The notes beneath the pieces are model-generated. The model was not told where the DNA came from. It did no database searches and saw only the letters and a program-made list of their open reading frames with translations. Both the position numbers and the translations under genes were made by a program. A stretch of DNA of 64,000 bases from Candidatus Omnitrophota bacterium (GTDB lineage Bacteria; Omnitrophota; Gorgyraeia; Gygaellales; Profunditerraquicolaceae), in the NCBI GenBank assembly GCA_026387335.1, contig JAPLLX010000007.1, forward strand, positions 243 through 64,242, read 5' to 3'. Each line of letters opens with the position of its first letter. Positions within the stretch are counted from its first letter, which is position 1. Below, piece by piece: positions 1-64,000 of the stretch.

Positions 1-755
1 CTTATCCGGGGTTCCTGCAATCAATAGATCCCCGCGTCAAAACCGCTACCTTTTTATTACTTTGTATCGCGGTCTTAATCGCGCGCAATATATACCTGCT
101 GATTTTCCTGTATCTGTTCTGTCTATCTCTTGCCTGCGTTTCCAGGGTTAGCTTAAGATTTTTTATAAAAAGGACCTGGGTTTTTATACCGCTTTTTTCT
201 CTTCTTATCGCTATCCCGGCGTTGTTTAGTTTTATCAGCCCCGGTGAGCCGCTTTTTAGTTTTAAGCTATTCGGTTTAGGGCTGGTGATCACGCGTCCGG
301 GCCTTGCCGGCGCTGTTTTGTTTGTAGCCAGAGTCGCTACTTCAGTATCATTGGTAATTTTGCTTGGGCTAACTACCAGACACGCTACTCTGCTGAGGGT
401 TTTACGCGTTTTTAAGGTGCCGCAGATCTTTGTTATGGTCCTGGGGATGACTTACAGGTATATCTATCTCTTTACCGAGATTGTGGAGCATACGTATCTG
501 GCCATCAAAAGCCGCACCGGCGGGCTCATTCATTATAAAAAAGGCCAGTCAATAGTAGCCTGGAGTATCGCGAATCTCTGGCAAAGGTCTTTTAAGCTCA
601 ATGAAGATGTTTATGGCGCTATGCTTTCCCGCGGCTATACAGGAGAACCGGTTTTATTGGAGGGTTTTAGGAGCTCTCTTAAAGACTGGGTTTGGTTTTG
701 TTCAGTGGCAATAATATTTGTTTTCATAATTCTCTCTAAAATATGGATGAGTTGA
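1..755 (+). CDS. cbiQ: ECF/cobalt transporter transmembrane component CbiQ/EcfT (5' partial; frame is open to the window start)
   Basis: The frame containing ORF 222..755 has no stop back to position 3. The hydrophobic CbiQ-like sequence is followed immediately by an ABC ATPase. Confidence 0.55.
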   Translation, partial: YPGFLQSIDPRVKTATFLLLCIAVLIARNIYLLIFLYLFCLSLACVSRVSLRFFIKRTWVFIPLFSLLIAIPALFSFISPGEPLFSFKLFGLGLVITRPGLAGAVLFVARVATSVSLVILLGLTTRHATLLRVLRVFKVPQIFVMVLGMTYRYIYLFTEIVEHTYLAIKSRTGGLIHYKKGQSIVAWSIANLWQRSFKLNEDVYGAMLSRGYTGEPVLLEGFRSSLKDWVWFCSVAIIFVFIILSKIWMS

Positions 756-1555
756 TTTTTAAGCTAAATAACGTGCATTTTTCCTATCTTCATAAATATC
801 CTGCTTTGTGCGGGATAGATATGGAGATCAGCAAGGGAGAGAAGATAGCGATTCTTGGCGCGAACGGCTCAGGAAAGTCCACACTTTTACAGCTTTTGGA
901 TGCCCTTATTTTCCCTCATAAAGGGAGGGTGGAGGCATTCGGCCGGGAATTAAATGAGACGGATTTTAACGCCGCTTCTTTTTGCCGGGATTTTAGGAGT
1001 AAAGTGGGCTTAGTCTTTCAAAATCCGGATATTCAACTTTTTTGTTCTACGGTAAAAGAGGATATTTTATTCGGGCCGCTGCAGCTTGGGTTGGATAGGC
1101 TCAGGATTAAGCAGAAGATGGATGCAATCGTTGAAGACCTAGGGATAGCGGATTTACTGGAGCGCTCTCCGCATCAGTTAAGCGTAGGCGAGAAACGCAA
1201 AGTTTCCATAGCAACTATTTTGATTATCGAGCCGGAGGTTATTCTTTTGGATGAGCCGACAGCCGGGCTTGATCCGCAGACCGCCAGGCACATTATGGAT
1301 ATTATTATCGAAGCTAATGCGTCCGGAAAAACCATAATTACCGCTACTCATGATTTGCATATTGTGGAAGAGATAGCCGATACCGCTTATATTTTAAACC
1401 GCCAAAAGCAGATAGCTAAGCGCGGTCCGGTGGGAGAGCTGTTATTAGATGAAGAATTACTGAAAAGCCATAATCTTACGCATATACATAAACACAGGCA
1501 TAAAGATGAAGTGCATATACATCCGCATCAGCATATAGACCATCATCAGCATTAA
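743..1555 (+). CDS. cbiO: ECF/cobalt ABC transporter ATPase (CbiO/EcfA) with His-rich C-terminal tail
   Basis: Walker A GANGSGKST, ABC signature LSVGEKRK, Walker B ILLDEP. The C-terminus reads HIHKHRHKDEVHIHPHQHIDHHQH. Confidence 0.75.
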   Translation: MDELIFKLNNVHFSYLHKYPALCGIDMEISKGEKIAILGANGSGKSTLLQLLDALIFPHKGRVEAFGRELNETDFNAASFCRDFRSKVGLVFQNPDIQLFCSTVKEDILFGPLQLGLDRLRIKQKMDAIVEDLGIADLLERSPHQLSVGEKRKVSIATILIIEPEVILLDEPTAGLDPQTARHIMDIIIEANASGKTIITATHDLHIVEEIADTAYILNRQKQIAKRGPVGELLLDEELLKSHNLTHIHKHRHKDEVHIHPHQHIDHHQH

Positions 1556-1598
1556 CTTGGTAATTTTAAGTTGAATTATTAAAACAAAGTGCTAAATT

Positions 1599-2780
1599 AT
1601 GGGTAATATGAAGAAAATAATATTTACAGTTACCATTCTTTTCTGTCTGCCTATATTTATAAATCTAAGTAAGGCATATGGCGATGACACACATACATTG
1701 ATGGTTTTTCATTCGCCAAGCTGTCACAGGTGTATTGAGGTTAAAAAGGATATTCTGCCTGCAATTGAAAAAGAATTTAAGGGTAGGATCCAGATAAAAT
1801 ATTACGATATTACGGATATTAATAATTACGCGTTAGTCTTCGGGCTTAAGGATAAATACAATAAGGATTTTGAGCTTACCCTGCCGGTATTTTTTATCAA
1901 TGGCCGCTTAATTAATGGCCAGGGCGATGTAAAAAGCAATCTTAAATTAGCTATTGACGTTTCTTTGGGAGAGGCCCGTAGGGAGGAAGGAGCGTTGAGA
2001 GTGGATTTAGCCAGTCGCTTCAGTAGTTTTAAACCTTTGGCTATTGCCGGCGCCGGCCTTACCGACGGGATTAATCCCTGCGCGTTTACGGTTATAGTGT
2101 TCTTTATTTCATATCTGGCGCTTCAGGGATACAAAAAGTTAGAACTTATTATCATAGGGCTTTCTTTTATATTCGCTGTTTTTTGCACGTATTTATTGAT
2201 CGGCCTGGGGATTTTTAATTTCCTTTACCAACTTGAGGGTTTTTGGATCCTGGCTAAAGTTTTTAATATTTCAATCGGGATATTCAGTTTAATATTAGGG
2301 GGACTGGCCCTTTACGATTTAATAAAGTTTAGCAAGACTAAAAGCTCGGATGGTCTGCTCCTGCAATTGCCGCAGGCCCTAAAGAATCAGATACATTCCA
2401 TAATCGGGATGCATTACCGTAAGCCTAAAGAGGCCGCTACAAAAAAGAACGCCTTGTTTAGGTTCGCCAGGTTAGTTTTAAGCGCGCTTATTACGGGATT
2501 TTTAGTTTCTATTTTAGAGGCAGTTTGCACCGGCCAGCTTTATCTGCCGACGATCACCTTTATTCTAAAGACTGACACATTTAAGCTAAAAGCGTTTACC
2601 TACCTGTTAATTTATAATATTATGTTTATTATACCGCTAGTCATAATATTTCTTTTGGCGCTCTGCGGAGTTACTTCGCAGCAGTTCGCTCAATTTATCA
2701 GGAAGCATATGGTGGGCATAAAATTGCTCATGGCGGTTGTATTTATCAGTTTAGGCGTATTATTAGTCTGGAGGGGATAG
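1599..2780 (+). CDS. Thioredoxin-fold (CxxC) domain fused to DsbD/CcdA-like polytopic membrane domain
   Basis: Signal/TM segment, then SPSCHRC (CxxC), then multi-TM region with conserved Cys in GINPCAF and CTGQLYLP. Confidence 0.45.
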   Translation: MGNMKKIIFTVTILFCLPIFINLSKAYGDDTHTLMVFHSPSCHRCIEVKKDILPAIEKEFKGRIQIKYYDITDINNYALVFGLKDKYNKDFELTLPVFFINGRLINGQGDVKSNLKLAIDVSLGEARREEGALRVDLASRFSSFKPLAIAGAGLTDGINPCAFTVIVFFISYLALQGYKKLELIIIGLSFIFAVFCTYLLIGLGIFNFLYQLEGFWILAKVFNISIGIFSLILGGLALYDLIKFSKTKSSDGLLLQLPQALKNQIHSIIGMHYRKPKEAATKKNALFRFARLVLSALITGFLVSILEAVCTGQLYLPTITFILKTDTFKLKAFTYLLIYNIMFIIPLVIIFLLALCGVTSQQFAQFIRKHMVGIKLLMAVVFISLGVLLVWRG

Positions 2781-3145
2781 TGCTTAAATCCTTCTTTATA
2801 TTTATTATTTTAGCGGCTGTTTTGTCTGTATGTCAGGCAGAAGATCCTTACGCCTGGGATTTTGGTCAGGTTAAGCCCGGGGAGGTTGTTACCCACGATT
2901 TTATATTCAAGAATGAGACAGGTAAGGAGCTGAAGATAAAAGATACAAATACATCCTGCGGCTGCACTGTTTCAGCGGTTGAAAAGAAAACTCTCCTGCC
3001 GGGGGAATCTACTAAGATCAGCGTTAAATTTAATTCCCAAGGCTATTCAGGCGCTGTGCAGCAGTTTATCTATGTCAACACGGATAATCTTGACAACCCA
3101 GTCATTAGGTTTATAATTAAAGCTAACGTAGCTAATAATAAATAA
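2780..3145 (+). CDS. Secreted DUF1573-family protein
   Basis: Signal peptide. WDFGQVKPGE...FKNETGKELKI...SCGCT...LPGESTKISVKF pattern typical of DUF1573. Confidence 0.5.
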   Translation: MLKSFFIFIILAAVLSVCQAEDPYAWDFGQVKPGEVVTHDFIFKNETGKELKIKDTNTSCGCTVSAVEKKTLLPGESTKISVKFNSQGYSGAVQQFIYVNTDNLDNPVIRFIIKANVANNK

Positions 3146-3298
3146 AACTTTAACATAAAAATACCAATTACCAAATCCCAATGACGAATGAATGATTTAA
3201 ATCCCAATTCCCAATTGGGACATTGGATAATTGTGATTTCATTTGACATTGGAACTTGGACATTGGGAATTAATATGTTTATGAGGAGGTAAATTACA
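3146..3298. repeat. Repeat-rich intergenic region upstream of htpX (CCCAAT / GACATTGG / TTGGGA motifs, palindrome CCCAATTGGG)
   Basis: Direct reading: atcccaattcccaattgggacattgg...gacattggaacttggacattgggaatt. Confidence 0.4.
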
Positions 3299-4261
3299 AT
3301 GTGGTCCTTACAATTAAGGATGTGGTTATTAGTGACAATTCTTTTCGGTTTTATCTACGCGCTTATTGTTGTCGTCGGAAGAACATTCCTGCACGTAGGG
3401 GATTTCAGTTTCTACCTGATTATTTCTCTTGTCCTTATGTTTGTGCAGTATATGATCGGGCCAAAGATCGTGGAATGGACGATGCGCGTTAAGTATATTA
3501 AAAGGCAGGACAACCCCAGATTATTCCAGATGGTAGAGAATTTAGCCAACCGGGCAAATATCCCCACGCCTAAAATCGGAATAGCCCAGATAGAAATCCC
3601 TAATGCTTTTGCTTTTGGCAGGAGTATAGGCGATGGAAGGGTTTGCGTTACGCAGGGTATTTTAGGTTTATTAAGCGATGAAGAATTAAGGGCGGTCTTG
3701 GGTCATGAGCTAAGCCATTTAAAGAACAGGGATGTTTTAACCATAACCCTGCTTTCGGTGATTCCTATGATTATGTACAGGATTGCCTGGCAATTTCTTT
3801 TTTACGGCCGCCGGCGCGACGAAAGGGGAGGAAATACCGTATTAATCGGTTTGGCAGCTTTCGTTTTTTATTTTATTACCAACCTTTTAGTGCTTTATGC
3901 TTCGCGTATCCGCGAATATTTCGCGGATAGGGGCTCTGTGGCTTTAGGTAATCGGCCCTCGGCGCTGGCCTCTAGCCTTTATAAGCTTGTTTACGGGTCT
4001 GCCCGTATGAGTCCGGAGGCGCTCAAGGAATCAGAAGGCCTGAAGGCATTTTTTGTAAATGATCCTTCGCAGGCAAGGAATGAAATCAGGGAATTGGCCC
4101 AACTAGACCTTGATAAAAGCGGGACTATTGACCCTGCGGAGTTAGATATATTAAGAAATAAGGATATACGCTTAAGTTTAGGGGATAAATTAATGGAATT
4201 GCTAAGTACGCATCCTAATATGCTTAAGCGCATCAAGAGGCTTTCGGAGCACAAGGCGTAA
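3299..4261 (+). CDS. htpX: M48 zinc metalloprotease HtpX with C-terminal extension
   Basis: HExxH as LGHELSHLKNRD, N-terminal TM helices, SD aggagg before ATG. Confidence 0.85.
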   Translation: MWSLQLRMWLLVTILFGFIYALIVVVGRTFLHVGDFSFYLIISLVLMFVQYMIGPKIVEWTMRVKYIKRQDNPRLFQMVENLANRANIPTPKIGIAQIEIPNAFAFGRSIGDGRVCVTQGILGLLSDEELRAVLGHELSHLKNRDVLTITLLSVIPMIMYRIAWQFLFYGRRRDERGGNTVLIGLAAFVFYFITNLLVLYASRIREYFADRGSVALGNRPSALASSLYKLVYGSARMSPEALKESEGLKAFFVNDPSQARNEIRELAQLDLDKSGTIDPAELDILRNKDIRLSLGDKLMELLSTHPNMLKRIKRLSEHKA

Positions 4262-4271
4262 CTTTCTAACG

Positions 4272-4320
4272 TTAGGGACGGTTCTATTCGTATAGCCTAA
4301 AGCAATAGAACCGTCCCTTT
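4272..4320 (+). terminator. Hairpin AGGGACGGTTCTATT-N14-AATAGAACCGTCCCT followed by T-rich tract (htpX terminator; member of a repeated hairpin family)
   Basis: Perfect 15-bp inverted repeat read directly. Shares the GGGACGGTTCT stem with 26161..26233. Confidence 0.5.
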
Positions 4321-4323
4321 CTA

Positions 4324-4352
4324 TTGACATAACCCCAATTCCACTATATAAT
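4324..4352 (+). promoter_or_regulatory. Consensus sigma70-like promoter TTGACA-N17-TATAAT; -10 ends 9 nt before lysS ATG (leaderless)
   Basis: ttgacat aaccccaattccacta tataat, ATG at 4362, no SD. Confidence 0.5.
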
Positions 4353-4361
4353 TATAAAACT

Positions 4362-5813
4362 ATGGAGTTGAACGAACTTATCCAACAAAGAAAGGCTAAA
4401 GCCGAAGCGCTTAAAGCCAAAGGGGTTGTTTTATACCCTAGCCAAAGCTCTAAATATGTGAGCATAGGCCAGGTTTTGGTTGATTTTAAGGAAGGCCAGA
4501 AATTAGCCTTTTGCGGCCGCATTACTGCCAAACGTTCGCACGGAAAAGCCGCGTTTTTAGACTTAAGGGATTCAACCGGAAAGATTCAGCTTTATATCAA
4601 AAAGGATATCGTAGGAGAAGATAACTTTTTTATCTTCGAGAATATCGATATTGCTGATTTTGTCGAGGTAACCGGCGAACTTTTTAAGACGCATACCGGT
4701 GAGCCTACGCTTAAAGTAGAAGCAATGAAGGTTCTGGCCAAAGCTTTAAGGCCGCTTCCTGAAAAATGGCATGGCCTGCGGGATGTCGATATCCGCTACC
4801 GGCAGCGTTATCTGGATTTGATTGCGAATGAAGATGTAGCTAAAGTATTCCAGCAGCGTTCAAAAATAATTAAAGCGATCCGGGATTTTCTCGACGCCAA
4901 AGGCTTTCTAGAGGTAGAGACTCCGATGATGCATTCTATTCCGGGGGGTGCCGCCGGCAGGCCGTTTAAGACCTATCACAATGAATATAGTATGGATTTA
5001 TTCTTGAGGATTGCTCCGGAGCTCTATTTAAAACGGCTTTTAGTTGGAGGCTTGGACCGGGTTTACGAGATCAACCGCTCTTTCCGCAATGAAGGCGTAT
5101 CTACCCGGCATAACCCTGAGTTTACGATGTTGGAAGTTTACCAGGCTTATTCTGATTACGCCGGGATGATGCATTTAGCTGAAAGTTTAATAGTAACTTT
5201 AGCGCAAGGCATTTGCGGTAAAACGATTATCAATTATCAGGGTAAGGAGCTGGATTTTACTCCTCCCTGGAAGCGGATTTCTTTTAAAGAATTGGTCAAG
5301 AATGAATTTGGCATTGTTCCTGAGGATGACGCAGCCCAAATGCTCAAAAAGCTTAAAGCCAAAGGTTTTGCCAAAGAGGTAAATAAGCTTTCGCGCACGC
5401 AGATCGCCAAGATCATCGAGGAGGTTCTCGAAGGGCAGATGAGTTTAAATCCTACTTTCGTTACGGATTATTTCAGCAGCATGTGCCCGTTAGCTAAGAG
5501 TAAGTTGGACGAACCCCTAGTCTCGGAGAGGTTTGAATTATATATAGCCGGAATGGAAGTCGGCAATGCCTACTCCGAGTTAAATGATCCCCTTGAGCAG
5601 AGGGCTCGCTTTGAAGATGAGATTAAAGAGCTTGTAACTGCTGAACAGAAGAATATTGACGATGATTATTGCCTGGCGCTTGAGCACGGTATGCCTCCGG
5701 CAGGCGGGTTGGGTATCGGCATAGACCGGCTGGTAATGCTTTTAACCGATCAACCTTCAATCAGGGATGTAATTTTGTTCCCTCTTTTACGTTCGGAGCA
5801 AGAAGATAAATAG
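4362..5813 (+). CDS. lysS: Lysyl-tRNA synthetase (class II)
   Basis: OB-fold N-terminus, class II motifs (FRNEG, GGLGIGIDR). Confidence 0.95.
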   Translation: MELNELIQQRKAKAEALKAKGVVLYPSQSSKYVSIGQVLVDFKEGQKLAFCGRITAKRSHGKAAFLDLRDSTGKIQLYIKKDIVGEDNFFIFENIDIADFVEVTGELFKTHTGEPTLKVEAMKVLAKALRPLPEKWHGLRDVDIRYRQRYLDLIANEDVAKVFQQRSKIIKAIRDFLDAKGFLEVETPMMHSIPGGAAGRPFKTYHNEYSMDLFLRIAPELYLKRLLVGGLDRVYEINRSFRNEGVSTRHNPEFTMLEVYQAYSDYAGMMHLAESLIVTLAQGICGKTIINYQGKELDFTPPWKRISFKELVKNEFGIVPEDDAAQMLKKLKAKGFAKEVNKLSRTQIAKIIEEVLEGQMSLNPTFVTDYFSSMCPLAKSKLDEPLVSERFELYIAGMEVGNAYSELNDPLEQRARFEDEIKELVTAEQKNIDDDYCLALEHGMPPAGGLGIGIDRLVMLLTDQPSIRDVILFPLLRSEQEDK

Positions 5814-5814
5814 A

Positions 5815-7005
5815 ATGAACTCAGAGTTAATGATAAGCTGGCGGTATTTGACCACTAAGAGAAAAGAAAAATTCATCTCTCTTATCAGTATCATCTCAAT
5901 TTTGGGGATAGCTATAGGAGTGATGGCTTTAATCATAGTTATCGCGGTTATGTCGGGTTTTGATAAGGACCTGCACGATAAGATAATCGGAAATTATTCA
6001 CACATTAATTTGACCGCTTTTAAGGCGATAGGGGATAGTGAATACGCGGTTATCGCCAAAAGCGTTTCCGCTAATCCGCACGTTATCGGAATAAGCCCTT
6101 ATATACAGGGACAGGTCTTATTGAAAGATAATAACCGCTATTTTGCCGTAGGATTAAAAGGGATCAACCCCGCGGCGGAAAGCAAAGTCACTAAAGTCAG
6201 GGAATATATAAAGCAGGGCAGTATTGATAATTTAGCGGAAGGCTCGATTATCGTCGGTAAAGAGTTAGCCGGATATTTAGGTTTAGAATTAAATTCTAAC
6301 CTTTCTCTGCAGTCGCCTTTAGGCAAACAATATACCCTGAAGGTCGCCGGGATCTTCAGTTCCGGGATGTATGATTACGACCTTAACCTGGTGTTTACGA
6401 ACTTAAAAACCGCGCAGGATATTTTTGGGCTGAATAACCAGATAACCAGCGTGGCCCTGAAACTGGATAATCCGGATTTAGCGGCTCAAATCAGGCAGGA
6501 ACTGGCTTTGGCATTAGGTTATAATTATAACCTAAAGACCTGGATGGAGGCGAACCAGAATTTCTTTGCGGCCTTAAAATTAGAAAAACTGACTATGTTT
6601 ATAATCTTGACTCTAATCATATTAGTCGCTTCATTTAATATCATCAGTACTCTCATAGTCATGGTGGTCGAGAAAACAAAAGATATCGGCGTATTAAGGG
6701 CGCTGGGGATGAGCGCTTTGAGCATAAGAAAGATATTTACTTATCAGGGTTTAATAATCGGGTCATTAGGGACATTGCTGGGGTCTTTTAGCGGAATACT
6801 TATATGTTTTTTGCTTAAAAAGTACCAATTTATAAAATTACCGCAGGATATATATTATATTGACCGCTTGCCTGTGATCATCCAGATTTGGCCGGATATG
6901 GTTTTAATCGTTGTGTCGGCTTTAGTCATAATTTTAGTGGCGACCATATATCCGGCGTCCCGGGCCAGCCGTTTAAAACCGGTAGAGGCATTAAGGTACG
7001 AATAG
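5815..7005 (+). CDS. lolC: Lipoprotein-releasing system permease LolC/LolE (FtsX/MacB family)
   Basis: N-terminal TM, periplasmic domain, C-terminal 3 TM, followed by LolD-type ATPase. Confidence 0.8.
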   Translation: MNSELMISWRYLTTKRKEKFISLISIISILGIAIGVMALIIVIAVMSGFDKDLHDKIIGNYSHINLTAFKAIGDSEYAVIAKSVSANPHVIGISPYIQGQVLLKDNNRYFAVGLKGINPAAESKVTKVREYIKQGSIDNLAEGSIIVGKELAGYLGLELNSNLSLQSPLGKQYTLKVAGIFSSGMYDYDLNLVFTNLKTAQDIFGLNNQITSVALKLDNPDLAAQIRQELALALGYNYNLKTWMEANQNFFAALKLEKLTMFIILTLIILVASFNIISTLIVMVVEKTKDIGVLRALGMSALSIRKIFTYQGLIIGSLGTLLGSFSGILICFLLKKYQFIKLPQDIYYIDRLPVIIQIWPDMVLIVVSALVIILVATIYPASRASRLKPVEALRYE

Positions 7006-7013
7006 GGATAGAT

Positions 7014-7676
7014 TTGTTAGAAGCTAAAAATATACATAAAGTTTATAATGACGGCAAGCGCGATCTTCCGGTCTTAAAAGGCGTAAACTTAAAGATTGAA
7101 GAAGGCGCCTTTATTGCCATTGTCGGCCCGTCAGGCGCAGGTAAGTCCACTTTATTGCATATATTGGGCGGCCTGGATTCTCCTACGCAGGGAGAAGTCG
7201 TTTTGGGCCAAGAAGATATTTATAAGCTTAGCGATGTAGAGCTTTCACGCATAAGAAATGAAAGAATAGGGTTTGTCTTTCAATTTTATCACCTGTTGGG
7301 CGAATTGTCGGTTTTAGAAAATGTCCTTATGCCTGCCTGGATAAGGGCAAAAGCCTCAGGTGATATAAACGCAAGGGCGCTTAAACTTATTGCTCAGGTA
7401 AATTTAACTGAAAGGCTAACGCATTTACCCGCGCAATTATCCGGCGGAGAAAAACAGAGAGTGGCTATCGCGCGCGGCTTGATGAATAAACCCAGCCTGC
7501 TTTTCTGCGATGAGCCGACAGGTAATCTTGATTCCAAGACGGGTACGGAGATCATTGCTTTAATAAAGAAAGCCAGCTTGGAAGATAAAATGACGGTGGT
7601 TTTAGTAACGCATAACGTGGAATTGACTAAAATTGCGGACAAGGTCTATAATTTAAAAGACGGAGTGTTAATTTAG
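7014..7676 (+). CDS. lolD: Lipoprotein-releasing ABC ATPase LolD (probable TTG start; listed ORF start 6888 overlaps lolC)
   Basis: Walker A GPSGAGKST, LSGGEKQR, CDEPTGNLD. TTG at 7014 begins LLEAKNIHKVY. Confidence 0.8.
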   Translation: MLEAKNIHKVYNDGKRDLPVLKGVNLKIEEGAFIAIVGPSGAGKSTLLHILGGLDSPTQGEVVLGQEDIYKLSDVELSRIRNERIGFVFQFYHLLGELSVLENVLMPAWIRAKASGDINARALKLIAQVNLTERLTHLPAQLSGGEKQRVAIARGLMNKPSLLFCDEPTGNLDSKTGTEIIALIKKASLEDKMTVVLVTHNVELTKIADKVYNLKDGVLI

Positions 7677-7684
7677 GAGGTAAA

Positions 7685-8554
7685 ATGAAAATTTATATCA
7701 ACGGGAAATTTTACGAAAAGAACGAAGCAAAAGTATCTGTGTTTGACCATGGCCTGCTTTACGGTGACGGAGTATTTGAAGGGATCCGTTCGTATAACCG
7801 CCTGGTTTTTAAATTAAGGGAGCATATTGACCGGTTATTTGAGTCAGCCAAGAGTATTATGCTTAATATCCCTCTTTCTAAAGAAGAATTGATCAAGGCA
7901 ACCGTTCTTACGCTAAAGAAGAATAACCTTAAGGATTCCTATATCCGCCTGGTGGTTACGCGCGGAGAAGGGGACTTAGGACTTGACCCGCGTAAATGCA
8001 ACGGTAACGCGACAATTATTATCATTACCGATAAAATCAACTTATATCCGGATAAATTTTATAAACAAGGCCTAAAGATTATTACTGTGCCGACGATCCG
8101 GAATCTGCCGGAGGCGTTAAACCCCCAGATCAAGTCTTTAAATTACCTCAATAATATTTTAGCCAAGATTGAGGCGACCAACGCCGGCTGCGATGAAGCG
8201 ATCATGCTGGATTCTTTAGGTTATGTGGCTGAATGCACCGGGGACAATATTTTTATTGTGAAAGATAAACATCTTTATACGCCTCCGCAATGCATGGGCA
8301 CGCTTAGAGGCATTACTCGCGACGCGGTTTTAGAAATCGCCCGCAAGGAGAAAACTCCGGCGCACGAACATGTGATTACGCGCCATGAAGTTTATATCTC
8401 CGATGAGTGTTTTCTTACCGGAACAGCCGCGGAGATCGTCCCCGTGGTCATGGTAGACGGAAGGGTGATTGGCGATGGTAAACCCGGAAAAGTGACCTCA
8501 GCGCTTTTAAAGAAATTCCGGGAACTCACTAAGAAAGAAGGGGTTAAATATTAA
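7685..8554 (+). CDS. ilvE: Branched-chain amino acid / D-amino acid aminotransferase (class IV)
   Basis: FEGIRSY motif and fold-type IV PLP pattern. Confidence 0.8.
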   Translation: MKIYINGKFYEKNEAKVSVFDHGLLYGDGVFEGIRSYNRLVFKLREHIDRLFESAKSIMLNIPLSKEELIKATVLTLKKNNLKDSYIRLVVTRGEGDLGLDPRKCNGNATIIIITDKINLYPDKFYKQGLKIITVPTIRNLPEALNPQIKSLNYLNNILAKIEATNAGCDEAIMLDSLGYVAECTGDNIFIVKDKHLYTPPQCMGTLRGITRDAVLEIARKEKTPAHEHVITRHEVYISDECFLTGTAAEIVPVVMVDGRVIGDGKPGKVTSALLKKFRELTKKEGVKY

Positions 8555-8555
8555 T

Positions 8556-9056
8556 ATGCTTTGCGATATTTGCGGTAAGAATCCGGCAACCGTGCATCTG
8601 ACCGAGATCCTTAATGACCAGATGACTGAGCTGCACCTGTGTGAAGAATGCGCCAAGCAAAAGAGTATGGCGATGGAGCAGCAGTTTGGCTTAAGCGACC
8701 TTTTGGCCGGTATGGCTGATTCTGATAAACAGGGCAACGAATCCGAGGCCCTGAAAAACCTTAAGTGCCCTAACTGCGGCCTGACCTACGCTGACTTTAA
8801 GAAAATAGGCAGGCTGGGTTGCAGCGCCTGTTACAATACTTTCAGCAGATATCTTGGACCTTTATTGAAACGGATCCATGGCTCAACGCAGCACACAGGA
8901 AAATCTCCGCTTAAAGTGACCAAGGCCTTGAAGAAAGAGATAGGCGTACAGGTATTACGTAACCAACTGCAAAAAGCGATCCAGGCCGAGGCGTTTGAAG
9001 AAGCAGCCAAGTTACGCGACCAGATAAAGGAAGCCGAGAAGAAAGAAGAGAAATAA
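8556..9056 (+). CDS. mcsA: Protein-arginine kinase activator McsA (zinc-ribbon + UVR domain)
   Basis: CDICG...CEEC, CPNCG...CSAC, C-terminal UVR EEAAKLRDQIKE. Confidence 0.8.
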   Translation: MLCDICGKNPATVHLTEILNDQMTELHLCEECAKQKSMAMEQQFGLSDLLAGMADSDKQGNESEALKNLKCPNCGLTYADFKKIGRLGCSACYNTFSRYLGPLLKRIHGSTQHTGKSPLKVTKALKKEIGVQVLRNQLQKAIQAEAFEEAAKLRDQIKEAEKKEEK

Positions 9057-9058
9057 AT

Positions 9059-10111
9059 ATGCAGTTAAACGATTTATTAAATCACACTAGCGAATGGCTT
9101 AAGGGAAGCGGGCCAAATTCGGATATTGTGATTTCCAGCCGCATACGCCTGGCGCGTAACCTGGATAAAGAGAATTTTCCGCATTGGGCCAACAAGTCTC
9201 AAGGCGCGACTGTTTTAAATATCATTAAAGAAGGCGTAGCTAAGGTGGATTATCTAAAACGCACGACATTTTTTAATTTGGCGGATATTGACAGCGTGGA
9301 TAAACAGTTTTTGGTCGAGCGGCATCTTATGTCGCTTGAGCAGGCCCAGAAGAGCGATAGCAAGGCGTTGGTAGTGGACGATGAAGAGATAGTCTCAATT
9401 ATGATTAATGAAGAAGACCATATCCGCATGCAGGTCATGCAATCCGGGTTTAATCTTTTTGAGGCCTGGAACATTATTAACGCGATTGATGATAATTTGG
9501 CTAGGGAGTTGAATTTCGCGTTTCTCTCTAATTGGGGCTACCTGACAGCCTGCCCTACCAATGCCGGGACAGGTATGCGCGGTTCAGTCATGCTACATCT
9601 TCCGGCGCTGGTCATGACCCGTTCAATTGAAAGGGTGATGGCCGCCATTGCCAAGCTTAGTTTTACCACCCGCGGGCTTTACGGCGAAGGAACGCAGGCA
9701 ATGGGGAACTTCTTTCAAATTTCTAACCAGATATCCTTGGGGCCAAGCGAAGGCGAGATTATTGAAAGCATAAACGGCCTGATCCGCCAGATCATTGAGC
9801 AGGAGAAACAAGCCAGAGAAAGCCTGCTTGCTAAAAACAGTCCGCTTCTGGAAGACAGGATCAACCGCAGCCTCGGTATCTTAAAGAGCGCCCGGATCAT
9901 CTCAAGCCAGGAGACAATAGAATTACTTTCAATGGTCAGGTTAGGATGCGACGCAGGAATTATTAAAGATATAGACCGTCGGGTCATCAACGAGTTATTT
10001 ATTATTACTCAGCCGGCGCACTTACAGAAATTAGAGAATAAAAAGATTTCCGCGCAGGAGCGGGATTTAAAGCGGGCGGAATTAATCCGGGACAAACTAA
10101 ATATTCATTAA
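9059..10111 (+). CDS. mcsB: Protein arginine kinase McsB (phosphagen kinase family)
   Basis: Active-site CPTNAGTGMR motif. Confidence 0.9.
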   Translation: MQLNDLLNHTSEWLKGSGPNSDIVISSRIRLARNLDKENFPHWANKSQGATVLNIIKEGVAKVDYLKRTTFFNLADIDSVDKQFLVERHLMSLEQAQKSDSKALVVDDEEIVSIMINEEDHIRMQVMQSGFNLFEAWNIINAIDDNLARELNFAFLSNWGYLTACPTNAGTGMRGSVMLHLPALVMTRSIERVMAAIAKLSFTTRGLYGEGTQAMGNFFQISNQISLGPSEGEIIESINGLIRQIIEQEKQARESLLAKNSPLLEDRINRSLGILKSARIISSQETIELLSMVRLGCDAGIIKDIDRRVINELFIITQPAHLQKLENKKISAQERDLKRAELIRDKLNIH

Positions 10112-10122
10112 GGGAGGGTTGC

Positions 10123-12543
10123 ATGTTCAATCGTTTTACGGAAAGGGCGCGGAAAGTAATCATCTTAGCTAAAGAAGAGGCCAGGCGTTTTAATCATGAC
10201 TATATCGGGACCGAGCATATACTTTTAGGCCTCATCCGTGAGGGAGAAGGTGTAGCCAGCACGGTATTGCAGAAACTCGGGCTTTCGTTAGAAAATATAC
10301 GGATTGAGGTTGAGAAATTAGTCCAGCCGGGGCCGACCACCCAGATTATCGGAGATATTCCTTTTACTCCGCGGGCAAAAAAATCATTAGAGCTGGCAGC
10401 TGAAGAAGCGCGTTCGCTGGGGCATAATTATATCGGCACCGAGCATCTTTTATTGGGCCTAATACGTGAGGGAGAAGGTATAGCTTCGCAGGTATTATTA
10501 AATTTGGGGCTGGATTTGAATTCTGTGCGTAACGAAGTCATGGAGTTGTTGGGTTCGGCTCTTCCCGGAGGCCAGGGCATCCCGGGACAGCAGGCAAAAA
10601 GCAAGACTCCGGCATTAGATGCTTTTGGCCGCGATCTTACCGCTTTAGCCAAAGAGAATAAATTGGATCCGGTTATTGACCGCGTCCAGGAGATTGAAAG
10701 GGTCATCCAGATTTTAAGCCGCAGGACCAAGAATAACCCCGTTCTTTTAGGCGAGGCAGGAGTCGGAAAGACCGCGATTGTCGAAGGCCTGGCTCAGTTG
10801 ATTGTTGCGGGTAATGTCCCGGAGTTATTGCGCGGTAAACGGCTTATTTCTTTAGATCTAGCCTTAATGGTCGCCGGGACCAAATACCGCGGCCAGTTTG
10901 AAGAGAGAATAAAAGCGGTCATGGAAGAGATTAAGCGTTCGCAGGATGTAGTTATTTTTATTGATGAGCTGCATACTTTAGTCGGGGCGGGCGCCGCGGA
11001 AGGCGCGATTGACGCTTCCAATATCTTAAAACCCGCTCTTTCGCGCGGAGAGATGCAGTGTATAGGCGCGACCACCATGGATGAATACAGGAAATATATA
11101 GAGAAGGACGCGGCTTTAGAGCGCAGGTTCCAGACGATTATGGTTGAGCCTCCTTCAGTCGACCAGACTGTGGAAATATTAAAAGGCCTGCGAGATAAAT
11201 ACGAGGCGCATCATCGGGTAACTTTTAAAGACGACGCGTTGGAAGCGGCGGTAAAATTATCCGACCGTTATATTTCCGGGAGATTTCTTCCGGATAAGGC
11301 GATTGATTTAATGGATGAAGCAGGCTCACGGGCCAGGCTTAATGTCCTGATTGTCCCGCCTGACATTAAAAAATTAGAGGAAAAGGTCGAGGGCTTAAGG
11401 AAAGAAAAAGAGTCGTTTATTAAGAGCCAGGATTTTGAAAAAGCCGCGTCTTTACGCGACCAGGAAAGGCAGACGCGCCAGGAATTAGAGCAATTGAATA
11501 AAGAATGGTCGCAGGCCAAAGATAAGATGCGGCCGGAAGTAAACGAAGAAGATATAGCTAAGATCGTGGCTCAATGGACAGGCATTCCCATATTTAGATT
11601 AGAAGAAAAAGAGAGCGAAAAATTACTTAAGATTGAAGAGGAATTACATAAGCGGGTAGTCGGCCAGAACGAAGCGATTGAAGCGATAGCCCACGCGGTC
11701 AGGCGTTCGCGCGCCGGTATTAAGGATCCCCGCAGGCCGATAGGTTCATTTGTATTCTTAGGCCCGACGGGCGTAGGGAAATCCCTGCTGGCCCGGGCAT
11801 TAGCGGAATTTATGTTTGGCGATGAAGACGCTCTAATCCAACTGGATATGTCCGAGTATATGGAGAAATTCAATGTTTCGCGTTTAATCGGCGCTCCTCC
11901 TGGATATGTCGGTTATGAAGAGGGCGGGCAGCTTACCGAAAGGATCCGCCGGCGGCCGTATTCGGTCATTCTTTTGGATGAAATTGAAAAAGCTCACCCG
12001 GATGTATTTAATTTACTGCTGCAGGTTTTTGAAGAAGGCCGCCTGACCGATAGTTTCGGCAGAAAGGTTGATTTCCGCAATACCGTGATCATTATGACTT
12101 CTAATGTCGGAGCGGACTTGATCCGTAAGGCCGGCTCACTGGGTTTTAAGACCCAAAAAGAAGAGGTTACTTACCAGGATATGAAAGATAAGCTGCTGGA
12201 GGAAGTGAAACATACTTTTAAACCGGAATTCTTAAACCGGATTGATGATATTATCGTCTTTAGGCAACTTCTCAAAGAAGACCTTACCCGCATTATTGAT
12301 ATTGAGATAGGGCATGTTGCCGCCAGATTAAAGGAGCAGAATATTTCCTTGGAAGTCAGCCCCGAGGCCAAAGAATTCCTTATTGATAAGGGGTTTGACC
12401 TGGTGTTTGGGGCCCGGCCCTTAAAGAGGACGATCCAGAGATACCTGGAGGACCCATTAGCTTCGGAGATAATATCCAAGAAATTTAAGGATGGCTCGGC
12501 GGTTAAGGTAACGCGTAAAAACGAGGAACTAATCTTTTCCTAA
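10123..12543 (+). CDS. clpC: ATP-dependent Clp protease ATP-binding subunit ClpC
   Basis: Two Clp_N repeats, two AAA+ modules (GEAGVGKT, GPTGVGKS), UVR linker. Confidence 0.92.
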   Translation: MFNRFTERARKVIILAKEEARRFNHDYIGTEHILLGLIREGEGVASTVLQKLGLSLENIRIEVEKLVQPGPTTQIIGDIPFTPRAKKSLELAAEEARSLGHNYIGTEHLLLGLIREGEGIASQVLLNLGLDLNSVRNEVMELLGSALPGGQGIPGQQAKSKTPALDAFGRDLTALAKENKLDPVIDRVQEIERVIQILSRRTKNNPVLLGEAGVGKTAIVEGLAQLIVAGNVPELLRGKRLISLDLALMVAGTKYRGQFEERIKAVMEEIKRSQDVVIFIDELHTLVGAGAAEGAIDASNILKPALSRGEMQCIGATTMDEYRKYIEKDAALERRFQTIMVEPPSVDQTVEILKGLRDKYEAHHRVTFKDDALEAAVKLSDRYISGRFLPDKAIDLMDEAGSRARLNVLIVPPDIKKLEEKVEGLRKEKESFIKSQDFEKAASLRDQERQTRQELEQLNKEWSQAKDKMRPEVNEEDIAKIVAQWTGIPIFRLEEKESEKLLKIEEELHKRVVGQNEAIEAIAHAVRRSRAGIKDPRRPIGSFVFLGPTGVGKSLLARALAEFMFGDEDALIQLDMSEYMEKFNVSRLIGAPPGYVGYEEGGQLTERIRRRPYSVILLDEIEKAHPDVFNLLLQVFEEGRLTDSFGRKVDFRNTVIIMTSNVGADLIRKAGSLGFKTQKEEVTYQDMKDKLLEEVKHTFKPEFLNRIDDIIVFRQLLKEDLTRIIDIEIGHVAARLKEQNISLEVSPEAKEFLIDKGFDLVFGARPLKRTIQRYLEDPLASEIISKKFKDGSAVKVTRKNEELIFS

Positions 12544-13328
12544 TGCTATATGAATTTTTTATTACTCTAGGCTCCCGCGTCATCTCCTTCATGTACTTTA
12601 TGGGAGGGATAAGCAACTTAGGTATTCAGACTGTTTGTTCCATTTTTGTCCCGCCGTTTAAAAAAGACCGCATATTTGAACAGATGAAGAAGGCCGGGTT
12701 TGATAGCCTCCCGATAGTCTCGCTGATCTCTTTATTTATCGGTTTTATATTTGCCCTGCAGTCCGCTTATTTTATGCAACGTATGGGCTCGGAGATCTAT
12801 ATCGCGAGTTTAGTCGCGCTAGCTATTGTGCGCGAACTTGGTCCCGTAATCACCGCTTTGATCGTAGCCGGCAGGGTAGGCGCTTCCATTACCGCGGAAC
12901 TGGGTTCAATGCAGGTCACTGAACAAATTGACGCTTTGGAGACTCTAGCGACTAATCCTATAAAATACCTGGTCATGCCGCGCTTCCTGGCTTTAAGCCT
13001 GATGCTGCCTTTATTGACCCTCTATTCTGACGCGATAGGTATCCTGGGAAGCTATATGATTTGCGTATTTAAGCTGGGCATATCTTCCAGTATGTATCTG
13101 CGGGTTACGGCTGAAGCCCTGTTTTATAAGGACCTCTTTACCGGTTTATTTAAGACTATATTCTTCGGAATGATTATTGCCCTGGTCTCCTGTTACGAAG
13201 GATTTAATGTCGTGGGAGGAGCGGAGGGAGTAGGCAGGGCGACTACCCGCTCGGTGGTTTTTAGTTTTATCATGATTATTATCGCCGACTGTTTCTTTAC
13301 GGCTATGTTTTATTTTATATTCCCTTAA
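12543..13328 (+). CDS. mlaE: Phospholipid ABC transporter permease MlaE
   Basis: MlaE-like TM profile, followed by MlaF and MlaD. Confidence 0.8.
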   Translation: MLYEFFITLGSRVISFMYFMGGISNLGIQTVCSIFVPPFKKDRIFEQMKKAGFDSLPIVSLISLFIGFIFALQSAYFMQRMGSEIYIASLVALAIVRELGPVITALIVAGRVGASITAELGSMQVTEQIDALETLATNPIKYLVMPRFLALSLMLPLLTLYSDAIGILGSYMICVFKLGISSSMYLRVTAEALFYKDLFTGLFKTIFFGMIIALVSCYEGFNVVGGAEGVGRATTRSVVFSFIMIIIADCFFTAMFYFIFP

Positions 13329-13333
13329 AAAAG

Positions 13334-14095
13334 ATGATTGAAATAACCGGATTGCATAAATCGTTAGGAGCGCATAGGGTCCTAAACGGGGTGCACCTAA
13401 GAATCGAAAAAGGAAAGACCTGCGTAATCATCGGCCGCTCCGGCTGCGGCAAATCTGTCCTGCTTAAACATATTGTAGGTATCTTAAAAGCCGATAAAGG
13501 AAAGATCTTAATTGATAATCAGGATGTCGGGGTATTAAGCGAAAAGGAATTGAATGCGTTGCGCCTTAAGATGGGCATGGTTTTTCAGGGAGGCGCGTTA
13601 TTTGATTCGATGACCGTAGGAGAGAACGTCGGTTTCGGGCTTATTGAATTTGACCACCTTACGCATAGGAAACTTTTAGAAAGAATAGAGTCGTCGTTAG
13701 CCATGGTGGGGCTGCATGGGATAGGCAGTCTTATGCCTTCGGAGTTAAGCGGCGGGATGCGTAAGCGCGTGGCTTTGGCCCGGGCAATCTGCATAAAGCC
13801 CGAGATTATATTGTATGATGAACCGACTACCGGCGTGGATCCGATCACGGCCGACAGTATAAATGAATTAATCAAAAGCATGCATGATAAGTTAAATGTT
13901 ACCTCTATCGTAGTCACTCATGATATAACCAGCGCCTATAAAGTTGCGGATAAAATAGCCATGCTTTATCAGGGCAGGATTATTGCCGAGGGCACTCCTG
14001 AAGAAATCCAGAAAACAAAAAATCCTGTTGTTCATCAATTTATTAACGGCTTAAGCACCGGCCCGATAACCGAAACGCTTGATCGTTCCAGATAA
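13334..14095 (+). CDS. mlaF: Phospholipid ABC transporter ATPase MlaF
   Basis: GRSGCGKS, LSGGMRKR, LYDEPT. Confidence 0.8.
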   Translation: MIEITGLHKSLGAHRVLNGVHLRIEKGKTCVIIGRSGCGKSVLLKHIVGILKADKGKILIDNQDVGVLSEKELNALRLKMGMVFQGGALFDSMTVGENVGFGLIEFDHLTHRKLLERIESSLAMVGLHGIGSLMPSELSGGMRKRVALARAICIKPEIILYDEPTTGVDPITADSINELIKSMHDKLNVTSIVVTHDITSAYKVADKIAMLYQGRIIAEGTPEEIQKTKNPVVHQFINGLSTGPITETLDRSR

Positions 14096-14109
14096 CCGGA
14101 GGAATTAAA

Positions 14110-14724
14110 ATGATATTTGGAAAGACAAAATTGGAATTAAAAGTGGGGATTTTTGTTTTTATAGGTTTGATTATACTTATGATTTTTGTCCTTTCTATAG
14201 GCGGGGTGAAGACCTGGGCTTCGGGTTACCGGGTAAATTTCATTTTTGGTTTTATAAATGGCGTCAAGACCGGCGCGCCGGTCAGGTTTGCCGGAGTGGA
14301 TTCCGGAGTGGTCAAAGCAATAAAATTCTATTACGACCCCGAGGCGTTAAAAACCAGAGTGCGTATAACCTGCTGGGTGCATAAGAATGTAAATATACCT
14401 CTGGATTCTAAGATCTGGGTGAATACCTTGGGTCTTTTAGGCGAGAAATATGTTGAGATCATGCCGGGTGAAAATTATAACAATCTGCTTTTGGCTAATC
14501 AGGAGATGTTCGGAGAAGACCCGCTTCCGATGAACGAGATCATGAAAGATGCCAAGCATATTACGGATAACCTGAATACGGGATTAGAGAAGATAATGAA
14601 TAAAGAAGGGACAGTAGGCAAGCTCTTATTTGATGACAAGGTCTATAATGAACTGGACGGTTTAGTCACTGACTTACGTAAGAATCCCTGGAAATTATTC
14701 TGGAAGGCTAAGGAAAAGAAGTAA
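14110..14724 (+). CDS. mlaD: MCE-domain protein MlaD
   Basis: N-terminal TM and MCE domain pattern. Confidence 0.7.
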   Translation: MIFGKTKLELKVGIFVFIGLIILMIFVLSIGGVKTWASGYRVNFIFGFINGVKTGAPVRFAGVDSGVVKAIKFYYDPEALKTRVRITCWVHKNVNIPLDSKIWVNTLGLLGEKYVEIMPGENYNNLLLANQEMFGEDPLPMNEIMKDAKHITDNLNTGLEKIMNKEGTVGKLLFDDKVYNELDGLVTDLRKNPWKLFWKAKEKK

Positions 14725-16130
14725 TGGCCAAACTCAGAACTATATTTACCTGCCAGAGTTGCGGGTATCAATCTCCTAAATGGCTGGGCAGATGCCCGGA
14801 TTGCTCAAGCTGGAATTCTTTTGTGGAGGAGGATTATAGCGCTCCGTCTTCTAAAGGAAAAGAACGGGCCTCTTTATATAAAGATGAGCCGGTATTACTT
14901 AAGGACGTCGAGGCCAGGGAAGAGGAGCGGCTTAAAACAGGCATATCCGAATTAGACAGGGTTTTAGGAGGAGGGATAGTTGCCGGTTCGGTAATTTTAA
15001 TCGGCGGAGACCCGGGAGTAGGTAAATCCACGATATCCTTGCAAGTATCTAACCAGTTGACCAAGCAGGGAATAAAAGTCCTTTATGTAAGCGGGGAGGA
15101 GAGCGTTCATCAGACTAAGCTTAGGGCTAAGCGCCTGGGTTCGCATGAATCCGATTGTCTTTATATTGTCAATCAGACGGATCTATCCTTAATCGTTGAA
15201 TATATTAAGAAGCTTAAGCCGGGCGCTGTAATTATTGATTCTATTCAGGTTGTTTTTGACCCCGGGATCAGCTCTTCCGCCGGAAGTGTGAGTCAAGTAA
15301 GGGAATGCGCCGGGATCCTTACCCAATTAGCCAAAACAACCGGCACGCCGATTTTTATTATAGGCCATGTGACTAAAGAAGGCACAATCGCCGGCCCAAG
15401 AGTCTTAGAGCATATTGTAGATACGGTTTTATATTTTGAAGGTGATCGCTTCTCCCTTTACCGTATTTTACGGGCGGTAAAGAACAGGTTTGGTTCGACT
15501 AATGAGATAGGCGTTTTTGAAATGAACGCTCAAGGGTTAGCCGAAGTAAAAAATCCGTCGGAAATATTTTTATCCGAAAGGCCGCAGGATGTAGCGGGTT
15601 CAGTAGTTACTTCCATAATGGAGGGCTCTAGGCCGCTTTTAGTGGAAATGCAATCTCTGGTCAGTCGGTCAAGTTTTGGTTATGCCCGCAGGCGGGCCCA
15701 GGGATTTGATTCTAACCGGCTCAGCCTCTTGACCGCTGTTTTAGAAAAAAGGATTGGCTTAGCGCTTGAGGCCGAAGACATCTTTGTCAATGTCGCCGGC
15801 GGAATAAAAGTGGAAGACCCGGCGGCAGATCTGGGTTTGGCAGTAGCTATAGCTTCTGCGTTCCGTGAGCAATTAGTCCTGCCGGCTACGTTGATTTTGG
15901 GTGAAGTGGGCTTAAGCGGAGAAGTCAGGAGTGTTTCCCAGATTATGCTGCGGATAAACGAAGCCGAGAAGCTGGGTTTTAAACATTGCATTTTGCCTAA
16001 AAATAATCATAAAAATCTTAAATATTATAAGGGCGCTATTGAATTAATCCCGGTAGCGAATTTAAAGGAAGGATTAGATATCGCCTTAGGCAGACAGGCT
16101 GCGCCTTGCGGCAGCCAAGGAGGGAAATAA
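14724..16130 (+). CDS. radA: DNA repair protein RadA/Sms
   Basis: C4 zinc finger CQSCGY...CPDC, RecA-like GDPGVGKST, Lon-like C-terminal domain. Confidence 0.92.
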
Positions 16131-17095
16131 TGAATTTATTCTTCGCGCGGGTTTTATTCTTGGTCGGTAGCATGACAGTGGGTTATCAGTCAGGAGATAT
16201 GCTCGGCATTCTTATCGGAGGCGGGTTAGGTTTATTAATTATTATTTTAGAAGTAGGTTTACGTAAGGTTTCGGTGAGCGGGCTCTCCAGCAGCGTTTTC
16301 GGGTTGATTCTAGGTTTAATTATGGCAAAACTTGTAGGGGATGCTTTCAGTGTTACTCCGCTTTCCCCCAGCGCGCTCTCTTCGGTCAGGGTGATACTGA
16401 CCCTGGTATTTTGTTATCTGGGTATGGTCATGGCGCTACGCGGTAAAGACGAATTCAGCGTTATTATTCCTTATGTCCGTTTGCGCCGGCAGGATAGCGC
16501 GGGGGATATCGTGATCTTAGATACAAGCGTAATTATTGACGGAAGGATCGTGGATATATGCAAGACCAAGTTCTTAAGCGGTAAAATTATTATTCCTAAA
16601 TTTGTTTTAAGGGAGCTTCAGCAGATCGCGGATTCAACCGACCCGATTAAACGCCAAAGAGGCAGGCGCGGATTAGAAATTCTGCATACAATACAAAAAG
16701 AATCCGGGTTGGATATTGTTATCCATGACGGGGATTTTGCGGAGACTTCGGAAGTGGACGCCAAACTGGTAAAGTTAGCCAAGCTCCTGGAGGCTAAGAT
16801 CCTGACTGTTGATTTTAACTTAAACCGCGTAGCCACCATCCAGGGGATAAAGGTTTTAAATATCAATGAACTGGCTAACGCGCTTAAGCCGGTAGTTTTT
16901 CCCGGTGAAGTGATGCAGCTTAAAATAATTAAAGAAGGGAAAGAGCATAATCAAGCGATAGGTTATCTTGATGACGGGACAATGGTAGTGGTGGAGGATG
17001 CCCGCCGCTTAATCGGACAGGAAGTCAAAGTCGCGGTTACCTCTGTCCTGCAGACGCAGGCAGGCAGGATGATTTTTACTAAGCTAGAACGATAA
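16130..17095 (+). CDS. yacL: PIN + TRAM domain membrane protein (YacL-like)
   Basis: TM N-terminus, PIN-like ([10 protein letters not shown]), C-terminal TRAM. SD aaggaggg before ATG 16130. Confidence 0.7.
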
Positions 17096-17096
17096 A

Positions 17097-17783
17097 ATGT
17101 TTGTAAGCGCTATAATTGTTGCAGCCGGAAACAGCCGAAGATTCGGGAATAAGTTTTCTAAAGCTGTCTTAAGGATAAATTCTAAGCCGGTAATCGCTTA
17201 TTCGCTGGATGTTTTAAGCGAGCATCATAAGATAAAAGAGATTATTGTTGTAGGTAACCTTAAAAATATTGAGAGCCTGCGTGAGATTATCAGAAAAAAT
17301 AAGATACACAAAGCCGTTAAGGTAATTTTGGGCGGAAAAGAGCGCCAGGATTCCGTAGGTAATGGCCTAAAAGTAATAAATCCTAAAGCGGATTTTGTCT
17401 TGATTCACGACGCGGCGCGGCCTTTTATCACTAAAGGACTGGTAACTTTGGTCATCAAAGAGGCTCTGGAATCAAAAGCAGCCATAACGGGGGTACCGGT
17501 AAAGGCAACCATAAAAAAAGCCGATAATAAGGGTTGCGTAAAACGGACGATTGACAGGAATAACCTGTGGGAGATACAAACTCCGCAGGTTTTCTCAAAA
17601 AAGTTGATTTTAAATGCCTATAAAAAATTTGGGCGGTTTAAGGTTACGGATGACGCGATGCTGGTAGAGCGAACAGGGAGAAAAGTGAAGATGGTTTTAG
17701 GGGCGTATCACAATATCAAGATTACTACACCTGAAGATTTGATAATCGCTAAAGGAATAGCTCGATTATGGAAACCCGCATAG
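17097..17783 (+). CDS. ispD: 2-C-methyl-D-erythritol 4-phosphate cytidylyltransferase
   Basis: N-terminal AAGNSRRFG nucleotide-binding motif. Confidence 0.85.
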   Translation: MFVSAIIVAAGNSRRFGNKFSKAVLRINSKPVIAYSLDVLSEHHKIKEIIVVGNLKNIESLREIIRKNKIHKAVKVILGGKERQDSVGNGLKVINPKADFVLIHDAARPFITKGLVTLVIKEALESKAAITGVPVKATIKKADNKGCVKRTIDRNNLWEIQTPQVFSKKLILNAYKKFGRFKVTDDAMLVERTGRKVKMVLGAYHNIKITTPEDLIIAKGIARLWKPA

Positions 17784-18250
17784 GCGTAGGTTATGATATT
17801 CATCGTCTAGTCTCCGAGCGTAAATTATTTATCGGAGGCGTAGAGATACCTTACATCAAAGGCCTGTTGGGCCACTCCGACGCGGATGTTTTAATCCATG
17901 CGATATGCGACGCTCTCTTAGGCGCTATAGCCGAAAAAGATATCGGCGAGCTCTTCCCGGACACTGACCCAAAATACCAGGGAATTTCCAGCTCGGAATT
18001 ATTAAAAGTAGTTTTAGAATTGGTGCGTAAAAAAGGCTATCAAGTTTCTAACTTGGACACGGTTATAATCGCCGAAGAGCCGAAGTTCGCGCCGTTTAAG
18101 AATAGGATCCAGGAATCTTTAAGCAAGATCATGAATATTGATAAAGACCGCGTGGGCCTAAAGGCTAAGACAAATGAGGGTTTGGGAGAGTTGGGGAGGA
18201 AAGAGGGGATTGCTTGTTACGCCACTGTTCTAATTAAGAAGGAGAGCTAA
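17768..18250 (+). CDS. ispF: 2-C-methyl-D-erythritol 2,4-cyclodiphosphate synthase
   Basis: GYDIHRL and HSDADV motifs. Confidence 0.9.
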   Translation: METRIGVGYDIHRLVSERKLFIGGVEIPYIKGLLGHSDADVLIHAICDALLGAIAEKDIGELFPDTDPKYQGISSSELLKVVLELVRKKGYQVSNLDTVIIAEEPKFAPFKNRIQESLSKIMNIDKDRVGLKAKTNEGLGELGRKEGIACYATVLIKKES

Positions 18251-18928
18251 ATGGTTTGCCTTACACAGATATTATTATTTATTTTAGGGTTAATTATTCT
18301 TAAAAATATCGTGATTGCGATTTTTTTCTATTCCGAGATAAAAACAGCTCAGAAAAAGGATCCTGCCGCCAAGAGCTTTATTGAAATCTTACTTTTGTAT
18401 CAGGGTTTACACGCTTTAGTAGCTTATCGGACGGCAAATTTCTTCTATAGAATAAGATTTTTCTTTTTAGCCCGCTTTATTTCGCAGCTGGCGCGTTGGG
18501 CTACCGGTATTGAAATACACCCCGGAGCCAAAATCGGTAAAAGCCTTTTTATCGACCACGGTATGGGTGTGGTAATAGGCGAAACCGCGATAATCGGCGA
18601 TGGTGTGTTATTGTATCAGGGGGTTACTTTAGGCGGCACAGGCCTGGAGCACGGTAAACGGCATCCTACAATAGGAAATAATGTAGTTATCGGCGCGGGC
18701 GCCAAAGTTTTAGGAAATATAACCATTGGAGATAGTTCTTATATAGGTTCTAATGCCGTAGTCATAAAAGATGTCCCGGCAAATTCTACGGTTGTGGGGG
18801 TCCCGGGAAGAATAACCAAACAGGAAGGCAAGAAAATTGATATCAGCCTTGACCATATCCATGTGTTGGATCCCGTAATGCAGTTGATTGAAGAGTTGGA
18901 GCAGCGGATTAAAAAGTTAGAAAAATAA
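18251..18928 (+). CDS. cysE: Serine O-acetyltransferase with hydrophobic N-terminal extension
   Basis: [20 protein letters not shown] plus left-handed beta-helix hexapeptide repeats. Confidence 0.8.
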
Positions 18929-18940
18929 ACTGCCTATCTT

Positions 18941-20338
18941 TTGATGCCTATTTATATATATAATTCCCTAACCCGAAAAAAAGAAGAATTCATCCCTTTA
19001 AGCCCTCAAGAAATCCGGATGTATGTTTGCGGGCCTACGGTTTATGATGAGCCGCACATAGGCCATGCCCGCAGCGCCTACATCTTTGATGTCATCAGGC
19101 GCTACCTCACCTATAAAGGATACAAGGTAAAATTTGTCCGTAATATTACCGATGTGGACGATAAAATCATTAATAAGGCTAAGGAAGAATTCCCGGGCGA
19201 AGATTTAAATTCCAGCTTTAAGAAAGTAGCGCAAAAATACCTTAACTCTTATCACGAAGCCCTAAAAAGTTTAGGTATAGAGGCAAGCGGGATCATTGAA
19301 CCTAAAGCCAGCGAATATATTCCTAAAATGCTCTCCTTTATCCAGAAGTTAATTGATAGAGGAGCTGCCTATGTTGCGGACGGGGATGTCTATTTTGATA
19401 TTACGAAAGCCAAGAATTACGGGAAGTTATCCAACCAGTCATTAGCTAAAATGGAGTCGGGTGCCAGGGTTGTGGTGACGGAGAATAAACATAATCCTTT
19501 GGATTTTGCTCTCTGGAAGTCGGCTAAGGAAAATGAGCCGTCTTGGATGAGTCCCTGGGGAAAGGGCAGGCCCGGTTGGCATATTGAATGTTCCGTAATG
19601 AGCTCGGATATTTTAGGTAATGAATTTGATATCCACGGAGGAGGAATAGACCTGATTTTCCCGCACCATGAAAATGAAATCGCTCAATCCGAAGCCGCCG
19701 GAGAAAAATTCGCTAAATACTGGATGCATCACGGCCTACTTACCATCAACGGTCAAAAAATGTCCAAGTCCCTGGGAAATTTTGTAACGGTAAATAGTTT
19801 TCTGGAGAAATATAAAAACGCCGACTTATTAAAATTGTTATTTTTAGCTACTCATTATTCTCACCCCGTTGATTATACCGATGATAAAATTCAGGAAGCC
19901 AAGCAGGCGTTAGAGAGAATTGTTATCTTACTGGAAAAGACAGACGACAAGAAACCTTGTTCTAAGGCGAAAGATACCGGCTTAGCCGCTCTAAAAAATA
20001 AATTTATGGAAGCAATGGATGATGATTTTAATTCCCCGCAGGCGTTAGCTTCTATCTTTGAATTAGCCAACGCTATGAATAAAAATATCAATGATTCTGT
20101 TTTTATATGCGAGGCTAAGGCTTTGTTGTTGGAATTGAGCGGAATATTAGGTTTGCAATGGGATAAAACAAGCGATAAAGATATATCAAAGGAAGAGCAG
20201 TCCTTAATCAATAAGCGTAATGAAGCTAAGAAGCAGCGCAATTTCGCTGAAGCTGATAAGATAAGAAAAGAATTAGAAGAAAAAGGTATTATCTTAGAGG
20301 ATACTAAAGACGGCACAACTTGGCGTCGTAAGTTATAG
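18941..20338 (+). CDS. cysS: Cysteinyl-tRNA synthetase
   Basis: HIGHARS and KMSKS motifs, zinc-binding Cys. Confidence 0.95.
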   Translation: MMPIYIYNSLTRKKEEFIPLSPQEIRMYVCGPTVYDEPHIGHARSAYIFDVIRRYLTYKGYKVKFVRNITDVDDKIINKAKEEFPGEDLNSSFKKVAQKYLNSYHEALKSLGIEASGIIEPKASEYIPKMLSFIQKLIDRGAAYVADGDVYFDITKAKNYGKLSNQSLAKMESGARVVVTENKHNPLDFALWKSAKENEPSWMSPWGKGRPGWHIECSVMSSDILGNEFDIHGGGIDLIFPHHENEIAQSEAAGEKFAKYWMHHGLLTINGQKMSKSLGNFVTVNSFLEKYKNADLLKLLFLATHYSHPVDYTDDKIQEAKQALERIVILLEKTDDKKPCSKAKDTGLAALKNKFMEAMDDDFNSPQALASIFELANAMNKNINDSVFICEAKALLLELSGILGLQWDKTSDKDISKEEQSLINKRNEAKKQRNFAEADKIRKELEEKGIILEDTKDGTTWRRKL

Positions 20339-20446
20339 TTTATAGCGTATGGCTTGGCTTGTTTCTAAGCAGGGCATGTGAAGTCCAGTAGGCAAGTGTC
20401 CCTGCGGGAAACAAGACAAGGCCAGACGCTAAGGATATAAGATACC
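20339..20446 (+). other. Structured intergenic element (nested inverted repeats) between cysS and tmk
   Basis: ggcttggcttgtttc...gaaacaagacaaggcc outer stem with inner cagggca...tgtccctg. Confidence 0.3.
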
Positions 20447-21061
20447 ATGAGGGGTAAATTCATTACATTTGAAGGTTCGGAAGGCTGCGGCAAGAGCACG
20501 CAGTCGCGTATGCTTTATGATTATCTTAAGGCCAAAGGCAAGCGCGTCATTTATCTACGCGAGCCGGGCGCAACCAAAATAAGCGAGAAGATCCGGGATA
20601 TTTTGCTGGATGCCAAAAATCAGGCGATAATCCCAGAATGTGAAATGCTCCTTTATATGGCTGCCCGGGCGCAAATCGTAGGCGAAGTAATCTTGCCCGC
20701 GCTTAAAGACGGTAAAGTTGTTATCTGCGACAGGTTTCTGGATTCAACCCTGGCTTATCAGGGCTATGGCTTAGGTATGGATATTGATTTAATCAAGAAA
20801 GTCGGGAAATTTACCACTCGCGGCATAACCCCGGATCTAACTTTGTTTTTAGACCTGGCGGTCAAACGCGGGCTTAAGCACCGGCAAGCCAATCTGGATC
20901 GTATTGAGATGCGCTCGGTTAATTATCATTTACGCGTGCGCAAGGGGTATTTAAAATTAGCCAGGCAGGAGCCGGAAAGAATTAAAGTCGTTAAAGTAGA
21001 GAAAGATAAATTCCAAACTCAATCCAAGATAAGAGAGTTGGCTGAAGATTATGTCTTTTAG
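20447..21061 (+). CDS. tmk: Thymidylate kinase
   Basis: P-loop EGSEGCGKST and DRF motif. Confidence 0.9.
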   Translation: MRGKFITFEGSEGCGKSTQSRMLYDYLKAKGKRVIYLREPGATKISEKIRDILLDAKNQAIIPECEMLLYMAARAQIVGEVILPALKDGKVVICDRFLDSTLAYQGYGLGMDIDLIKKVGKFTTRGITPDLTLFLDLAVKRGLKHRQANLDRIEMRSVNYHLRVRKGYLKLARQEPERIKVVKVEKDKFQTQSKIRELAEDYVF

Positions 21062-21956
21062 CGCGATAAAAGGGCAGGATAAGCCGATAGGGATGCTTAA
21101 AACTTATATCGAGAATTCCTGCCTTGAGGGCGGGTATTTATTTGCCGGGCCTGAAGGGATAGGTAAGAAAATGACAGCCCTGGCTTTGGCCGAAGAACTA
21201 GTCGGAAGCAGCCAGCATCCGGATGTGCATGTGATTTCCAATGAAGATACGCAGATAAAGATAGATGTAATCCGCCAGCTGCAAAAAGATATAAACTTAA
21301 AAGCCTATGCAGGCCCTTATAAGGTTTTTATTATTGATAATGCCCATACCTTAACGCCTGAAGCGTCAAATTCTTTATTAAAGATATTGGAAGAGCCGCC
21401 TAAAAAAAGCCTGATTATCCTCATTAGCGACAAACCGAATCTGCTTTTTAAAACGGTTATCTCGCGCTGCAAGATTTTAAAATTCTTACCTCTTAAGAGA
21501 ACGGTGTTAGAGGATATTTTAAGAAAAGATTATAAATTAGATAACGCTTTAGCGCATTTCCTGGCATATTTCTCCGAAGGCAGGCTGGGGGGAGCGTTAA
21601 AATCAATGGACGAGGATATAATTAACAAAAAGAACAGCCTTATTGATAAATTTGTTCTAGCCGCTCGTCCGGCCCTGGATAGTTTCGCCGGGCAAAGCCG
21701 GCCGGAAGTGCGTAATGGTTTAAATTTACTGGTTACCTGGTTTCGGGATATTTATTTACTTAAGTCAGGCATGCCACTGGATGAGGCTATAAATTACGAC
21801 CGGGGGACAGAATTAACACAAGGCGCCCGCCGCCTTTCATTTTCGGATTTAGATATGATATTCGGGAATATAACAGCCGCGATAGCGTATCTAGAGATGA
21901 ATGTAAATACGAGATTATTAATATATAATCTGGGGATGGAGTTATGGAAGGTTTAA
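21051..21956 (+). CDS. holB: DNA polymerase III delta' subunit
   Basis: AAA+ clamp-loader-like (GPEGIGK). Position after tmk as in Firmicutes. Confidence 0.75.
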   Translation: MSFSAIKGQDKPIGMLKTYIENSCLEGGYLFAGPEGIGKKMTALALAEELVGSSQHPDVHVISNEDTQIKIDVIRQLQKDINLKAYAGPYKVFIIDNAHTLTPEASNSLLKILEEPPKKSLIILISDKPNLLFKTVISRCKILKFLPLKRTVLEDILRKDYKLDNALAHFLAYFSEGRLGGALKSMDEDIINKKNSLIDKFVLAARPALDSFAGQSRPEVRNGLNLLVTWFRDIYLLKSGMPLDEAINYDRGTELTQGARRLSFSDLDMIFGNITAAIAYLEMNVNTRLLIYNLGMELWKV

Positions 21957-22786
21957 TTTTTGTGCGCTTAAGGGATTCCGGCCAGGTCTATGCCTATAAT
22001 GCTTTAGGGTTTGCGGTTAAAGAGGGGGATTATGTAATAGTGGAGCATGACCGCGGCCAGGATTACGGCCAGGTAGTGCCGTCCTGCGATGCCAGTCATT
22101 GTAAAGTTAAGGATTCAGCTCCACAAGCAGCCGCGGGAAGCGCTGAAGCAGCTAAAGAGCAGCCTAAGAAAATATTACGCCTAGCCAGAGAAGCGGATAT
22201 AAAGCAGATCGAGGATAATCGGGTAAAAGCAAAAGAGGTGTTTAATTCTTGCGTTAAAAAAATAGAAGAGCATAAATTGGATATGAAACTGGTCCAGGCC
22301 GAGTATTCTTTTGACCGTTCAAAGATCGTATTTTATTTTACAGCTAACGGCAGAGTGGATTTCAGGAATTTAGTAAAGGACCTGGCCAAGATCTTTAAAG
22401 CCAGGATCGAATTGAGGCAGATAGGTGTGCGCGACGAAGCCCGGCTTTTCGGCGGATTTGGCCCCTGCGGAAGAGAGCTCTGCTGCGCGCGGTTCTTAAA
22501 AGATTTTGAACCGGTCACTATTAAGATGGCCAAGGAAGAGGGGCTTCCGTTAAATCCTCCCAAGATTTCAGGTATTTGCGGAAGGCTTATGTGCTGCCTT
22601 TCTTTTGAATATGAAAGTTATAAATTGCTCTCTAAGGGCCTTCCCCGCGAAGGAGAGCATGTGAATACCGCCCAGGGTAAAGGTAAGATCATGAGTGTAA
22701 ATGTATTTAAGCGTTCCGCTTCAGTGCAACTGGAAGACGGGACCTGGATAACGGTAAGTTATAGGGAAAAAGAGTATGGGAAATAA
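21944..22786 (+). CDS. ricT: PSP1-domain protein (RicT/YaaT-like)
   Basis: PSP1 C-terminal pattern with Cys cluster GPCGRELCCARFL...CGRLMCC. Confidence 0.75.
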   Translation: MEGLIFVRLRDSGQVYAYNALGFAVKEGDYVIVEHDRGQDYGQVVPSCDASHCKVKDSAPQAAAGSAEAAKEQPKKILRLAREADIKQIEDNRVKAKEVFNSCVKKIEEHKLDMKLVQAEYSFDRSKIVFYFTANGRVDFRNLVKDLAKIFKARIELRQIGVRDEARLFGGFGPCGRELCCARFLKDFEPVTIKMAKEEGLPLNPPKISGICGRLMCCLSFEYESYKLLSKGLPREGEHVNTAQGKGKIMSVNVFKRSASVQLEDGTWITVSYREKEYGK

Positions 22787-24278
22787 GTTTTATATAACTA
22801 CTCCTCTTTACTACGTAAACGCCTCTCCGCATATCGGCCACTCCTATACTACGATTGCCGCCGATACTCTCAGCCGCTATTTGCGTAAAGTAATAGGAGA
22901 GGATAAGGTTTGGTTTCTTACCGGTACTGATGAACACGGCCAGAAGATCCAGCGCGCCGCGGATGAAGCGAAACTAAACCCGCAGGATTTTGCGGATAAG
23001 ACGAGCTTGCAGTTTAAAAGCCTCTGGAAGGCGTTGGATATTTCCTATAACGATTTCATCCGTACTACTGAAGAGCGGCACATTAAAACCGTGCAAAAAG
23101 TTTTAGCTATCCTCTATAAGAAGGGGGATATTTATGAAGGAAAATACGTTGGCTTGTATTGCACACCCTGTGAAACCTTCTGGCTGGAATCGCAAGCTAT
23201 AGGGGGAGTATGTCCTGATTGTAAAAGGCCGGTAGATAAAATTACTGAGACAAATTATTTCTTTAAATTAACCAAATACCAGGACTGGCTGGTTAAATAT
23301 ATCGAGGCTCCGGCGAATAGTAAATTTATTTTACCGGCAATGAGACATAATGAAGTCTTAAGTTTCCTAAAATTAAATAAGTTGACCGACCTGTGTATCT
23401 CCCGGCCCAAGGAAAGATTAAACTGGGGTATCCCTTTGCCGTTTGCTCCCAGTCACGTTACTTATGTCTGGTTTGACGCGTTGATAAATTATATCAGCGC
23501 GGTCGGAGAGTTTGACGCTAAAGATAAGTATCATTCCAAATGGTGGCCGGCTGACCTGCATTTAATCGGTAAGGATATTTTAAGGCAACATGCGGTATAT
23601 TGGCCGATAATCCTGCAGGCTTTAGGGATAGAGCAGCCTAAGACAATATTCGCCCACGGCTGGTGGATGATCAATCAGGATAAGATGTCTAAATCCAAAG
23701 GCAACGTAATCAATCCGGTTGATATGGTAAATAAATTTGGCCTGGACGTTTACCGGTATTTTATATTACGCGATGTGCCTTTTGGTCTGGATGGAAATTT
23801 TTCGCCAGACGCGATTATTAAAAGATTTAATGGCGATTTAGCGAATGATTTAGGAAATTTAGTTTATCGCACGCTTACGATGGTTGAGAAATATTACGCG
23901 GGGAATATCCCTCCTTTGGATATCTACGGTCTTAAACTTAATGAGCGCGAGGAATTGATCAAGAAGTCTATCCAGGGCCTGCAGCAGGCAGTTTATGCGC
24001 CATTAAGTTCTGATTTTGATTTTAGTTTGGCCCTTGAGAAAATTTGGGAATTGATAAATATGGCGAATAAATACGTTGAAGAGACCAAGCCCTGGAATTT
24101 AGCAAAAGAAAAGAAGGACGCGGAGCTTAAAATATTTATCCGTCTCTTAGTGGAAGTAATCAGAAAAGTCAGCGTTGAGCTCGGCGCGTTTATGCCGCAG
24201 ACAGCCGCTTTGATCAATGAGCAGATCGGTAATGATTCAATCAAGAAAGGCGCTCCGTTATTCCCCCGCATATGTTAG
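22776..24278 (+). CDS. metG: Methionyl-tRNA synthetase (short form)
   Basis: HIGHSYT, zinc knuckle CTPCETF...CPDC, KMSKS. Confidence 0.95.
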   Translation: MGNKFYITTPLYYVNASPHIGHSYTTIAADTLSRYLRKVIGEDKVWFLTGTDEHGQKIQRAADEAKLNPQDFADKTSLQFKSLWKALDISYNDFIRTTEERHIKTVQKVLAILYKKGDIYEGKYVGLYCTPCETFWLESQAIGGVCPDCKRPVDKITETNYFFKLTKYQDWLVKYIEAPANSKFILPAMRHNEVLSFLKLNKLTDLCISRPKERLNWGIPLPFAPSHVTYVWFDALINYISAVGEFDAKDKYHSKWWPADLHLIGKDILRQHAVYWPIILQALGIEQPKTIFAHGWWMINQDKMSKSKGNVINPVDMVNKFGLDVYRYFILRDVPFGLDGNFSPDAIIKRFNGDLANDLGNLVYRTLTMVEKYYAGNIPPLDIYGLKLNEREELIKKSIQGLQQAVYAPLSSDFDFSLALEKIWELINMANKYVEETKPWNLAKEKKDAELKIFIRLLVEVIRKVSVELGAFMPQTAALINEQIGNDSIKKGAPLFPRIC

Positions 24279-25030
24279 TTGAAACGCATTGCCATTTAGA
24301 CTTTCCGGAATTTGACCACGATAGAGATGAAGTCATTCAGCGCGCCAAAGACCAGGGTATTGATTATATCGTCAATATCGGCTCAAGCCTGAAGGGTTCT
24401 CTGGCCTCCGTAGAATTATCCCGGAAATATGAATCCATATACGCTACAGTGGGTATCCATCCTCACGAAGCAGACACATTTGATCTAGAAACGGGAGAAA
24501 CTATTAAAGGTCTGGCTAAAAATAAAAAAGTTGTCGCTATAGGAGAAATAGGCCTGGATTATTTCAAGCGCTATTCTAAGAAGGAAAACCAGCTCCCGTT
24601 ATTTCTTGCCCAGTTAAATTTGGCAAAAGAACTAAATCTTCCGTTGGTTATACATACCAGGGATGCTCAAGCTGACACCTTAAAGATTTTAAAAGAAGCA
24701 ATGCCGGTAAGGGCGGTAGTGCATTGTTTCTCGGGTGATAACCTTTTTTTAAAAGAATGCCTGGACTTAGGTTTTCTAATTTCATTTACCTGCAATATTA
24801 CTTATAAAAAAGCGCAAGATTTAAGGGAAATAGTTAAATTTACCCCCCTTGATAGATTGATGCTTGAGACAGACGCGCCTTATTTGTCGCCGGAAGGTTT
24901 CCGGGGAAAAAGAAATGAACCTGCTCAGATAAGGTTGTTAGCTGAAGCTGTCGCGGCTCTTAAGGGTTTAAAATTAGATGAAGTAGAACGCGCTACTACA
25001 GAAAACGCCCGGAGGTTCTTTAGTTTTTAA
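24272..25030 (+). CDS. tatD: TatD-family metal-dependent DNase
   Basis: HCHLDF N-terminus and TatD pattern. Confidence 0.85.
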   Translation: MLVETHCHLDFPEFDHDRDEVIQRAKDQGIDYIVNIGSSLKGSLASVELSRKYESIYATVGIHPHEADTFDLETGETIKGLAKNKKVVAIGEIGLDYFKRYSKKENQLPLFLAQLNLAKELNLPLVIHTRDAQADTLKILKEAMPVRAVVHCFSGDNLFLKECLDLGFLISFTCNITYKKAQDLREIVKFTPLDRLMLETDAPYLSPEGFRGKRNEPAQIRLLAEAVAALKGLKLDEVERATTENARRFFSF

Positions 25031-26152
25031 ATGAGCTCACAGGTAAGCATTATAAAATGCGCTAGTTACAACCCGGTATTGGTGGAAGTAGCGTTAAGGA
25101 AAGCTATAAATGCAATCGGCGGGATAACCCATTACGTTAAATCGCAGTCAAAAGTATTGGTTAAGCCCAATTTGCTTATGGCGAAGCCGCCGGAGTGCGG
25201 GATTGATACGCATCCGGAGGTGCTGCGGGCGGTGATCAGGGTTTTAAAAGATATTAATTGCCATATCTTTGTCGGAGACTCTCCCAGCGTCTGGGGGAAT
25301 GAAATCGAGAACGTGGATGAGGTTTACCGCAGGTCAGGCATTACGGATGTTTGTGGGCAAGAAAAAGTGGAGCTGGTTAAGTTTGATAAGAGGCGTATGC
25401 GGGCCAAGTTCCCTTTAACTACCTGGCTTGACCATTGCGATTATTTAATCAGTATACCGAAGTTTAAGACTCACGAGCTTACACTATTAACCGGCGCCAT
25501 TAAAAACCTGTTTGGTTTGGTCTCGGGGACTTTTAAGACAGAGCTGCACAAAAATTATTTTCAGCTAGAAGATTTTTCCAGGATTTTAGTGGATATTTAC
25601 GCCGAGGCTAAGCCGGCCCTGACTATTGTAGATGGTATTGTGGCCATGGAAGGCGATGGCCCGGCAACCAGCGGAAAATTGCGGGACTTAGGGATTCTCT
25701 TAGTGGGAGATGACTGTGTGGCGCTAGATAGTATTATGGCTAAGATAATGGGAGTTGAGCCTTTGGATGTATTAAGCACTAAAGAAGCAGCCAGAAGGGG
25801 CTTGGGAGTAGCCGATATAAATGATATAAAGATCTGTGGAGAAACACTCAAGGGTTTAAATACCCGGCCGTTTCTGCTTCCTTGCGCGTCGCGCTTACAA
25901 AGGAGAATCCCTCAGCCGATAATCAAGCTGGCTAAATTATTAATTAAATATTATCCTCATCCTGTGCCTAAGAATTGCACCAGGTGCACAGCTTGTATTA
26001 AGATCTGTCCGGGTAATTGTATAAGTATGGCTAAGCAAGGGATTGTTTTTAATTATAGGAAATGTATCTCCTGTTTTTGTTGCCAGGAGGCCTGTCCGGC
26101 TAAAGCCATTAGAGTGAAGAAGAGCTTATTTGCCAAAATCATCGGCCTTTAA
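25031..26152 (+). CDS. DUF362 domain protein fused to 2x[4Fe-4S] ferredoxin domain
   Basis: C-terminal CTRCTACIKICP and CISCFCCQEACP cluster motifs. Confidence 0.6.
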   Translation: MSSQVSIIKCASYNPVLVEVALRKAINAIGGITHYVKSQSKVLVKPNLLMAKPPECGIDTHPEVLRAVIRVLKDINCHIFVGDSPSVWGNEIENVDEVYRRSGITDVCGQEKVELVKFDKRRMRAKFPLTTWLDHCDYLISIPKFKTHELTLLTGAIKNLFGLVSGTFKTELHKNYFQLEDFSRILVDIYAEAKPALTIVDGIVAMEGDGPATSGKLRDLGILLVGDDCVALDSIMAKIMGVEPLDVLSTKEAARRGLGVADINDIKICGETLKGLNTRPFLLPCASRLQRRIPQPIIKLAKLLIKYYPHPVPKNCTRCTACIKICPGNCISMAKQGIVFNYRKCISCFCCQEACPAKAIRVKKSLFAKIIGL

Positions 26153-26160
26153 TTAAAATA

Positions 26161-26233
26161 GGGACGGTTCTCAACTCAAAGCAAAAGTGTCCCCTAGATG
26201 GGGACAGTTTAAGATTGGCTTGAGAACCGTCCC
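26161..26233 (+). repeat. Hairpin GGGACGGTTCTCAA-N45-TTGAGAACCGTCCC, second member of the GGGACGGTTCT inverted-repeat family
   Basis: Direct reading. Shares 11-12 nt stem core with 4274..4317. Loop contains GTCCCC-tagat-GGGGAC mini-hairpin. Confidence 0.5.
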
Positions 26234-26244
26234 TGGAGAAAACT

Positions 26245-27285
26245 ATGAAAATAATTACTATCGAATGGAGAAATAATAAAATCAAGCTGATTGACCAGAC
26301 TAAGCTTCCGCATAAGCTGGAATACCTATATATAGATAAGTTAGAAGATTTGTGGCAGGCGATCAAACAGTTAAAAGTCCGTGGCGCCCCCGCGTTAGGG
26401 GCGGCAGCCGCGTTAGGGATGTATCTGGGGATCAAGGATGCAAAAGCAAAAGATTTTAAGCTTTTTACTAAAGAGCTGGAGAGGGTCAGCCGTTATATTG
26501 GCAGTTCCCGCCCGACGGCCAGAAATCTTTTTTGGGGGATAGAAAGAGTACGCCGGGTGTTAAAGGTAAACAAAAACAAAAGTGTGCCTACGCTTAAAAG
26601 ACTTATACTGGAAGAAGCTCATAAAGTTATTGCCAGCGATATGGCCAGCTGCCGAAAGATCGCTCAATACGCAAGTAATTTAATCAAAGATAATGACACA
26701 GTGTTAACTATTTGTAACGCCGGGATCCTGGCTACAATTGATTATGGCACAGCCTTAGGCGTGCTTTACCGGGCTAAGGAAGAAGGGAAAAGAATAAAAG
26801 TTTTTGCCTGCGAGACCCGGCCGCTTCTTCAGGGTTCCCGGCTTACTGCCTGGGAGCTTAAGCAGCGCGGTATTGATGTAACTGTAATCTGCGATAATAT
26901 GGCGGCTACGCTTATGCGCCAGGGTAAAATTAATAAAGTAATTACCGGAGCTGACCGGATTGCCGCCAACGGGGATACCGCCAATAAAATCGGCACCTTT
27001 AATCTGGCAGTCTTAAGCAAGTACCATAACATTCCTTTTTATATTGCCGCTCCCGTATCCACCTTTGATTTAAATACGCAATCCGGCGCTGGTATACCGG
27101 TTGAAGAACGCGGAGCCCGTGAGGTGAGGGAGTTATTATTTAAGAAAATAGTCGCGCCCAAGGGGATTAAGGTATTTAACCCGGCGTTTGACATAACGCC
27201 GCATAATTTAATCAGCGCGATCATTACGGATAAGGGAGTTATCCGGCAGCCGTCCAGAAAGAAGATTAAAAAGATATTAGGTTAG
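26245..27285 (+). CDS. mtnA: Methylthioribose-1-phosphate isomerase (eIF2B-like family)
   Basis: MtnA/eIF-2B family pattern throughout. Confidence 0.85.
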   Translation: MKIITIEWRNNKIKLIDQTKLPHKLEYLYIDKLEDLWQAIKQLKVRGAPALGAAAALGMYLGIKDAKAKDFKLFTKELERVSRYIGSSRPTARNLFWGIERVRRVLKVNKNKSVPTLKRLILEEAHKVIASDMASCRKIAQYASNLIKDNDTVLTICNAGILATIDYGTALGVLYRAKEEGKRIKVFACETRPLLQGSRLTAWELKQRGIDVTVICDNMAATLMRQGKINKVITGADRIAANGDTANKIGTFNLAVLSKYHNIPFYIAAPVSTFDLNTQSGAGIPVEERGAREVRELLFKKIVAPKGIKVFNPAFDITPHNLISAIITDKGVIRQPSRKKIKKILG

Positions 27286-27301
27286 TATTGGGGGAGAATA
27301 A

Positions 27302-28198
27302 ATGCAGGCAAAAGATATAGGCGAATTCAGGCTCATTCAGAGGTTTAAGCGGGAAATCCGGGTAGATTCCTCGGTAATTACAGGAAGCGGCGATGACTGC
27401 GCTGTTTTGAAGTTGGATAAACAAAACTACCAGCTTTTAACCTGCGATATGCTTATTGAAGGGGTGGATTTTACCCTTAAAGATAACCCTTATCTTATCG
27501 GAAGAAAAGCTATCGCGGTCTCGCTTAGCGATATAGCTGCCTGTTCCGGCCAGCCCCGTTATTGCGTTATTTCTTTGGGGCTACCCGGGAATACAGCTAT
27601 AAAGTTTATAGATAAACTTTTTCAAGGTATGTTAGATATTTCTAGGAAGTATAAAGTAAATATTGTAGGCGGTGATTTAAGTCGCAGTAAAAAAATTATT
27701 ATTGATGTAAGTATGCTCGGGCAGGTAGAGAAGAAGCGCCTTACCTTAAGGAGTAAGGCTTTACAGGGAGACATAATTTTTGTCAGCGGGCCCCTCGGAG
27801 GGTCTATTTTGGGCAAGCATCTTAAGTTTACGCCGCGCCTGAATGAAGCCAGGTTCTTGAGCCGCAATTTTAAGATTAACGCCATGATTGACATATCCGA
27901 CGGATTAGCCCAGGATTTGGGCCATATTTTAAATCAGAGTAATTGCGGAGCCGTAATATACGAGGATTTGATCCCTTTAAGCAAGGAAGCGGATGGTTTA
28001 TCCGCTGCCTTAAATGGGGGAGAGGATTTTGAGCTGCTCTTTACTCTCTCCAGGAAAGAAGCCGGGAAACTCTTAAAAGTGAAGCGTCCTCACTTTAGGC
28101 CTATCGGGGAAATAATGGCTAAAGATTACGGTTTTAAATTAATAGATAAGCAAAAAAGAGCGCTAAATGTCCGGCCAAAAGGATTCCAACATTTCTAA
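27302..28198 (+). CDS. thiL: Thiamine-monophosphate kinase (AIR synthase-related)
   Basis: GDDCAVL motif and PurM-like fold. Confidence 0.8.
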   Translation: MQAKDIGEFRLIQRFKREIRVDSSVITGSGDDCAVLKLDKQNYQLLTCDMLIEGVDFTLKDNPYLIGRKAIAVSLSDIAACSGQPRYCVISLGLPGNTAIKFIDKLFQGMLDISRKYKVNIVGGDLSRSKKIIIDVSMLGQVEKKRLTLRSKALQGDIIFVSGPLGGSILGKHLKFTPRLNEARFLSRNFKINAMIDISDGLAQDLGHILNQSNCGAVIYEDLIPLSKEADGLSAALNGGEDFELLFTLSRKEAGKLLKVKRPHFRPIGEIMAKDYGFKLIDKQKRALNVRPKGFQHF

Positions 28199-28668
28199 TG
28201 AAGATAATCTCTAATTCCGTTAAAGAGACTTTAAATTTGGGAGCGCTTTTAGCTAGGCATCTTCAGGCAGGGGATATAATCTGTTTACAGGGAGATTTGG
28301 GAACAGGTAAAACTACCTTAACCAAAGGAATTGCCGAAGGGCTGGGCGTAAGTCGAGCCGAAGTCACCAGCTCTTCGTTTATACTTATCCGTCAGCATTT
28401 AGAAGGCAGAGTCCCGTTATTTCATTTCGACCTTTACCGCCTTAAAGAAGCGTGTAATATAGCTGTTTTAGGTTACGAGGAGTATTTTTACGGTGAGGGG
28501 GTATCAGTGATTGAATGGGCCGAGAATTTAAAATACCTTATGCCTAAAGAGCGGCTTATGGTAGAATTATCATATCATGCGGGGAACAAGAGGGCGTTTA
28601 ATTTCGCTGCGATAGGCGCTCGTTATAAAGAATTGCTTGGGAGGCTACGTGAAGATACTGGCCATTGA
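28198..28668 (+). CDS. tsaE: tRNA t6A biosynthesis ATPase TsaE
   Basis: GDLGTGKTTLTKG motif. Confidence 0.8.
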   Translation: MKIISNSVKETLNLGALLARHLQAGDIICLQGDLGTGKTTLTKGIAEGLGVSRAEVTSSSFILIRQHLEGRVPLFHFDLYRLKEACNIAVLGYEEYFYGEGVSVIEWAENLKYLMPKERLMVELSYHAGNKRAFNFAAIGARYKELLGRLREDTGH

Positions 28669-29332
28669 TACCGCGACTAAATATTTATCTCTGGGAATTT
28701 ATGACGGTGATAAAACCTATGAATATAATCTGGAGGTAGGTCCGAAACTCTCCTCGCTTCTGGCGTTGACTATAAAGAGAACGCTTGAGGCAATAGGTTT
28801 AGGCATAGGCGATTTGGATTATTTTGCCTGCGGCCTGGGTCCGGGTTCTTTTACCGGGATGCGGGTCGGCTTAAGCACAATGAAAGGATTAAGTTGGGCA
28901 GCCGCTAAGCCGCTTATCGGGATATCTACCCTGGATATACTGGCGATGAACGCGCTTGCTTATGGCAATAAGATGATTATTCCGGTAATTGACGCCAGAA
29001 GAAATCTTATATATTCTTGTTTTTATAAGAACCAAAACAACCTGCCTAAAAAAATATCTCCATACCTGCTTGTTACCAAGGGAGAATTATTTAAGAAGCT
29101 TAAACAGCCAGCCGCGATATTCGGGGACGCCCTTATTTTATACAAAGAGGATATTTTAAAAAGTATGCCCGCCGCTACACTATTAGATAAAGACGCATGG
29201 TATCCTAAGGCGCACAATATTATTCAGCTTGCGCTCCTGCGTATAAAAAATAAAAAGTTTGACGATTTGTTAAAAATAAATCCTATTTATATCTATCCTA
29301 AAGAGTGCCAGATCAAAAATGCTCATAAATAA
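28637..29332 (+). CDS. tsaB: tRNA t6A biosynthesis protein TsaB
   Basis: ILAIDTATKYLSLGIY N-terminus (inactive Kae1/YeaZ fold). Confidence 0.75.
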   Translation: MGGYVKILAIDTATKYLSLGIYDGDKTYEYNLEVGPKLSSLLALTIKRTLEAIGLGIGDLDYFACGLGPGSFTGMRVGLSTMKGLSWAAAKPLIGISTLDILAMNALAYGNKMIIPVIDARRNLIYSCFYKNQNNLPKKISPYLLVTKGELFKKLKQPAAIFGDALILYKEDILKSMPAATLLDKDAWYPKAHNIIQLALLRIKNKKFDDLLKINPIYIYPKECQIKNAHK

Positions 29333-30437
29333 TAATAAAATAGGCTACCGGCCGACCTGGGCCCAGATTGATTTGAATAACCTGGAGCATAATTTTCTTG
29401 AAATAAAGAAAAGGCTTGCTCCCGGGACAAAAATCCTGGTCACGGTTAAGGCGGATGCTTACGGCCACGGTTTGATTCCTGTCTCTAAAAGGCTGGTGGC
29501 TTGTAAAGTAGATTTCTTAGGAGTCGCTTCAATAGATGAGGGGATAACTTTAAGAAAGGCGGGGATCAAGGTCCCTATCCTGATATTAGGTTTAATACTC
29601 AAAGATGATATTCTTCCTCTCTTTGAGTATAATCTTTCTACTTCTGTCTGCGACGTAGGGCTAAGCCGGGCCTTGAATAAGAAAGCCGCTTTAAAACGTA
29701 AGAAACTTAACGTGCATATTAAAGTGGATACCGGAATGGGCCGTATAGGTGTGTCTCATTATGACGCGCATAAGCTGGTCAAGAATATTCATAATCTTAA
29801 ACACCTAAGGATTGAGGGGTTATTTACGCATTTTGCCTTCGCTGATCTGAACCGGGAGTTTACTTTTCATCAGATAGATTTATTTAATAAACTTATCCGG
29901 AAATTGAGTAAGGATAACATTAATATTCCTCTGGTGCATGCCGCCAACAGCATCGGCCTGCTTGATTATAAATATAGCCATTTTAATATGGTCAGGCCGG
30001 GCCTGATAATTTACGGCCTGCATCCCAAGGAAGAATTAAAGATAAACCTTAAACCGGTTTTAAGCCTAAAGACTAAAGTTATCTTCGTTAAAAAAGTTCC
30101 CGCCGGCAGCGGCATAAGCTACGGGCACGATTATATTACGAGTAGAGCCACCAAAATAGCCACTTTGCCTATCGGTTATGGCGACGGTTATCCGCGTAAC
30201 CTCTCCAATAAGGCCCCTGTTTTAATAAGAGGGAAGCGTTTTAAGATCTGCGGCAGGATTTGTATGGACCAGATCATGGTTGATGTAGGAAATGCTCCGG
30301 TAAAAGTAGGCGATGAGGTAGTCTTGATCGGTTCGCAGGGAAAAAATAAGATTACCGTCGAGGAATTAGCTGAGCTCTCCAATACTATTCCCTACGAAAT
30401 TGTCTGTGGCTTAGGCAGCCGGATCCCGCGAATCTGA
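29319..30437 (+). CDS. alr: Alanine racemase
   Basis: PLP-lysine motif VTVKADAYGHG. Confidence 0.9.
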   Translation: MLINNNKIGYRPTWAQIDLNNLEHNFLEIKKRLAPGTKILVTVKADAYGHGLIPVSKRLVACKVDFLGVASIDEGITLRKAGIKVPILILGLILKDDILPLFEYNLSTSVCDVGLSRALNKKAALKRKKLNVHIKVDTGMGRIGVSHYDAHKLVKNIHNLKHLRIEGLFTHFAFADLNREFTFHQIDLFNKLIRKLSKDNINIPLVHAANSIGLLDYKYSHFNMVRPGLIIYGLHPKEELKINLKPVLSLKTKVIFVKKVPAGSGISYGHDYITSRATKIATLPIGYGDGYPRNLSNKAPVLIRGKRFKICGRICMDQIMVDVGNAPVKVGDEVVLIGSQGKNKITVEELAELSNTIPYEIVCGLGSRIPRI

Positions 30438-30439
30438 TT

Positions 30440-31537
30440 TTAAGGCAGCCGGTTGATTAAAGAGATACTGAAGGCAAGAGCGATTATATGGGCCAGAGAA
30501 GCAGCCAGAAACGGCGGGAGGACCCCCCCGCGGCCTATAGCGATACACACCGCATCGACTATATAATATAAAAATCCCACGATAATTGAAATCCCGATAG
30601 AAGAAATGCCGGTGGCGCGTTTTTGGATCATCAGGGAAAAAGGTATTCCCAGTAGGATTATCACTAAGCTAGCGAAGGGCGCGGTAAATTTCTGATAGAG
30701 GTCTATTTTTAAGTTGCGGATAACCGTTGTTGCTCCGCTGCGGGATAGTTTCCAGATATAATTATCCAATTGATTAATGGTCATATATTCCGGACGCTGC
30801 CTTTGGGCCAGAAAATCATTCGGCGTCTCCGGTATCGTCATTATTTCTTCATCCAGGTATTGCGGTTCTTCAATGATTTGGCCGTTACGGTCAAAGTTGT
30901 AAGTGATTGACTGGTAAAATTTCCACAGCCCATCCTCATAGACGCCCTTGTTGGCCACCACCTTACGGGTCAGGTTCTGCTCTTCGTCCTGCTCAAGTAT
31001 GATTATCCCGTCCATTGTTTTAGTCGAGGGGTAAAACTTGTTGACAAAGAAAAGCCTGTTTTTTGAGCCGTACATGGAAAGGTTGATCAGCGACTCGGTT
31101 TTTTCTTTCTTGCCTATTTTGCCTTCGGCCATTTTGGCCTGTATTCTTTTGGTTTCCAGCATTGCCTGTGGCGCAAAACGGTCGTTGATCCAGAAAACAA
31201 GCAGGCTTATCATAATACCAAAGAGGATAACTGTTTTGGCAATATAAAAGATACTTAAGCCGGACGCGCGCATAGCTATGATTTCGTTATTATGGTTGAG
31301 TTTGCTGAAAGTATAGAGCGTGCTTAAAAGGCAGGCAAAAGGAGCCACCTGAACAAACATGATCGGCAGGTAGGTTAAATAATATTTGATCAGGAGCGTG
31401 TAATGGGTCTGCTGCCTTAGGATATCATCCAGATGCGAAAGCACGTCGATTACTACGTACATAAAGAGGAAGACGAATATGCAGGAGACAAAAATAGAGA
31501 CGACCGATTTTAAGATATATCTGTCTAGGATACGCAT
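30440..31537 (-). CDS. lptG: LPS export ABC permease LptG (YjgP/YjgQ family)
   Basis: YjgP/YjgQ topology. Paired with preceding paralog. Confidence 0.7.
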   Translation of the reverse strand: MRILDRYILKSVVSIFVSCIFVFLFMYVVIDVLSHLDDILRQQTHYTLLIKYYLTYLPIMFVQVAPFACLLSTLYTFSKLNHNNEIIAMRASGLSIFYIAKTVILFGIMISLLVFWINDRFAPQAMLETKRIQAKMAEGKIGKKEKTESLINLSMYGSKNRLFFVNKFYPSTKTMDGIIILEQDEEQNLTRKVVANKGVYEDGLWKFYQSITYNFDRNGQIIEEPQYLDEEIMTIPETPNDFLAQRQRPEYMTINQLDNYIWKLSRSGATTVIRNLKIDLYQKFTAPFASLVIILLGIPFSLMIQKRATGISSIGISIIVGFLYYIVDAVCIAIGRGGVLPPFLAASLAHIIALAFSISLINRLP

Positions 31538-32631
31538 AATCTAAAGGTTAGGATTGAGCCGAGTGTCCCGAATATTATATTGGGGATCCAAATGGCCAGG
31601 GCCGGGTTGATAGCGCCTTGTATCCCTAAGGATTCGCATCCGATAAGCAGCGGATAATAGACCACGATAATGAGTATGGCAATACCGATATTAATGGATT
31701 TTTCCCTGCGCCGGGTAATTATGGCCAGGGGTATACCCATAAGTATAAAGACAAGGCAGGAGAAGGCGAGGGTCAATTTCTCGTGGATCTCATTGATGAG
31801 CGGAGCGGGGTTTATGCCTTCTTTTCTTAATTTCTTTACTTCTTTACTTAATTCCTGGATGGTCATCTCTTTATATTTTTTTTCTATATTAGTGTTTTTT
31901 TGCGCGTCAGCCATGTTTAAATTCATAAAGTAGGTCTTAAAATTGAGCTTATAAAAATTAGTCGGGTTATTCGGGTCAGGCTCATCGCTTGTGCCGTCCA
32001 TAAGTTTTAATTTTACGTTATTTTTCTCCGGGACGCTTATAAACTCACCGCTTCTGGCAACGATTGTGCGCGTAGGCTTATCTTCTCCCTGGGGCTCATA
32101 TATGCGCACATTAAGCAGCCGGTTACGTTTTTGGTCCACCTTATAGATAAAAAGCACGTATTTCTGGAAGGAATTAATAAAAACCCCTTCTTCAAACGCG
32201 GCTGTCGGGTTTTTTACGCCTATTTCAATCAAGGTCTTGCGGTATTCATAATGCGCGTAGGATGCTGCCCGGTCATTGAACAAGACCAGGCCCAGGCTTA
32301 GGATCAACCCCAACGTAAGCACGGGGAGTATGAGTTTAAAAATATTTATGCCGCTGGCCCTTATGGCGATAATCTCATTATCGCTGGAGAGCCTTCCCAG
32401 GGACATAAGCACGGCGACGAGGATAGAGATAGGCAGGGCATAGGTGATTATATAAGGAGTCATCAGCAGAAATACTTTGATCACGCTGATTATATCCACG
32501 CCTTTATTGATGACCAGGTCAGCGATCTTTTTTAAGTTGCCTACTACGACCATAACGAAGCTTAAAACCCCCAGGGTCAGGAAGAAGGGGCCGATAAATT
32601 CTTTTAACAGGTAATTACGCAGTATTCGCAT
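31525..32631 (-). CDS. lptF: LPS export ABC permease LptF (YjgP/YjgQ family)
   Basis: YjgP/YjgQ topology. Confidence 0.7.
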   Translation of the reverse strand: MRILRNYLLKEFIGPFFLTLGVLSFVMVVVGNLKKIADLVINKGVDIISVIKVFLLMTPYIITYALPISILVAVLMSLGRLSSDNEIIAIRASGINIFKLILPVLTLGLILSLGLVLFNDRAASYAHYEYRKTLIEIGVKNPTAAFEEGVFINSFQKYVLFIYKVDQKRNRLLNVRIYEPQGEDKPTRTIVARSGEFISVPEKNNVKLKLMDGTSDEPDPNNPTNFYKLNFKTYFMNLNMADAQKNTNIEKKYKEMTIQELSKEVKKLRKEGINPAPLINEIHEKLTLAFSCLVFILMGIPLAIITRRREKSINIGIAILIIVVYYPLLIGCESLGIQGAINPALAIWIPNIIFGTLGSILTFRLCVS

Positions 32632-32634
32632 ATT

Positions 32635-33360
32635 TTAATTGGCTAAAGTCAATACAAAGACTATATTTGCTCCGGCATTTTTCATTGTGTGGGCCGCTTC
32701 GGAAGAGGTGGCGCCGGTAGTCAGGACATCATCAACTAACAATACATTCTTATTCCTTAAATCATAACTAGCCGCGACGGAAAAGCTCTCTTTTACATTC
32801 AGGAAGCGTTTATTTATAGGCAGTTCTGTCTGGGTCCGCGTCAGCCGATGCCGGATAAGGGCCTGGGGTGCTAAGTTTTTATTAAACTCAGTCGCGATAT
32901 GCCTGCTTAAGGCTTCCGCCTGGTTAAACTCTCTTTCGCGCAAACGCGTTTTATGTAACGGCATAGGGATTATAAAGTCCAGGTAATCAATAGGCAGGTC
33001 ATATTCCCTGATAAATTCAGTCATTAGCTTACTTAAAGGCTTAGCCAGATGCGCCTTGCCTTTATATTTAAATTCATGGATCAATTCTTTTATCACTCCT
33101 TCATATAAGCAGGGGCTAAAGGCGCGGTCAAAACTTAAAGCCTTTTTTAAGCAACCCAGGCAGATATTTTTATGCAGGCTATCTTTCTCCAGGTGCCTTC
33201 CGCAGCTTGAGCAGAAAGGAGGGATATTCCTCTTAATTTTGAGCCGGCATGAGCCGCAGATGTATTCTTCTGTTGCTTGAGCCGTAAGCTTGTGTTTACA
33301 GCTCAAGCACGTTTTTGGATACGCGATATCCGTTAATCCCCGGATAAAACGACGCAACAT
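32635..33360 (-). CDS. comFC: ComF-family protein (double zinc ribbon + phosphoribosyltransferase)
   Basis: CxxC pairs in the N-terminal region and C-terminal PRTase motif VLLVDDVLTTGAT. Confidence 0.75.
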   Translation of the reverse strand: MLRRFIRGLTDIAYPKTCLSCKHKLTAQATEEYICGSCRLKIKRNIPPFCSSCGRHLEKDSLHKNICLGCLKKALSFDRAFSPCLYEGVIKELIHEFKYKGKAHLAKPLSKLMTEFIREYDLPIDYLDFIIPMPLHKTRLREREFNQAEALSRHIATEFNKNLAPQALIRHRLTRTQTELPINKRFLNVKESFSVAASYDLRNKNVLLVDDVLTTGATSSEAAHTMKNAGANIVFVLTLAN

Positions 33361-33405
33361 AAAGATATGATAACAGCTAATTTACTAAAAGTCAAAAGTA
33401 AAAAG

Positions 33406-33434
33406 TTGACACAGGCAGTTAAGGATAGTAGAAT
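33406..33434 (+). promoter_or_regulatory. Consensus-like promoter TTGACA-N17-TAGAAT; -10 ends 9 nt before pyrE ATG (leaderless)
   Basis: Direct reading: ttgacac aggcagttaaggatag tagaat aaataaact ATG. Confidence 0.45.
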
Positions 33435-33443
33435 AAATAAACT

Positions 33444-34001
33444 ATGGGCAACGGTATAAAAGAATTAAAAACCCAGCTACTAGCGCTCCTGGATAAAGAG
33501 GCGTTAAAAAGGGGTAATTTTGTCCTCTCTAGCGGTAAAACCAGCAATTATTATCTTGATGGCCGCGTAATCACCCTGACTCCCGAAGGCGCGTATCTGG
33601 TGGCGAGTATTATACTGGAGCTGCTTAAGGATAAAAAAATAGACGCGCTGGGCGGCCCGACTTTAGGGGCAGACCCTATAGTGGGAGCGGTTGCCTGCCT
33701 TAGCCACATGAAAAATATTCCTTTAAAGACGTTTATTGTAAGAAAAGCGACTAAAGAGCATGGTATGACCCGTCAGATTGAGGGCCCGGAGATAAAAAAA
33801 GGGAGCCGGGTAATTTTGGTTGATGATGTGGCGACAACCGGAAAAGCCCTCCTGGAAGCAAAACATGCCCTGGATAAGATCGGCGTCATTGCCGATACTG
33901 CCCTGGTCATTGTAGATAGATGCGCAGGCGCCACAGAGAACTTAAGTAAAGAAGGTTTGCAGCTGGAATCTATATTTACTATAAAGGATTTCGGTCTCTA
34001 G
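33444..34001 (+). CDS. pyrE: Orotate phosphoribosyltransferase
   Basis: PRTase motif VILVDDVATTG. Confidence 0.85.
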   Translation: MGNGIKELKTQLLALLDKEALKRGNFVLSSGKTSNYYLDGRVITLTPEGAYLVASIILELLKDKKIDALGGPTLGADPIVGAVACLSHMKNIPLKTFIVRKATKEHGMTRQIEGPEIKKGSRVILVDDVATTGKALLEAKHALDKIGVIADTALVIVDRCAGATENLSKEGLQLESIFTIKDFGL

Positions 34002-34016
34002 GGGCCTCTAAACAAA

Positions 34017-35258
34017 GTGTTAAAAAAAAAGATAATAGTAGTCGGCGCAGGCCCAGCCGGAATGATGGCTGCGATAAAAGCGGGCTCACTAGCTCAAGAA
34101 GTAATCCTCGTTGATAAAAATCCATCCTTAGGCAAGAAACTCCTCCTTAGCGGTAAAGGCCGCTGTAATTTAACCAACGCCAGCGATCTAGACTCATTCT
34201 TAAAAAGATTCTCCAAAAACGGGGAATTCTTAAGGGATGCCTTTAAGAAATTCTTTAACCAGGAGCTGATGGATTTTTTCCAGGAGAGAGGGCTGCCCCT
34301 AAAAGTAGAGAGGCAGTTACGCGTTTTTCCGGTTACGGATAGTTCAAACAGCATCGTAAATACGCTGGAGAAAGAATTGCTTAAGCAGAATGTAAAGATC
34401 AAGCTTAATTCCAAAGCAACAGATGTGTTGGTAGAAAATAATCAGATCAAGGGGCTGTATTTAGAGGAGGAAGAGTTTATTCCTTGTGACAAAATAATTT
34501 TAGCCACCGGAGGCGTCTCTTATAGTTTTACCGGCTCAACCGGCGAGGGTTTGGAATTGGCCAAAAAAACAGGCCATAATATTGTAGCCTTACGGCCGGG
34601 CCTGGTCCCGTTAGTCGTGAGTGAAAAATATATTAAAACATTAGAAGGCCTGACCTTAAAAAACATCCGCCTTAAATTTGGCGCGGGCAGAAAGGAGATT
34701 ATCTCCGAGGTCGGGGAGTTGTTATTTACAAGTTTTGGGATATCCGGACCGTTAGTCCTTACTCTCAGCGCTAAGATAGCGAATTGGTTGGCTGACAAGA
34801 AGGAAGTCTTTGCCGATATAGATTTAAAACCGGGGTTAACGGTTGAGCAACTCTCTGCCCGTTTTTTGCGGGAATTTAAGACTAACGCCAAGAAGGGGAT
34901 TAAAAATGTTATGAAGAGTTTATTGCCTATAAAGTTGATTGATTTGTTTATGGAGTTGGCAAAAATAAATCCGCATAAAAAGGCCAATCAGGTTACGCAA
35001 AAGGAACGCGAGACGCTTGTCACTTTGCTTAAGGGCTGGCGTTTAAATATCTCCGGCACAAGGCCGATAGAAGAGGGGATGGTCACCCAGGGCGGAGTTT
35101 CTTTAAAAAACATCAACCCGCGTACTATGGAATCGCGGATAATTAAGGGGTTGTATTTTTGCGGAGAGATGATTGATGTGGACGCGGATACCGGAGGATT
35201 TAACCTTCAGGCGGCATTCTCTACCGGATACTTAGCAGGAGAAAGCGCGGCATTATGA
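34017..35258 (+). CDS. HI0933/BaiN-family NAD(P)/FAD-dependent oxidoreductase
   Basis: GAGPAGMMAA Rossmann motif and HI0933-like pattern. Confidence 0.75.
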   Translation: MLKKKIIVVGAGPAGMMAAIKAGSLAQEVILVDKNPSLGKKLLLSGKGRCNLTNASDLDSFLKRFSKNGEFLRDAFKKFFNQELMDFFQERGLPLKVERQLRVFPVTDSSNSIVNTLEKELLKQNVKIKLNSKATDVLVENNQIKGLYLEEEEFIPCDKIILATGGVSYSFTGSTGEGLELAKKTGHNIVALRPGLVPLVVSEKYIKTLEGLTLKNIRLKFGAGRKEIISEVGELLFTSFGISGPLVLTLSAKIANWLADKKEVFADIDLKPGLTVEQLSARFLREFKTNAKKGIKNVMKSLLPIKLIDLFMELAKINPHKKANQVTQKERETLVTLLKGWRLNISGTRPIEEGMVTQGGVSLKNINPRTMESRIIKGLYFCGEMIDVDADTGGFNLQAAFSTGYLAGESAAL

Positions 35259-36601
35259 AAAATATATATTTAGCTTCTCACTCTAAGGCTCGCCAAAAAT
35301 TATTAAAATCACTGGGCCTGAAATTTAAAGTCCTTCCCGCTAGAATTAAAGAGAGAAGGAGCGCAAAAGGGATATCCTATGCTGACCTTGTAAAGCTAAA
35401 CGCGCGCCAGAAAGCCGAAACTGCTTCCCGAAAAGTAAAGTCCGGGATTATTATTGCCGCGGATACGATTCTGGTCCAGGACGGCAAAATATATGGTAAG
35501 CCCAAAGACTTAAAAAGCGCCCGGCGCATGCTTAAAACAATATCCGCCAAACCGCAAACTGTCTATACCGGTATTGCCGTAATAAAAAAGGGAGAGGGCA
35601 GGGAAAAAATACTGCTGGATTACGAAAAGACCGATGTTTATATGGATAAGTTAAGCGATAAAGATATAGATGCTTATTTTAAGAAAGTTTCTCCTTTAGA
35701 TAAAGCCGGAAGTTTTGACATCCAGGCCAAAGGCGCTCTTTTTATCCGGGGGGTGAGGGGCTGTTTCTATAATGTGGTAGGTCTGCCTTTAAGAAAACTT
35801 TATACGATGTTTAAAAAACTGGATATAAGGTTATATTTGTTTTTTCTGGCTCTGGTTTTCTTAGCCGGTTGTTCTACGGAATATAATATCGTTACCGGAG
35901 AACAGGAGGTCTACTACTATAGCACGGATAAAGAAGTCCAGATGGGCCAGGCTGTTGCCCGGGAAGTGGCCAAGCAATATAAATACACCGATGACCCGCT
36001 GTTACAAAAGCGGGTTGAGGATATCGGTAAGAAAATAGTCGCGGTGAGCGATAGGAAAGAAATAGATTACCATTTTTTTGTATTAGACGAGGATGAGGTA
36101 AATGCCGTTTCCCTGCCCGGAGGTTATGTTTATATATTTAAGGGGTTAGTGGATAAAGTAGCTAACGATGATGAGCTGGCCGGAGTCATAGCCCACGAAG
36201 TCGGCCATATAGTCGCTCGCCACAGCATCAAGAAACTGCAGGCCCTTCAGGGTTATTCCATATTAAGAATACTTGTAGCGGCAGCCCCGTCTTCGGGCGA
36301 AGTAGGAAATGCCGCGGATGTCGCTTTTACCGAGCTGCTTCTAGGCTATTCCCGGGAAGATGAACTGCTGGCTGATCAGTTAGGCGCTCGGTACATAAAA
36401 TCAGCCGGGTATGACCCGCATGCTATGATTTCATTTTTACAGAAACTTCAGGAGGTCAATCGCCGAAGGCCTCTTCAGCCAAAATCATATTATAAAACTC
36501 ACCCCTATACTCCGGACAGGATCAGGGTAGTCAAGGAAGAATTGGGAGAGCGGATTGATTTTGACGATTACATTAATATTGAACAAAATAAACATAAGTA
36601 G
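35255..36601 (+). CDS. maf: In-frame fusion: Maf nucleotide pyrophosphatase (aa 1-184) + lipoprotein M48 Zn-peptidase (YcaL/LoiP-like, internal Met at nt 35807)
   Basis: Maf N-terminus LASHSKARQKLL. Then MFKKLDIRLYLFFLALVFLAGCS lipobox signal. Then HEVGH M48 motif. No stop between. Confidence 0.6.
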   Translation: MKNIYLASHSKARQKLLKSLGLKFKVLPARIKERRSAKGISYADLVKLNARQKAETASRKVKSGIIIAADTILVQDGKIYGKPKDLKSARRMLKTISAKPQTVYTGIAVIKKGEGREKILLDYEKTDVYMDKLSDKDIDAYFKKVSPLDKAGSFDIQAKGALFIRGVRGCFYNVVGLPLRKLYTMFKKLDIRLYLFFLALVFLAGCSTEYNIVTGEQEVYYYSTDKEVQMGQAVAREVAKQYKYTDDPLLQKRVEDIGKKIVAVSDRKEIDYHFFVLDEDEVNAVSLPGGYVYIFKGLVDKVANDDELAGVIAHEVGHIVARHSIKKLQALQGYSILRILVAAAPSSGEVGNAADVAFTELLLGYSREDELLADQLGARYIKSAGYDPHAMISFLQKLQEVNRRRPLQPKSYYKTHPYTPDRIRVVKEELGERIDFDDYINIEQNKHK

Positions 36602-36612
36602 GCTAAATTTAT

Positions 36613-37602
36613 ATGAATAATCCTTTCGGGGTATTGGAATTTTTGCACTGGAACCATCCCTGGAATAATTATAAGTATTCCAGCCCGGCGCACTGGCAAA
36701 AGGTAATAAAGCTGATGAAAGAAGCGGGAGTCGGCTGGGTGAGGATGGATTTCTTGTGGCAGGATATTGAACCCAAGGAAGGTAAGAGCGTATTTGATAA
36801 ATATGATCAGGTCGTAGATTTATTAAATAAGAATAAGATACATATTCTGGGTATTCTTAATTATGGCGTTGAATGGGCTGGGGACTCTAAAAAATGGAAC
36901 TGCCCGCCGAAAGATAACAATCTTTTTGTTAAATACGCTGTCAGGGTAATCCGGCGTTATAAGGATAAAATAAAACATTGGGAGGTTTGGAATGAGCCTG
37001 ACTCCGGAGTTTACTGGTCAGCTCAGGACGGATTAAAGAGCTATTGCGCTTTGCTCAAGTCTGTCTATATCGCCGCTAAAAAGGTTGATCCGGATTGTAA
37101 AATCTTAAACGGCGGTTTAGCCAACGGCTCAAACAGCATTAACAACCTTTATGCTAATGGCGCCAGGAAATATTTTGATATCCTGAACCTGCATTTTTTT
37201 GAAACTCCTTTGCATAAAGGGGGAATAAAGGGGGTAAGCGCTTATACAAAATTGGCCCGTAAGATAATGGTCCGCAACGGCGATGGAAATAAGAAGATAT
37301 GGCTTACTGAAACCGGCTGCCCCGGAGTTAAGCGGGGCCTGAAGACCGGTAATTGGTGGATAGGTAAGAACCCCAGTGAAAGAGAGCAGGCTTCCTGGGT
37401 CAGAAAAGTTTATACTGAATTGCTTAAGAATAAGAATGTAGAGAAGGTCTTTTGGGCATTTTTCCGCGATTGTTCAGGCCATTGGGATAATGGCGTGGAT
37501 TATTTTGGCCTGGTCCGTTGGGATTATTCCCGTAAACCCGCGTTTAAAGCCTATAAAGAATGTTTTAATAAATGGAAAAAAGGAAAAAATGCGAAAAATT
37601 AA
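36613..37602 (+). CDS. Clan GH-A glycoside hydrolase (GH5/GH39-like)
   Basis: WEVWNEPD (acid/base Glu) and IWLTETG (nucleophile Glu). Confidence 0.6.
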   Translation: MNNPFGVLEFLHWNHPWNNYKYSSPAHWQKVIKLMKEAGVGWVRMDFLWQDIEPKEGKSVFDKYDQVVDLLNKNKIHILGILNYGVEWAGDSKKWNCPPKDNNLFVKYAVRVIRRYKDKIKHWEVWNEPDSGVYWSAQDGLKSYCALLKSVYIAAKKVDPDCKILNGGLANGSNSINNLYANGARKYFDILNLHFFETPLHKGGIKGVSAYTKLARKIMVRNGDGNKKIWLTETGCPGVKRGLKTGNWWIGKNPSEREQASWVRKVYTELLKNKNVEKVFWAFFRDCSGHWDNGVDYFGLVRWDYSRKPAFKAYKECFNKWKKGKNAKN

Positions 37603-39166
37603 AGAATTCATCCGCGCCTGCGAAGAGAGCCGCTTAGGTTTTGGTTTATGGATAACATCAGCTTTGTTTATAATCCTTATTCGCGATTCCATTGAGAGCC
37701 TGGTCAGCACGAATTCCTTCCCGCCGCTAAATGCCTTCCATTTTCTGCATGTCCCGGTATTCTTTCTAACGGCGCTTTTGTCAATAATTATCCTGCTGCG
37801 TTTGTTCACCAAAGAAGATATTCTAAAAGTCTCAAAAATATGCCTTTTCTTTTTTGCGGTGATAATCTTTCCGGCTGGCCTGGATTTAATAGTCTCTTTA
37901 ATAACTAAGACCAATATATCGTACGGTTATATTGACCAGAATGTTATAAGGTCAGTTACGAATTTCTTTAATCCGATTTATAAGATTCCCGCTGTTCCCT
38001 ACAGCCTGCGCCTGGAAATCTTATTTATTTGTATTTTCTCTTTTCTATATATACAGATCAAGACTAATAAAATATTTCTTTCTATCCTGGGGGCATTCTT
38101 AGTTTTTTGTTTGTGCACTCTTTACGGAGCCTTACCCGGATTATTGGTAAGCGCTTTCGTAAAGGTAATCGCTTTCCTGTTTCACATTTTTCATCCTTTG
38201 TTCTTTGGAAAGGAAGTCAGGGGTGTGGTGGATGAAAATATTATAGTCATAGTCGAACTGATTTTGGCTTCTTTAGCAGCCGGGTTATGGTTTTGGCTTT
38301 ATGACCCCAAAAAATTCCAGGTTGTCCTGAAAGATTTCAGGTTCAACCGCTACTTTTGCTGCTTTATATTACTGACAATAGGCGTGGGATTGTATCTATA
38401 CTCAGCTAAAGGCTTAGATGTCTTTATCGGGCTTAAGATTTTAGCCATGTTCTTAGCTTTATTCTTCGCTGTGCGTTTTTCGGCGCTGCTCAACGATATA
38501 TTTGACGTAGATTGCGACAGGGTCTCCAATAAGGAGAGGCCGTTAGTAAGCGGAATAATCAGCGCCGGCGAATATCTAAAGGTCGGTTTAGTTTATTTAA
38601 CTTTTTCTTTATTTTTTAGCATCTGGGTAAGTCAGAATTGCTTTGTGCTTAATCTGCTTTTTATAGGAGTATATTTCTTATATTCTGTCCCGCCTTTTAG
38701 GCTCAAGCGTTTTTTTGTCTTCTCTTCTTTGATTACCGGGCTACAGGCATTATTGATCCTGTTAATGGGTCAGGTCTCATTAGCCAAGGATGATACCACT
38801 GTATTATTGTATCCGCCTTTATTATGGTTGGCCTTCCTGATTTTCTTCTTAGGTTCCAATATAAAAGACTTAAAAGATATAGAAGGGGATAGGCTTTGCG
38901 GAGTTTATTCTCTGCCGGTTATCTTCGGAGAGAGGAAAGCCAGGAAAATAATAGGCTTTTTGGTATTTTTAAGCTATCTTTTGTTCCCGGTATTCCTGGC
39001 GGATGTCATCTGGGATATTAAAATAACCGCGCTCTCTTTAATTTTCGCTTTCTTGAGCTATTTTTATATCCGTAAGCCGGATTCAAATGAGCGGATAATA
39101 TTTCTACTCTATTTTCTCTATGTATTTATCGCCGCCTGCTTTTTTATTTTTCCTATTGGAGGATAA
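37589..39166 (+). CDS. UbiA-family prenyltransferase with ~280-aa N-terminal polytopic extension (start at MRKIKEF; listed ORF start 37490 overlaps GH gene)
   Basis: NDIFDVDCDRVSNKERPLVSG (NDxxDxxxD...R) and DIEGDR second Asp-rich motif, more than 14 TM helices. Confidence 0.6.
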   Translation: MRKIKEFIRACEESRLGFGLWITSALFIILIRDSIESLVSTNSFPPLNAFHFLHVPVFFLTALLSIIILLRLFTKEDILKVSKICLFFFAVIIFPAGLDLIVSLITKTNISYGYIDQNVIRSVTNFFNPIYKIPAVPYSLRLEILFICIFSFLYIQIKTNKIFLSILGAFLVFCLCTLYGALPGLLVSAFVKVIAFLFHIFHPLFFGKEVRGVVDENIIVIVELILASLAAGLWFWLYDPKKFQVVLKDFRFNRYFCCFILLTIGVGLYLYSAKGLDVFIGLKILAMFLALFFAVRFSALLNDIFDVDCDRVSNKERPLVSGIISAGEYLKVGLVYLTFSLFFSIWVSQNCFVLNLLFIGVYFLYSVPPFRLKRFFVFSSLITGLQALLILLMGQVSLAKDDTTVLLYPPLLWLAFLIFFLGSNIKDLKDIEGDRLCGVYSLPVIFGERKARKIIGFLVFLSYLLFPVFLADVIWDIKITALSLIFAFLSYFYIRKPDSNERIIFLLYFLYVFIAACFFIFPIGG

Positions 39167-39169
39167 GGT

Positions 39170-40120
39170 ATGCTTAAGCCGATAATTAACTGGCTGGTAT
39201 TTGATGTTCTTAAAATGCGGCAAGGGTCTTTGTTTTCCGAAGCCCTGAACTTTTTCCTCTATGACACGATTAAGATATTCTTTTTGTTGACCGGCATTAT
39301 CTTTGTTGTCGCCATCATCAGGACGTTTTTCTCGCCAGAGAAAACCCGGGCGATTTTAAGCAAAAGCCAAGGCTATTGGGGCAACGTGTTGGCGGCGCTT
39401 TTAGGAATCGTGACGCCTTTTTGCTCGTGTAGCGCAGTCCCCTTATTCTTGGGTTTTTTAGAGGCAGGGGTTTCATTGGGAGTAACGTTTTCTTTTTTAG
39501 TGGCTTCGCCTATGATTAATGAAGTGGCGCTGGTTATGCTATGGGGGCTTTTTGGTTGGAAAATATCCTTTATCTATATCGGTAGCGGGCTGGCTATAGC
39601 TATTTTTTCAGGAATAGTCATCGGTAAACTTAAAGTTGAAGGATTAGTTGAACAACTCGCTCATGTCAAGCAGGGGTGCTGTGCTCAATCAATCAGTATG
39701 GCGTTTAAAGATAGGATTGCTTACGCTAAGGAATATACGGGGAATATTTTGAAGAGTATATGGCTGTTTGTAATTATTGGCATTGGTTTGGGGGCGTGGA
39801 TTCATGGATATGTGCCGGCAGATTTTCTGGCGAGGTATGCAGGCAGGGAAAATTGGTTTGCCGTGCCTTTGGCGACGCTTATCGGCATTCCTCTTTATTC
39901 TAACGCAGCCGGGGTTATCCCTCTGGTCAGCGCATTAACCGAAAAAGGCGTAGCTATGGGAACGGCGCTTTCTTTTATGATGGCAGTAACTGCGCTTTCG
40001 CTGCCAGAATTTATAATACTGCGAAAAGCTATGAAATTGAAGTTGCTTGTAATTTTTGCTTCGGTCGTGGGTATAGGAATTATATTTACGGGATATATGT
40101 TTAATTTTATTCTCAAATAA
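39170..40120 (+). CDS. arsP: DUF318/ArsP-like permease (organoarsenical efflux family)
   Basis: TPFCSCSAVP motif characteristic of ArsP/DUF318. Adjacent ACR3. Confidence 0.6.
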   Translation: MLKPIINWLVFDVLKMRQGSLFSEALNFFLYDTIKIFFLLTGIIFVVAIIRTFFSPEKTRAILSKSQGYWGNVLAALLGIVTPFCSCSAVPLFLGFLEAGVSLGVTFSFLVASPMINEVALVMLWGLFGWKISFIYIGSGLAIAIFSGIVIGKLKVEGLVEQLAHVKQGCCAQSISMAFKDRIAYAKEYTGNILKSIWLFVIIGIGLGAWIHGYVPADFLARYAGRENWFAVPLATLIGIPLYSNAAGVIPLVSALTEKGVAMGTALSFMMAVTALSLPEFIILRKAMKLKLLVIFASVVGIGIIFTGYMFNFILK

Positions 40121-40142
40121 AAAAGTATAAGGAGAGATAGCG

Positions 40143-41186
40143 ATGGCGGAATGTAACGTGAAACAGTTATCTTTTTTAGACAGGTTTCTGACGCTCTGGA
40201 TATTCCTGGCGATGGCCTTGGGAGTTCTGCTTGGCTATTTATACCCGCCGATAGTCAGTTTTTGGAATAGATTTCAGGTAGGAACGACCAATATCCCTAT
40301 TGCCGTAGGCCTTATTTTAATGATGTATCCGCCGCTGGCCAAGGTTAAATACGAAGAAATGGGGGATGTCTTCCGCAATACCAAAATACTAACGCTTTCA
40401 CTTATTCAAAACTGGATAATCGGGCCTGTCCTGATGTTTATTCTGGCCGTGGTATTTTTGAGGGGGTATCCTGAATACATGGCAGGCTTGATTATGATCG
40501 GCCTGGCGCGTTGTATCGCTATGGTCATTGTGTGGAATGAACTGGCCAAAGGTGACACTGAATATTGCGCTGGTCTGGTGGCTTTTAATTCCGTGTTTCA
40601 GGTGCTTTTTTATTCCGTATATGCCTGGATTTTTATTACAGTATTACCGAGCTGGCTGGGACTTAAAGGGTCAATAGTGCGGGTTACTATCGGACAGATC
40701 GCCTGGAGTGTTTTTATTTATCTGGGGATACCGTTTCTGGCCGGGATTATCAGCCGTTTCAGCTTGATTAAACTTAAAGGCCAAGATTGGTATGAACAGA
40801 AGTTTATTCCCCGGATCAGCCCCTTGACGCTTATCGCGCTTCTTTTTACCATAGTGGTTATGTTTTCTTTGAAAGGCGAATATATCGTCAAGATTCCGCT
40901 GGATGTGGTGCGTATAGCGATTCCGCTGGTCATCTATTTCATAGTTATGTTTTTGGTCTCTTTTTATATGGGCAAGAAAGCAGGAGCGGATTATTCCAAG
41001 ACAGCCACGCTTTCTTTTACCGCAGCCAGTAATAATTTTGAGTTAGCGATTGCGGTGGCAGTCGCTGTTTTCGGGATTAATTCCGGCGCTGCGTTTGCCG
41101 CGGTGATAGGGCCGTTAGTAGAAGTTCCTGTCCTGATAAGCCTGGTGAATGTCGCGCTCTACTTTAAAAAGAGGCATTTCGCATGA
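40143..41186 (+). CDS. acr3: Arsenite efflux transporter ACR3
   Basis: N-terminus [23 protein letters not shown] and ACR3 topology. Confidence 0.85.
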
Positions 41187-41203
41187 AGGGGTGTTTTTAA
41201 AAC

Positions 41204-41231
41204 TTGACAAATATAGAAAGAATGGTATATT
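41204..41231 (+). promoter_or_regulatory. Consensus sigma70-like promoter TTGACA-N16-TATATT heading a ~310-nt leader
   Basis: Direct reading. Near-identical to promoter at 62024..62051. Confidence 0.45.
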
Positions 41232-41456
41232 TAATCCAATAAGGCACAAAGAAGTGTCAAAGATAATACAAAGGCGTTCTTTAATGGGAGCGTCTTTTTG
41301 TTTTATATACACGCTTAATCCTCTTTAATGTTAATTAAATAGAATTAAAGGGGAGCGGGGGAACCAAGTTTTTGGGGCGAATATCTAGAGTTCTAGATTA
41401 GGGATTCTCAATCCGAGCCCGGCAGCTAACCTCGTCAGCATATTTTTGAGGAATGT

Positions 41457-41486
41457 AACCAGAGAAAACATTCTCTGGTTTTTTAT
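41457..41486 (+). terminator. Intrinsic terminator/attenuator inside the ATPase 5' leader (AACCAGAGAA-aaca-TTCTCTGGTT-TTTTAT)
   Basis: Perfect 10-bp stem plus U-tract, ~58 nt upstream of start codon. Confidence 0.55.
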
Positions 41487-41543
41487 TTCAGAAGGAAATA
41501 CACCCGCCACTCCGATATGGCGGGGTGTAATCAGGGGGCTTAT

Positions 41544-44500
41544 ATGAAAATATCAGAATTAGTTTCTAAGGACTCGGTCAATATTAATTTAAAATCCCGG
41601 ACTAAAAAAGCGGCTATAGCTGAAATTATTGACCAGCTATATAAAACCCGCAAGATCAAGAATAAAGAAGAAGTCTTAAAAGCCATCTTAAAAAGAGAAA
41701 GCGAGAATTCTACCGGTATAGGGCATGGCCTTGCTATACCGCATGCCAGGATTGAGAATTTAAGAGAGGCAATGGTTTTTATAGGCATTTCCAAACATGG
41801 CATAGATTTTTCTTCCTTGGATGCGAAGCCAGTGTATATAGTTGTGCTTTTCCTTACTCCACTTTTCGATACCGCTACTCATCTAAAGATTCTATCCAGG
41901 CTTGGCGTAATGTTTAACGATGGGCTGCTCTTGGGAGAACTGAGGAGCGCTTCATCCAGCAATGAACTATACTTTATTCTTAAACAGGGAGATCTTGAAA
42001 GAGATGATTTTCGCGCCTTAAATAAAGAAGAGATATTTCTTGAATTAGAAACCAGCGCTGATGGGCTTACTGAGACAGAAGCAAAAAGTCGCTTAGGAGA
42101 ATATGGTTCCAATAGGTTAAAAAGAATAAAAAAGACTCCCCTTCTAGTGCGTTTTGTCTCTCATTTTACGAATCTTCTCGCTATTTTAATGTGGCTTGGT
42201 AGCGGTTTATCTTTTTGGGCTCAGATGCCGGAAGCCGGATGGGCATGCATAGCGGTAATTTTTATTAATGCGATTTTTAGCTTTTGGCAGGAATTTAAAG
42301 CAGAAAAAGCGATAGAGGCATTAAAGGGACTGCTACCTTCATATGCTCGTGTAATCAGGGGAGGGGAAGAGAAGAAGGTGCTTTTAAGCGACCTGGTGCC
42401 GGGAGATATTATATTTATTGAAGAAGGGGATAGTATTCCAGCAGATGCCAGGATTATCGAGGCTCAGGAGTTAAGAGTTAACAATAGCGCATTTTCCGGA
42501 GAATCTAAGCTTTCGCATAAAATAGCCGAAGGATTTGAAACAAAAGGTGATTTTCTATGGTTAGAAATACCAAATCTTGTATTTGCAGGTACTAGCGTTG
42601 CCTCAGGTATGGGTAAAGCCGTAGTCATTGCTACCGGCATGGGCACAGAAATAGGCAAGATCGCCTATTTGACCCAAACCATTAAAGAAGAATTGAGCCC
42701 TTTGCAGAGAGAGGTAAATCGTATTAGTAAATTGATTGCCGCAATTTCGGTTATTATGGGTTTCGCCTTCTTTTTTGTAGGCTTAGCATTTACTAAGATG
42801 ACCCTTATCGCTTCAACAATGTTTGCCATAGGAATTATCTTAGCCAATGTTCCGCAAGGATTGATGCCTACGCTTACTTTGGCGCTTTCCATGGCTGTGC
42901 AGAGGATGGCAAGGAAACATGCGCTTATTAAGAAGCTTTCTTCAGTAGAAACTCTAGGTTGCACTAGCGTCATCTGTACCGATAAAACAGGTACGCTTAC
43001 TACTAATCAGATGAGTGTCAGGAAAATCTGGATTAATCAGAAGGTGATTGAGATTTCCGGGACCGGTTATGAACCAGTCGGTTCATTTAATTTTGAAGGA
43101 AAAGAGCTTCCTCCAGATTCATTTACAGAGGATAATCTTGAGCTTCTATTGAGGATAGGAAGTTTATGTAATACGGCAAAGTTAGTTGTGCCTTCAGAAT
43201 CTCAAAACTATTGGAGTATTATTGGGGATCCTACAGAAGGGGCTTTATTGACCTTAGCCCAGAAAGCAGGCTTCAATAGTGAGCAAGAACGCAAGGCGCA
43301 TATTCTAGAAAAACGTTTTCCTTTTGATTCGGTCCGTAAAAGAATGAGTTGTATAAATAAGCTCGCTAACGGGGAGTTAAATATCTTTGTTAAAGGAGCG
43401 CCTAAAGAACTCCTGGATCTTTCTACCAAAATAATTCTTGGTCATAAGATTGTTGAATTAACAGCCGAGATAAGGACAGAAATTATTTCCAGAATAAATA
43501 ATTTTGCAGAAGATGGCCTGCGCGTTCTCGGATTTGCTTATCGTAAATTTGAGGGCGAGAATGTTGCAGAGGTTACCGTTCAAACAGTAGAAAATGATTT
43601 AATCTTTATCGGAATAACGGCTATGTATGATCCTCCTCGCCCGGAAGTTAAAGATGCTGTTGCTATTTGCAAAAGAGCGGGCATACGGGTAGTTATGATT
43701 ACAGGCGATTATCAAGTCACAGCTTTGTCCATTGCTAAACAGGTTGGTATTGTTAACTCTGAAGATGCAATTGTTATTACCGGAGCGGAGTTTTCTGATA
43801 TAGATGACGATCAGCTAAAAGAAAGGTTACTTAAGCAAGAGGTTGTATTTGCTCGAGTCAATCCCGAACATAAATTGAGAGTTGTGAATATATTCAAAGA
43901 TTTGGGTAATATCGTAGCTGTTACCGGAGACGGAGTTAACGATGCCCCGGCACTTAAGCGAGCAGATATCGGAGTAGCTATGGGTTTACGCGGGACAGAC
44001 GTGGCTAAAGAATCGGCAGAAATGATACTAACTGACGACAATTTTGCCAGCATTGTTTCGGCTATTGAGGAAGGCCGTGCCGTATTTGACAATATCAAGA
44101 AATTCATTACTTATATTTTTGCGCATCTTGTCCCTGAGGCAATACCGTATATTTTCTATGCCTTGCTTAAAATCCCTGTACCTATTACGGTAATGCAAAT
44201 ATTGGCAATTGATTTGGGTACAGAAACTATTCCCGCGCTTGCATTAGGCGTTGAAAAGCCTGAGCCGGGTATTATGGAACTTGCGCCAAGGCCGAGAAAA
44301 AAGGGGGTTATTGATAAGATAGTGCTTTTCCGCGGTTACATAGTCTTGGGGCTACTTAATACAGCCGCGGTGTTAAGCGCTTATTATTTTGTTCTTTTTC
44401 AAGGAGGATGGAAGCCGGGAATGCAGCTTGAGCCTAATGACACGACATTTACAAATCCTCTGCATCTTAAGGCGATGACTATTGTTTTTGTCGGTATAGT

Positions 44501-44765
44501 GGTTATGCAAATTGCCAACATTTTTGCCTGCCGTAGCGAAAAATACTCAGCATTTAAATTAGGTTTCTTCAATAACAAGCTTATTCTTTGGGGAATTCTC
44601 TTTGAGCTTGTTTTTGCTTCCGTAATAATATATACGCCCTTTGCTCAAAAGATATTTAATACGATTGGCTTGGGATGGCAGGATTGGGGGATATTGTTTG
44701 CATTTATGATTGTTGTATTCTTCCTAGAAGAATTACGAAAAAAGATGTCTGTATTAAAAAGGTAG
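41544..44765 (+). CDS. P-type cation-transporting ATPase (type II, Ca2+/Mg2+-like) with N-terminal PTS-EIIA(Ntr)-like domain
   Basis: EIIA-2 motif GHGLAIPHAR, Cation_ATPase_N, DKTGTLT, MITGD, GDGVNDAPAL. SD cagggggc before ATG 41544 (listed ORF start 41517 lies in a hairpin). Confidence 0.85.
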   Translation: MKISELVSKDSVNINLKSRTKKAAIAEIIDQLYKTRKIKNKEEVLKAILKRESENSTGIGHGLAIPHARIENLREAMVFIGISKHGIDFSSLDAKPVYIVVLFLTPLFDTATHLKILSRLGVMFNDGLLLGELRSASSSNELYFILKQGDLERDDFRALNKEEIFLELETSADGLTETEAKSRLGEYGSNRLKRIKKTPLLVRFVSHFTNLLAILMWLGSGLSFWAQMPEAGWACIAVIFINAIFSFWQEFKAEKAIEALKGLLPSYARVIRGGEEKKVLLSDLVPGDIIFIEEGDSIPADARIIEAQELRVNNSAFSGESKLSHKIAEGFETKGDFLWLEIPNLVFAGTSVASGMGKAVVIATGMGTEIGKIAYLTQTIKEELSPLQREVNRISKLIAAISVIMGFAFFFVGLAFTKMTLIASTMFAIGIILANVPQGLMPTLTLALSMAVQRMARKHALIKKLSSVETLGCTSVICTDKTGTLTTNQMSVRKIWINQKVIEISGTGYEPVGSFNFEGKELPPDSFTEDNLELLLRIGSLCNTAKLVVPSESQNYWSIIGDPTEGALLTLAQKAGFNSEQERKAHILEKRFPFDSVRKRMSCINKLANGELNIFVKGAPKELLDLSTKIILGHKIVELTAEIRTEIISRINNFAEDGLRVLGFAYRKFEGENVAEVTVQTVENDLIFIGITAMYDPPRPEVKDAVAICKRAGIRVVMITGDYQVTALSIAKQVGIVNSEDAIVITGAEFSDIDDDQLKERLLKQEVVFARVNPEHKLRVVNIFKDLGNIVAVTGDGVNDAPALKRADIGVAMGLRGTDVAKESAEMILTDDNFASIVSAIEEGRAVFDNIKKFITYIFAHLVPEAIPYIFYALLKIPVPITVMQILAIDLGTETIPALALGVEKPEPGIMELAPRPRKKGVIDKIVLFRGYIVLGLLNTAAVLSAYYFVLFQGGWKPGMQLEPNDTTFTNPLHLKAMTIVFVGIVVMQIANIFACRSEKYSAFKLGFFNNKLILWGILFELVFASVIIYTPFAQKIFNTIGLGWQDWGILFAFMIVVFFLEELRKKMSVLKR

Positions 44766-44796
44766 AATTGATGCGATGATAAAAAGGAGGGGAAAG

Positions 44797-45162
44797 ATGA
44801 AAAAGACTATTTATGTTTTGTTCGTGTTTGGCTTTGTTTGTTCTCTCTCTCTCGTTAAATCGACTCTAGCGGTCGTGCCTGCCCCGATTTCCCCGCAAGA
44901 CTTGGGAATTGTGACTGTTACCGGGAAAATCGAATCCATATCCAAGGAATGTTCTTCAGAAGGGGTGATGGCAGCGATCACTATTGTTGATAAGATTGGG
45001 AAAAGGGTGGTCGTAGAAGTCAAGGCGGATACGGTGATTTATGACGAAGGCGGGAAAACTATCGCTTTGGATAAGGTTCAAAAAGGCGATAAAGTCATCA
45101 TTGAATACCGAGAAGCGAGAAAGACGGTAGAGAAAGCAGAATCCATCAAATTGACAAGATAG
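44797..45162 (+). CDS. Hypothetical secreted protein
   Basis: Signal peptide MKKTIYVLFVFGFVCSLSLV. SD aaaaggagg. Confidence 0.4.
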   Translation: MKKTIYVLFVFGFVCSLSLVKSTLAVVPAPISPQDLGIVTVTGKIESISKECSSEGVMAAITIVDKIGKRVVVEVKADTVIYDEGGKTIALDKVQKGDKVIIEYREARKTVEKAESIKLTR

Positions 45163-45182
45163 GGGTTAACCGTACAATTTAG

Positions 45183-45263
45183 TGCGGAAGGAGGGAGTTG
45201 AACCCTCAAGGGTTTCCCCACATGCTTCTGAGACATGCGCGTATGCCATTCCGCCACTTCCGC
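45183..45263 (-). tRNA. tRNA-Leu (anticodon CAG), type II
   Basis: Hand-folded: acceptor GCGGAAG/CTTCCGC, 3-bp D stem, anticodon loop CTCAGAA, variable arm, T-arm GAGGG-TTCAACT-CCCTC, discriminator A, no encoded CCA. Confidence 0.7.
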
Positions 45264-45383
45264 ATTGTGAGCCATTTAAGTATAGCCTAGCCCGCCTCTC
45301 CTGTCAAACATAAAAGCATTGCCTGCCCATTGTTTTATTGTTATAATATTAATCTTAAACTATTCACAATAAGAGGGTAAATT

Positions 45384-46340
45384 ATGCCTTTAGAGCACTT
45401 TAAGATTACCGGGATTGCTGTATCCCAGATCTTCCTTCTGGCGGCCATGGGCTTTTTTTTGGTTAAAAGGAAGTTTCTGGAGGGCGCGGGGCTGGATGCT
45501 GTCAGTAATTTGGTTTTGGACGTTACCCTGCCGGTGCTTATTTTCTGCCAACTAATCAAGGATTTCTCTTTTCAGGCGTATCCGGACTGGTGGATTTTTC
45601 CCTTACTGAGTATTGGCGTTACGGTCATAGGTTTGGTTGTTGGGTTCTTGCTCCTGCCTTTGATAAAAGGAGAGCAGCATAAATTACAATTTTTAAGCCT
45701 GGTCGGGTTTCAGAATTCCGGATATTTACCTTTGGCGCTGGCAGCGGCTTTGCTTGCGCAAGGGGAATTAAACGCGATGTTTATCTATCTGTTTTTATTT
45801 CTCTGCGGGTTTAACCTGGTGATGTTTTCCGTCGGTGTGTACATATTGAATTTCCATAAAGAGAGAAAATTCGATTGGCAAAACTTTTTGAGTATGCCGG
45901 TTACGGTCACCTTATTTAGCCTGTTAATTATATTTTTTGGTTTAAATAAATTTGTTCCGGATGCCGTTATTAAGCCGTTAAGGATGCTGGGGGATAGCAC
46001 TCTGCCTTTAGCTATGCTGGTAGTGGGAGGAAACCTGGCTGAATTAAATCTTAAGAATATTAATAAGAGAGCGATTTCGCTGTTGATATTGGCAAAAATG
46101 ATTATTCTGCCTGCTATAGGCTTAGGCCTGATTATTGTTTTGGGCATCCCGAAGCTGATAGGTTTACTGATTCTTATCCAGCTGGCTATGCCATCGGCAG
46201 TGACTTTATCGGTAATCTTAAGAAACTATAAAAAAGAGGACCTTTTGGTGAGCCAGGGCATACTCCTTACGCATTTAGCCAGCGTAATCACTATACCCCT
46301 ATTTTTGATTTTATATTTTAGCCGGATTATGCTAAAATGA
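45384..46340 (+). CDS. AEC-family (auxin efflux carrier-like) transporter
   Basis: 10-TM AEC-like profile. Confidence 0.65.
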   Translation: MPLEHFKITGIAVSQIFLLAAMGFFLVKRKFLEGAGLDAVSNLVLDVTLPVLIFCQLIKDFSFQAYPDWWIFPLLSIGVTVIGLVVGFLLLPLIKGEQHKLQFLSLVGFQNSGYLPLALAAALLAQGELNAMFIYLFLFLCGFNLVMFSVGVYILNFHKERKFDWQNFLSMPVTVTLFSLLIIFFGLNKFVPDAVIKPLRMLGDSTLPLAMLVVGGNLAELNLKNINKRAISLLILAKMIILPAIGLGLIIVLGIPKLIGLLILIQLAMPSAVTLSVILRNYKKEDLLVSQGILLTHLASVITIPLFLILYFSRIMLK

Positions 46341-46792
46341 GTAAAATTATCGCTTCTAATCATAAGGGTTACCGGGATTACGCGGTTATCGAATCTTTAG
46401 AGTGCGGTATAGAGCTAAAAGGAAGCGAAGTAAAATCCATCCGCCAGGGTTATATCAACTTGAATGATAGTTTTGCCCGCGTTGAAGAAGGCGAATTGAT
46501 TTTATATAACACGCATATAAATCCTTATACTGAAGCAAGTTATATGAATGTTGAGCCGACAAGAAAACGGCGGCTGCTTCTGCATAAGAACCAAATAGAT
46601 AAAATAGAGGGTAAGCTGACCCAAAAAGGGCTTACCTTGATTCCCTTAAAGGTATATTTTAATGCCAGAGGGTTTGTGAAACTGGAACTCGCTCTGTGTA
46701 AAGGAAAAAAACTCTACGACAAAAGAGATGATATCAAGCGCCGCGAATCGGATCTAACGCTGCGCAGGATCTTGAAAAACAGAAGGAAATAG
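46337..46792 (+). CDS. smpB: SsrA-binding protein
   Basis: SmpB pattern IASNHKGYRDYAVIE...GSEVKSIR. Confidence 0.9.
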   Translation: MSKIIASNHKGYRDYAVIESLECGIELKGSEVKSIRQGYINLNDSFARVEEGELILYNTHINPYTEASYMNVEPTRKRRLLLHKNQIDKIEGKLTQKGLTLIPLKVYFNARGFVKLELALCKGKKLYDKRDDIKRRESDLTLRRILKNRRK

Positions 46793-47222
46793 GGGGTGAA
46801 TTGGGCTCGACTTAGGCCGTCGGGTAAGAGCAGCATGTCGCGGACGCATGGTTAGCCGCGTTAATAACCCGTGCACAATATAAACGCAAGAACAGTATCA
46901 AGTTCTATAGCAAACGAGAGATATAGTGTTGTTCCGCAAATCGGAATGCCTATGTCTTTTCCTGCTATGGCGTTAAAAGCCATTCCTTAATAAAATAAGG
47001 AATGCCTCAATCTGATCTGCCTAAGGGTTGGAATTGAGCGCTAATTTAGGCTGGTCTTCTGCTAGTTGCCTTGCGGCAGGGGATAAGAGCGGTAAAAGGC
47101 TGCGCTTTGCAAATCCTGCCCCGCAGGAGTTGCAAGAGCAAGTTTAAAATGCGGGGCTAAACATGTAGCGGCTTTTATTCGTTTGTTTAAGGACGCCGGT
47201 TCGATTCCGGCCACCTCCACCA
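46792..47222 (+). ncRNA. ssrA: tmRNA (SsrA)
   Basis: 5' GGGGGUGAAUUGGGCUCGAC. 3' GGACGCCGGUUCGAUUCCGGCCACCUCCACCA with G3:U pair. Resume region UAUAGCAAACGAG resembles E. coli UAGUCGCAAACGAC. Tag frame 46910..46987 then UAA UAA. Confidence 0.85.
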
Positions 47223-47250
47223 AATTTTTGCGACAAGCAAAAATTTGGTG
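47220..47250 (+). terminator. Perfect 12-bp hairpin CCAAATTTTTGC-gacaa-GCAAAAATTTGG at tmRNA 3' end (no U-tail)
   Basis: Direct reading. Confidence 0.35.
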
Positions 47251-47263
47251 GCACTCAATAAAT

Positions 47264-48355
47264 ATGAAACCTAAAAACCAGATAATCTTAGCCTTTATTT
47301 TCTGCGCGGTTATTACTTTCTCCGGCTGCGCCACAGCTCCGCTTAAAGAAGCTCTTCCTGTTTACAATATAAAGGGAGCGACTTATTATCCGCTTATTCC
47401 GCTCTGTGAACTAAGAGGAGTAAACTGGCAATACGATACATTCACCAGGATTGTCAGCCTAAGCAAGGGCGCGCATAGGGTAAGCCTTAAGGCCGGGGAT
47501 GATCTAGTCTTGGTAAACCAGAGAGCTTTAATACTTAATCATCCGGTGGATATCTATGAAGGTACAATAGTTGTCCCGGCTAAATTTAAAGAACAGGTTA
47601 TAGATGTATTATTCAAAACGTTAAAATCCACTCCTGCGAAACCCGTAGGTTTTAACATCTCCGCTAAAATCCGGAAGGTGATTATTGACGCCGGCCACGG
47701 CGGTAACGACCCCGGGGCAATAGGCAGGACCGGCTTAAGAGAAAAGGATGTTAACCTGGATATCGCCAAGAGGCTGGCTATACTCCTAAGGTCGGAAGGA
47801 GTCAATGTGGTGATGACCCGCAGCACCGATAGGTTTATCCCTTTGGATATGCGGGTGCAGATCACCAATAACGCCAAGGTGGATTTATTTATAAGTATTC
47901 ATTCCAACGCCAATCATGCAAGAAGCATGAATGGTTTTGAAGTTTATTATGTAGCTACAAGTTTGAATGACGCCAAACGCGCGCTTTTAGCTGCCCGCAG
48001 CGCCAACCTCAATTTAGAGAGCGCGTCTTTTGCCAGTAATTCCCTGGAGCTAAGAGCTATACTTTGGGATATGCTTTATGCTTATGACCGCGCGGAGTCA
48101 ATACAATTGGCCCGCAATATTTGTAAATCGGTCGGCAGTAATATGGATGTCCGGGTCATCGGAGTAAAAGACGCGCGTTACGAAGTTTTGCGCGGGGCGC
48201 GTGTGCCGGCGGTTTTAGTCGAAACCGGATTTTTATCTAATTATAAAGAAGAGCGTATGCTTAAAAATGGATATTACCGCCAGAAGGTCGCGGAAAGTAT
48301 AATGGAAGGCCTGCGCGATTACGCTCAAGGATTAGCATCAACGGAGGGCGTTTAA
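47264..48355 (+). CDS. amiC: Lipoprotein N-acetylmuramoyl-L-alanine amidase (AMIN + Amidase_3)
   Basis: Lipobox FSGCA, IDAGHGGNDPGA motif. Listed ORF start 47183 lies inside the tmRNA. Confidence 0.8.
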   Translation: MKPKNQIILAFIFCAVITFSGCATAPLKEALPVYNIKGATYYPLIPLCELRGVNWQYDTFTRIVSLSKGAHRVSLKAGDDLVLVNQRALILNHPVDIYEGTIVVPAKFKEQVIDVLFKTLKSTPAKPVGFNISAKIRKVIIDAGHGGNDPGAIGRTGLREKDVNLDIAKRLAILLRSEGVNVVMTRSTDRFIPLDMRVQITNNAKVDLFISIHSNANHARSMNGFEVYYVATSLNDAKRALLAARSANLNLESASFASNSLELRAILWDMLYAYDRAESIQLARNICKSVGSNMDVRVIGVKDARYEVLRGARVPAVLVETGFLSNYKEERMLKNGYYRQKVAESIMEGLRDYAQGLASTEGV

Positions 48356-48358
48356 GAG

Positions 48359-49150
48359 ATGAGACCTATAGGAGTTTTTGATTCCGGTGTCGGGGGATTG
48401 ACCGTGGTCAAGGAATTGATCCGTCAGCTTCCGCACGAAAATATAGTCTACTTTGGCGATACCGCGCGTGTGCCTTACGGCATTAAGTCCAAGGAAACAG
48501 TGATCCGTTTTTCTATTGAAAATATCCTTTTTCTTCTAAAGCGCGACGTTAAATTTATCTGCGTTGCCTGTAATACCGTATCTAGCTTTGCGCTCCCGGA
48601 GATTAAAAATCATTTTAGGGTCCCTATCGTCGGCGTGATCACCCCCGGCGCGAGAGAAGCGGTTTATGCCACGCGCAATAAACGCGTAGGAGTTATCGGC
48701 ACTAAGGGCACGGTTAAGAGCCGGGCTTATGAAAAAGAGATCAAACAATTTGATCCTCAGGTCAAAGTCACGGCAGTCGCCTGTCCGTTATTCGTCCCGT
48801 TTGCCGAAGAGGGATGGACCAGCGGCGCAGTTGTTACCACGGTAGCCAAGCATTATTTAAAGCCCCTAAAAGTTGCGGGGGTGGATACAGTCATCCTGGG
48901 GTGCACGCATTATCCGCTGCTTAGAAAAATAATCCAAGATGTACTTGGTAGTAATGTTACTTTGATAGATTCCGCCAAACAAGTGGCTATTGAGGTAAAT
49001 GAAATCTTATCCAACGAAGGCCTGCTGAATAAAAAAGGAAAAGGTAAACAGGATTTTTTTGTCAGTGATAATCCGGAATGGTTTAGCAACCTGGCCCAGC
49101 GTTTTTTAGGCAAGCCGGTAAGAAACGTGAAGAAGGTGAATAATGTATAA
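48359..49150 (+). CDS. murI: Glutamate racemase
   Basis: DSGVGGLTV and GCTHYP motifs. Confidence 0.9.
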   Translation: MRPIGVFDSGVGGLTVVKELIRQLPHENIVYFGDTARVPYGIKSKETVIRFSIENILFLLKRDVKFICVACNTVSSFALPEIKNHFRVPIVGVITPGAREAVYATRNKRVGVIGTKGTVKSRAYEKEIKQFDPQVKVTAVACPLFVPFAEEGWTSGAVVTTVAKHYLKPLKVAGVDTVILGCTHYPLLRKIIQDVLGSNVTLIDSAKQVAIEVNEILSNEGLLNKKGKGKQDFFVSDNPEWFSNLAQRFLGKPVRNVKKVNNV

Positions 49151-49502
49151 AATAAAAATAGAGGGGGATTTTAGCTCCGCGCATAACTTAAGGGGTTACA
49201 AAGGCAAATGCGAAGAGCTGCACGGCCATAATTGGAAGGTAGAAGTCATAGTCGCCAGCAATAAGCTAGATAAGATCGGCATGGTTATGGATTTTAAATT
49301 CTTAAAACAAAAACTCCATAGTCTTTTGGAGAAATTAGACCATAAGTACTTAAATAAACTAGCCTATTTTAAGAAGGTGAATCCTACTTCCGAAAATATC
49401 GCCAAATATTTATATGACCGGCTGAAAACCGAAGCCGCGAATCTTTACTCCGTGACTGTTTGGGAGTCGGATAAGGCCAGCGCCACTTATTATGTTGAAT
49501 AA
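49143..49502 (+). CDS. queD: 6-carboxy-5,6,7,8-tetrahydropterin synthase
   Basis: CEELHGHNW motif. Confidence 0.85.
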   Translation: MYKIKIEGDFSSAHNLRGYKGKCEELHGHNWKVEVIVASNKLDKIGMVMDFKFLKQKLHSLLEKLDHKYLNKLAYFKKVNPTSENIAKYLYDRLKTEAANLYSVTVWESDKASATYYVE

Positions 49503-50142
49503 AAAAGCAGTCGTTCTTTTATCCGGCGGCTTGGATTCAGCCACGGCTTTATATGTAGCTAAAGCAAAAGGGTATAAGTGCCAGTGTTTGATCTTTGATT
49601 ACGGCCAGCGCCACCGTCGGGAAATCAACGCGGCTGTAAAGATAGCCAAGAAGTGCGGTTGCGCCTACCGGATTATAAAAATAAGTTTACCCTGGAAAGG
49701 TTCCAGCCTTTTAGATAAGAAAAAAAAGATTGCGCGTAGCTTTGGGTCGATTATCCCCAATACCTATGTTCCGGGCCGCAATATTATTTTCTTAAGTTTT
49801 GCTCTTTCTTTTGCCGAAAGCATCGGCGCCGCGGCGATATTTATCGGAGCGCACGCGCATGACTATTCAGGGTATCCTGATTGCCGTCCGGAGTTTTTCC
49901 GGGCGTTTAGAAAAGTAGTTTTAACCGGCACAAAAGCGGGAGCGGGCAATAGCGGAATTAAGATTATTACGCCCTTGCTCCATAAGGGTAAAGCGGATAT
50001 CATCAGGTTAGGTTCGCGCCTAAAGGTTCCTTTTGCATTGACCTGGTCCTGTTATCTGGGAGGAAAGAAGCCCTGTGGCAGATGCGATAGCTGTTATTAC
50101 CGCAACAAAGGATTTAAGGAAGCAGGAATAAAGCAAATATGA
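49492..50142 (+). CDS. queC: 7-cyano-7-deazaguanine synthase
   Basis: PP-loop SGGLDS and C-terminal Zn Cys cluster. Confidence 0.9.
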   Translation: MLNKKAVVLLSGGLDSATALYVAKAKGYKCQCLIFDYGQRHRREINAAVKIAKKCGCAYRIIKISLPWKGSSLLDKKKKIARSFGSIIPNTYVPGRNIIFLSFALSFAESIGAAAIFIGAHAHDYSGYPDCRPEFFRAFRKVVLTGTKAGAGNSGIKIITPLLHKGKADIIRLGSRLKVPFALTWSCYLGGKKPCGRCDSCYYRNKGFKEAGIKQI

Positions 50143-50810
50143 AAGGAAGAATAGCCGAGGTTTTTGACAGTATTCAGGGCGAAGGCCTGTATCTGGGCGA
50201 AAAACAGATCTTCGTGCGTTTCTACGGTTGTAACCTGGAATGCCGATACTGCGATACAAAATTAAGCAGTTTTATGGAATATGAACCGGAGGAATTATTT
50301 AATGAACTGAAGCTTTACCGCGATAAGTATCATTCAGTATCGTTTACCGGCGGAGAACCGCTTTTACAAAAAGATTTCTTAAGAGAAATATTAAAGTTGA
50401 CCGGGAAGGGCAATTTTAAGAATTATCTTGAGACTAACGGCACCCTGCATAAAGAATTAAAAGAGGTCATAGATTATATTGATATCGTAGCCATGGATCT
50501 AAAACTTCCCAGTTCAACAGGTTTAAGTGATATGTGGGAAGAGCACCGCTTGTTTTTAGAAATCGCCTCTCAGCGGGAAGTTTTTGTCAAGACGGTTATT
50601 TGTACTTATACCAAAGAGGAAGATTTTATAAGGGGCTTACGGCTGATCCGGGAAGCCGCGCAGGAAGCGATTTTGATACTTCAGCTTAACAGCAACGAAG
50701 ACCGGGCTTACTTGCACGATAAATTAGAGACTTTTAAAGACCTCTGCAGAAGAGAGAGGGTTACCTGCTGCGCTGTGGAGCAGATCCATAAGGTGATAGG
50801 AGTAAAATGA
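50139..50810 (+). CDS. queE: 7-carboxy-7-deazaguanine synthase (radical SAM)
   Basis: CNLECRYCDT motif. Confidence 0.85.
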   Translation: MKGRIAEVFDSIQGEGLYLGEKQIFVRFYGCNLECRYCDTKLSSFMEYEPEELFNELKLYRDKYHSVSFTGGEPLLQKDFLREILKLTGKGNFKNYLETNGTLHKELKEVIDYIDIVAMDLKLPSSTGLSDMWEEHRLFLEIASQREVFVKTVICTYTKEEDFIRGLRLIREAAQEAILILQLNSNEDRAYLHDKLETFKDLCRRERVTCCAVEQIHKVIGVK

Positions 50811-51208
50811 AAAATAAATCCGCTTATGAAGGGTTACAGTCAAATATAAGAAAGCTTAAAACGCCGAAGATTGAAAGCTGGAAGAATCAGTATCCGGATA
50901 AAGAATATACAATTGTTTTGGATATTCCGGAATTTACCTGTATTTGCCCGAAGACCGGCTTACCGGATTTCGCTACCATAAAAATAGAGTATGCGCCGAG
51001 GATTTATTGCGTTGAACTTAAATCTTTTAAGATGTACACGATATTTTACCGCAATATCGGCATATTCCACGAGCACCTGACCAATAAAATGCTGGAAGAT
51101 TTTGTGAATGCCTGTAAACCCCGTTGGGCAAAGATAACCAGCGAATTTAATCCCCGCGGCGGGATAAAGACTACGGTTACGAGGGAATATAAAAATGAAG
51201 ATTATTAA
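50807..51208 (+). CDS. queF: NADPH-dependent 7-cyano-7-deazaguanine reductase (unimodular)
   Basis: ELKSFKMY QueF motif and Cys in CICPKTG. Confidence 0.85.
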   Translation: MKNKSAYEGLQSNIRKLKTPKIESWKNQYPDKEYTIVLDIPEFTCICPKTGLPDFATIKIEYAPRIYCVELKSFKMYTIFYRNIGIFHEHLTNKMLEDFVNACKPRWAKITSEFNPRGGIKTTVTREYKNEDY

Positions 51209-52016
51209 AGCTGAAAAAATTACCAAAACTGTGGCGGATTTATGCCTGAAGGCTAATTGCGTCTTGAGGAAGGACATATTACGTAAACTTAAATCAGCTT
51301 ATAAGCAGGAAAAAAATAGCCGGGCCAAGAAGGCGTTGGGAGCGATTATCGAGAATGCCCGGATAGCGCGCGAAGAAAAACTGGCGATTTGCCAGGATAC
51401 GGGCTTGCCGATTGTTTTTGTTAAATTAGGACAGGACGTGAGGATTACCGGTGATTTTAAAAAAGCAGTGCTTAAAGGGATTGCGCTCGGTTACCAGAGG
51501 GGTAATTTCAGAGAATCCATTATTCAGGATCCGCTAAAAAGGGGAAAGTCCTCATATAAGGGAGCGATCATTCATATAGATATAGTCCGGGGGAATAAGT
51601 TAGGACTTACTGTTTTGCCAAAAGGTTTTGGCTGTGAAAATAAATCTCAAATGAAGATGTTTAATCCTACTGCCGGTATAGAAGAAGTGAAAAAGTTCAT
51701 AGTCAATACGGTTAAATCCAGCGGAGCGGATGCCTGCCCGCCTTATGTAGTCGGAGTTGGTATTGGGGGGAGCGCGGATTATGCCGGATTTCTGGCTAAG
51801 GTAGCGTTGTTAAAGAAGATTGATACTAAAAGGTCAAGCCTTGAGCGGGACTTGGAGAAGGAAATCGGAAAATTAGGCATCGGGCCGATGGGCTTGGGCG
51901 GGAAAGTGACTTGTTTAGCGATTAAAATTGAGAGCTATCCGACCCATATCGCCGGGCTTCCCGTAGCCGTCAATATAAGTTGCCACGCTTTGCGCAGCGC
52001 CAGCGCCACATTATGA
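51195..52016 (+). CDS. Class I fumarate hydratase / tartrate dehydratase alpha subunit
   Basis: CQDTGLPIV Fe-S hydro-lyase motif. Confidence 0.8.
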   Translation: MKIIKAEKITKTVADLCLKANCVLRKDILRKLKSAYKQEKNSRAKKALGAIIENARIAREEKLAICQDTGLPIVFVKLGQDVRITGDFKKAVLKGIALGYQRGNFRESIIQDPLKRGKSSYKGAIIHIDIVRGNKLGLTVLPKGFGCENKSQMKMFNPTAGIEEVKKFIVNTVKSSGADACPPYVVGVGIGGSADYAGFLAKVALLKKIDTKRSSLERDLEKEIGKLGIGPMGLGGKVTCLAIKIESYPTHIAGLPVAVNISCHALRSASATL

Positions 52017-52534
52017 AGAAGATAAATACTCCATTAAGCGAAAATGATATTTTAAATTTACGCGCCGGAGATGAGATCTTATTAAGCGGTGAAATCTATA
52101 CTGCCCGGGATCAGGCGCATAGAAGGGTGGTTGATGCAATAAAAAAAGGCAGCCGACTGCCTTTTGCGCTAAAAAATGCGGTTATCTATTATTGCGGCCC
52201 GGCCAAAACTCCTAAAGGAAAAATCATCGGTTCCTGCGGTCCGACAACCAGTTCGCGGATGGACGCGTTTACCCCTTTATTGCTGAGTAAAGGCTTAAAA
52301 GGGATGATCGGTAAGGGCGCTCGCTCAAAAGAGGTAAGGTCAGCAATTAAAAAGAACAAAGCAATATATTTATTGGCTCCCGCCGGCTGCGGGGCGCTTA
52401 TATCAAAATATGTCAAAAGCGCAAAACCAATCGCGTATCAGGATTTAGGGCCGGAGAGGATTACGAAGTTGGAAGTAAAGGACTTTCCGTTAATCGTAGG
52501 AATAGACGCTAAAGGAAGGAGTATTTATGCTTAG
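52013..52534 (+). CDS. Class I fumarate hydratase / tartrate dehydratase beta subunit
   Basis: Start at MKKINTPL overlapping alpha stop. Beta-subunit pattern. Confidence 0.75.
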
Positions 52535-53240
52535 GCTGGATGGCCGCGGAGCGGATAAAATCCGCAAAGTAAATATTACCCGTAATTATATTAAGTATCC
52601 GGAAGGTTCATGTCTTATTGAACTCGGAAATACCAAAGTTATATGCACTGCTTCAGTTGAAGAAAGCGTGCCTCCTTTTCTAAGAGGATCGGGTACTGGC
52701 TGGGTCACTGCTGAATACGGGATGCTTCCGCGTTCCTGCAATACGCGTATTCCCCGCGGTAAAGATTCCGGCCGCACTTATGAAATACAGCGGCTCGTAG
52801 GAAGGTCTTTGCGCACGGTCACTGAAATGAAATCTTTAGGCGAACGCTGCATCTGGTTGGATTGCGACGTGATTCAGGGAGACGGCGGAACGCGCACTGC
52901 CGCGATTACCGGAAGTTTTATCGCTCTGGTTGACGCGTTGAGTAAAATAAAAAAAGCCGGGTTAATCAAGGATATTCCGATTAAAGATTATGTCGCCGCC
53001 ACCAGTGTCGGCATAGTTAACGGAGAACTGCTTTTAGATCTATGTTATGAGGAAGATTCAAAAGCCGAAGTGGATATGAATATAGTTATGACCGGCTCAG
53101 GCGAATTTATTGAAATTCAGGGCACAGCCGAACGCAACCCTTTTCCAAAAGAGAAGATGGATAAGATGCTCGTGGCTGCTCAAAAAGGAATTGAAGATTT
53201 ATTCAGCATCCAACGTAAATTAGTCGGCGACCTCATCTAA
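52527..53240 (+). CDS. rph: Ribonuclease PH
   Basis: RNase PH pattern DGRGADKIR... Confidence 0.9.
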
Positions 53241-53253
53241 GGTTATCTCGATA

Positions 53254-53853
53254 ATGGAATTAATCGTAGCCACGAAGAATAAGAAGAAGCTTAAAGAAAT
53301 AAAAACAATCCTCAAGGGTTTTGGATTAAAAATAAGTTCTTTAGCAGATTATGGCGCTCTCCCTAGAGTAATTGAAAACGGAAAGACCTTTAAGGAAAAT
53401 TCCATAAAAAAAGCGGTTAAAATCGCTCAGGCCACCGGAAAACTTACTCTGGGCGAAGATTCCGGTCTCTGTGTAGAGGCGTTAAATGGCGGTCCCGGGG
53501 TTTACTCGGCGCGTTTTTCAGGAAAAGGCAAGAGCGACAGCCAAAACAATTTAAAATTGCTCAAGCTTCTTAAAGGAATGTCTCTCAGTAAAAGAAAAGC
53601 ACATTATGTTTGCGCTGTTGCTTTAGCGGATAAGGGTGGTTTAGTTGGTGTAGTAGAAGGAAAATGTAACGGCCTGATTGGTTTTAAGTTAAAAGGCAGA
53701 AGCGGCTTTGGCTATGACCCGTTATTTGTCATTCCTAAATACCAAAAGACTTTCGCCCAGTTAGGCGAGAAGATAAAGCATACGCTGAGCCATCGTTACC
53801 ACGCTCTCAAAAGAGCCAAAATAATTATCAAGAAATATATTGAGAAGCGCTGA
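53254..53853 (+). CDS. rdgB: Non-canonical purine NTP pyrophosphatase (RdgB/HAM1)
   Basis: Ham1 family pattern LIVATKNKKKLKE, GEDSGL. Confidence 0.85.
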   Translation: MELIVATKNKKKLKEIKTILKGFGLKISSLADYGALPRVIENGKTFKENSIKKAVKIAQATGKLTLGEDSGLCVEALNGGPGVYSARFSGKGKSDSQNNLKLLKLLKGMSLSKRKAHYVCAVALADKGGLVGVVEGKCNGLIGFKLKGRSGFGYDPLFVIPKYQKTFAQLGEKIKHTLSHRYHALKRAKIIIKKYIEKR

Positions 53854-53876
53854 CGGGTTGATATAATAAAATTTCG

Positions 53877-53954
53877 CGGGGGATGGCTCAGTTTGGCTAG
53901 AGCGCTTGCTTTGGGAGCAAGAGGTCGAGAGTTCAAATCTCTCTCCCCCGACCA
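53877..53954 (+). tRNA. tRNA-Pro (anticodon UGG), CCA encoded
   Basis: Hand-folded cloverleaf: acceptor CGGGGGA/TCCCCCG, anticodon loop TTTGGGA with G37. Confidence 0.85.
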
Positions 53955-53979
53955 TATTTGACAATTTGAATAAAGAAAT

Positions 53980-54053
53980 GCGCCTGTAGCTCAAATGGAT
54001 AGAGCAATTGCCTTCTAAGCAATAGGTTGGCCGTTCGATTCGGCCCAGGCGCA
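53980..54053 (+). tRNA. tRNA-Arg (anticodon UCU)
   Basis: Hand-folded: acceptor GCGCCTG/CAGGCGC, anticodon loop CTTCTAA. Confidence 0.85.
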
Positions 54054-54066
54054 TAAAAATAAAGTT

Positions 54067-55242
54067 ATGAATAAGACTGAAAAAATCTTAGGACTAAGTA
54101 TCATAAGCCTAGCCATTATATTTGGGGCAATATATATATTCTTAAGCGTAGCCGGCAAGTCAATTATCGCTAAAACCCTTGAGTCCTTGACCCATAAGAA
54201 AACGACCGTAGGTTATTTTAACCTTAGCCCGACGCTGGATTTAGAAATCAAGAAGCTGGATATTGACGGCCTGGCTAAAATAGATTCAATTTATATTTCG
54301 CCCAACCTCTTAAGTCTTTTTAGCGGAAAAGTTATCGTTAACAGTTTTAAACTTGTTTCTCCGGAGTTTACTATTACTAAAGCTCCTCCCGCGGTAGTGA
54401 ATGAGCAAAAAACCAGCGTTGACCTTATTTCGGCGGCGCCGCCTACACCGCCTGAGTCTATCCAGCCTAAAGAATTAAAACTCCTGCCGTTTGGTTTTAA
54501 GCGTATCAGGATTGAAAACGGCATAGTTAATTACATTGATCAAAGTATAAGCGCCAACGGAATAAAAATAGTTTTAAAGGATATAAGTTGTAAAATATCC
54601 AACCTTTATTTTTTCCCGCGGCGCGGAATCACTAATTTTGAGTTAAAAGGGAAGATCCCCTGGAGAGAAGGACAGGTAAACGGCCAGTTGGATATTGAAG
54701 GATGGCTTAATTTCTTTAAGAAGGATATGCAGGCAGCTTTAAAGATCAAGGATATTGACGCTATTTATCTATATCCTTATTATTCTAATTGGGTAAATTT
54801 GGAAAAAGCGCGCATAGAAAGGGCCAAGCTCAATTTTTCAGTCGATATTAACGGTTTAAACAATAATATTATCGCGGAATGCCATTTGGCTCTGACCGAT
54901 ATGGTGCGCAAGCCGCTGGAAGCCGGAGAAGCCGAAGAAAAGGCGTCTAAGCTTACGAATAAAGTTTTAGATATGTTTAAAGCTGTTGATCAGGGCAAGG
55001 TGGAATTGAATTTTAGCGTAAAGACTAAAATGGATAATCCGCAATTTGGATTTGGTAATTTCAAAATGGCTTTTGAGGATAAGATTACCAAAGGTATGAG
55101 TTTGGGCTTTAAGCCGGAGAATGCTTTAGTTTTTCCGCTTAAGGTTATGGAAGGCGGAGTCAGAAGTTTCGCGGATTTGACCCGGGCGGCGATTGACGGG
55201 ATCTTTGCCATCGGTAACGGAGTTATCCAATCCGCTAAATAA
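54067..55242 (+). CDS. Hypothetical membrane-anchored periplasmic protein (AsmA/DUF748-like?)
   Basis: N-terminal TM and beta-rich repeats. Weak family assignment. Confidence 0.3.
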   Translation: MNKTEKILGLSIISLAIIFGAIYIFLSVAGKSIIAKTLESLTHKKTTVGYFNLSPTLDLEIKKLDIDGLAKIDSIYISPNLLSLFSGKVIVNSFKLVSPEFTITKAPPAVVNEQKTSVDLISAAPPTPPESIQPKELKLLPFGFKRIRIENGIVNYIDQSISANGIKIVLKDISCKISNLYFFPRRGITNFELKGKIPWREGQVNGQLDIEGWLNFFKKDMQAALKIKDIDAIYLYPYYSNWVNLEKARIERAKLNFSVDINGLNNNIIAECHLALTDMVRKPLEAGEAEEKASKLTNKVLDMFKAVDQGKVELNFSVKTKMDNPQFGFGNFKMAFEDKITKGMSLGFKPENALVFPLKVMEGGVRSFADLTRAAIDGIFAIGNGVIQSAK

Positions 55243-55304
55243 CGGGGCAATAATTTATTAGTAAGATTGCTCTATTTGTGTTAGGCTTTATTTGATAATT
55301 TAAT

Positions 55305-55381
55305 GGTGGCTATAGCTCAATTGGTTAGAGCGTTAGACTGTGGCTCTAAAGGTTGCGGGTTCGATCCCCGTTAGCCACCCA
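55305..55381 (+). tRNA. tRNA-His (anticodon GUG) with encoded G-1
   Basis: Hand-folded: G-1 + GTGGCTA/TAGCCAC + C73, anticodon loop CTGTGGC. Confidence 0.85.
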
Positions 55382-55434
55382 TAACTTATTGTGCCACAAC
55401 GATTTACAACATTATTTGAAAATTATAAGAATCC

Positions 55435-55482
55435 AGAGCGTTAGACTGTGGCTCTAAAGGTTGCGGGATCGTTCTCCTCGCA
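55435..55482 (+). pseudogene. Degenerate partial duplicate of tRNA-His (D-arm 3' half through T-arm, acceptor arms missing)
   Basis: AGAGCGTTAGACTGTGGCTCTAAAGGTTGCGGG is identical to the tRNA-His internal segment, then mismatches begin. Confidence 0.55.
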
Positions 55483-55498
55483 TAACGGGATAGTTTAA

Positions 55499-55533
55499 GG
55501 CCTATGGTCTGAATTTAGATCATAGGCCTTTTT
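55499..55533 (+). terminator. Intrinsic terminator GGCCTATG...CATAGGCC-TTTTT
   Basis: Direct reading. Confidence 0.55.
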
Positions 55534-55550
55534 AAAAGGACAACTTTTAT

Positions 55551-57362
55551 ATGCTTAGATTGGGAAAACAGGTAGACCTCAAGATAATCATTACAATTGC
55601 CTCCATTTTAATTATAACTTTCTTTTCTTTTTATCCCTGCCTTAAAAATAATTTTACGAACTGGGACGACAATTCATATGTAACAAACAATACAAGCGTG
55701 CGTAATTTATCAACAGGCAATATAAGACGTATTTTTTCCTCTTTTTCTGTGGGCAATTATCAGCCCGCGGTTATCTTGTCCTATTTATTTGAATACCGCT
55801 TCTTTAAGTTGAAACCATTCGGGTATCATTTAACTAACCTTATACTGCACTTACTTAATTGTCTATTTGTGTTTTGGCTGTTTTATCTGCTTACCCGCAA
55901 GATCTCGGTTTCTTGGCTAACAGCCGTCCTCTTTGGCCTACACCCTTTACATGTGGAATCAGTCGCCTGGATCAGTGAGAGAAAAGACGTGCTTTACGCG
56001 TGTTTCTTCTTAGCTGCGCTTATTTGCTATTGTTATTACCTGCGGAAGGAAAAAATAGGAAAATATTATTATTCTTCTTTAATTTTATTTATTTTCTCTC
56101 TTCTATCAAAAGCAATGGCCATCACTTTGCCCGCCGTGCTGTTGCTTATAGATTATTTTTTGCATAGAAAGCGCAGTAAAACCGCGCTCCTGGATAAAAT
56201 TCCCTTCTTTATTCTCTCTTTTATATTCGGGATAATCGCTGCTATCGGCCAATACTCAAGCGGAGCCGTAAGGCAAGAGAGTTTACTTAATTTTGTGAAT
56301 AAAATCGCGGTTTCTAGCTACGGCATAATTTTTTATCTTAATAAAATATTAGTCCCGATCAAGCTTTCTTGTTTTTATCCTTATGCGGGAACAAAAGAAA
56401 TTTCCTTATTTCCCTATACTTTTATCACAGTTGTTATCCTGTTGGCCGCTGTAATTATTTCAAGTAAGCGCACAAGGAAAATTATTTTTGGCAGTTTTTT
56501 ATTTTTAATTACTATTTTACCCGTTTTACAATTTATACCAATAGGCAATATCATCGTTGCCGATCGTTATATTTATATCTCATCGTTAGGAATATTTTAT
56601 CTTATTTCCGAGGGGTTTATCTGGTTATGCGCTTTGAAAACAAAACACCTTTATTTTTTACAAAGTTTGATGATGTTGATAATTTTAACCGGCGCGCTAG
56701 GCATTTTGGCCACATTAACCTGGAAAAGATGCCAGGTCTGGAATAATAGTATAGTTTTGTGGAGTGATGTTTTGAAGAATTATCCTAATGAAGCGACTGC
56801 TTACAAAAACCGGGGAGTGGCCTACCGGGATCAAGGTAACTTTACGCAGGCCATCTCTGATTATAATCGGGCGATAGAACTTAATCCTAATGATGCCGAT
56901 CCTTACAACAACCGCGGAGTGGTCTACCGGGACCAGGGTAACTTTACGCAGGCAATCTCTGATTATAATAGGGCGATAGAACTTAAACCTAACTATGCCG
57001 ATGCTTACTACAACCGTGCCCTTGCTTATCAAGCCCAGGGTAGCCCCGCCCAGGCTATTTCTAATTTCAGTAAGGCCATTAAAATTGATTCCCATCTTGT
57101 TAAAGCTTACAACAACCGCGCGACAGCCTATGTTCAAGAAAAAAATTATGAACTGGCTTTATCCGATCTTAATAAGGCTATTGAAATTACCCCTAATGAT
57201 GGAGAGGTATTTTACAACCGGGCGGTAGTGCGTTTTTTAATGAAAGAATATGATAAGGCCTGGATGGATATTCATCGAGCAGAAGAATTGGGAGAAAAAG
57301 TAGACCCTAAGCTTATTGAATTGCTCCGGAAAGCCTCTAAAAACAAGGAATTGCCTCTCTAA
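55551..57362 (+). CDS. Polytopic membrane protein with C-terminal TPR repeats (DUF1736/PMT-like N-terminal domain?)
   Basis: ~10 TM helices then 6 or more TPRs (AYKNRGVAYRDQGNFTQAISDYNRAIELNP...). Confidence 0.6.
   Translation: MLRLGKQVDLKIIITIASILIITFFSFYPCLKNNFTNWDDNSYVTNNTSVRNLSTGNIRRIFSSFSVGNYQPAVILSYLFEYRFFKLKPFGYHLTNLILHLLNCLFVFWLFYLLTRKISVSWLTAVLFGLHPLHVESVAWISERKDVLYACFFLAALICYCYYLRKEKIGKYYYSSLILFIFSLLSKAMAITLPAVLLLIDYFLHRKRSKTALLDKIPFFILSFIFGIIAAIGQYSSGAVRQESLLNFVNKIAVSSYGIIFYLNKILVPIKLSCFYPYAGTKEISLFPYTFITVVILLAAVIISSKRTRKIIFGSFLFLITILPVLQFIPIGNIIVADRYIYISSLGIFYLISEGFIWLCALKTKHLYFLQSLMMLIILTGALGILATLTWKRCQVWNNSIVLWSDVLKNYPNEATAYKNRGVAYRDQGNFTQAISDYNRAIELNPNDADPYNNRGVVYRDQGNFTQAISDYNRAIELKPNYADAYYNRALAYQAQGSPAQAISNFSKAIKIDSHLVKAYNNRATAYVQEKNYELALSDLNKAIEITPNDGEVFYNRAVVRFLMKEYDKAWMDIHRAEELGEKVDPKLIELLRKASKNKELPL
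56791..56994 (+). repeat. Near-identical tandem 102-bp duplication encoding two TPR units
   Basis: Direct comparison of 56791..56892 with 56893..56994. Confidence 0.6.
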
Positions 57363-57443
57363 ACCCAGAATATTCTTGATATGAGGTATTGCGCATATAA
57401 TTAGGTTAATAAATTGAGAGAGACCCCAAAATTTTTTTAGATT

Positions 57444-57689
57444 ATGCCTTGGTCACTTTACATAGTTAAATGCCAAGATACATCCCTTTACACCGGCATC
57501 ACAACCGATATCCCCCGTCGGCTCAAAGAGCATAATGCCAAGAAGGGCGCGTTTTATACCAAGAATAAGATTCCGGTTGAGCTTGTGTACCAAGAGCCAA
57601 TGCGGAATCGCTCCGAAGCCCTTAAACGCGAATCCGCCATTAAGAAGCTGACAAGGAAACAAAAGCTGCAATTGTTACCCACTAAATAA
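57444..57689 (+). CDS. Small GIY-YIG nuclease-family protein (UPF0213/YhbQ-like)
   Basis: LYIVKCQDTSLYTGITTDIPRRLKEHN motif. Confidence 0.75.
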   Translation: MPWSLYIVKCQDTSLYTGITTDIPRRLKEHNAKKGAFYTKNKIPVELVYQEPMRNRSEALKRESAIKKLTRKQKLQLLPTK

Positions 57690-57738
57690 AATTCTGCGTT
57701 AGATTTTGCCACCTCCTCCGTCTATTTAAGTAGGGTAT

Positions 57739-58026
57739 ATGACTAATGCAATTTCGGTTGAAGTTATAGCTACAAAGATCTTAGAGATAAGAGGTAAAAA
57801 GGTTATGCTGGATAGCGATCTGGCTAAGCTTTATGGCGTAGAAACCAAAGTATTAATTCAGGCTGTAAGAAGAAATAAGGCGCGCTTCCCGCTCGACTTC
57901 ATGTATATACTCACAAGACAAGAGGTTATGAACTTGAGGTCACAAATTGTGACCTCAAGTTGGAGCGGGAGAAGAATTGAGTTATCTTCTTCGTTGTCAA
58001 GCCTACCCAAAAGTGCTATAATTTAA
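57739..58026 (+). CDS. ORF6N (KilA-N-like) domain protein, C-terminally truncated/degenerate
   Basis: IRGKKVMLDSDLAKLYGVETKVLIQAVRRNKARFPLDFMY...RSQIVTSSWSGRR. Family C-terminal region absent. Confidence 0.6.
   Translation: MTNAISVEVIATKILEIRGKKVMLDSDLAKLYGVETKVLIQAVRRNKARFPLDFMYILTRQEVMNLRSQIVTSSWSGRRIELSSSLSSLPKSAII
57995..58022 (+). promoter_or_regulatory. Strong promoter TTGTCA-N16-TGcTATAAT (extended -10) at the 3' end of the ORF6N gene
   Basis: Direct reading. Confidence 0.5.
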
Positions 58027-58042
58027 CAACTTAGGAGAAAAT

Positions 58043-58081
58043 ATGTCTTTAGCTGAGTTTGCGATCACCTTATATTTATAA
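58043..58081 (+). CDS. Candidate 12-codon leader peptide uORF (MSLAEFAITLYL) with strong SD
   Basis: aggagaaaatATG. Stop TAA 10 nt upstream of a terminator hairpin. Confidence 0.25.
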   Translation: MSLAEFAITLYL

Positions 58082-58090
58082 CTATATTTA

Positions 58091-58117
58091 ACCCAGCCAC
58101 GTAGACTGGGTTTTTTT
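58091..58117 (+). terminator. Hairpin ACCCAG-ccacgtaga-CTGGGT + T7 between the uORF and the MazG-like gene (attenuator candidate)
   Basis: Direct reading. Confidence 0.45.
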
Positions 58118-58142
58118 GTTTCACTTTAGAAAAGGAGTTTTG

Positions 58143-58490
58143 ATGAACGAAATGAAAGAAATTACTGAAAAAATCAAGAAATTTAGAGATGAGCGTGACT
58201 GGATGCAATTTCATGATCCTAAGAATATGGCTGTTTCAATAATACTCGAAGCTTCTGAGCTGCTTGAGCATTTTCAATGGAAAACTACCGAAGAAGTAGA
58301 AAGATATTCAAGGAAAAATCTCGCTGAGATTAAGGATGAAATTGCAGACATAGCCTTATATCTTTTTGAATTAGCCGATAATCTCGGTATCAATTTAATT
58401 GATGCGATGGATCAAAAACTTAAAAAAAATGAAATGAAATATCCGGTGGAAAAAGCTAAAGGAAAGCATACAAAATACAATAAGCTATGA
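58143..58490 (+). CDS. MazG-like nucleoside triphosphate pyrophosphohydrolase (small all-alpha NTP-PPase)
   Basis: ERDWMQFHDPKNMAVSIILEASELLEHFQW...EIADIALYLFELAD. SD aaaggag. ATGA overlap with next gene. Listed TTG start 58116 lies in the T-tract. Confidence 0.7.
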   Translation: MNEMKEITEKIKKFRDERDWMQFHDPKNMAVSIILEASELLEHFQWKTTEEVERYSRKNLAEIKDEIADIALYLFELADNLGINLIDAMDQKLKKNEMKYPVEKAKGKHTKYNKL

Positions 58491-60865
58491 GACTCTATGA
58501 GGGGTCAATCAAGGAATTTTCGGAAGACGTAATACATAATCGTATCGCAGATATATTAAAAGATAACTTTCTCGCCTACTATAGAAGACCACCCTCAGAA
58601 CCAGAATATCGTTCCTGGCAGCAGTCACTAAATTTCCTAAATAACGCATTCACGTATTCAGATTTATTGAATAATAAAATAATAGTGGAGTATGAATTAC
58701 CATATTCAACTCGGCGCATCGATGTGTTGGTGTTTGGGAAGAATAATTCAAATAAGGATAGTGTTGTTTTAATGGAGTTAAAGCAATGGTCTAATGAACA
58801 TGTCTATGATTGTGAAAATGAAGGTAATGTAATAATAGATTTTCTTGGTAAGAGAGAGGTAGCTCATCCTTGTTTACAAGTTGAAGGATATCATTTTGAT
58901 TTATTAGATTTTCTGTTGATTTTTAATAGTGATGACGCAGTGCAGCTAAATTCTTGCACATATTGTCACAATTATACTAAGCAAAAAGAAAACATACTCT
59001 CGCTCCCCAAATTCCATAAATTCACCAAGGCTTTTCCTCTGTTTCTCAAAGAAGATGTCAGAGAATTGGGCCTTTATTTGCAGGAGAGATTAAAGAATAG
59101 TGACGGGCTAGAAGTCTTTAGTCGTTTTTTAAATAGCCCTGTTCGACCTTCGAAAAGATTACTAGATCACACTGGCGATATGATTCATAAGCAGCAAATA
59201 TTTACGCTTATTGATGATCAAATCGCTGCTTATAATGCGATTATTAGCAAAGCTAAGCAGTTAACTAAGACAAGTACAAAGTCTATTATTGTTGTAAAGG
59301 GTGGTCCTGGAACAGGCAAGTCAGTAATTGCATTAGAAGTTATGGGCGAGCTGATGCGTCAGGGTAAGGTTGTATATCATGCTACCGGTTCATCCGCATT
59401 TACAAATACATTGAGAAAAATTGTTGGACGTAGAGCATCAAATCTCTTCAAATTCTTTTTTAACTTTACGCAGCACAAGGAGAACGAAATCGATGTTCTG
59501 ATATGCGATGAGGCCCATAGGATTAGGTCGGATAGCAATGATTATGGGGTGCCTTCTAAATTTAAATCAAAAAACCCTCAAATAGATGATCTTATAAGGC
59601 CCGCAAAGTTATCGATATTTTTTATAGATGAATTCCAGATTGTCCGTCCAAAGGAGATTGGTAGTGCTGAATTAATAAAAAGTTCAGCCGCTAAATTTGG
59701 CGTAAATGATAAAGACATTGTAGAATTCGAACTTAGGACGCAGTTCCGTTGTTCCGGGTCAGATGCATATTTACAGTGGTTAGACAAGCTACTGGAGATT
59801 AGAGAGTCTGATATAGATATTTTTGATGCAAAAATGGAGTTTAGAATTTTTGAAACTCCAGTAGATTTAAAAAGAGCAATTGATGAGAAAAATAGACACA
59901 AGGAGAATTTAGCTAGAATTGTTGCTGGTTTCTGTTGGAAATGGAGTGAACCGAATCCAGACGGTTCATTAGTAAAAGATGTTCAAATAGGTGACTTTCA
60001 AATGCCCTGGGAGAAGAAGGATGAATTTTGGAAGTGGGCTACTGATAAGAGTGGTATGGAGCAGGTTGGGACAGTCTATACAGCTCAAGGTTTTGAATTT
60101 GACTATATAGGTGTAATCTTTGGAGACGACCTCGTTTGGCGCAAAGATAAAGGTTGGATTAGTATTCCTGAGAATTCTTTTGATAAACAGGTTTTAAGAG
60201 GGAATCAAAAGCTAACTGATCATCTTAAACATGTTTATAGAGTGTTGATGTCGCGCGCTCATAAGGGAGTTTATTTGTATTTCATGGACAAAGAAACAGA
60301 AATGTTTTTTAGGACTAAGATTGAAAGCAGGGATGGCGCTTTGATGTTTTCTGATATTGTTAAAGAGGATGAAAAGCAGTCTAAAGAGCCAGTGCCGACG
60401 ATCCCGGAAAATCTGCAGTTTAGAGATTATCTCCCTATTTTATCACTTGAAGCGGTTGCAACGTCATTCGGTAAAGAAACACAGGTTGAACAAGAACCGA
60501 TTGGTTGGATCAAGGCCGATATCCCTAGAACTTTGAATAAAGACATGTTTGTTGCGAAAGTGGTAGGTAAGTCAATGGAACCGACTATTCCTGATGGAAG
60601 CTATTGCGTATTTCGCTTTGACAAAGGAGGGACCAGGAATGGATTAGCTGTCCTTGTGGAGTGTCATTTAATTTCTGACCCTGAAACGACGAGGCAGTTT
60701 ACAATAAAGCGGTATAAAAGCGAGAAAGAATATTTTGACGATGGGACATGGAGACATAAGAAAATAATTCTTTCTCCTGATAATAATGATTTTAAAGATA
60801 TCGTTTTGGAAGATGTGCCCGCTATCGAATTTCGAGTTGTAGCGGAGTTTATGTGTGTTTTATAA
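58487..60865 (+). CDS. Multidomain defense-like protein: PD-(D/E)xK nuclease motif + DUF2075/Schlafen-Nhi-like DEAH ATPase + C-terminal LexA/S24-type Ser-Lys peptidase domain
   Basis: E68/D79/E97-x-K99 (VEYE...RIDVLVF...VVLMELKQW). Walker A GGPGTGKS (aa 272-279) and Walker B VLICDEAHRI. C-terminal VGKSMEPTIPDGSYCVF...FTIKRY preceded by LEAVATSFG. Confidence 0.7.
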   Translation: MRLYEGSIKEFSEDVIHNRIADILKDNFLAYYRRPPSEPEYRSWQQSLNFLNNAFTYSDLLNNKIIVEYELPYSTRRIDVLVFGKNNSNKDSVVLMELKQWSNEHVYDCENEGNVIIDFLGKREVAHPCLQVEGYHFDLLDFLLIFNSDDAVQLNSCTYCHNYTKQKENILSLPKFHKFTKAFPLFLKEDVRELGLYLQERLKNSDGLEVFSRFLNSPVRPSKRLLDHTGDMIHKQQIFTLIDDQIAAYNAIISKAKQLTKTSTKSIIVVKGGPGTGKSVIALEVMGELMRQGKVVYHATGSSAFTNTLRKIVGRRASNLFKFFFNFTQHKENEIDVLICDEAHRIRSDSNDYGVPSKFKSKNPQIDDLIRPAKLSIFFIDEFQIVRPKEIGSAELIKSSAAKFGVNDKDIVEFELRTQFRCSGSDAYLQWLDKLLEIRESDIDIFDAKMEFRIFETPVDLKRAIDEKNRHKENLARIVAGFCWKWSEPNPDGSLVKDVQIGDFQMPWEKKDEFWKWATDKSGMEQVGTVYTAQGFEFDYIGVIFGDDLVWRKDKGWISIPENSFDKQVLRGNQKLTDHLKHVYRVLMSRAHKGVYLYFMDKETEMFFRTKIESRDGALMFSDIVKEDEKQSKEPVPTIPENLQFRDYLPILSLEAVATSFGKETQVEQEPIGWIKADIPRTLNKDMFVAKVVGKSMEPTIPDGSYCVFRFDKGGTRNGLAVLVECHLISDPETTRQFTIKRYKSEKEYFDDGTWRHKKIILSPDNNDFKDIVLEDVPAIEFRVVAEFMCVL

Positions 60866-60875
60866 TTTCTAAATA

Positions 60876-61571
60876 ATGTTTAAAGCCGGTGATGTAATTT
60901 CATACATTGAAATGTGCCAAGAAGAAGGTATAAGTCTTCAAAGAGGAATGAACTTTCGACTTAAAGGAAGACACAGTGTAATATTGATGAGTCTCAGACG
61001 CAATGCTCCATATGCTGATAAGGTTGAAGATAATGGCAAGACATTAATATACGAAGGTCATGATATCCCTCGGTTTAATAGAGCTCAAGATTCAAAGCTG
61101 GTTTCTCAACAAATGCAGAATCCCGGAGGTAGTTTAACTCAGAATGGGTTTTTTTATAAAGCAGCGCATGATTACAAAAATAAGAAGTCTGATGCAGAGC
61201 TAGTCAAGGTATATGAAAAAATTCATTCAGGAATATGGGCTTATAACGGTTTATTTAAACTAGTTGATTCGTGGCAAGAAGAATCGAATAAAAGAAAAGT
61301 ATTTAAATTCAGACTTGAAATAGATAAAATAAATTCTAAGGGCAAACAGCCAGAAAATTTTGATTTGGATCGTAACAGATTAATACCTGCATCTGTAAAG
61401 CTAGCGGTTTGGAAGAGGGATAAGGGGAAGTGTACTAAATGCGGCAGCCCTGATAATTTACATTTCGACCACATAATTCCTTATTCAAAAGGCGGGTCTT
61501 CTTTAGTTGCAGAAAACATTCAGTTGTTATGCGCAAGACATAATATTGAAAAGCGAGATAGGATTGAATAA
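60876..61571 (+). CDS. SRA/PUA-like N-terminal domain + C-terminal HNH endonuclease (type IV restriction-like architecture)
   Basis: HNH motif CTKCGSPDNLHFDHIIPYSKGGSSLVAENIQLLCARHN. N-terminus EEGISLQRGMNFRLKGRHSVILMS...KVEDNGKTLIYEGHD resembles the SRA/YDG core. Confidence 0.6.
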   Translation: MFKAGDVISYIEMCQEEGISLQRGMNFRLKGRHSVILMSLRRNAPYADKVEDNGKTLIYEGHDIPRFNRAQDSKLVSQQMQNPGGSLTQNGFFYKAAHDYKNKKSDAELVKVYEKIHSGIWAYNGLFKLVDSWQEESNKRKVFKFRLEIDKINSKGKQPENFDLDRNRLIPASVKLAVWKRDKGKCTKCGSPDNLHFDHIIPYSKGGSSLVAENIQLLCARHNIEKRDRIE

Positions 61572-61657
61572 AGGTTATGAGATGGATAGCGCCGCTTCTA
61601 ATTTTTAGGAAGTAGAAATGCCAATAAAACTAGGGGATGCTTCGGGGGTTTTAAGAT

Positions 61658-62017
61658 ATGTTTGAACAGAAACATCAAAAAATAGCTCCGGTTTCGGTAT
61701 TCATAAGAAGAGTGGCTGTATATATTGGAATCGCCATTCTGGTGATTTTAATCGCCCTGTTCATTGGGGTTGCCGGATATCATTGGATAGCTGGTTTTAG
61801 TTGGGTTGATTCATTGCTAAATGCGTCTATGATCCTGGGTGGCATGGGTCCGGTAAACCTGTTGAGTAATGCAAGCGCAAAAGTATTCGCCTCCCTGTAC
61901 GCGCTTTTCAGCGGTCTTGTATTTATTGCCGTAATGGGAATAGTTTTTACGCCAATCGTGCATAGAATGCTCCATAAATTTCATATGGATGAAAAAGATT
62001 TAAAGGGTTCGATATAA
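61658..62017 (+). CDS. Small 2-3 TM membrane protein, hypothetical
   Basis: Hydrophobic helices. Last gene of the low-GC island. Confidence 0.35.
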   Translation: MFEQKHQKIAPVSVFIRRVAVYIGIAILVILIALFIGVAGYHWIAGFSWVDSLLNASMILGGMGPVNLLSNASAKVFASLYALFSGLVFIAVMGIVFTPIVHRMLHKFHMDEKDLKGSI

Positions 62018-62023
62018 AGAGGG

Positions 62024-62051
62024 GAAATAATACTTGACAAATAGAGAACAA
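62024..62051 (+). promoter_or_regulatory. Consensus promoter TTGACA-N16-TATACT heading a ~200-nt leader with tandem terminators
   Basis: Direct reading. Near-identical to the 41204 promoter. Confidence 0.45.
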
Positions 62052-62092
62052 GTGTTATACTTTTAATAACAGCGATGTTAAAGAGGCACAGA

Positions 62093-62125
62093 AGCCCCAA
62101 AAATGTTTTGGGGTTTTTTCATTTT
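62093..62125 (+). terminator. Intrinsic terminator GCCCCAAAA-atg-TTTTGGGG-TTTTTT in the leader. Two further hairpin+T-tracts follow at about 62137..62175 and 62190..62237.
   Basis: Direct reading. Confidence 0.5.
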
Positions 62126-62253
62126 TAAGGACAAGGACGCCCTTTTTAAGGCAAAAACGCTTTGAAAGGGGCTTATTTTTTATAGACGATGGCGTCTTAA
62201 ATCCAGCGATGGATCAACGACGCCTTTTTTGTTTAGGCGGGAAAAGGGGATAA

Positions 62254-63051
62254 ATGAAAAAGTTGGGGATTCTCTTAATGGTTTTGTTAATGAGTACGCT
62301 AAGTTTTAGCGCGCTTTATGCTACCCCCACAACGCTTATCTGGGCGCCATCTACAGACGTAAAGCCGTTGGGGGTCTTCCATCTGGATGTAGATAATTAC
62401 ACTCCGGTAAGAAGCAGGGACCATAATGATAATAAATTATTTGTTCTGCAGGATTACGGTCTAATGGCCGGGTTGTTGCCGGATAATCCGCAAGAAAATC
62501 CTCTTGGTAAACTTTGGTCTCCTTTAGGCAAGATTTTGGCGGAAACAGGTTTTGACTATAAAAAAGGTTTAGGTTCAACATTAGACAAGTGGCCGGTGTA
62601 TTTCCATTTTAAACTCGGGATTCCCGAGGATGCCTATTTTAGAAATATGCCCGCGTTTGCCGTTGGTTGTTATGATATGGGTTATAAGCATAATTATACC
62701 AACTATAATGTCTGGTATTTAAGGGGGGCAAAGACTATTAATATAGGTAAGATTAATTTAGGCAGGTTCTCCGCCGGTTATTTTAACGGTAATGCCAGGT
62801 TATTGCGCGATAAAAACAGCGAGCGTGATAACGCCGGCGCGATGGTTGCCTGGGAACGGGTTATGACGGAGATAAGCGACAGGCTTTGGATATGCGTGGA
62901 TTATCAGGGTACCCAGTCAACATATGGAGCGCTCAACTACGGTTTATCCTGGAAATTCACCAATAATATTGCGGCTATCCTGGCTTACGATGTATATAAC
63001 AACCCGAATTCGAAGAATACTGTGACATTTCAACTAGACGTTGACTTTTAG
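62254..63051 (+). CDS. Putative outer-membrane beta-barrel (porin-like) protein
   Basis: Signal peptide, alternating beta pattern, C-terminal ...QLDVDF aromatic terminus. Immediately upstream of amtB. Confidence 0.5.
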   Translation: MKKLGILLMVLLMSTLSFSALYATPTTLIWAPSTDVKPLGVFHLDVDNYTPVRSRDHNDNKLFVLQDYGLMAGLLPDNPQENPLGKLWSPLGKILAETGFDYKKGLGSTLDKWPVYFHFKLGIPEDAYFRNMPAFAVGCYDMGYKHNYTNYNVWYLRGAKTINIGKINLGRFSAGYFNGNARLLRDKNSERDNAGAMVAWERVMTEISDRLWICVDYQGTQSTYGALNYGLSWKFTNNIAAILAYDVYNNPNSKNTVTFQLDVDF

Positions 63052-63074
63052 CTAAAAATAAAGGAGAAGAAAAA

Positions 63075-64000
63075 ATGATTAATTCAGGAGATACGGCGTG
63101 GGTTTTAATTTCATCGGCCCTGGTTTTATTAATGACGCCCGGCCTGGCTTTTTTCTACGGAGGTATGGTCAGAAAAAAGAATATTCTGAGCGTGCTGATG
63201 CAATGTTTCATTATTATGTGTGTTTTAAGCCTTCAGTGGGTCCTCTTCGGCTATAGTCTTTCTTTCGCGCCGAATCAAGGTTTTTGGGGCGGTTTTAACT
63301 GGGTTGGTTTAAAGAATGTCGGTTTTACGCCGTATCCGGATTACGCGGCAACGATTCCGCATCAGGCATTTATGATTTTTCAGGCAATGTTCGCGATTAT
63401 CACCCCAGCTTTGATTATCGGCGCCTTTGCGGAGAGGATGAAATTTTCCGCCTTCCTTTTATTTACGCTTCTTTGGGCTACATTTGTATATGATCCGCTC
63501 TGTCACTGGGTTTGGGGTATGGGAGGCTGGTTAAGGAATTTAGGAGCGCTGGATTTTGCCGGTGGAACAGTGGTGCATATCAATGCCGGGATTGCCGCGC
63601 TGGTTACCGCTCTAATATTAGGTAAGAGGGTTAATCTAGATAAGAATGTCCCTACTCCGCATAATATGCCTTTTGTGGTTTTAGGCACGGGCCTCTTATG
63701 GTTTGGTTGGTTTGGATTTAATGCGGGTAGCGCCTTAGCGGCAAATGGCTTGGCGGTCAACGCTTTTGTGGTGACTAATACTGCCGCCGCCGCAGCAGGT
63801 TTGAGTTGGGCGTTTGTTGAATGGATACATAATGGCAAGCCGACAATATTCGGTGTTTGTTCCGGAGCTGTCGCCGGTCTAGTCGCGATTACTCCGGCTG
63901 CTGGTTTTGTTAGCGTGATCCCGGCGATCATTATAGGATTGTTAGTCAGTGTATTTTCTTTTATCGCGGTTACCGTGATTAAGCCAAAATTAGGCTACGA
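63075..64000 (+). CDS. amtB: Ammonium transporter AmtB (3' partial, runs off window)
   Basis: MTPGLAFFYGGMVRKKN...FAGGTVVHINAGIAAL...GFNAGSA Amt motifs. SD aaggag. Confidence 0.9.
   Translation, partial: MINSGDTAWVLISSALVLLMTPGLAFFYGGMVRKKNILSVLMQCFIIMCVLSLQWVLFGYSLSFAPNQGFWGGFNWVGLKNVGFTPYPDYAATIPHQAFMIFQAMFAIITPALIIGAFAERMKFSAFLLFTLLWATFVYDPLCHWVWGMGGWLRNLGALDFAGGTVVHINAGIAALVTALILGKRVNLDKNVPTPHNMPFVVLGTGLLWFGWFGFNAGSALAANGLAVNAFVVTNTAAAAAGLSWAFVEWIHNGKPTIFGVCSGAVAGLVAITPAAGFVSVIPAIIIGLLVSVFSFIAVTVIKPKLGY

Follow-up and report, generated by a model that had tools for sequence, protein, structure and literature searches.

The locus lies on the forward strand of contig JAPLLX010000007.1 of a Candidatus Omnitrophota bacterium, within a window of 64,000 nucleotides, which is the whole stretch of DNA that was analysed. 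It comprises a structured leader and one long coding sequence, with the features listed below; residue conservation refers to the clades (A, B and C) of the fused family, of which clade A includes the present gene.

41204..41231, + strand: candidate sigma-70 promoter (TTGACA, 16-nt spacer with TG, TATATT), by consensus match only
41302..41455, + strand: c-di-AMP riboswitch aptamer (Rfam RF00379, ydaO/yuaA leader), by covariance model
41457..41488, + strand: intrinsic-terminator-like hairpin (AACCAGAGAA/TTCTCTGGTT) and T-run, presumed riboswitch expression platform
41503..41524, + strand: stable GC-rich hairpin CCCGCCAC-loop-GGCGGG, 8 pairs, between terminator and ribosome-binding site
41544..44765, + strand: EIIA-P-type ATPase fusion coding sequence, 1073 aa
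41559..41987, + strand: PTS EIIA type-2 (PtsN-like) domain, aa 6-148, Pfam PF00359
41694-41696, + strand: codon of Arg51, invariant in clades A and B
41742..41744, + strand: codon of His67, predicted phospho-acceptor, aligned with the PtsN phospho-His motif
41880-41882, + strand: codon of His113, invariant in clades A and B
42015..42212, + strand: Cation_ATPase_N segment, aa 158-223, Pfam PF00690
42492..42506, + strand: actuator dephosphorylation loop FSGES (SGES for canonical TGES), Ser318 invariant in 56/56
42846..42872, + strand: TM4 motif NVPQGLMPT, Gln438 in place of the PEGL Glu, by alignment to Na,K-ATPase alpha3
42981..43001, + strand: catalytic phosphorylation motif DKTGTLT (Asp480), by motif match
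44112..44138, + strand: TM5 motif YIFAHLVPE (His861, Leu862, Glu865), aligned to YTLTSNIPE of Na,K-ATPase, invariant in 56/56
44205..44225, + strand: TM6 motif AIDLGTE (Asp890, Glu894), aligned to IDLGTD of Na,K-ATPase, invariant
44508..44543, + strand: TM8 segment QIANIFACRSEK (Gln989, Asn992), aligned to QWADLIICKTRR, invariant

The coding sequence begins at ATG 41544, with GGGGG 7 nt upstream, and ends in a TAG whose last base is 44765. The in-frame ATG at 41517 is unused, since all homologues begin MKI[SA][DE]L. An NCBI MAG protein with the name 'HAD-IC family P-type ATPase [Candidatus Omnitrophica bacterium]' matches the product at 100% identity. As the original prediction had it, the protein is confirmed to be a PTS_EIIA_2 domain fused to a complete type II P-type ATPase, and the Pfam and motif evidence for this architecture is far beyond chance. 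PTS_EIIA_2 matches aa 6-148 with 108.3 bits (gathering threshold 27, E=4e-31, profile positions 2-143 of 144). The Cation_ATPase_N segment and the P-type core follow in the order foreseen, with Pfam matches to E1-E2_ATPase (aa 263-458), Hydrolase (476-808), Cation_ATPase (541-630) and Cation_ATPase_C (878-1067). The phospho-His motif GHGLAIPHAR was located at aa 60-69, DKTGTLT at 480-486, TGDY at 720-723 and GDGVNDAPAL at 795-804, all of them motifs named in that prediction. The P-type HAD-IC model TIGR01494 scored 291 bits against a cutoff of 62.3. With KGAP and DPPR present as well, the enzyme looks catalytically intact; the SGES loop is, judged by sequence, a conservative variant of TGES. 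The linker between the EIIA domain and the Cation_ATPase_N segment (aa 149-157) is short and variable, and its mean identity of only 33% is consistent with a flexible tether to the N-terminus of the actuator domain.

The fusion had been called an uncommon architecture; it is instead abundant and present in several phyla, though uncharacterised, and no published description of an EIIA-ATPase fusion was found in the literature. It is common to 119 of the 120 best database matches (68-100% identity, with Omnitrophota and Phycisphaerae names), the 120th being an N-terminally truncated gene call, and recurrence of the same architecture in so many clusters excludes an artefact of assembly or gene calling. 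Fibrobacterota, anammox Planctomycetota, Deltaproteobacteria and Spirochaetia hold more distant clades of the fusion, and reference genomes contain 21 fused loci in at least six lineages. One related contig (L086) carries a rearranged, disrupted version of the gene, as would suit a merger of two neighbouring genes or a decaying relic without function. Such an origin has a negligible probability and is already effectively refuted: more than 119 independent database clusters and the 21 reference genomes share the unbroken frame, catalytic residues are invariant in both halves, and a dedicated riboswitch is kept upstream.

This leader riboswitch is the strongest functional clue at the locus. The RF00379 aptamer scored 83.6 bits (gathering threshold 38, E=5.6e-18), covers model positions 1-134 of 134, and ends 88 nt before the start codon on the strand of the gene. 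Aptamers of 72-94 bits lie directly upstream of the orthologue in all eight other clade A loci (9/9 in total); clades B and C lack the riboswitch, and none precedes the pump in 58 loci of unfused relatives. The terminator stem has 10 bp, is followed by TTTTATTT, and is present in both the MFE and the centroid fold. Likewise, all nine clade A leaders have a hairpin and T-run after the aptamer, built on two different stem sequences (ACCAGAG/CTCTGGT and CTGCC/GGCAG). The GC-rich hairpin further downstream overlies the unused ATG 41517. The candidate promoter, 18 nt past the stop of the upstream ACR3-like gene, has 11 of 12 consensus matches and an extended -10 TG. A weak terminator-like hairpin (41270-41297) stands between it and the aptamer, and the true transcription start is therefore uncertain. 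The riboswitch had been overlooked in the original prediction. Its class is known as an OFF switch on K+ importers, the P-type pump KdpFABC included (PMC6488665), and an OFF architecture in which aptamer and terminator are separate has been described (PMC9337991). The kdpFABC leader of the Bacillus cereus group likewise places a ydaO-class aptamer and an intrinsic terminator ahead of a P-type cation pump, with transcription off at high c-di-AMP and induced by K+ limitation (PMC6488665); the same logic is proposed here. By analogy with the family, the present leader would bind the same ligand and act in the same OFF direction. The pumps themselves differ: KdpFABC is a P1A KdpB/KdpA complex of Firmicutes, whereas the pump described here is of single-subunit P2 type, belongs to Omnitrophota and Planctomycetota, and carries an EIIA module.

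The EIIA domain has the complete signature of its type, namely the phospho-His motif G-x-A-[IV]-P-H, a second histidine (His113) and the active-site arginine (Arg51). His67 is present in all fused proteins examined (56/56 in clade A, 18/18 in the wider alignment of the fused family), even in those divergent domains of clade C from which Pro66 or Arg51 is missing. Arg51, Glu52, Pro66, His67, Arg69, His113 and Lys115 are each invariant in the 56 clade A sequences. Mean identity within clade A is 54% for the EIIA domain vs 72% for the whole protein, and this low identity combined with invariant catalytic residues indicates that the domain is under purifying selection. The domain has degenerated strongly in a deltaproteobacterial sub-clade, which lacks Arg51 and Pro66, so phosphotransfer may not be universal in the family. 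AlphaFold2 modelled aa 10-140 with pLDDT of about 80-90; the full-length model was poor (pLDDT 66, pTM 0.42) and docking of the EIIA domain on the pump is thus unsupported by it.

The earlier description of the domain as Ntr-like holds in so far as its PDB sequence matches are to PtsN only (1A6J, 2A0J, 4GQX, 3URR) and, in the alignment, His67 falls on the AIPH motif of E. coli PtsN, which holds phospho-His73. It does not extend to PtsN proper: the NCBIfam equivalog cutoffs were missed (76.4 vs 138.7 bits for TIGR01419 and 76.7 vs 221 for PRK10896), as was that for FruA-IIA, and the gene lies outside any rpoN/hprK/ptsO cluster, with no RpoN, HprK or HPr motifs in the window. The nearest free-standing EIIA relatives also fall below the PtsN cutoffs, so these models may be biased towards Proteobacteria. 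Among these relatives, the nearest with usable context (P0145) sits between an upstream hpf-like gene and hprK. The direct coupling of pumping to PTS(Ntr) phosphorylation that had been suggested gains no support from linked genes: genes for HPr/NPr, EI or HprK were found neither in the window nor at distances of up to 10 kb from about 25 fused relatives; the HprK probe match fell in Elusimicrobiota. PtsN of Proteobacteria shares with the present domain the PF00359 fold family, the AIPH motif and the second signature histidine, and also a theme of K+ transport control, with KdpD, TrkA and YcgO as its targets (PMC6488665, PMC11808508). PtsN, however, stands alone as a protein of about 160 aa, with its gene in an rpoN-hpf-ptsN-hprK/rapZ-ptsO cluster, whereas the present domain is covalently joined to what is presumably its target. 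The closest relatives outside the ATPases, at about 27-35% identity (E down to 1e-38), are EIIA domains of the same subtype fused, singly or in tandem, to the C-terminus of Na+/H+ exchangers (Na_H_Exchanger, PF00999). These uncharacterised proteins are monovalent-cation transporters like the proposed pump and keep the phospho-His; they differ as secondary antiporters with a C-terminal, often duplicated domain, in contrast to the N-terminal domain of the ATPase fusion. No c-di-AMP riboswitch was present at the three EIIA-exchanger loci sampled. Acting in trans, free PtsN controls K+ transporters (PMC11808508, PMC6488665), and its unphosphorylated form binds and inhibits the CPA1 K+/H+ antiporter YcgO (PMC11808508), which the exchanger fusions appear to parallel. 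A regulatory role of the EIIA domain is supported by both its occurrence on exchangers and the control of K+ transporters by free PtsN.

The ion-site comparison with MgtA and Ca-ATPases suggested earlier was carried out, and by profile scores the pump core is nearest to neither of them but to the Na,K/H,K-ATPase alpha subunit. The best NCBIfam model was TIGR01106 (IIC Na,K/H,K-ATPase alpha; 611 bits, under the cutoff of 946) and the best PDB matches were alpha subunits of these enzymes (8D3U at 519 bits). Scores against cutoffs were 570/703 for SERCA (TIGR01116), 608/798 for PMR1 (TIGR01522), 415/507 for PMCA (TIGR01517) and 379/611 for MgtA (TIGR01524). The domain order is that of the P-type IIC alpha subunits, and the IDLGT motif is kept. 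These subunits have TGES and a canonical ion site, whereas the fusion pump has SGES, a prokaryotic host, an N-terminal EIIA domain and a site in which only the equivalents of E779, D804 and Q923 are retained. The remaining positions are changed (E327Q, S775H, N776L, D808E, D926N), with Asn992 replacing Asp926 of Na+ site III. Of the 56 clade A sequences, 53 have Q and 3 have E at position 438; PEGL is found in clades B and C and in unfused relatives. The unfused and clade C relatives keep E327, S775, N776, E779, D804 and D808, that is, all canonical residues but D926. His861, at the Ser775 position, presumably corresponds to Lys791 of gastric H,K-ATPase. We know of no characterised precedent for Gln at the PEGL glutamate or Leu at N776. 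A reduced stoichiometry is probable in view of S775H/N776L at site I, His861 at the place of the 'built-in cation' Lys791, and Asn for Asp at site III. No conserved partner gene that could be the beta subunit, obligatory in the IIC enzymes, was found among the related loci, and no K+-transport gene was a conserved neighbour among the loci compared. The ORF downstream of the pump (128 aa, secreted type) matches no Pfam family and is missing from all the related loci.

The best explanation of the locus, with about an even chance of being correct, is a self-contained ion-pump unit under double regulation by a c-di-AMP riboswitch and an EIIA domain, most likely serving K+ uptake. The mechanism that we infer concerns the OFF logic of the riboswitch, transfer of a phosphoryl group to His67, whether regulation activates or inhibits the pump, and which ion is moved. 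At the RNA level, high c-di-AMP, the signal of K+-replete and osmotically relaxed cells, would cause premature termination at the leader terminator, as in all validated members of the class, and the pump would be made only at low c-di-AMP, under K+ limitation or osmotic stress. At the protein level, the EIIA domain would serve as a built-in regulatory (R) domain on the actuator N-terminus of a P2-type ATPase. His67 would be reversibly phosphorylated by an HPr/NPr-type carrier encoded elsewhere, and its phosphorylation state would set the docking of the domain on the cytoplasmic headpiece, so that the E1-E2 cycle is restrained or released. This would be the in-cis counterpart of free PtsN binding KdpD, TrkA and the K+/H+ antiporter YcgO. 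The substrate is most likely K+, imported against H+ or Na+, an assignment that draws on the regulatory logic and on residue analogy.

Under the same regulation the pump might instead respond to salt or osmotic stress by exporting Na+ (or H+), as an ENA-like extruder with or without K+ counter-transport, which we consider unlikely. Low c-di-AMP also marks hyperosmotic and salt stress, and c-di-AMP and Na+ riboswitches co-occur on osmotic-stress genes (PMC9337991). The EIIA-bearing Na+/H+ exchangers point the same way, as do genes for membrane H+/Na+ pyrophosphatases, which 8 of about 86 loci carry no more than 10 kb from the pump, and, in one locus (L003), an Mrp/Mbh-like antiporter-hydrogenase cluster adjoining the pump. 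Several homologues are named 'potassium/sodium efflux P-type ATPase' by JGI, but such automated names are inconsistent, Ca2+, Mg2+ and 'fructose PTS IIA' being among them. Export of Na+ is further opposed by the family-wide replacement of the Na+-specific site-III aspartate (D926) by Asn, by the change of two Na+/K+ site carboxylates or amides (E327Q, N776L), and by the experimentally characterised transporter targets of the riboswitch class, which are importers needed at low K+ (PMC6488665). Transport of a divalent cation (Ca2+, Mg2+ or Mn2+) is far less probable still. The PMR1-type and SERCA-type scores (608 and 570 bits) come close to the 611 bits of the IIC model, Listeria LMCA1 is a near-top PDB match, and 'P-type Ca2+ transporter type 2C' and 'magnesium-transporting ATPase' occur among the JGI names. 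However, no Ca2+ or Mg2+ model reaches its cutoff, MgtA lies far lower (379 vs 610 bits), and the positions of the SERCA Ca2+ ligands E309, N768 and E908 are occupied by what we take to be Gln438, Leu862 and Asn992 or Gln989. Nor does the c-di-AMP riboswitch have a known link to Ca2+ or Mg2+ transport (PMC7266159).

Many P-type ATPases have terminal autoinhibitory domains that need no phosphorelay, as in PMCA, plant ACA and the R-domain of P3A pumps. With this precedent, the EIIA domain could be regulatory without phosphotransfer, as a constitutive autoinhibitory, dimerisation or ligand-sensing module in which His67 has a structural or binding role. This is improbable, at a level similar to that of Na+ export. 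It would fit the lack of a linked phosphodonor gene at any fused locus (64-kb window; within 10 kb of about 25 relatives), the scores below the PtsN and FruA cutoffs, and those clade C domains that lack the active-site Arg and Pro while retaining the fold and the His. Against it, clades A and B keep Arg51, Pro66-His67, Arg69 and His113 invariant although the remainder of the domain has diverged to about 50% identity, as would be expected if the phosphotransfer site is functional. From Planctomycetes and relatives, regulatory EI/HPr chains have been reported in the absence of PTS transporters (PMC2405797), and in E. coli the binding of PtsN to its transporter target depends on phosphorylation state (PMC11808508).

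Within the preferred reading of a doubly regulated K+ uptake pump, a more specific and tentative proposal, possible rather than probable, is that clade A represents an unrecognised high-affinity K+ uptake pump. It would be a single-subunit, H,K-ATPase-like P2 enzyme with a one-site pocket, in which His861 acts as Lys791, replacing or complementing Kdp in Omnitrophota and Phycisphaerae and integrating c-di-AMP and PTS(Ntr) signals. Two signalling systems known elsewhere for their control of K+ balance appear to meet in this one uncharacterised pump. If it is a K+ pump with PtsN attached, the protein would be a naturally occurring chimera of PtsN and its target, and could show in structural terms how PtsN acts on transporters, which has long been unclear. 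An EIIA domain fused to a non-PTS transporter is likewise present in LacS of Streptococcus thermophilus, where phosphorylation by HPr~P modulates transport (PMC10710835); that domain is of Glc type and C-terminal on a secondary sugar transporter, whereas the present one is of type 2/Ntr and N-terminal on a primary ion pump.

The gene for the pump lies at 41544-44765 (+), as in the original prediction, and encodes a product of 1073 aa. The longest open reading frame in this frame begins at an ATG at 41517; the ATG at 41544 is taken as the true start, since all homologues begin with MKI[SA][DE]L. The predicted N-terminal EIIA-2 domain was recovered as Pfam PTS_EIIA_2 at aa 6-148 (108 bits, E = 4e-31), followed in order by Cation_ATPase_N, E1-E2_ATPase, Cation_ATPase, Hydrolase, and Cation_ATPase_C, and every motif quoted in that prediction is found in the protein. 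A 100% identical NCBI MAG protein carries no name more specific than 'HAD-IC family P-type ATPase [Candidatus Omnitrophica bacterium]'.

The EIIA(Ntr)-like character ascribed to the N-terminal domain is borne out by its sequence matches in the PDB, which are only four and are all EIIA(Ntr)/PtsN: 1A6J (E = 3.5e-18), 2A0J, 4GQX, and 3URR. It is not borne out by the NCBI models: the domain falls below the PtsN and FruA-IIA cutoffs, as do its closest free-standing relatives, and it is therefore named 'PtsN-like' and not 'PtsN'. His67 aligns with the AIPH motif of E. coli PtsN, which contains phospho-His73. Fused proteins (EIIA and ATPase in one polypeptide) were aligned down to 48% identity, and Arg51, Glu52, Thr57, Ala64-Ile65-Pro66-His67, Arg69, and His113-Leu114-Lys115 do not vary among them. 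In clade A, the fused group of the window pump, mean identity is 54% for the EIIA domain versus 72% for the whole protein (n = 56), and the same residues are invariant; their retention within a domain of such low identity indicates a working active site rather than a relic. His67 is kept even in divergent domains of clade C with an altered Pro66 or Arg51 (clades B and C are more distant fused groups). The domain was modelled by AlphaFold2 with a pLDDT of ~80-90; the full-length model (pTM 0.42) is too weak to interpret docking of EIIA on the pump. The N-terminal 150 aa of three deltaproteobacterial pumps (loci L023, L024, and L066) form a strongly degenerate EIIA (phmmer E 1e-4 to 1e-6 versus the query domain). 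This sub-clade has lost Arg51 and Pro66 and kept the His together with the second His motif, and its EIIA may be a phosphorelay-independent derivative.

The fusion had been described as uncommon, which does not hold. PF00359 and the ATPase domains occur together in 119 of the 120 best clusters (68-100% identity) of a 5.8-billion-protein database; the sole exception among these, P0105, is a gene call that lacks the true N-terminus and begins inside the EIIA domain. Source names, where given for the best 120 clusters, are Omnitrophota/Omnitrophica and Phycisphaerae. GTDB was scanned with one genome per species and a family-specific N-terminal alignment as query, and the best 80 loci were kept. 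The match starts from residue 1, and so includes the EIIA domain, in 21 of these, belonging to Phycisphaerae, Omnitrophota, other Planctomycetota including anammox Brocadiaceae, Fibrobacterota, Chitinispirillaceae, Syntrophaceae, Deltaproteobacteria, and Spirochaetia; one more locus (L021, Omnitrophota) is cut at a contig end. In the rest the match starts only at about residue 123-174, which corresponds to the same pump core without EIIA; such unfused cores occur in Actinomycetota, Chloroflexota, Gloeobacterales, Bacillota, and archaea. In a rough neighbour-joining tree of cores, A+B are monophyletic and C is separately monophyletic, a topology with which either one or two fusion events would be possible.

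An exhaustive search with the domain only gave 12,303 matches among 1.84 billion cluster representatives: other fused pumps (P0141, P0146) came first, then many proteins of 600-900 aa, then free proteins of ~150 aa. A free relative, P0145 (42% identical), is encoded on a contig from Elusimicrobiota between an hpf-like gene and hprK, a classic regulatory-PTS context, and P0124 consists of tandem EIIA domains only. Six long matches were checked, and each proved to be a Na+/H+ exchanger (PF00999) that ends in a single EIIA-2 domain or a pair of them, with the His kept, an in-cis counterpart of PtsN control over the E. coli K+/H+ antiporter YcgO. Proteins P0125, P0130, P0138, P0174, P0204, and P0213 (loci L087-L090) represent a family of Na+/H+ exchangers with PtsN-like EIIA that is sizeable and uncharacterised; no c-di-AMP riboswitch was found upstream of such genes in three loci. 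In P0207 (L086 5894-9944, on an anammox-like contig) a KimA-type K+ importer membrane domain is fused in frame to EIIA-ATPase. The KimA homology is real (PDB 6S3K, E = 1e-48); the ATPase, though, is without ~75 A-domain residues and split into two ORFs, and the fusion was set aside as an anecdote, either a rearranged pseudogene or a misassembly.

The gap upstream of the pump gene is 358 nt long and holds four elements, listed here with the putative ribosome-binding sequence.

Leader of the pump gene
41204-41231 (+): near-consensus promoter, a candidate by consensus match
41302-41455 (+): full-length c-di-AMP riboswitch (RF00379, 83.6 bits; gathering score 38)
41457-41488 (+): 10-bp hairpin and T-run, by sequence and fold
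41503-41524 (+): GC-rich hairpin between riboswitch terminator and ribosome-binding site, over the unused ATG 41517
7 nt upstream of ATG 41544 (+): GGGGG, by sequence inspection

Each of the eight other clade A loci examined has the aptamer immediately before the orthologue (72-94 bits), and after the aptamer a hairpin with a T-run; the stem of this hairpin varies in sequence between sub-lineages. No riboswitch was found upstream of the pump in clade B (0/6 loci), clade C (0/8), or, with a custom covariance model, the unfused group (0/58). The c-di-AMP riboswitch is thus a specific, conserved trait of the clade that also has Gln438. A weak terminator-like stem with a T-run lies at 41270-41297, between the candidate promoter and the aptamer. 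A lone c-di-AMP-like aptamer match on an Anaerolineales contig (L028 1008-1142, -) is on the opposite strand and faces away from an unfused pump, and a TPP riboswitch precedes a Thi4-family gene at L001 4727-4838 (+).

The original prediction had proposed a comparison with MgtA and Ca-ATPases. When run, it placed the pump nearest to neither: the best family match is TIGR01106 (Na,K/H,K-ATPase alpha, 611 bits) and the best structure 8D3U (519 bits), with Listeria LMCA1, SERCA, and SPCA behind and MgtA far lower; no equivalog cutoff was reached. The catalytic motifs are intact, with SGES replacing TGES. Ion-site correspondences were read from an alignment to Na,K-ATPase and are given with the residue numbers of that enzyme.

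Ion-site positions, Na,K-ATPase to window pump (alignment)
E327: Gln438
S775: His861 (Lys791 in gastric H,K-ATPase)
N776: Leu862
E779: kept, Glu865
D804: kept, Asp890
D808: Glu894
Q923: kept, Gln989
D926: Asn992

All eight positions are invariant in clade A, save for Glu at 438 in 3 of 56 proteins. Clade B has H/L/E as in clade A and keeps PEGL, and clade C and the unfused relatives have the canonical Na,K-ATPase set save D926N. From this distribution of residues the family looks to have been ancestrally a K+-countertransporting pump without Na+ site III, in which clades A and B additionally remodelled site I.

The best reading, to which we give about an even chance, has the pump controlled in two layers: it would be repressed by c-di-AMP and gated by EIIA, and most likely takes up K+. 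In the first layer, c-di-AMP would bind the leader and terminate transcription, so that the pump would be made only at low c-di-AMP. The leader carries a c-di-AMP riboswitch; the OFF direction is proposed by analogy with validated riboswitches of this class, which are transcriptional OFF switches on K+ importers including the P-type KdpFABC, induced when c-di-AMP falls at K+ limitation (PMC6488665). An aptamer separate from its terminator is a described OFF design (PMC9337991). In the second layer, a short variable linker would tether the PtsN-like domain to the N-terminus of the actuator domain, where it might act as a phosphorylation-dependent R-domain, an in-cis form of PtsN-target contacts known in trans. 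Most directly comparable is unphosphorylated PtsN, which binds and silences the CPA1 K+/H+ antiporter YcgO (PMC11808508), the regulator there acting in trans and here in cis; the EIIA domain here might either inhibit or activate the pump. LacS is a non-PTS transporter with its own fused EIIA domain, through which HPr~P can exert control (PMC10710835). The substrate would be K+, taken up against H+ or Na+; the arguments are the riboswitch logic, the recurrence of K+ in PtsN regulation, a core like that of Na,K/H,K pumps, and the replacement of the aspartate at Na+ site III.

The same regulation, unchanged, could serve Na+/H+ export during salt stress; with the site-III aspartate replaced, we consider export unlikely. 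Six-frame motif, phmmer, and HMM searches found no HPr/NPr, EI, HprK, RpoN, or extra EIIA genes within the 64-kb window, and none of this set was found across 1.4 Mb of related loci save hprK beside a free EIIA in L085. These results would fit a regulatory EIIA domain independent of a phosphorelay, a reading that we hold to be rather improbable in view of the invariant catalytic residues. A search for PTS in Omnitrophota with the L085 HprK as query matched Endomicrobia/Elusimicrobiota and was uninformative for Omnitrophota; nothing relevant on PTS in this phylum was found in the literature. A regulatory EI/HPr chain without PTS transporters has been reported from Planctomycetes, Chlamydiales, Chlorobia, and Leptospira (PMC2405797). 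Neither diadenylate cyclase nor KdpB motifs were found in the window or the clade A flanks. A divalent-cation pump would agree with some database labels and sits poorly with the low rank of MgtA; we judge it very unlikely. That the whole is an artefact, for which the rearranged L086 might speak, is scarcely credible for an architecture recurring in nearly all of the best clusters.

No description of an EIIA-P-type ATPase fusion or of the riboswitch-pump pair was found in the literature. The ingredients are known singly (P-type pumps with terminal regulatory domains, EIIA on a non-PTS transporter, a P-type K+ pump under a c-di-AMP riboswitch); no paper found describes the combination, the EIIA-P-type fusion, the remodelled ion site, or these host phyla. 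A domain resembling the PtsN-type EIIA proteins known to adjust K+ transport, a c-di-AMP riboswitch of a class that silences K+ importers, and a Na,K/H,K-type P2 pump are joined here in one compact unit, and to our knowledge none of the three has been studied in the host phyla. Two K+-homeostasis signalling systems would thereby be linked through an uncharacterised bacterial pump related to the sodium pump of animals. If true, the preferred reading would give such prokaryotic relatives a physiological role and show that one target can receive signals from both the c-di-AMP and the PTS(Ntr) circuit, which are mostly treated in separate phyla. It would also offer a covalent regulator-target pair for cryo-EM and biochemistry on transporter control by EIIA(Ntr) phosphorylation, and a natural ion-site series (canonical NKA-like, H/L/E, Q/H/L/E) for the evolution of P2-pump selectivity and stoichiometry. 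Database entries of fused pumps bear generic or contradictory names, those of the best 120 clusters conflicting among Ca2+, Mg2+, K/Na efflux, and 'fructose PTS IIA'; the inconsistent names of hundreds of proteins would be corrected.

The pump gene does not sit in a functional operon. Neither an operon partner nor a K+ transporter was found among conserved neighbours in clades A, B, and C, the neighbours being housekeeping or unrelated genes (YidC, MnmE, DnaK, RlmH, RecG, GT2, TrpD, cbb3 oxidase, CheR/HK). The sole recurrent neighbour is a membrane H+/Na+ pyrophosphatase, whose gene is no more than 10 kb from the pump at 8 of ~86 loci: L003, L006, L010, and L021 (clade A), L017 and L086 (Brocadiaceae), and L034 and L040 (two unfused). 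This is oftener than we would expect for one typically single-copy gene.

Pyrophosphatase genes near the pump
L003: 7459-9741
L010: 7102-9402
L006: 764-3100
L021: 4535-6796
L017: 5202-7700
L086: 956-3388

The association was rejected as a pointer to the transported ion, because K+-dependent (GNTTAA) and K+-independent (GNTTKA) types both occur. In L003, a 714-kb metagenomic contig, the pump lies between the pyrophosphatase and a Mrp/Mbh-like cluster (13323-23125) with three Proton_antipo_M genes, NiFe-hydrogenase/complex-I-like subunits, and HycI.

In the window, back-to-back genes for an ArsP_1-type permease and an SBF/ACR3-type carrier occupy 39170-41186, immediately before the riboswitch leader. 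The two resemble an efflux pair for arsenic or organoarsenicals and have no apparent link to the pump. Farther upstream, a 558-aa membrane protein (37490-39166) has a UbiA prenyltransferase domain only in its C-terminal half (aa 294-536), after a long hydrophobic extension without a Pfam match, and an unusual fusion at 35255-36601 joins a Maf-like nucleotide pyrophosphatase (aa 3-188) and Peptidase_M48 (aa 249-429) in one 448-aa ORF. Downstream of the pump follow a 128-aa secreted-type ORF, an AEC-family transporter, smpB, and tmRNA. The small ORF (44776-45162) begins 11 nt past the pump stop, has a second ATG at 44797 preceded by AAAGGAGGGG, and encodes a signal-peptide-like N-terminus; Pfam gives no match and none of the related loci has a counterpart, and the product may be either an accessory subunit confined to this lineage or a protein unrelated to the pump. 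The smpB gene (46337-46792) is followed at once by a full-length tmRNA gene (46792-47222; RF00023, 154 bits), an ordinary trans-translation pair which confirms that the window is bacterial chromosome.

Follow-up and report, generated by a model that had tools for sequence, protein, structure and literature searches.

The segment between positions 57675 and 62024 of the window is probably cargo that an Omnitrophota genome gained by horizontal transfer at a variable site of its chromosome. Its genes include a candidate anti-phage operon of modular make-up; we give this explanation as a whole a probability of roughly 0.6. The window is the full 64,000-nucleotide stretch of contig JAPLLX010000007.1 that was analysed, and every gene and element described below lies on its forward (+) strand. 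The conserved core of the operon is a gene pair encoding a MazG-like (DCTPP1-like) protein and a PD-(D/E)xK-DUF2075 nuclease-helicase, and the rest is modular. From sequence we infer the activities and the anti-phage phenotype, and defence is the role that fits the operon best. It may be a variant of the Nhi-like type of defence, equipped with a DNA-damage-coupled protease switch that is possibly general.

Extent and setting of the variable block

Mobility of the block is visible at the locus itself. Orthologous loci were compared via the downstream OMP gene, which gave 36 metagenome loci; the left flank (a TPR gene followed by a GIY-YIG gene) is common to only two contigs, L099 and L100, so the insertion history is based on a single relative lineage. 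Blastn breakpoints against L099 delimit a strain-specific block of 4350 bp. Between the same flanks L099 has 2959 bp encoding unrelated genes (blastn and L099 ORFs), and in both relatives other genes occupy the position while the flanks are unchanged. The backbone around the block is 94.9% identical in nucleotide sequence to L099, a relative without the cargo, and the right flank is alignable from 62025 onward; two terminator-like hairpins (62090-62118 and 62139-62172) lie in this shared flank. Proteins with 83-91% identity are found in unrelated genomic contexts.

The block is also compositionally foreign. Its GC content is 0.370, and none of 1067 other segments of equal size is that low (minimum 0.393, mean 0.431, sd 0.015); GC3 is 0.28-0.33 in the three core genes against 0.40-0.54 in flanking genes. 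The first-pass annotation had described the DNA as AT-richer from 57.4 kb onward. The block is indeed the lowest-GC stretch of the window, but the drop begins at about 57.75 kb, and the TPR gene upstream is AT-rich as well (0.379). The suspected insertion is confirmed relative to L099, with boundaries at 57675 and 62024 that leave the GIY-YIG gene outside, and the ORFs, from that gene through a 119-aa hydrophobic protein, lie where they had been placed.

The GIY-YIG gene (57444-57689; 81 aa; Pfam 2e-18), formerly counted as part of the island, sits on the shared backbone, and the left junction of the block falls 15 nt ahead of its stop codon. Its composition is backbone-like (GC 0.455, GC3 0.54) and it is 91% identical in L099 and L100, both without the cargo, which rules out a place inside the insert. 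The TPR membrane protein gene (55551-57362) is likewise a backbone gene, with 96% protein identity in L099. As a separate observation, GIY-YIG homologs recur in two other contexts, 300-430 nt upstream of MazG in L001-3 and in L013. Within the block, a truncated ORF6N/KilA-N-type gene of 95 aa (57739-58026; Pfam ORF6N 5e-25) matches no more than the N-terminal portion of profiles that run to 177-306 positions and has an N-terminal match only to PADLOC PDC-S05, in keeping with its earlier description as a remnant.

A link to the nearby tRNA-His locus had also been drawn. A tRNA-His (GTG) is present at 55306-55380 (ARAGORN; Rfam tRNA 70.7 bits) and is given here as context only, and a partial duplicate, or pseudo-tRNA, lies at 55435-55467, an exact 33-nt copy of 55327-55359 (2 matches versus 0 expected). 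The alignment to L099 starts at 55470, immediately 3' of this duplicate, which may be an old integration scar. Its connection with the block is nonetheless indirect: the duplicate is 108 nt from the original (start to start) and 2.2 kb upstream of the block, and it is not at the far end. A tRNA-integrated genomic island was rejected because there is no integrase among the ORFs not inside or overlapping longer annotated genes (all of these ORFs were assigned) and there are no tRNA 3' direct repeats at both ends. A search for a third copy of the tRNA-His fragment found none, and att-type direct repeats flanking the block ends do not go beyond chance-size matches.

Upstream of the MazG-like gene, a leader region (57994-58117) contains a sigma-70-like promoter (57994-58022; 11/12 matches, TG-extended), a 12-codon uORF (58043-58081, with AGGAG at 58033-58037) and a terminator-like hairpin plus U7 (58090-58117). 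These elements, reported at first pass, are there in the sequence but are not conserved. The upstream regions of seven relatives fail to align (mean column identity 45%), shuffled sequence folds just as well (z-score 0.09) and no Rfam family matches, all of which stands against a conserved attenuator. In the relative L079 a hairpin plus U-tract is also found ahead of the MazG RBS, so the hairpin here could be a simple insulating terminator. The 119-aa hydrophobic protein (TM119; 61658-62017; GC3 0.40) lies inside the block and had been listed after the three linked genes. It has no family in Pfam, PADLOC or NCBIfam, no homolog in 138 related loci and no co-occurrence with the MazG-DUF2075 module, and it was set aside as a system component.

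The MazG-DUF2075 pair and its downstream slot

The first gene (58143-58490) encodes a MazG-like all-alpha NTP pyrophosphohydrolase of the DCTPP1/RS21-C6 type that matches Pfam PF12643 at 5e-20 (72 bits versus a cutoff of 27). Its start is most likely ATG 58143, with GGAG 6 nt upstream, for a protein of 115 aa, the length seen in all relatives; TTG 58116 is less likely. The protein resembles DCTPP1 (PDB 6sqw, 1.4e-18) and archaeal 4QGP (5e-25) over its full length, with E values from 1e-18 to 5e-25, and keeps the acidic metal-binding motifs (ExxE...ExxD): EASE and DEIAD align to EVGE and EELSD of DCTPP1. DCTPP1-family enzymes are nucleotide pool sanitisers. DCTPP1 and 4QGP are stand-alone house-cleaning enzymes, whereas the gene for the MazG-like protein sits on mobile DNA in translational coupling with the nuclease-helicase gene that follows, the two overlapping as ATGA at 58487-58490, just as first described.

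That second gene (58487-60865) encodes a 792-aa nuclease-helicase-peptidase with a SLFN-g3/DUF2075 match (PF09848) of 1e-83. A PD-(D/E)xK/NERD-like domain (residues 1-215; D79, E97, K99) is followed by a DUF2075 SF1B helicase (residues 240-610; Walker A 272-279, DEAH 341-344), a disordered linker (residues 611-632) and a LexA-type S24 module (residues 641-792; site A658|T659, Ser696, Lys741). The nuclease domain is predicted from motifs, D79 and E97-x-K99 being on predicted strands 78-85 and 91-99, plus a sub-threshold NERD match (E 0.014), its only profile match. D79/E97/K99, GGPGTGKS and DEAH are all invariant among 20 homologs. Foldseek of the predicted structure finds SLFN11, RecD2, Dna2 and Dda; PDB sequence searches with the protein or a 20-sequence profile gave no useful match, leaving the fold search as the informative one, and NCBIfam gave noise-level matches. 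Full-length homologs (783-811 aa, 55-91% identity) are abundant, and homologs of about 615 aa without the S24 module are widespread. The earlier domain calls (GIY-YIG, ORF6N, MazG-like, DUF2075, S24 and HNH among them) were right, that of the nuclease as a prediction.

MazG lies directly upstream of the DUF2075 gene in 59 of the 75 loci with enough sequence to see, and these loci span Omnitrophota, Nitrospirota, CPR, Bacillota, Woesearchaeota, Methanosarcinales and Thermoplasmata. The distribution is patchy and bacterial and archaeal copies are 55-67% identical, which points to horizontal transfer; the closest relatives are at different loci. These features argue against a DNA-damage and nucleotide-pool housekeeping unit, in which MazG would cleanse non-canonical dNTPs, the nuclease-helicase would process damaged forks and the S24 module would provide an SOS tie, the whole travelling as mobile fitness cargo. 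Such a unit would fit the homology of MazG to pool sanitisers and the S24 fold, which is an SOS sensor fold. It would also fit the finding that RadC is the commonest other neighbour (6 of 150) and that one relative has LexA and Y-family polymerase genes about 3-4 kb downstream of the module. Genuine restriction enzymes carry the same S24 subtype, however, the nuclease partners are type IV-like and TA, RM and Abi genes lie nearby, and we regard the housekeeping role as very unlikely.

DUF2075 (Schlafen-type) nuclease-helicases are known anti-phage effectors. Nhi of Staphylococcus epidermidis (SERP2475), a PD-(D/E)xK + DUF2075 anti-phage enzyme, acts as a dimer (Bari et al., 10.1101/776245); Nhi-like systems are covered by Millman et al. 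(10.1101/2022.05.11.491447), and PF09848 serves as an Abi marker (PMC10121019). The window protein resembles Nhi in its N-terminal PD-(D/E)xK domain followed by a DUF2075 SF1B helicase, in its horizontal spread and in often having defence genes nearby. It differs in that Nhi acts as a single gene whereas here the MazG-like partner is conserved, and in that the C-terminus of Nhi is glyoxalase-like, in place of the LexA-type S24 tail. The PADLOC Nhi profile matches at 45 bits (E 1e-12, profile positions 109-375 of 470), and the AbiO (2e-13) and PDC-S41 matches are weak too; the partial profile match (residues 155-470 only) indicates a different DUF2075 subfamily.

The third gene (60876-61571) follows after 10 nt (60866-60875), a gap that the ORF coordinates bear out, and encodes a TagI-like SRA + HNH endonuclease of 231 aa (HNH PF01844 5e-9; SAD_SRA 7e-7, at 29.6 bits slightly under the 30.7 cutoff). 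The best PDB match of its AF2 model is TagI 6ghs (Foldseek, 3.4e-9; mean pLDDT only 72), and SUVH5 SRA gives a target-normalised TM of 0.62-0.66. The residues of the CxxC...HxDH...N...HN motif (C186, C189, H196, D198, H199, N214, C219, H222 and N223) are invariant in 27 sequences. Like TagI (PDB 6GHS) and ScoMcrA (Lutz et al., PMC6765204), the protein combines an SRA-like reader with a C-terminal HNH with a zinc-ribbon motif; unlike them, its gene is operonic with a helicase-nuclease, and its sequence resembles solved SRA proteins only marginally. ORFs and Pfam show no methyltransferase in 55.4-63 kb. It is a candidate type IV modification-dependent restriction enzyme.

An SRA-HNH homolog adjoins the DUF2075 gene in 8 of 80 loci. 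In other loci the same downstream position can hold a tightly linked HNH_5, HNH_2, Mrr_cat, DUF1697 or second DUF2075 paralog, while DpnI lies two genes downstream of the module in L005 and MrcB_N upstream of it in L135. SRA-HNH occupies a swappable downstream slot, also filled by Mrr, other HNH proteins or a DUF2075 paralog. This adjacency could instead be island clustering, with the MazG-DUF2075 pair as one unit and SRA-HNH as an independent tenant of the same defence or mobile hotspot. The SRA-HNH family is itself very large and conserved, it is absent from 72 of the 80 DUF2075 loci, and its genes also stand alone, preceded by an HTH gene and beside an unrelated NotI-type RM system. Independent tenancy sits poorly, though, with the 10-nt gap here, the 4-nt gene overlaps in L019, L026 and L045 and the abutting genes in L057. 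The adjacency also recurs in bacteria and archaea and with both S24+ and S24- forms, and a slot without SRA-HNH is often filled by another type IV-typical nuclease. DUF2075 NTPases beside modification-dependent enzymes were noted earlier as well, for example for McaZI (Lutz et al., PMC6765204). On balance we consider independent tenancy unlikely. What does not hold is a fixed multi-gene system: the core pair recurs across lineages, SRA-HNH accompanies a minority of DUF2075 genes and TM119 is never found with the module. The anti-phage reading proposed at first pass remains the best fit, for a modular arrangement rather than a four-gene unit.

The predicted S24 autopeptidase module

The S24 module, including its cleavage-site strand, is encoded at 60407-60862 and matches Pfam Peptidase_S24 at 1.3e-6 (28.5 bits, above the 23.3 cutoff). 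The codons of the predicted scissile bond are at 60458-60463, those of Ser696 (within GKSMEP) at 60572-60574 and those of Lys741 (within TIKRY) at 60707-60709. Across 125 related S24 modules the Ser is kept in 123 and the Lys in 124. The subtype has 1470 representatives at E<=1e-3, and the tail is optional on DUF2075 proteins (22 of 80 loci, all labelled bacterial). The fusion is not a one-off: it is found on abundant full-length homologs, and the same subtype is C-terminal on Type ISP, AlwI, LlaJI, MmeI-like, HsdS and SNF2/ResIII helicase-nuclease proteins. Its partners are restriction and defence enzymes rather than repressors, with no HTH family among the 25 commonest. The module shares with LexA, UmuD and lambda CI the Ser-Lys dyad (GxSMxP...K-R), an Ala-Gly-type cleavage strand ahead of the core and a flexible linker. 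It differs from these proteins in that there is no HTH, an enzyme is the "cargo" and the window copy has an Ala-Thr site.

This last difference bears on whether the window protein cleaves itself. In the family the site is AAAG in 68 of 125 modules, AACG in 20 and VAAG in 9, and the residue after the scissile Ala is G in 107 and T or S in 17. The window protein has A-V-A|T (A658-T659), without the canonical Ala-Gly or Cys-Gly scissile bond, and changes at the scissile Gly of LexA block cleavage. With the P1' glycine replaced by threonine, the module could act as a dimerisation or scaffold domain, or as a trans-acting protease. The C-terminal domain of LexA doubles as a dimer interface. The dimeric action of Nhi (10.1101/776245) is compatible with such a role. 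The P1' Thr/Ser variant forms a subclade of 17 modules on different partners (RE_endonuc P0246, Type ISP P0248, AlwI P0254 and DUF2075), though, in which GxSMEP and the Lys are retained in all but one; this conservation argues for retained catalysis, and a non-cleaving S24 module seems somewhat unlikely. In the structure model the cleavage strand has pLDDT 80-89 and is preceded by a disordered linker.

Proposed action and place among defence systems

By analogy with Nhi, the nuclease-helicase would load on, and degrade, the ends or replication intermediates of phage DNA. The pyrophosphatase, by analogy with DCTPP1, may drain dCTP or 5-modified dCTP from the pool, and this removal could starve replication or block salvaged modified nucleotides from entering host DNA. 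SRA-HNH might cut phage DNA with 5mC/5hmC-type modifications, possibly feeding the ends to the helicase-nuclease. Self-cleavage of S24 would couple the enzyme to DNA damage and RecA-ssDNA filaments. The preferred direction is an off-switch: LexA cleavage exposes a ClpX degron, and the cleaved C-terminus, Ala-Ala-Ala (here Ala-Val-Ala), resembles it. Clearing the enzyme during SOS would then be a built-in restriction alleviation. In the opposite direction, zymogen activation, an auto-inhibited enzyme would be released once RecA filaments arise from phage replication; since homologs of about 615 aa that lack S24 are widespread, the cleaved product may be active rather than destroyed. Three known arrangements are functional analogies without homology: Gabija, with its nuclease and nucleotide-hydrolysing helicase; dCTP deaminase and dGTPase depletion defences, which have nucleotide-pool control in common with the pair; and ClpXP-dependent EcoKI restriction alleviation, in which restriction is shut down during DNA damage.

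The gene set has no match in PADLOC-DB 2.0, in line with the first-pass view that it is no recognised system: MazG hits no model there, DUF2075 has weak, partial matches and SRA-HNH has weak REase_II matches. A search of open-access full text, a limited library and hence not proof of novelty, found no joint mention of DUF2075 and MazG, nor of MazG, Schlafen and phage. Nothing relevant on S24-DUF2075 or on S24/LexA-like restriction endonuclease defence was among the matches listed. Genes near module loci include Fic, AbiEii, DpnI, MazEF, ParE, type I RM and SIR2. A census of the 150 nearest neighbour genes gave 127 Pfam families, among which only RadC, PDDEXK_1, HNH and Bro-N recur; with families this heterogeneous, classical defence-island enrichment is not demonstrated among these neighbours.

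A joint proposal, which we offer tentatively and at less than even odds, is that the S24 subtype is a portable RecA-filament-coupled switch on unrelated immune enzymes and that MazG-DUF2075 is a two-gene defence system of bacteria and archaea. Under this proposal, AAA|G self-cleavage would expose an ssrA/LexA-like degron and the enzyme would be destroyed during SOS. Restriction enzymes need restraint while the host chromosome carries damage or is being repaired, and E. coli provides it in trans, through ClpXP proteolysis of HsdR. If the proposal is true, the LexA-type self-cleaving fusion would be a cis-acting restraint on restriction and defence enzymes, a general regulatory principle, and it might be put to use as a protein switch that responds to damage. 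The MazG-DUF2075 pair is likely an unrecognised defence pair, present also in CPR and DPANN lineages with tiny genomes. Through the conserved pyrophosphatase, DNA degradation would be linked to control of the nucleotide pool, and the recurrent coupling to type IV nucleases suggests a module aimed at phages with modified cytosines.

A low-GC block at a variable chromosomal spot

The segment 57675-62024 has a GC content of 0.370, and not one of the 1067 windows of that length taken from the rest of the 64 kb is as low (minimum 0.393, mean 0.431, sd 0.015). Third-position GC (GC3) is 0.29 in the MazG gene, 0.33 in the DUF2075-S24 gene and 0.28 in the SRA-HNH gene, against 0.54 in the neighbouring GIY-YIG gene and 0.47 in the downstream OMP gene. 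The low-GC island seen in the first-pass annotation stands. Relatives were found by scanning metagenome contigs for homologues of the OMP gene, and two long contigs, L099 and L100, share the left flank. In blastn, window 55470-57674, which takes in the upstream TPR gene and nearly all of the GIY-YIG gene, matches L099 at 94.9% identity, and the match picks up again at window 62025 (81-83%). Between these breakpoints L099 carries 2959 bp (L099 6105-9063) encoding three proteins: one of 186 aa, an OMP-like one of 275 aa and a transporter-like membrane protein of 467 aa. Given the breakpoints and the different genes in L099, we take 57675-62024 to be the window-specific block and the spot to be, evidently, a replacement hotspot. 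The island had been drawn to include the GIY-YIG gene: the insert is indeed replaced by other genes in L099, but nearly all of the GIY-YIG gene lies outside the block, and by this comparison it belongs to the shared backbone. The ORF list contains no integrase at the locus, and no flanking direct repeats were found there. In L099 an extra 174-aa sigma-factor-like ORF (9293-9817) precedes the OMP gene.

In two further contexts, L001-L003 (about 1200-1990; 72% identity) and L013 (6984-7223; 49%), GIY-YIG homologues occur 300-430 nt upstream of the MazG gene, and these small genes may mark or promote the junction, or help to move cargo. The supposed pseudo-tRNA is real: 55435-55467 repeats 33 nt of the tRNA-His gene (55327-55359) exactly, starting 55 nt after the tRNA and lying 2.2 kb from the variable block. 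Homology to L099 begins just past this duplicate, at 55470, and the tRNA is absent at the corresponding place in L099. The duplicate may be an old integration scar, and the TPR-GIY-YIG block could have moved as well.

Gene order and coordinates in the ORF list agree with those first described, and Pfam confirms each domain call. After the GIY-YIG gene (57444-57689; 2e-18) and a truncated ORF6N gene (57739-58026; 5e-25) comes the MazG-like gene (5e-20), which ends at 58490 and most likely starts at ATG 58143, preceded by GGAG and giving a 115-aa product, the same length as in relatives. It overlaps the 792-aa ORF (58487-60865) as ATGA; this protein matches the SLFN-g3/DUF2075 helicase family (1e-83, residues 265-601) and, above the Pfam cutoff, Peptidase_S24 (1.3e-6, residues 679-783). 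The 231-aa ORF (60876-61571), 10 nt further on, matches HNH (5e-9) and SAD_SRA (7e-7, one bit under the cutoff). Within the truncated ORF6N gene sits a perfect inverted repeat (15+15 nt, 1-nt spacer: AACTTGAGGTCACAA T TTGTGACCTCAAGTT, 57931-57961).

The proposed leader (57994-58117) fared unevenly: promoter, uORF and hairpin are present in the window, but they are not conserved in relatives and the fold is unexceptional, and we reject a conserved attenuator. The hairpin and U-tract (58090-58117) directly precede the MazG ribosome-binding site, the only good promoter lies upstream, and expression of the operon would need read-through past the hairpin. One relative, L079, has a similar hairpin at about 420-450. 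The 119-aa hydrophobic ORF (TM119, 61658-62017) had been noted behind the three linked genes; it matches no family, was not seen together with the module in any of the related loci searched, and has nothing that ties it to the system. The 150 nearest neighbour genes, taken together, form a heterogeneous set, and the support for a defence context consists of examples (Fic, AbiEii, MazEF, ParE, type I RM, SIR2).

The MazG-DUF2075 pair and its nuclease-helicase

Across 80 loci from GTDB species representatives, a MazG-like gene lies directly upstream of DUF2075 in 59 of the 75 that extend far enough to show it, and the conserved unit is MazG plus DUF2075. Homologues from cultured hosts are found on the Priestia aryabhattai plasmid NZ_CP083270 and in Parageobacillus caldoxylosilyticus NBRC 107762. 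The loci span Omnitrophota, Nitrospirota, Patescibacteria, Pseudomonadota and Bacillota (Parageobacillus included) as well as Woesearchaeota, Methanosarcinales, Thermoplasmata and others; the S24 tail occurs in 22/80, all labelled bacterial. Horizontal spread is indicated, because the nearest relatives of the 792-aa protein (83-91% identity) occupy unrelated neighbourhoods and bacterial and archaeal copies are 50-67% identical. The MazG-like protein matches PDB entries 4qgp (5e-25) and DCTPP1 6sqw (1.4e-18), and its ExxE and ExxD acidic motifs align with DCTPP1; by sequence it is clearly a DCTPP1/RS21-C6 homologue. DCTPP1 acts on dCTP and 5-modified dCTPs.

RadC recurs upstream of MazG, as in L025 (Doudnabacteria), and three gammaproteobacterial MAGs (L026, L034, L035) have four-gene RadC-MazG-DUF2075 (no S24)-SRA-HNH operons with gaps of at most 16 nt. 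A second DUF2075 paralog with a distinct N-terminus (658-664 aa in MAG loci) is often beside the first (L014, L015, L017, L079 and the Hymenobacter plasmid L134). In one contig from Omnitrophota (L019/L020), two copies with S24 are separated by about 17.7 kb. Around the homologue P0123, several independent samples (ENA ERZ1426817 and others) have the DUF2075-S24 gene divided into two ORFs, of 396 and 392 aa. The divided gene keeps its place between MazG and SRA-HNH, beside SIR2 and PDDEXK_1 genes and with genes for LexA and a Y-family polymerase about 3-4 kb away; either it is a pseudogene or the split may be programmed.

The 792-aa protein has 6983 homologues at E<=0.001 (word-indexed search, 8000 candidates scored). 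Many of the best 120, from sources named as Omnitrophota, Syntrophaceae, Nitrospira and Elusimicrobiota, are full-length (783-811 aa, 55-91% identity) with both PF09848 and PF00717; forms of about 615 aa without the S24 tail end directly after an FMDKxTE motif. E68, D79, E97, K99, the Walker A motif GGPGTGKS (272-279) and DEAH (341-344) are invariant in a 20-sequence alignment. The AlphaFold model (mean pLDDT 79.5) has an alpha/beta N-terminal domain (1-215) with D79 and E97/K99 on neighbouring strands, a helicase core, a disordered linker (611-632), a confident stretch (641-660) holding a LexA-like cleavage strand and then a beta-rich S24 core. In keeping with the helicase assignment first proposed, Foldseek returned the SF1B helicases SLFN11, RecD2, Dna2 and Dda. 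The one profile match of the N-terminal domain, to NERD, was under threshold, and its nuclease assignment therefore comes from motif and topology. PADLOC matches to PDC-S41, AbiO and Nhi were weak and partial, and we read the protein as a relative of these defence proteins lying outside their profiles. Two phage or phage-like records, PP438423.1 (Microcystis phage Mwe-JY31) and MT836681.1, encode S24-less homologues (32-36% identity across 77% of the query).

A changing nuclease downstream

An SRA-HNH homologue adjoins in 8/80 loci, usually directly downstream (overlapping, abutting or within 15 nt of DUF2075), and accompanies forms with and without S24 in both bacteria and archaea. Elsewhere the tightly linked downstream ORF carries HNH_5, HNH_2 or Mrr_cat, encodes a DUF1697 protein or is a further DUF2075 paralog; in L005 an AF_1447-family gene and DpnI come next, then HNH_2 further on. 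A Priestia plasmid has, inside an RM/Abi-rich region, an MrcB_N (DUF3578) gene that overlaps the start of MazG. The third gene fills a swappable nuclease slot. The SRA-HNH protein of the window, as modelled (pLDDT 72), has TagI as its best structural match (6ghs, 3.4e-9) and reaches a target-normalised TM of 0.62-0.66 with SUVH5 SRA domains; its HNH and zinc ligands are invariant. Since the family also stands alone, beside a NotI-type RM system, we regard it as a type IV-like module that is autonomous and has been recruited repeatedly. Modification-dependent enzymes beside DUF2075 NTPases have been noted previously (Lutz et al., PMC6765204).

A LexA-like module on restriction enzymes

Residues 641-792 (window 60407-60862), searched against 1.84 billion representatives, gave 1470 matches at E<=1e-3, of which 800 reached E<=1e-10; among the matches listed, most reach the C-terminus, in proteins of 106-1878 aa. 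A Pfam scan of 64 matches of at least 300 aa found as partners ResIII (14/64), Type_ISP_C (11), DUF2075 (10), Eco57I methylase (5), DEAD, MZB and N6_Mtase (4 each), SNF2 (3), AlwI, HsdS (Methylase_S), HNH_4 and GIY-YIG (2 each), and LlaJI, MmeI, RE_endonuc, HSDR_N, PLD and McrBC (1 each). The top 25 partner families of the 64 proteins include neither an HTH nor a LexA DNA-binding family. Of 125 aligned modules, 123 retain Ser696 and 124 retain Lys741, and the upstream site reads AAAG in 68, AACG in 20 and VAAG in 9. The window site, AVA|T, belongs to a Thr/Ser variant (17/125) on several different partners, with the dyad kept with one exception. We conclude from these data that this is an S24 subtype associated with restriction and defence and apparently competent for catalysis. 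Among proteins P0241-P0389 the subtype is a promiscuous C-terminal module on Type ISP, AlwI, LlaJI, MmeI-like and HsdS partners and on SNF2/ResIII, DEAD+MZB, PLD and McrBC-type proteins.

Self-cleavage would leave an enzyme ending in ...AAA. Cleavage of LexA exposes a VAA end that ClpXP recognises, and because of this resemblance we favour, by analogy, a damage-triggered self-destruct of the enzyme, which would amount to restriction alleviation in cis. On the other side, S24-less enzymes occur naturally, and this argues that cleavage might yield the active form.

PADLOC-DB 2.0 has no model matching the MazG partner and no system matching the locus, in agreement with the initial failure to recognise it. 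A full-text literature search found no DUF2075-MazG link, and for S24 linked to restriction enzymes nothing relevant was among the matches listed. The parts are of known kinds (an Nhi-like effector, a DCTPP1-like enzyme, a TagI-like enzyme and a LexA-like peptidase); the conserved MazG-DUF2075 pairing and the S24 fusion appear to be undescribed. Every function given here to the operon is one that we infer, and we regard the block as a genuine candidate defence operon that was acquired horizontally and represents a variant of Nhi-like nuclease-helicase immunity. A lead of wider reach is the LexA-type protease added onto restriction enzymes, which would be significant if confirmed.

Follow-up and report, generated by a model that had tools for sequence, protein, structure and literature searches.

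A unit of 115 bases, in which a promoter, a 12-codon open reading frame (uORF) and an intrinsic terminator follow one another in that order, stands immediately before a putative anti-phage operon. The interpretation that we put forward, and that we judge to have about an even chance of being correct, is that this block would be a cis-acting leader of the operon, which comprises MazG-like, Schlafen-helicase and SRA-HNH genes, and that operon expression would be gated by read-through of the terminator. An initial annotation had proposed an attenuator-like leader here, and its view that the leader is functional and belongs to the operon finds support in the conservation of the module, in a related locus (L078) that shares the promoter, in analogous modules at other loci, in an enrichment of terminators before MazG genes and in the lack of a promoter downstream of the hairpin.

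The window, to which all coordinates refer, is the whole stretch of DNA that was analyzed (64,000 nucleotides). Its source is an uncultured Omnitrophota bacterium.

Organization of the leader region

Reading of the sequence from 57700 to 58400 confirms every element that the initial annotation had located, with small corrections only. The parts of the leader region are as follows.

57994..58022, forward strand: promoter P1, with -35 TTGTCA (57994-57999), a 17-nt spacer and a TG-extended -10 TATAAT at 58017-58022 (TGCTATAAT)
58005..58120, forward strand: conserved module (spacer/-10, SD, uORF, AU-rich block and terminator), with sharp boundaries
58029..58058, forward strand: predicted 5′ stem-loop ACUUAG/CUGAGU, found in the minimum free energy fold and in the RNAalifold consensus of three homologues; it encloses the uORF SD and AUG
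58033..58037, forward strand: uORF Shine-Dalgarno (SD) AGGAG, 5 nt from the ATG; TTAGGAGAAAA is invariant in three homologues
58043..58081, forward strand: uORF of 12 codons, MSLAEFAITLYL, with stop TAA at 58079-58081; open and in frame in all three homologues
58071..58093, forward strand: AU-rich block TATATTTATAACTATATTTAACC, invariant at 22 of 23 positions in alignment A1; it covers the uORF 3′ end, the stop and the spacer
58090..58117, forward strand: intrinsic terminator, with a 7-bp stem AACCCAG (58090-96)/CTGGGTT (58106-12), a 9-nt loop and T7 at 58111-58117
58132..58145, forward strand: SD AAGGAG and ATG of the MazG-like gene, from sequence reading; homologues (115 aa) begin at the same position

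The reported AGGAG-N5-ATG, the 12 codons and the stop at 58079-81 agree with our reading, and the uORF frame is closed upstream by a TAA at 58019-21 with no alternative start codon between. The promoter elements TTGTCA, TGC and TATAAT are present as described, but their spacing had been given as N16-TGC; since the last three bases of the 17-nt spacer are TGC, the layout is TTGTCA-N14-TGC-TATAAT, with an extended -10. The hairpin with its T7 does follow the uORF, although its stem extends to 7 bp (AACCCAG/CTGGGTT) and begins at 58090, leaving a gap of 8 nt after the stop codon, which ends at 58081. As had been stated, the terminator lies just upstream of the MazG-like SD and ATG: the T-run ends at 58117, and after 14 nt it is followed by the SD (58132-37) and the ATG (58143). 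Transcription is predicted to start at ~58029, which places ~75 nt between the uORF ATG and the U-tract and gives a predicted terminated RNA of ~89 nt.

The leader hairpin has the G+C-rich stem-loop and U-tract of an intrinsic terminator. Folded alone it reaches -9.2 kcal/mol (z = -2.6), with 4 G-C pairs in the 7-bp stem; our terminator scan, in which loops were limited to 8 nt, missed it on account of its 9-nt loop. The entire leader shows no extra stability over shuffled sequences (z = 0.0), and it is the terminator alone that stands out. The AU-rich block is predicted to be unpaired, and neither conserved block has a second copy on either strand of the window. Partial and full folds of ten leaders revealed no consistent antiterminator, and folds of the nascent leader left the 5′ arm of the terminator unpaired. 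One candidate antiterminator, pairing 58053-59 with 58090-96, was rejected as weak (6 of 7 pairs) and absent in L112, and a 1:2 / 2:3 / 3:4 scheme sketched for the window leader was also discarded, as it is not conserved in L112. In a scan of the leader against Rfam 15, the best matches scored 18-21 bits against cutoffs of 49.5-90, a level attributable to chance (anti-hemB, for example, 18 bits versus 49.5), and scans of 18 related loci and 5 further loci gave no family matching the leader.

Homologous copies of the module

Related loci were anchored on the MazG-like protein and comprised 71 genome loci and 80 metagenome loci. BLASTN with the upstream region found two homologues of the leader, in L114 (2156-2275, 87%) and L112 (536-658, 80%). 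A search of the 151 loci with nhmmer returned only these two, and the contigs yielded by exact-protein look-ups either matched the window or L114 identically or had other upstream regions, with no further leader homologue among them. Identical contigs are present in SRR20698638, SRR20698650, ERR15302187, ERR15302205 and ERR15302224. Across the window, L112 and L114 the module (58005-58120) is 79-86% identical, in comparison with 30-50% at fourfold-degenerate sites of the adjacent MazG genes of the same three loci, a level that represents saturation; the flanks (19-49%) do not align. Conservation sets in abruptly at CCCAAAAGTGCTATAAT and breaks off just as abruptly after the T-run; from there to the next start codon the homologues show no conserved sequence. 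Identity so far above that of fourfold sites indicates strong purifying selection or exchange of the module as a unit. Upstream of the module lie an ORF6N remnant in the window, a GIY-YIG gene in L112 and a HigB/HigA-like pair in L114. Downstream it is followed by MazG in the window and L112, and in L114, after ~22 nt, by SRA-HNH, the first gene of the cassette there.

Within the module, both the uORF and the hairpin are retained. The two homologous uORFs encode MSLSEFMFTIYL and MFLPGVASILYL, each has 12 codons and ends in TAA or TAG, and the 8-nt gap between stop and stem is the same in L112 and L114. Conservation of the uORF peptide had been suggested as a check on the leader; the SD, ATG, 12-codon length and frame are indeed kept, and the middle residues vary. 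No repeated codon class that could be regulatory occurs in MSLAEFAITLYL, MSLSEFMFTIYL or MFLPGVASILYL, and the peptides share no stalling motif. With start signals, length and frame conserved and the peptide not, the uORF appears to behave like a regulatory ORF. An SD-led short ORF ending beside the hairpin arises in 2% of dinucleotide shuffles of the window leader (P = 0.02). The terminator stems of L112 and L114 fold at -11.8 and -15.2 kcal/mol and are maintained by one compensatory pair (A-U to G-C) together with G-U changes; as there are only three homologous copies and one such pair, this covariation carries no statistical meaning. The predicted 5′ stem-loop shows zero compensatory changes and is for that reason weakly supported.

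The abrupt limits of the module allow it to be read in another way, as a self-contained RNA gene of ~89 nt, perhaps with a 12-aa peptide, that would act in trans, with the operon expressed only through incidental leak-through. We regard this as possible but rather unlikely. The conserved unit spans exactly from promoter to T-run, beyond which conservation ceases, and the first gene after it varies between loci, being MazG in the window and in L112 but SRA-HNH in L114; these features suit an autonomous small transcription unit just as well as a leader. Conservation is highest in the AU-rich stretch beside the terminator, which is predicted to be single-stranded; many Hfq-type sRNAs have a single-stranded AU-rich stretch adjoining their terminator, and the invariant, unpaired stretch could, for example, be a seed or a chaperone site for action in trans. 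Against this, the module invariably stands head-to-tail before a promoterless cassette, an arrangement that implies a cis effect regardless, and the invariant SD and ATG and the conserved ORF length indicate translation. Furthermore, the 64-kb window holds no complementary target of at least 20 nt, and there is no Rfam match. For the AU-rich block itself, the candidate roles are a pause region, a site for a protein or of the Hfq type, an sRNA seed or the -10 element of a weak second promoter, and it may serve any of them.

Promoter of the operon

P1 matches the consensus at 11 of 12 positions, carries the TG extension in addition and is the top-scoring site within 3 kb in our promoter scan. 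The 64-kb window contains ten sites with at least 11 of 12 matches, P1 among them, where shuffled sequences lead one to expect 2.1; four of these are TG-extended (0.1 expected), all but one of the ten are on the gene-rich strand, and one is directly 5′ of a tRNA-Pro gene. Judged by their number and placement, near-consensus sigma-70 promoters are clearly in use in this genome.

The promoter is also shared between loci. The sequence CCCAAA(A)GTGCTATAAT is kept in L112, L114, L097, L140 and L078, and the P1 core CCCAAAGTGCTATAAT, with a -35 of TTGTC[AT] or TTGCCT, recurs in several other loci, described below; a scan of a viral collection gave zero matches to the core. In L097 and L140 a P1-like core is followed by a different 12-codon uORF (MWGLNMIRITWR / MLGQSKIRITWR), whose stop lies within the 5′ arm of a terminator. 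The core takes a closely similar form in L013 (CCCAAAAGTTGTATACT), where a 10-codon uORF and then a terminator come after it. In L078 the homologous promoter leads directly to an SD and the MazG ATG, with neither uORF nor terminator. The promoter scan found no promoter-like site 3′ of the hairpin, where the SD comes only 14 nt after the T-run, and in the absence of promoter space beyond the terminator, operon expression would depend on read-through. From these sequence comparisons we conclude that P1 is a real promoter belonging to the operon, and that it is the sole credible one.

A second promoter inside the leader would remove the dependence on read-through. This site, P2, has a -35 TTGCGA at 58059-64, a -10 TATATT at 58083-88 and a start at ~58095, in the 5′ arm of the hairpin; operon mRNA made from it would lack the terminator, and the hairpin would merely shield the operon from transcription arriving from P1 and farther upstream. 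The scan does list this site, with 9 of 12 matches, but sites of that quality occur at the chance rate (10 found versus 10.2 expected in 3 kb). Its -10 is part of the invariant block, and TTGCAA-N18-TATATT occupies the equivalent place in L112, yet the -35 is lost in L114 (TTTATG) and an equivalent site is absent from L097/L140, L013, L003 and L016. P2 would also leave the conserved SD, ATG and uORF unexplained, and we consider it improbable that it drives the operon.

Analogous modules at other MazG loci

The same order of parts, a promoter, an SD-led ORF of 7-13 codons and a hairpin with T-run, precedes MazG in L097/L140, L013, L003/L083, L072/L087/L102, L016, L028 and L118. These analogous modules are unrelated in sequence to that of the window and represent at least 6 further families. 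In L072/L087/L102 the uORF has 7 codons (MKEVSNI), and in L097, L140, L003 and L028 the uORF stop falls inside the terminator stem. The modules of L003/L083, L072/L087/L102, L016, L028 and L118 occupy long intergenic regions, with 130-400 nt between them and the gene before. In three other families, module identity is 81-92% as against 56-83% at the fourfold sites of MazG. Not all copies are equally complete: the SD is weak or lost in L083 and L087, and the terminator-bearing loci L005, L006, L007, L030, L048 and L150 have no convincing uORF.

Terminators located 12-62 nt upstream are found at 21 of 130 non-redundant MazG genes and at 26 of 501 other genes from these loci (odds ratio 3.5, P = 1e-4), a comparison to be read with the caveat that MazG is mostly the first gene of its cassette, which alone raises the chance of an upstream terminator. 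When uORFs were scored as SD-led ORFs of 4-25 codons adjoining the hairpin, ~8 of 19 independent families with a terminator had one. Dinucleotide shuffling of a leader produces such an ORF in ~2-13% of cases, and the expectation taken from the shuffles is ~6% (binomial P ~7e-6, or 2e-3 under the most generous null). The distance between uORF and hairpin was compared with that of ordinary genes having a terminator within ~100 nt of their stop, of which 18% have the hairpin within 12 nt; this test is partly circular, since the search window sets the range, and the distance is also partly forced by the compactness of the leaders.

The recurrence of the architecture bears on the notion that the module is a non-functional scar, either a terminator-bearing fragment inserted between the operon promoter and the first gene or the leftover of a rearrangement in a recombination hot spot, which would merely dampen the operon, with an accidental uORF. 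The region is rich in rearrangements, as seen in the truncated ORF6N gene and in 3′ remnants of XRE-HTH genes at the same position elsewhere, and the promoter, SD and ATG of L078 resemble the start of the window uORF, which suggests insertion or deletion between two SD-ATG sites. A scar is nonetheless very hard to reconcile with a module that, in four families, changes much more slowly than synonymous positions, with a compensatory change that preserves the hairpin and with an architecture that has repeatedly arisen or been recruited, and we give this explanation little credence.

Genes flanking the leader

The features on either side of the leader are listed below.

57739..58026, forward strand: truncated ORF6N remnant, a 95-aa ORF outside the module; its 3′ end overlaps P1
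58143..61571, forward strand: downstream operon of MazG-like, helicase and SRA-HNH genes, identified with Pfam
58143-58490, forward strand: MazG-like pyrophosphohydrolase, 115 aa (Pfam PF12643, E = 4e-20)
58487-60865, forward strand: Schlafen-group-3 / DUF2075 helicase with a C-terminal S24 peptidase domain (Pfam)
60876-61571, forward strand: SRA-HNH nuclease (Pfam)

What had been called an ORF6N gene is instead a truncated remnant, matching positions 2-70 of the 86 in the Pfam profile, while full-length relatives (L072, L077) have 170 aa; its nucleotide homology to L072 stops at about 57963, and its homology as a whole ends at about 57963-57976. The initial annotation had named, as an alternative that would undo its proposal, a hairpin that simply terminates the ORF6N gene. 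The promoter-like site would then be a chance match, and although the hairpin does lie 64 nt past the ORF6N stop on the same strand, we find this scarcely credible: the upstream genes of the homologous modules in L112 and L114 are unrelated, so the hairpin is not a terminator of ORF6N, the homology of the remnant ends ahead of the module, and the promoter lies in a conserved block common to L078, L097, L140 and L013.

On the other side, the first two genes of the operon overlap and the second and third are spaced by 10 nt. Conservation of the MazG and helicase gene pair extends from Omnitrophota as far as Firmicutes and archaea. "Defense operon" is a reasonable label, though an unproven one: PADLOC matches the helicase weakly to PDC-S41, AbiO and Nhi and gives no match for the MazG-like protein. 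MazG-domain defense candidates have been predicted, without validation (PMC13092281).

At least 7 loci have, in the position of the leader, an XRE-family HTH gene that ends 23 nt 5′ of MazG, and at least 9 more retain only a 3′ remnant of such a gene at the same position. In L072, L087 and L102 a promoter/uORF/terminator module precedes the XRE remnant. This distribution suggests turnover between protein-based and leader-based control of MazG cassettes.

Proposed mechanism and significance

Under the cis-acting leader model, transcription from ~58029 would meet the intrinsic terminator within ~90 nt, and operon mRNA would come solely from polymerases that read through it. As the read-through fraction alone would make operon mRNA, the default would be low expression of a possibly toxic system. 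Were a ribosome to finish the uORF with the polymerase still at the U-tract, the ribosome would cover the 5′ arm of the stem, block the hairpin and permit read-through. Since the uORF is very short, slowing or pausing of the polymerase would be required for the ribosome to catch up, and the invariant AU-rich stretch 5′ of the hairpin might provide such a pause. Read-through would then be a readout of the speed of transcription relative to translation, and not of amino-acid supply. With only ~75 nt between the uORF ATG and the U-tract, termination is probably the default, with read-through occurring when polymerase slows. Two parts of the original proposal, occlusion of the hairpin by the ribosome and conditional expression, go beyond what the sequence shows and have the standing of predictions.

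The distances involved can be set against measurements in E. coli. There, a terminator 5-9 bp past the stop codon is almost fully repressed by ribosomes, repression is lost beyond ~30 bp from the stop, where terminator efficiency is ~0.9, and it is also lost when translation is uncoupled (PMC4824070). The 8-nt gap between stop and stem therefore falls within the range that is ribosome-repressed in E. coli. A terminator less than 100 nt into an ORF works nearly normally in that organism, because the first ribosome is still behind the polymerase; pausing, as in pyrBI, creates an exception (PMC4824070).

Toxicity is common among anti-phage systems, whose control has mostly been ascribed to protein repressors of the XRE, WYL, BrxR and CapW types. 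Here, an RNA-level leader appears to occupy the place taken by an XRE-family gene in sister loci. If read-through depends on coupling, a nucleotide-centered defense operon would be tied to the state of the host gene-expression machinery. A bolder extension, which we offer as speculation and expect to be wrong, is that the promoter/micro-ORF/terminator unit is a portable sensor that has repeatedly replaced an XRE-type repressor at the head of MazG / Schlafen-helicase cassettes in Omnitrophota and that turns the cassette on when infection disturbs the balance of transcription and translation. If, for example, nucleotides were depleted or the polymerase slowed, the pioneer ribosome would close the gap and the terminator would be suppressed; in that event the immune operon would have an attenuator as its sensor of infection. 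The context, a defense cassette in an uncultured phylum with repeated independent occurrence of the module, is what gives it interest. Given this recurrence with unrelated sequences, a promoter, a tiny ORF and a terminator before a promoterless cassette may be a search signature, one that may be used to find regulated defense cassettes in uncultured phyla.

Comparison with known systems

Like the trp, his, leu and thr attenuators, the leader has a promoter, an SD-led short leader ORF and an intrinsic terminator before the first structural gene. Unlike them, it shows no runs of regulatory codons and no conserved 2:3 antiterminator opposed to a 3:4 terminator, its peptide is shorter than the known leader peptides, and the genes it precedes are not biosynthetic.

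Type III toxin-antitoxin systems (ToxIN, CptIN, TenpIN) offer a second parallel, being defense-related and having one promoter, a short non-protein unit and a terminator before the effector, which sets the ratio of short to full transcripts (PMC3401426). When the features of these systems were taken from the same source (PMC3401426) and looked for here, a type III reading was rejected: Tandem Repeats Finder detected no repeat array in 57900-58142, and the first gene is MazG-like (PF12643), not a ToxN/CptN/TenpN endoribonuclease. The window leader also differs from these systems in carrying an SD-led ORF.

With the antibiotic-responsive, ribosome-stalling leaders of the erm, bmrCD, msrD/mef and vmlR type the region shares a tiny leader ORF before a terminator and the control of a gene of the stress or resistance kind; in those leaders, as here, the peptide sequence carries little weight outside a stalling motif. 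Those leaders depend on a choice between antiterminator and terminator hairpins, which overlap the leader ORF, whereas no such pair is detectable here.

The pyrE (rph-pyrE) and pyrBI attenuators of E. coli share more with the region. In both, an upstream ORF ends near or in an intrinsic terminator directly before the regulated gene, a U/A-rich stretch precedes the hairpin, and a closely following ribosome blocks the hairpin so that an antiterminator is dispensable, as we would suppose for the leader described here. Attenuators of this coupling type have a leader ORF that ends inside the stem or within ~10 nt upstream of it, and the uORF, whose translation is predicted, ends 8 nt from it; past the terminator there is no separate promoter for the regulated gene. 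Such attenuators also rely on polymerase pausing, with a response to nucleotide level, and the invariant AU-rich block at 58071-58093 ahead of the stem is a candidate place for a pause. The differences are that there is no sequence homology and the phylum is another one, that the uORF has 12 codons compared with 44 in the pyrBI leader and a full gene in the case of rph, and that the regulated genes form a putative defense cassette rather than serving pyrimidine biosynthesis. PMC4824070 documents the pyrBI precedent as well as the dependence on position, with repression at 5-9 bp that is lost beyond 30 bp. By analogy with these two systems, it is plausible that the MazG-like leader is a coupling-type (pyrE/pyrBI-like) attenuator in a new context.

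A probable protein regulator upstream of MazG in related loci

Among the related genome and metagenome loci retrieved with the MazG-like protein as anchor (designated L001 and so on), at least seven (L001, L002, L004, L010, L029, L093 and L104) carry a full XRE-family HTH gene that ends exactly 23 nt 5′ of MazG. Others, including L072, L080, L087, L089, L091, L096 and L121, retain only the final 17–50 codons of such a gene, and a module of promoter, uORF and terminator precedes some of these remnants. The pattern suggests that a protein regulator has been replaced repeatedly. The Schlafen-type helicase of the cassette (window 58487–60865) has a LexA/S24-like peptidase domain at its C-terminus (residues 679–783), which hints at control at the protein level through self-cleavage, on top of any exerted by the leader.

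Boundaries of a possible variable island

The ORF6N gene of the window (57739–58026) is truncated after approximately residue 78, while full-length versions in L072 and L077 encode 170 aa. The truncation junction lies immediately 5′ of the leader promoter, and the cassette and its leader therefore adjoin a decayed gene. The remnant contains a palindrome, CTTGAGGTCACAA TT GTGACCTCAAG, whose 13-bp arms match perfectly. It is also kept in L072, and each of the five Logan contigs that are identical to the window breaks at this site. GIY-YIG, ORF6N and a 119-aa membrane protein appear to mark the flanks of a variable island; the membrane protein also occurs in L025.

Features on either side of the cassette (window coordinates)
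57931–57958, palindrome within the ORF6N remnant
61658–62017, 119-aa membrane protein
62034–62061, TG-extended promoter of a second leader, TTGACA-N16-TATACT
62093–62118, hairpin GCCCCAAAA..TTTTGGGG followed by T6, after this promoter
62191–62230, further terminator of the second leader, 29 nt 5′ of a gene for a 265-aa secreted protein

Other predicted structured elements

Shortly downstream of the cassette, the window contains another terminator-containing leader (62034–62254), in which Rfam finds a weak match to the PyrR-binding site at 62056–62180 (27 bits versus a cutoff of 54). Above-cutoff Rfam matches in sister loci comprise a tmRNA gene approximately 2 kb 5′ of the MazG cassette (L132, 640–1075) and a group I intron (L023, 1428–1705).

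The motif AGCCA[ACG]CCGCTA, which has no match in Rfam and does not occur in the window, ends a G+C-rich, structured-looking region approximately 130–170 nt 5′ of MazG, in every case on the MazG strand.

Sites of AGCCA[ACG]CCGCTA
L003, 271–282
L007, 3860–3871
L083, 1665–1676
L091, 217–228
L095, 75–86
L096, 2812–2823
L100, 934–945
L111, 2860–2871

A further motif recurs in Omnitrophota 5′ of NYN/LabA-like and secreted-protein genes: a hairpin is followed by an A-rich tail, then by AAAACCTTC and a terminator, with 14–58 nt between terminator and start codon.

Sites of the AAAACCTTC-type motif
L072, ~60–140
L075, ~540–635
L023, ~6830–6900
L027, ~110–205

This arrangement matches no entry in Rfam, and could represent a riboswitch-like leader of a kind undescribed so far.
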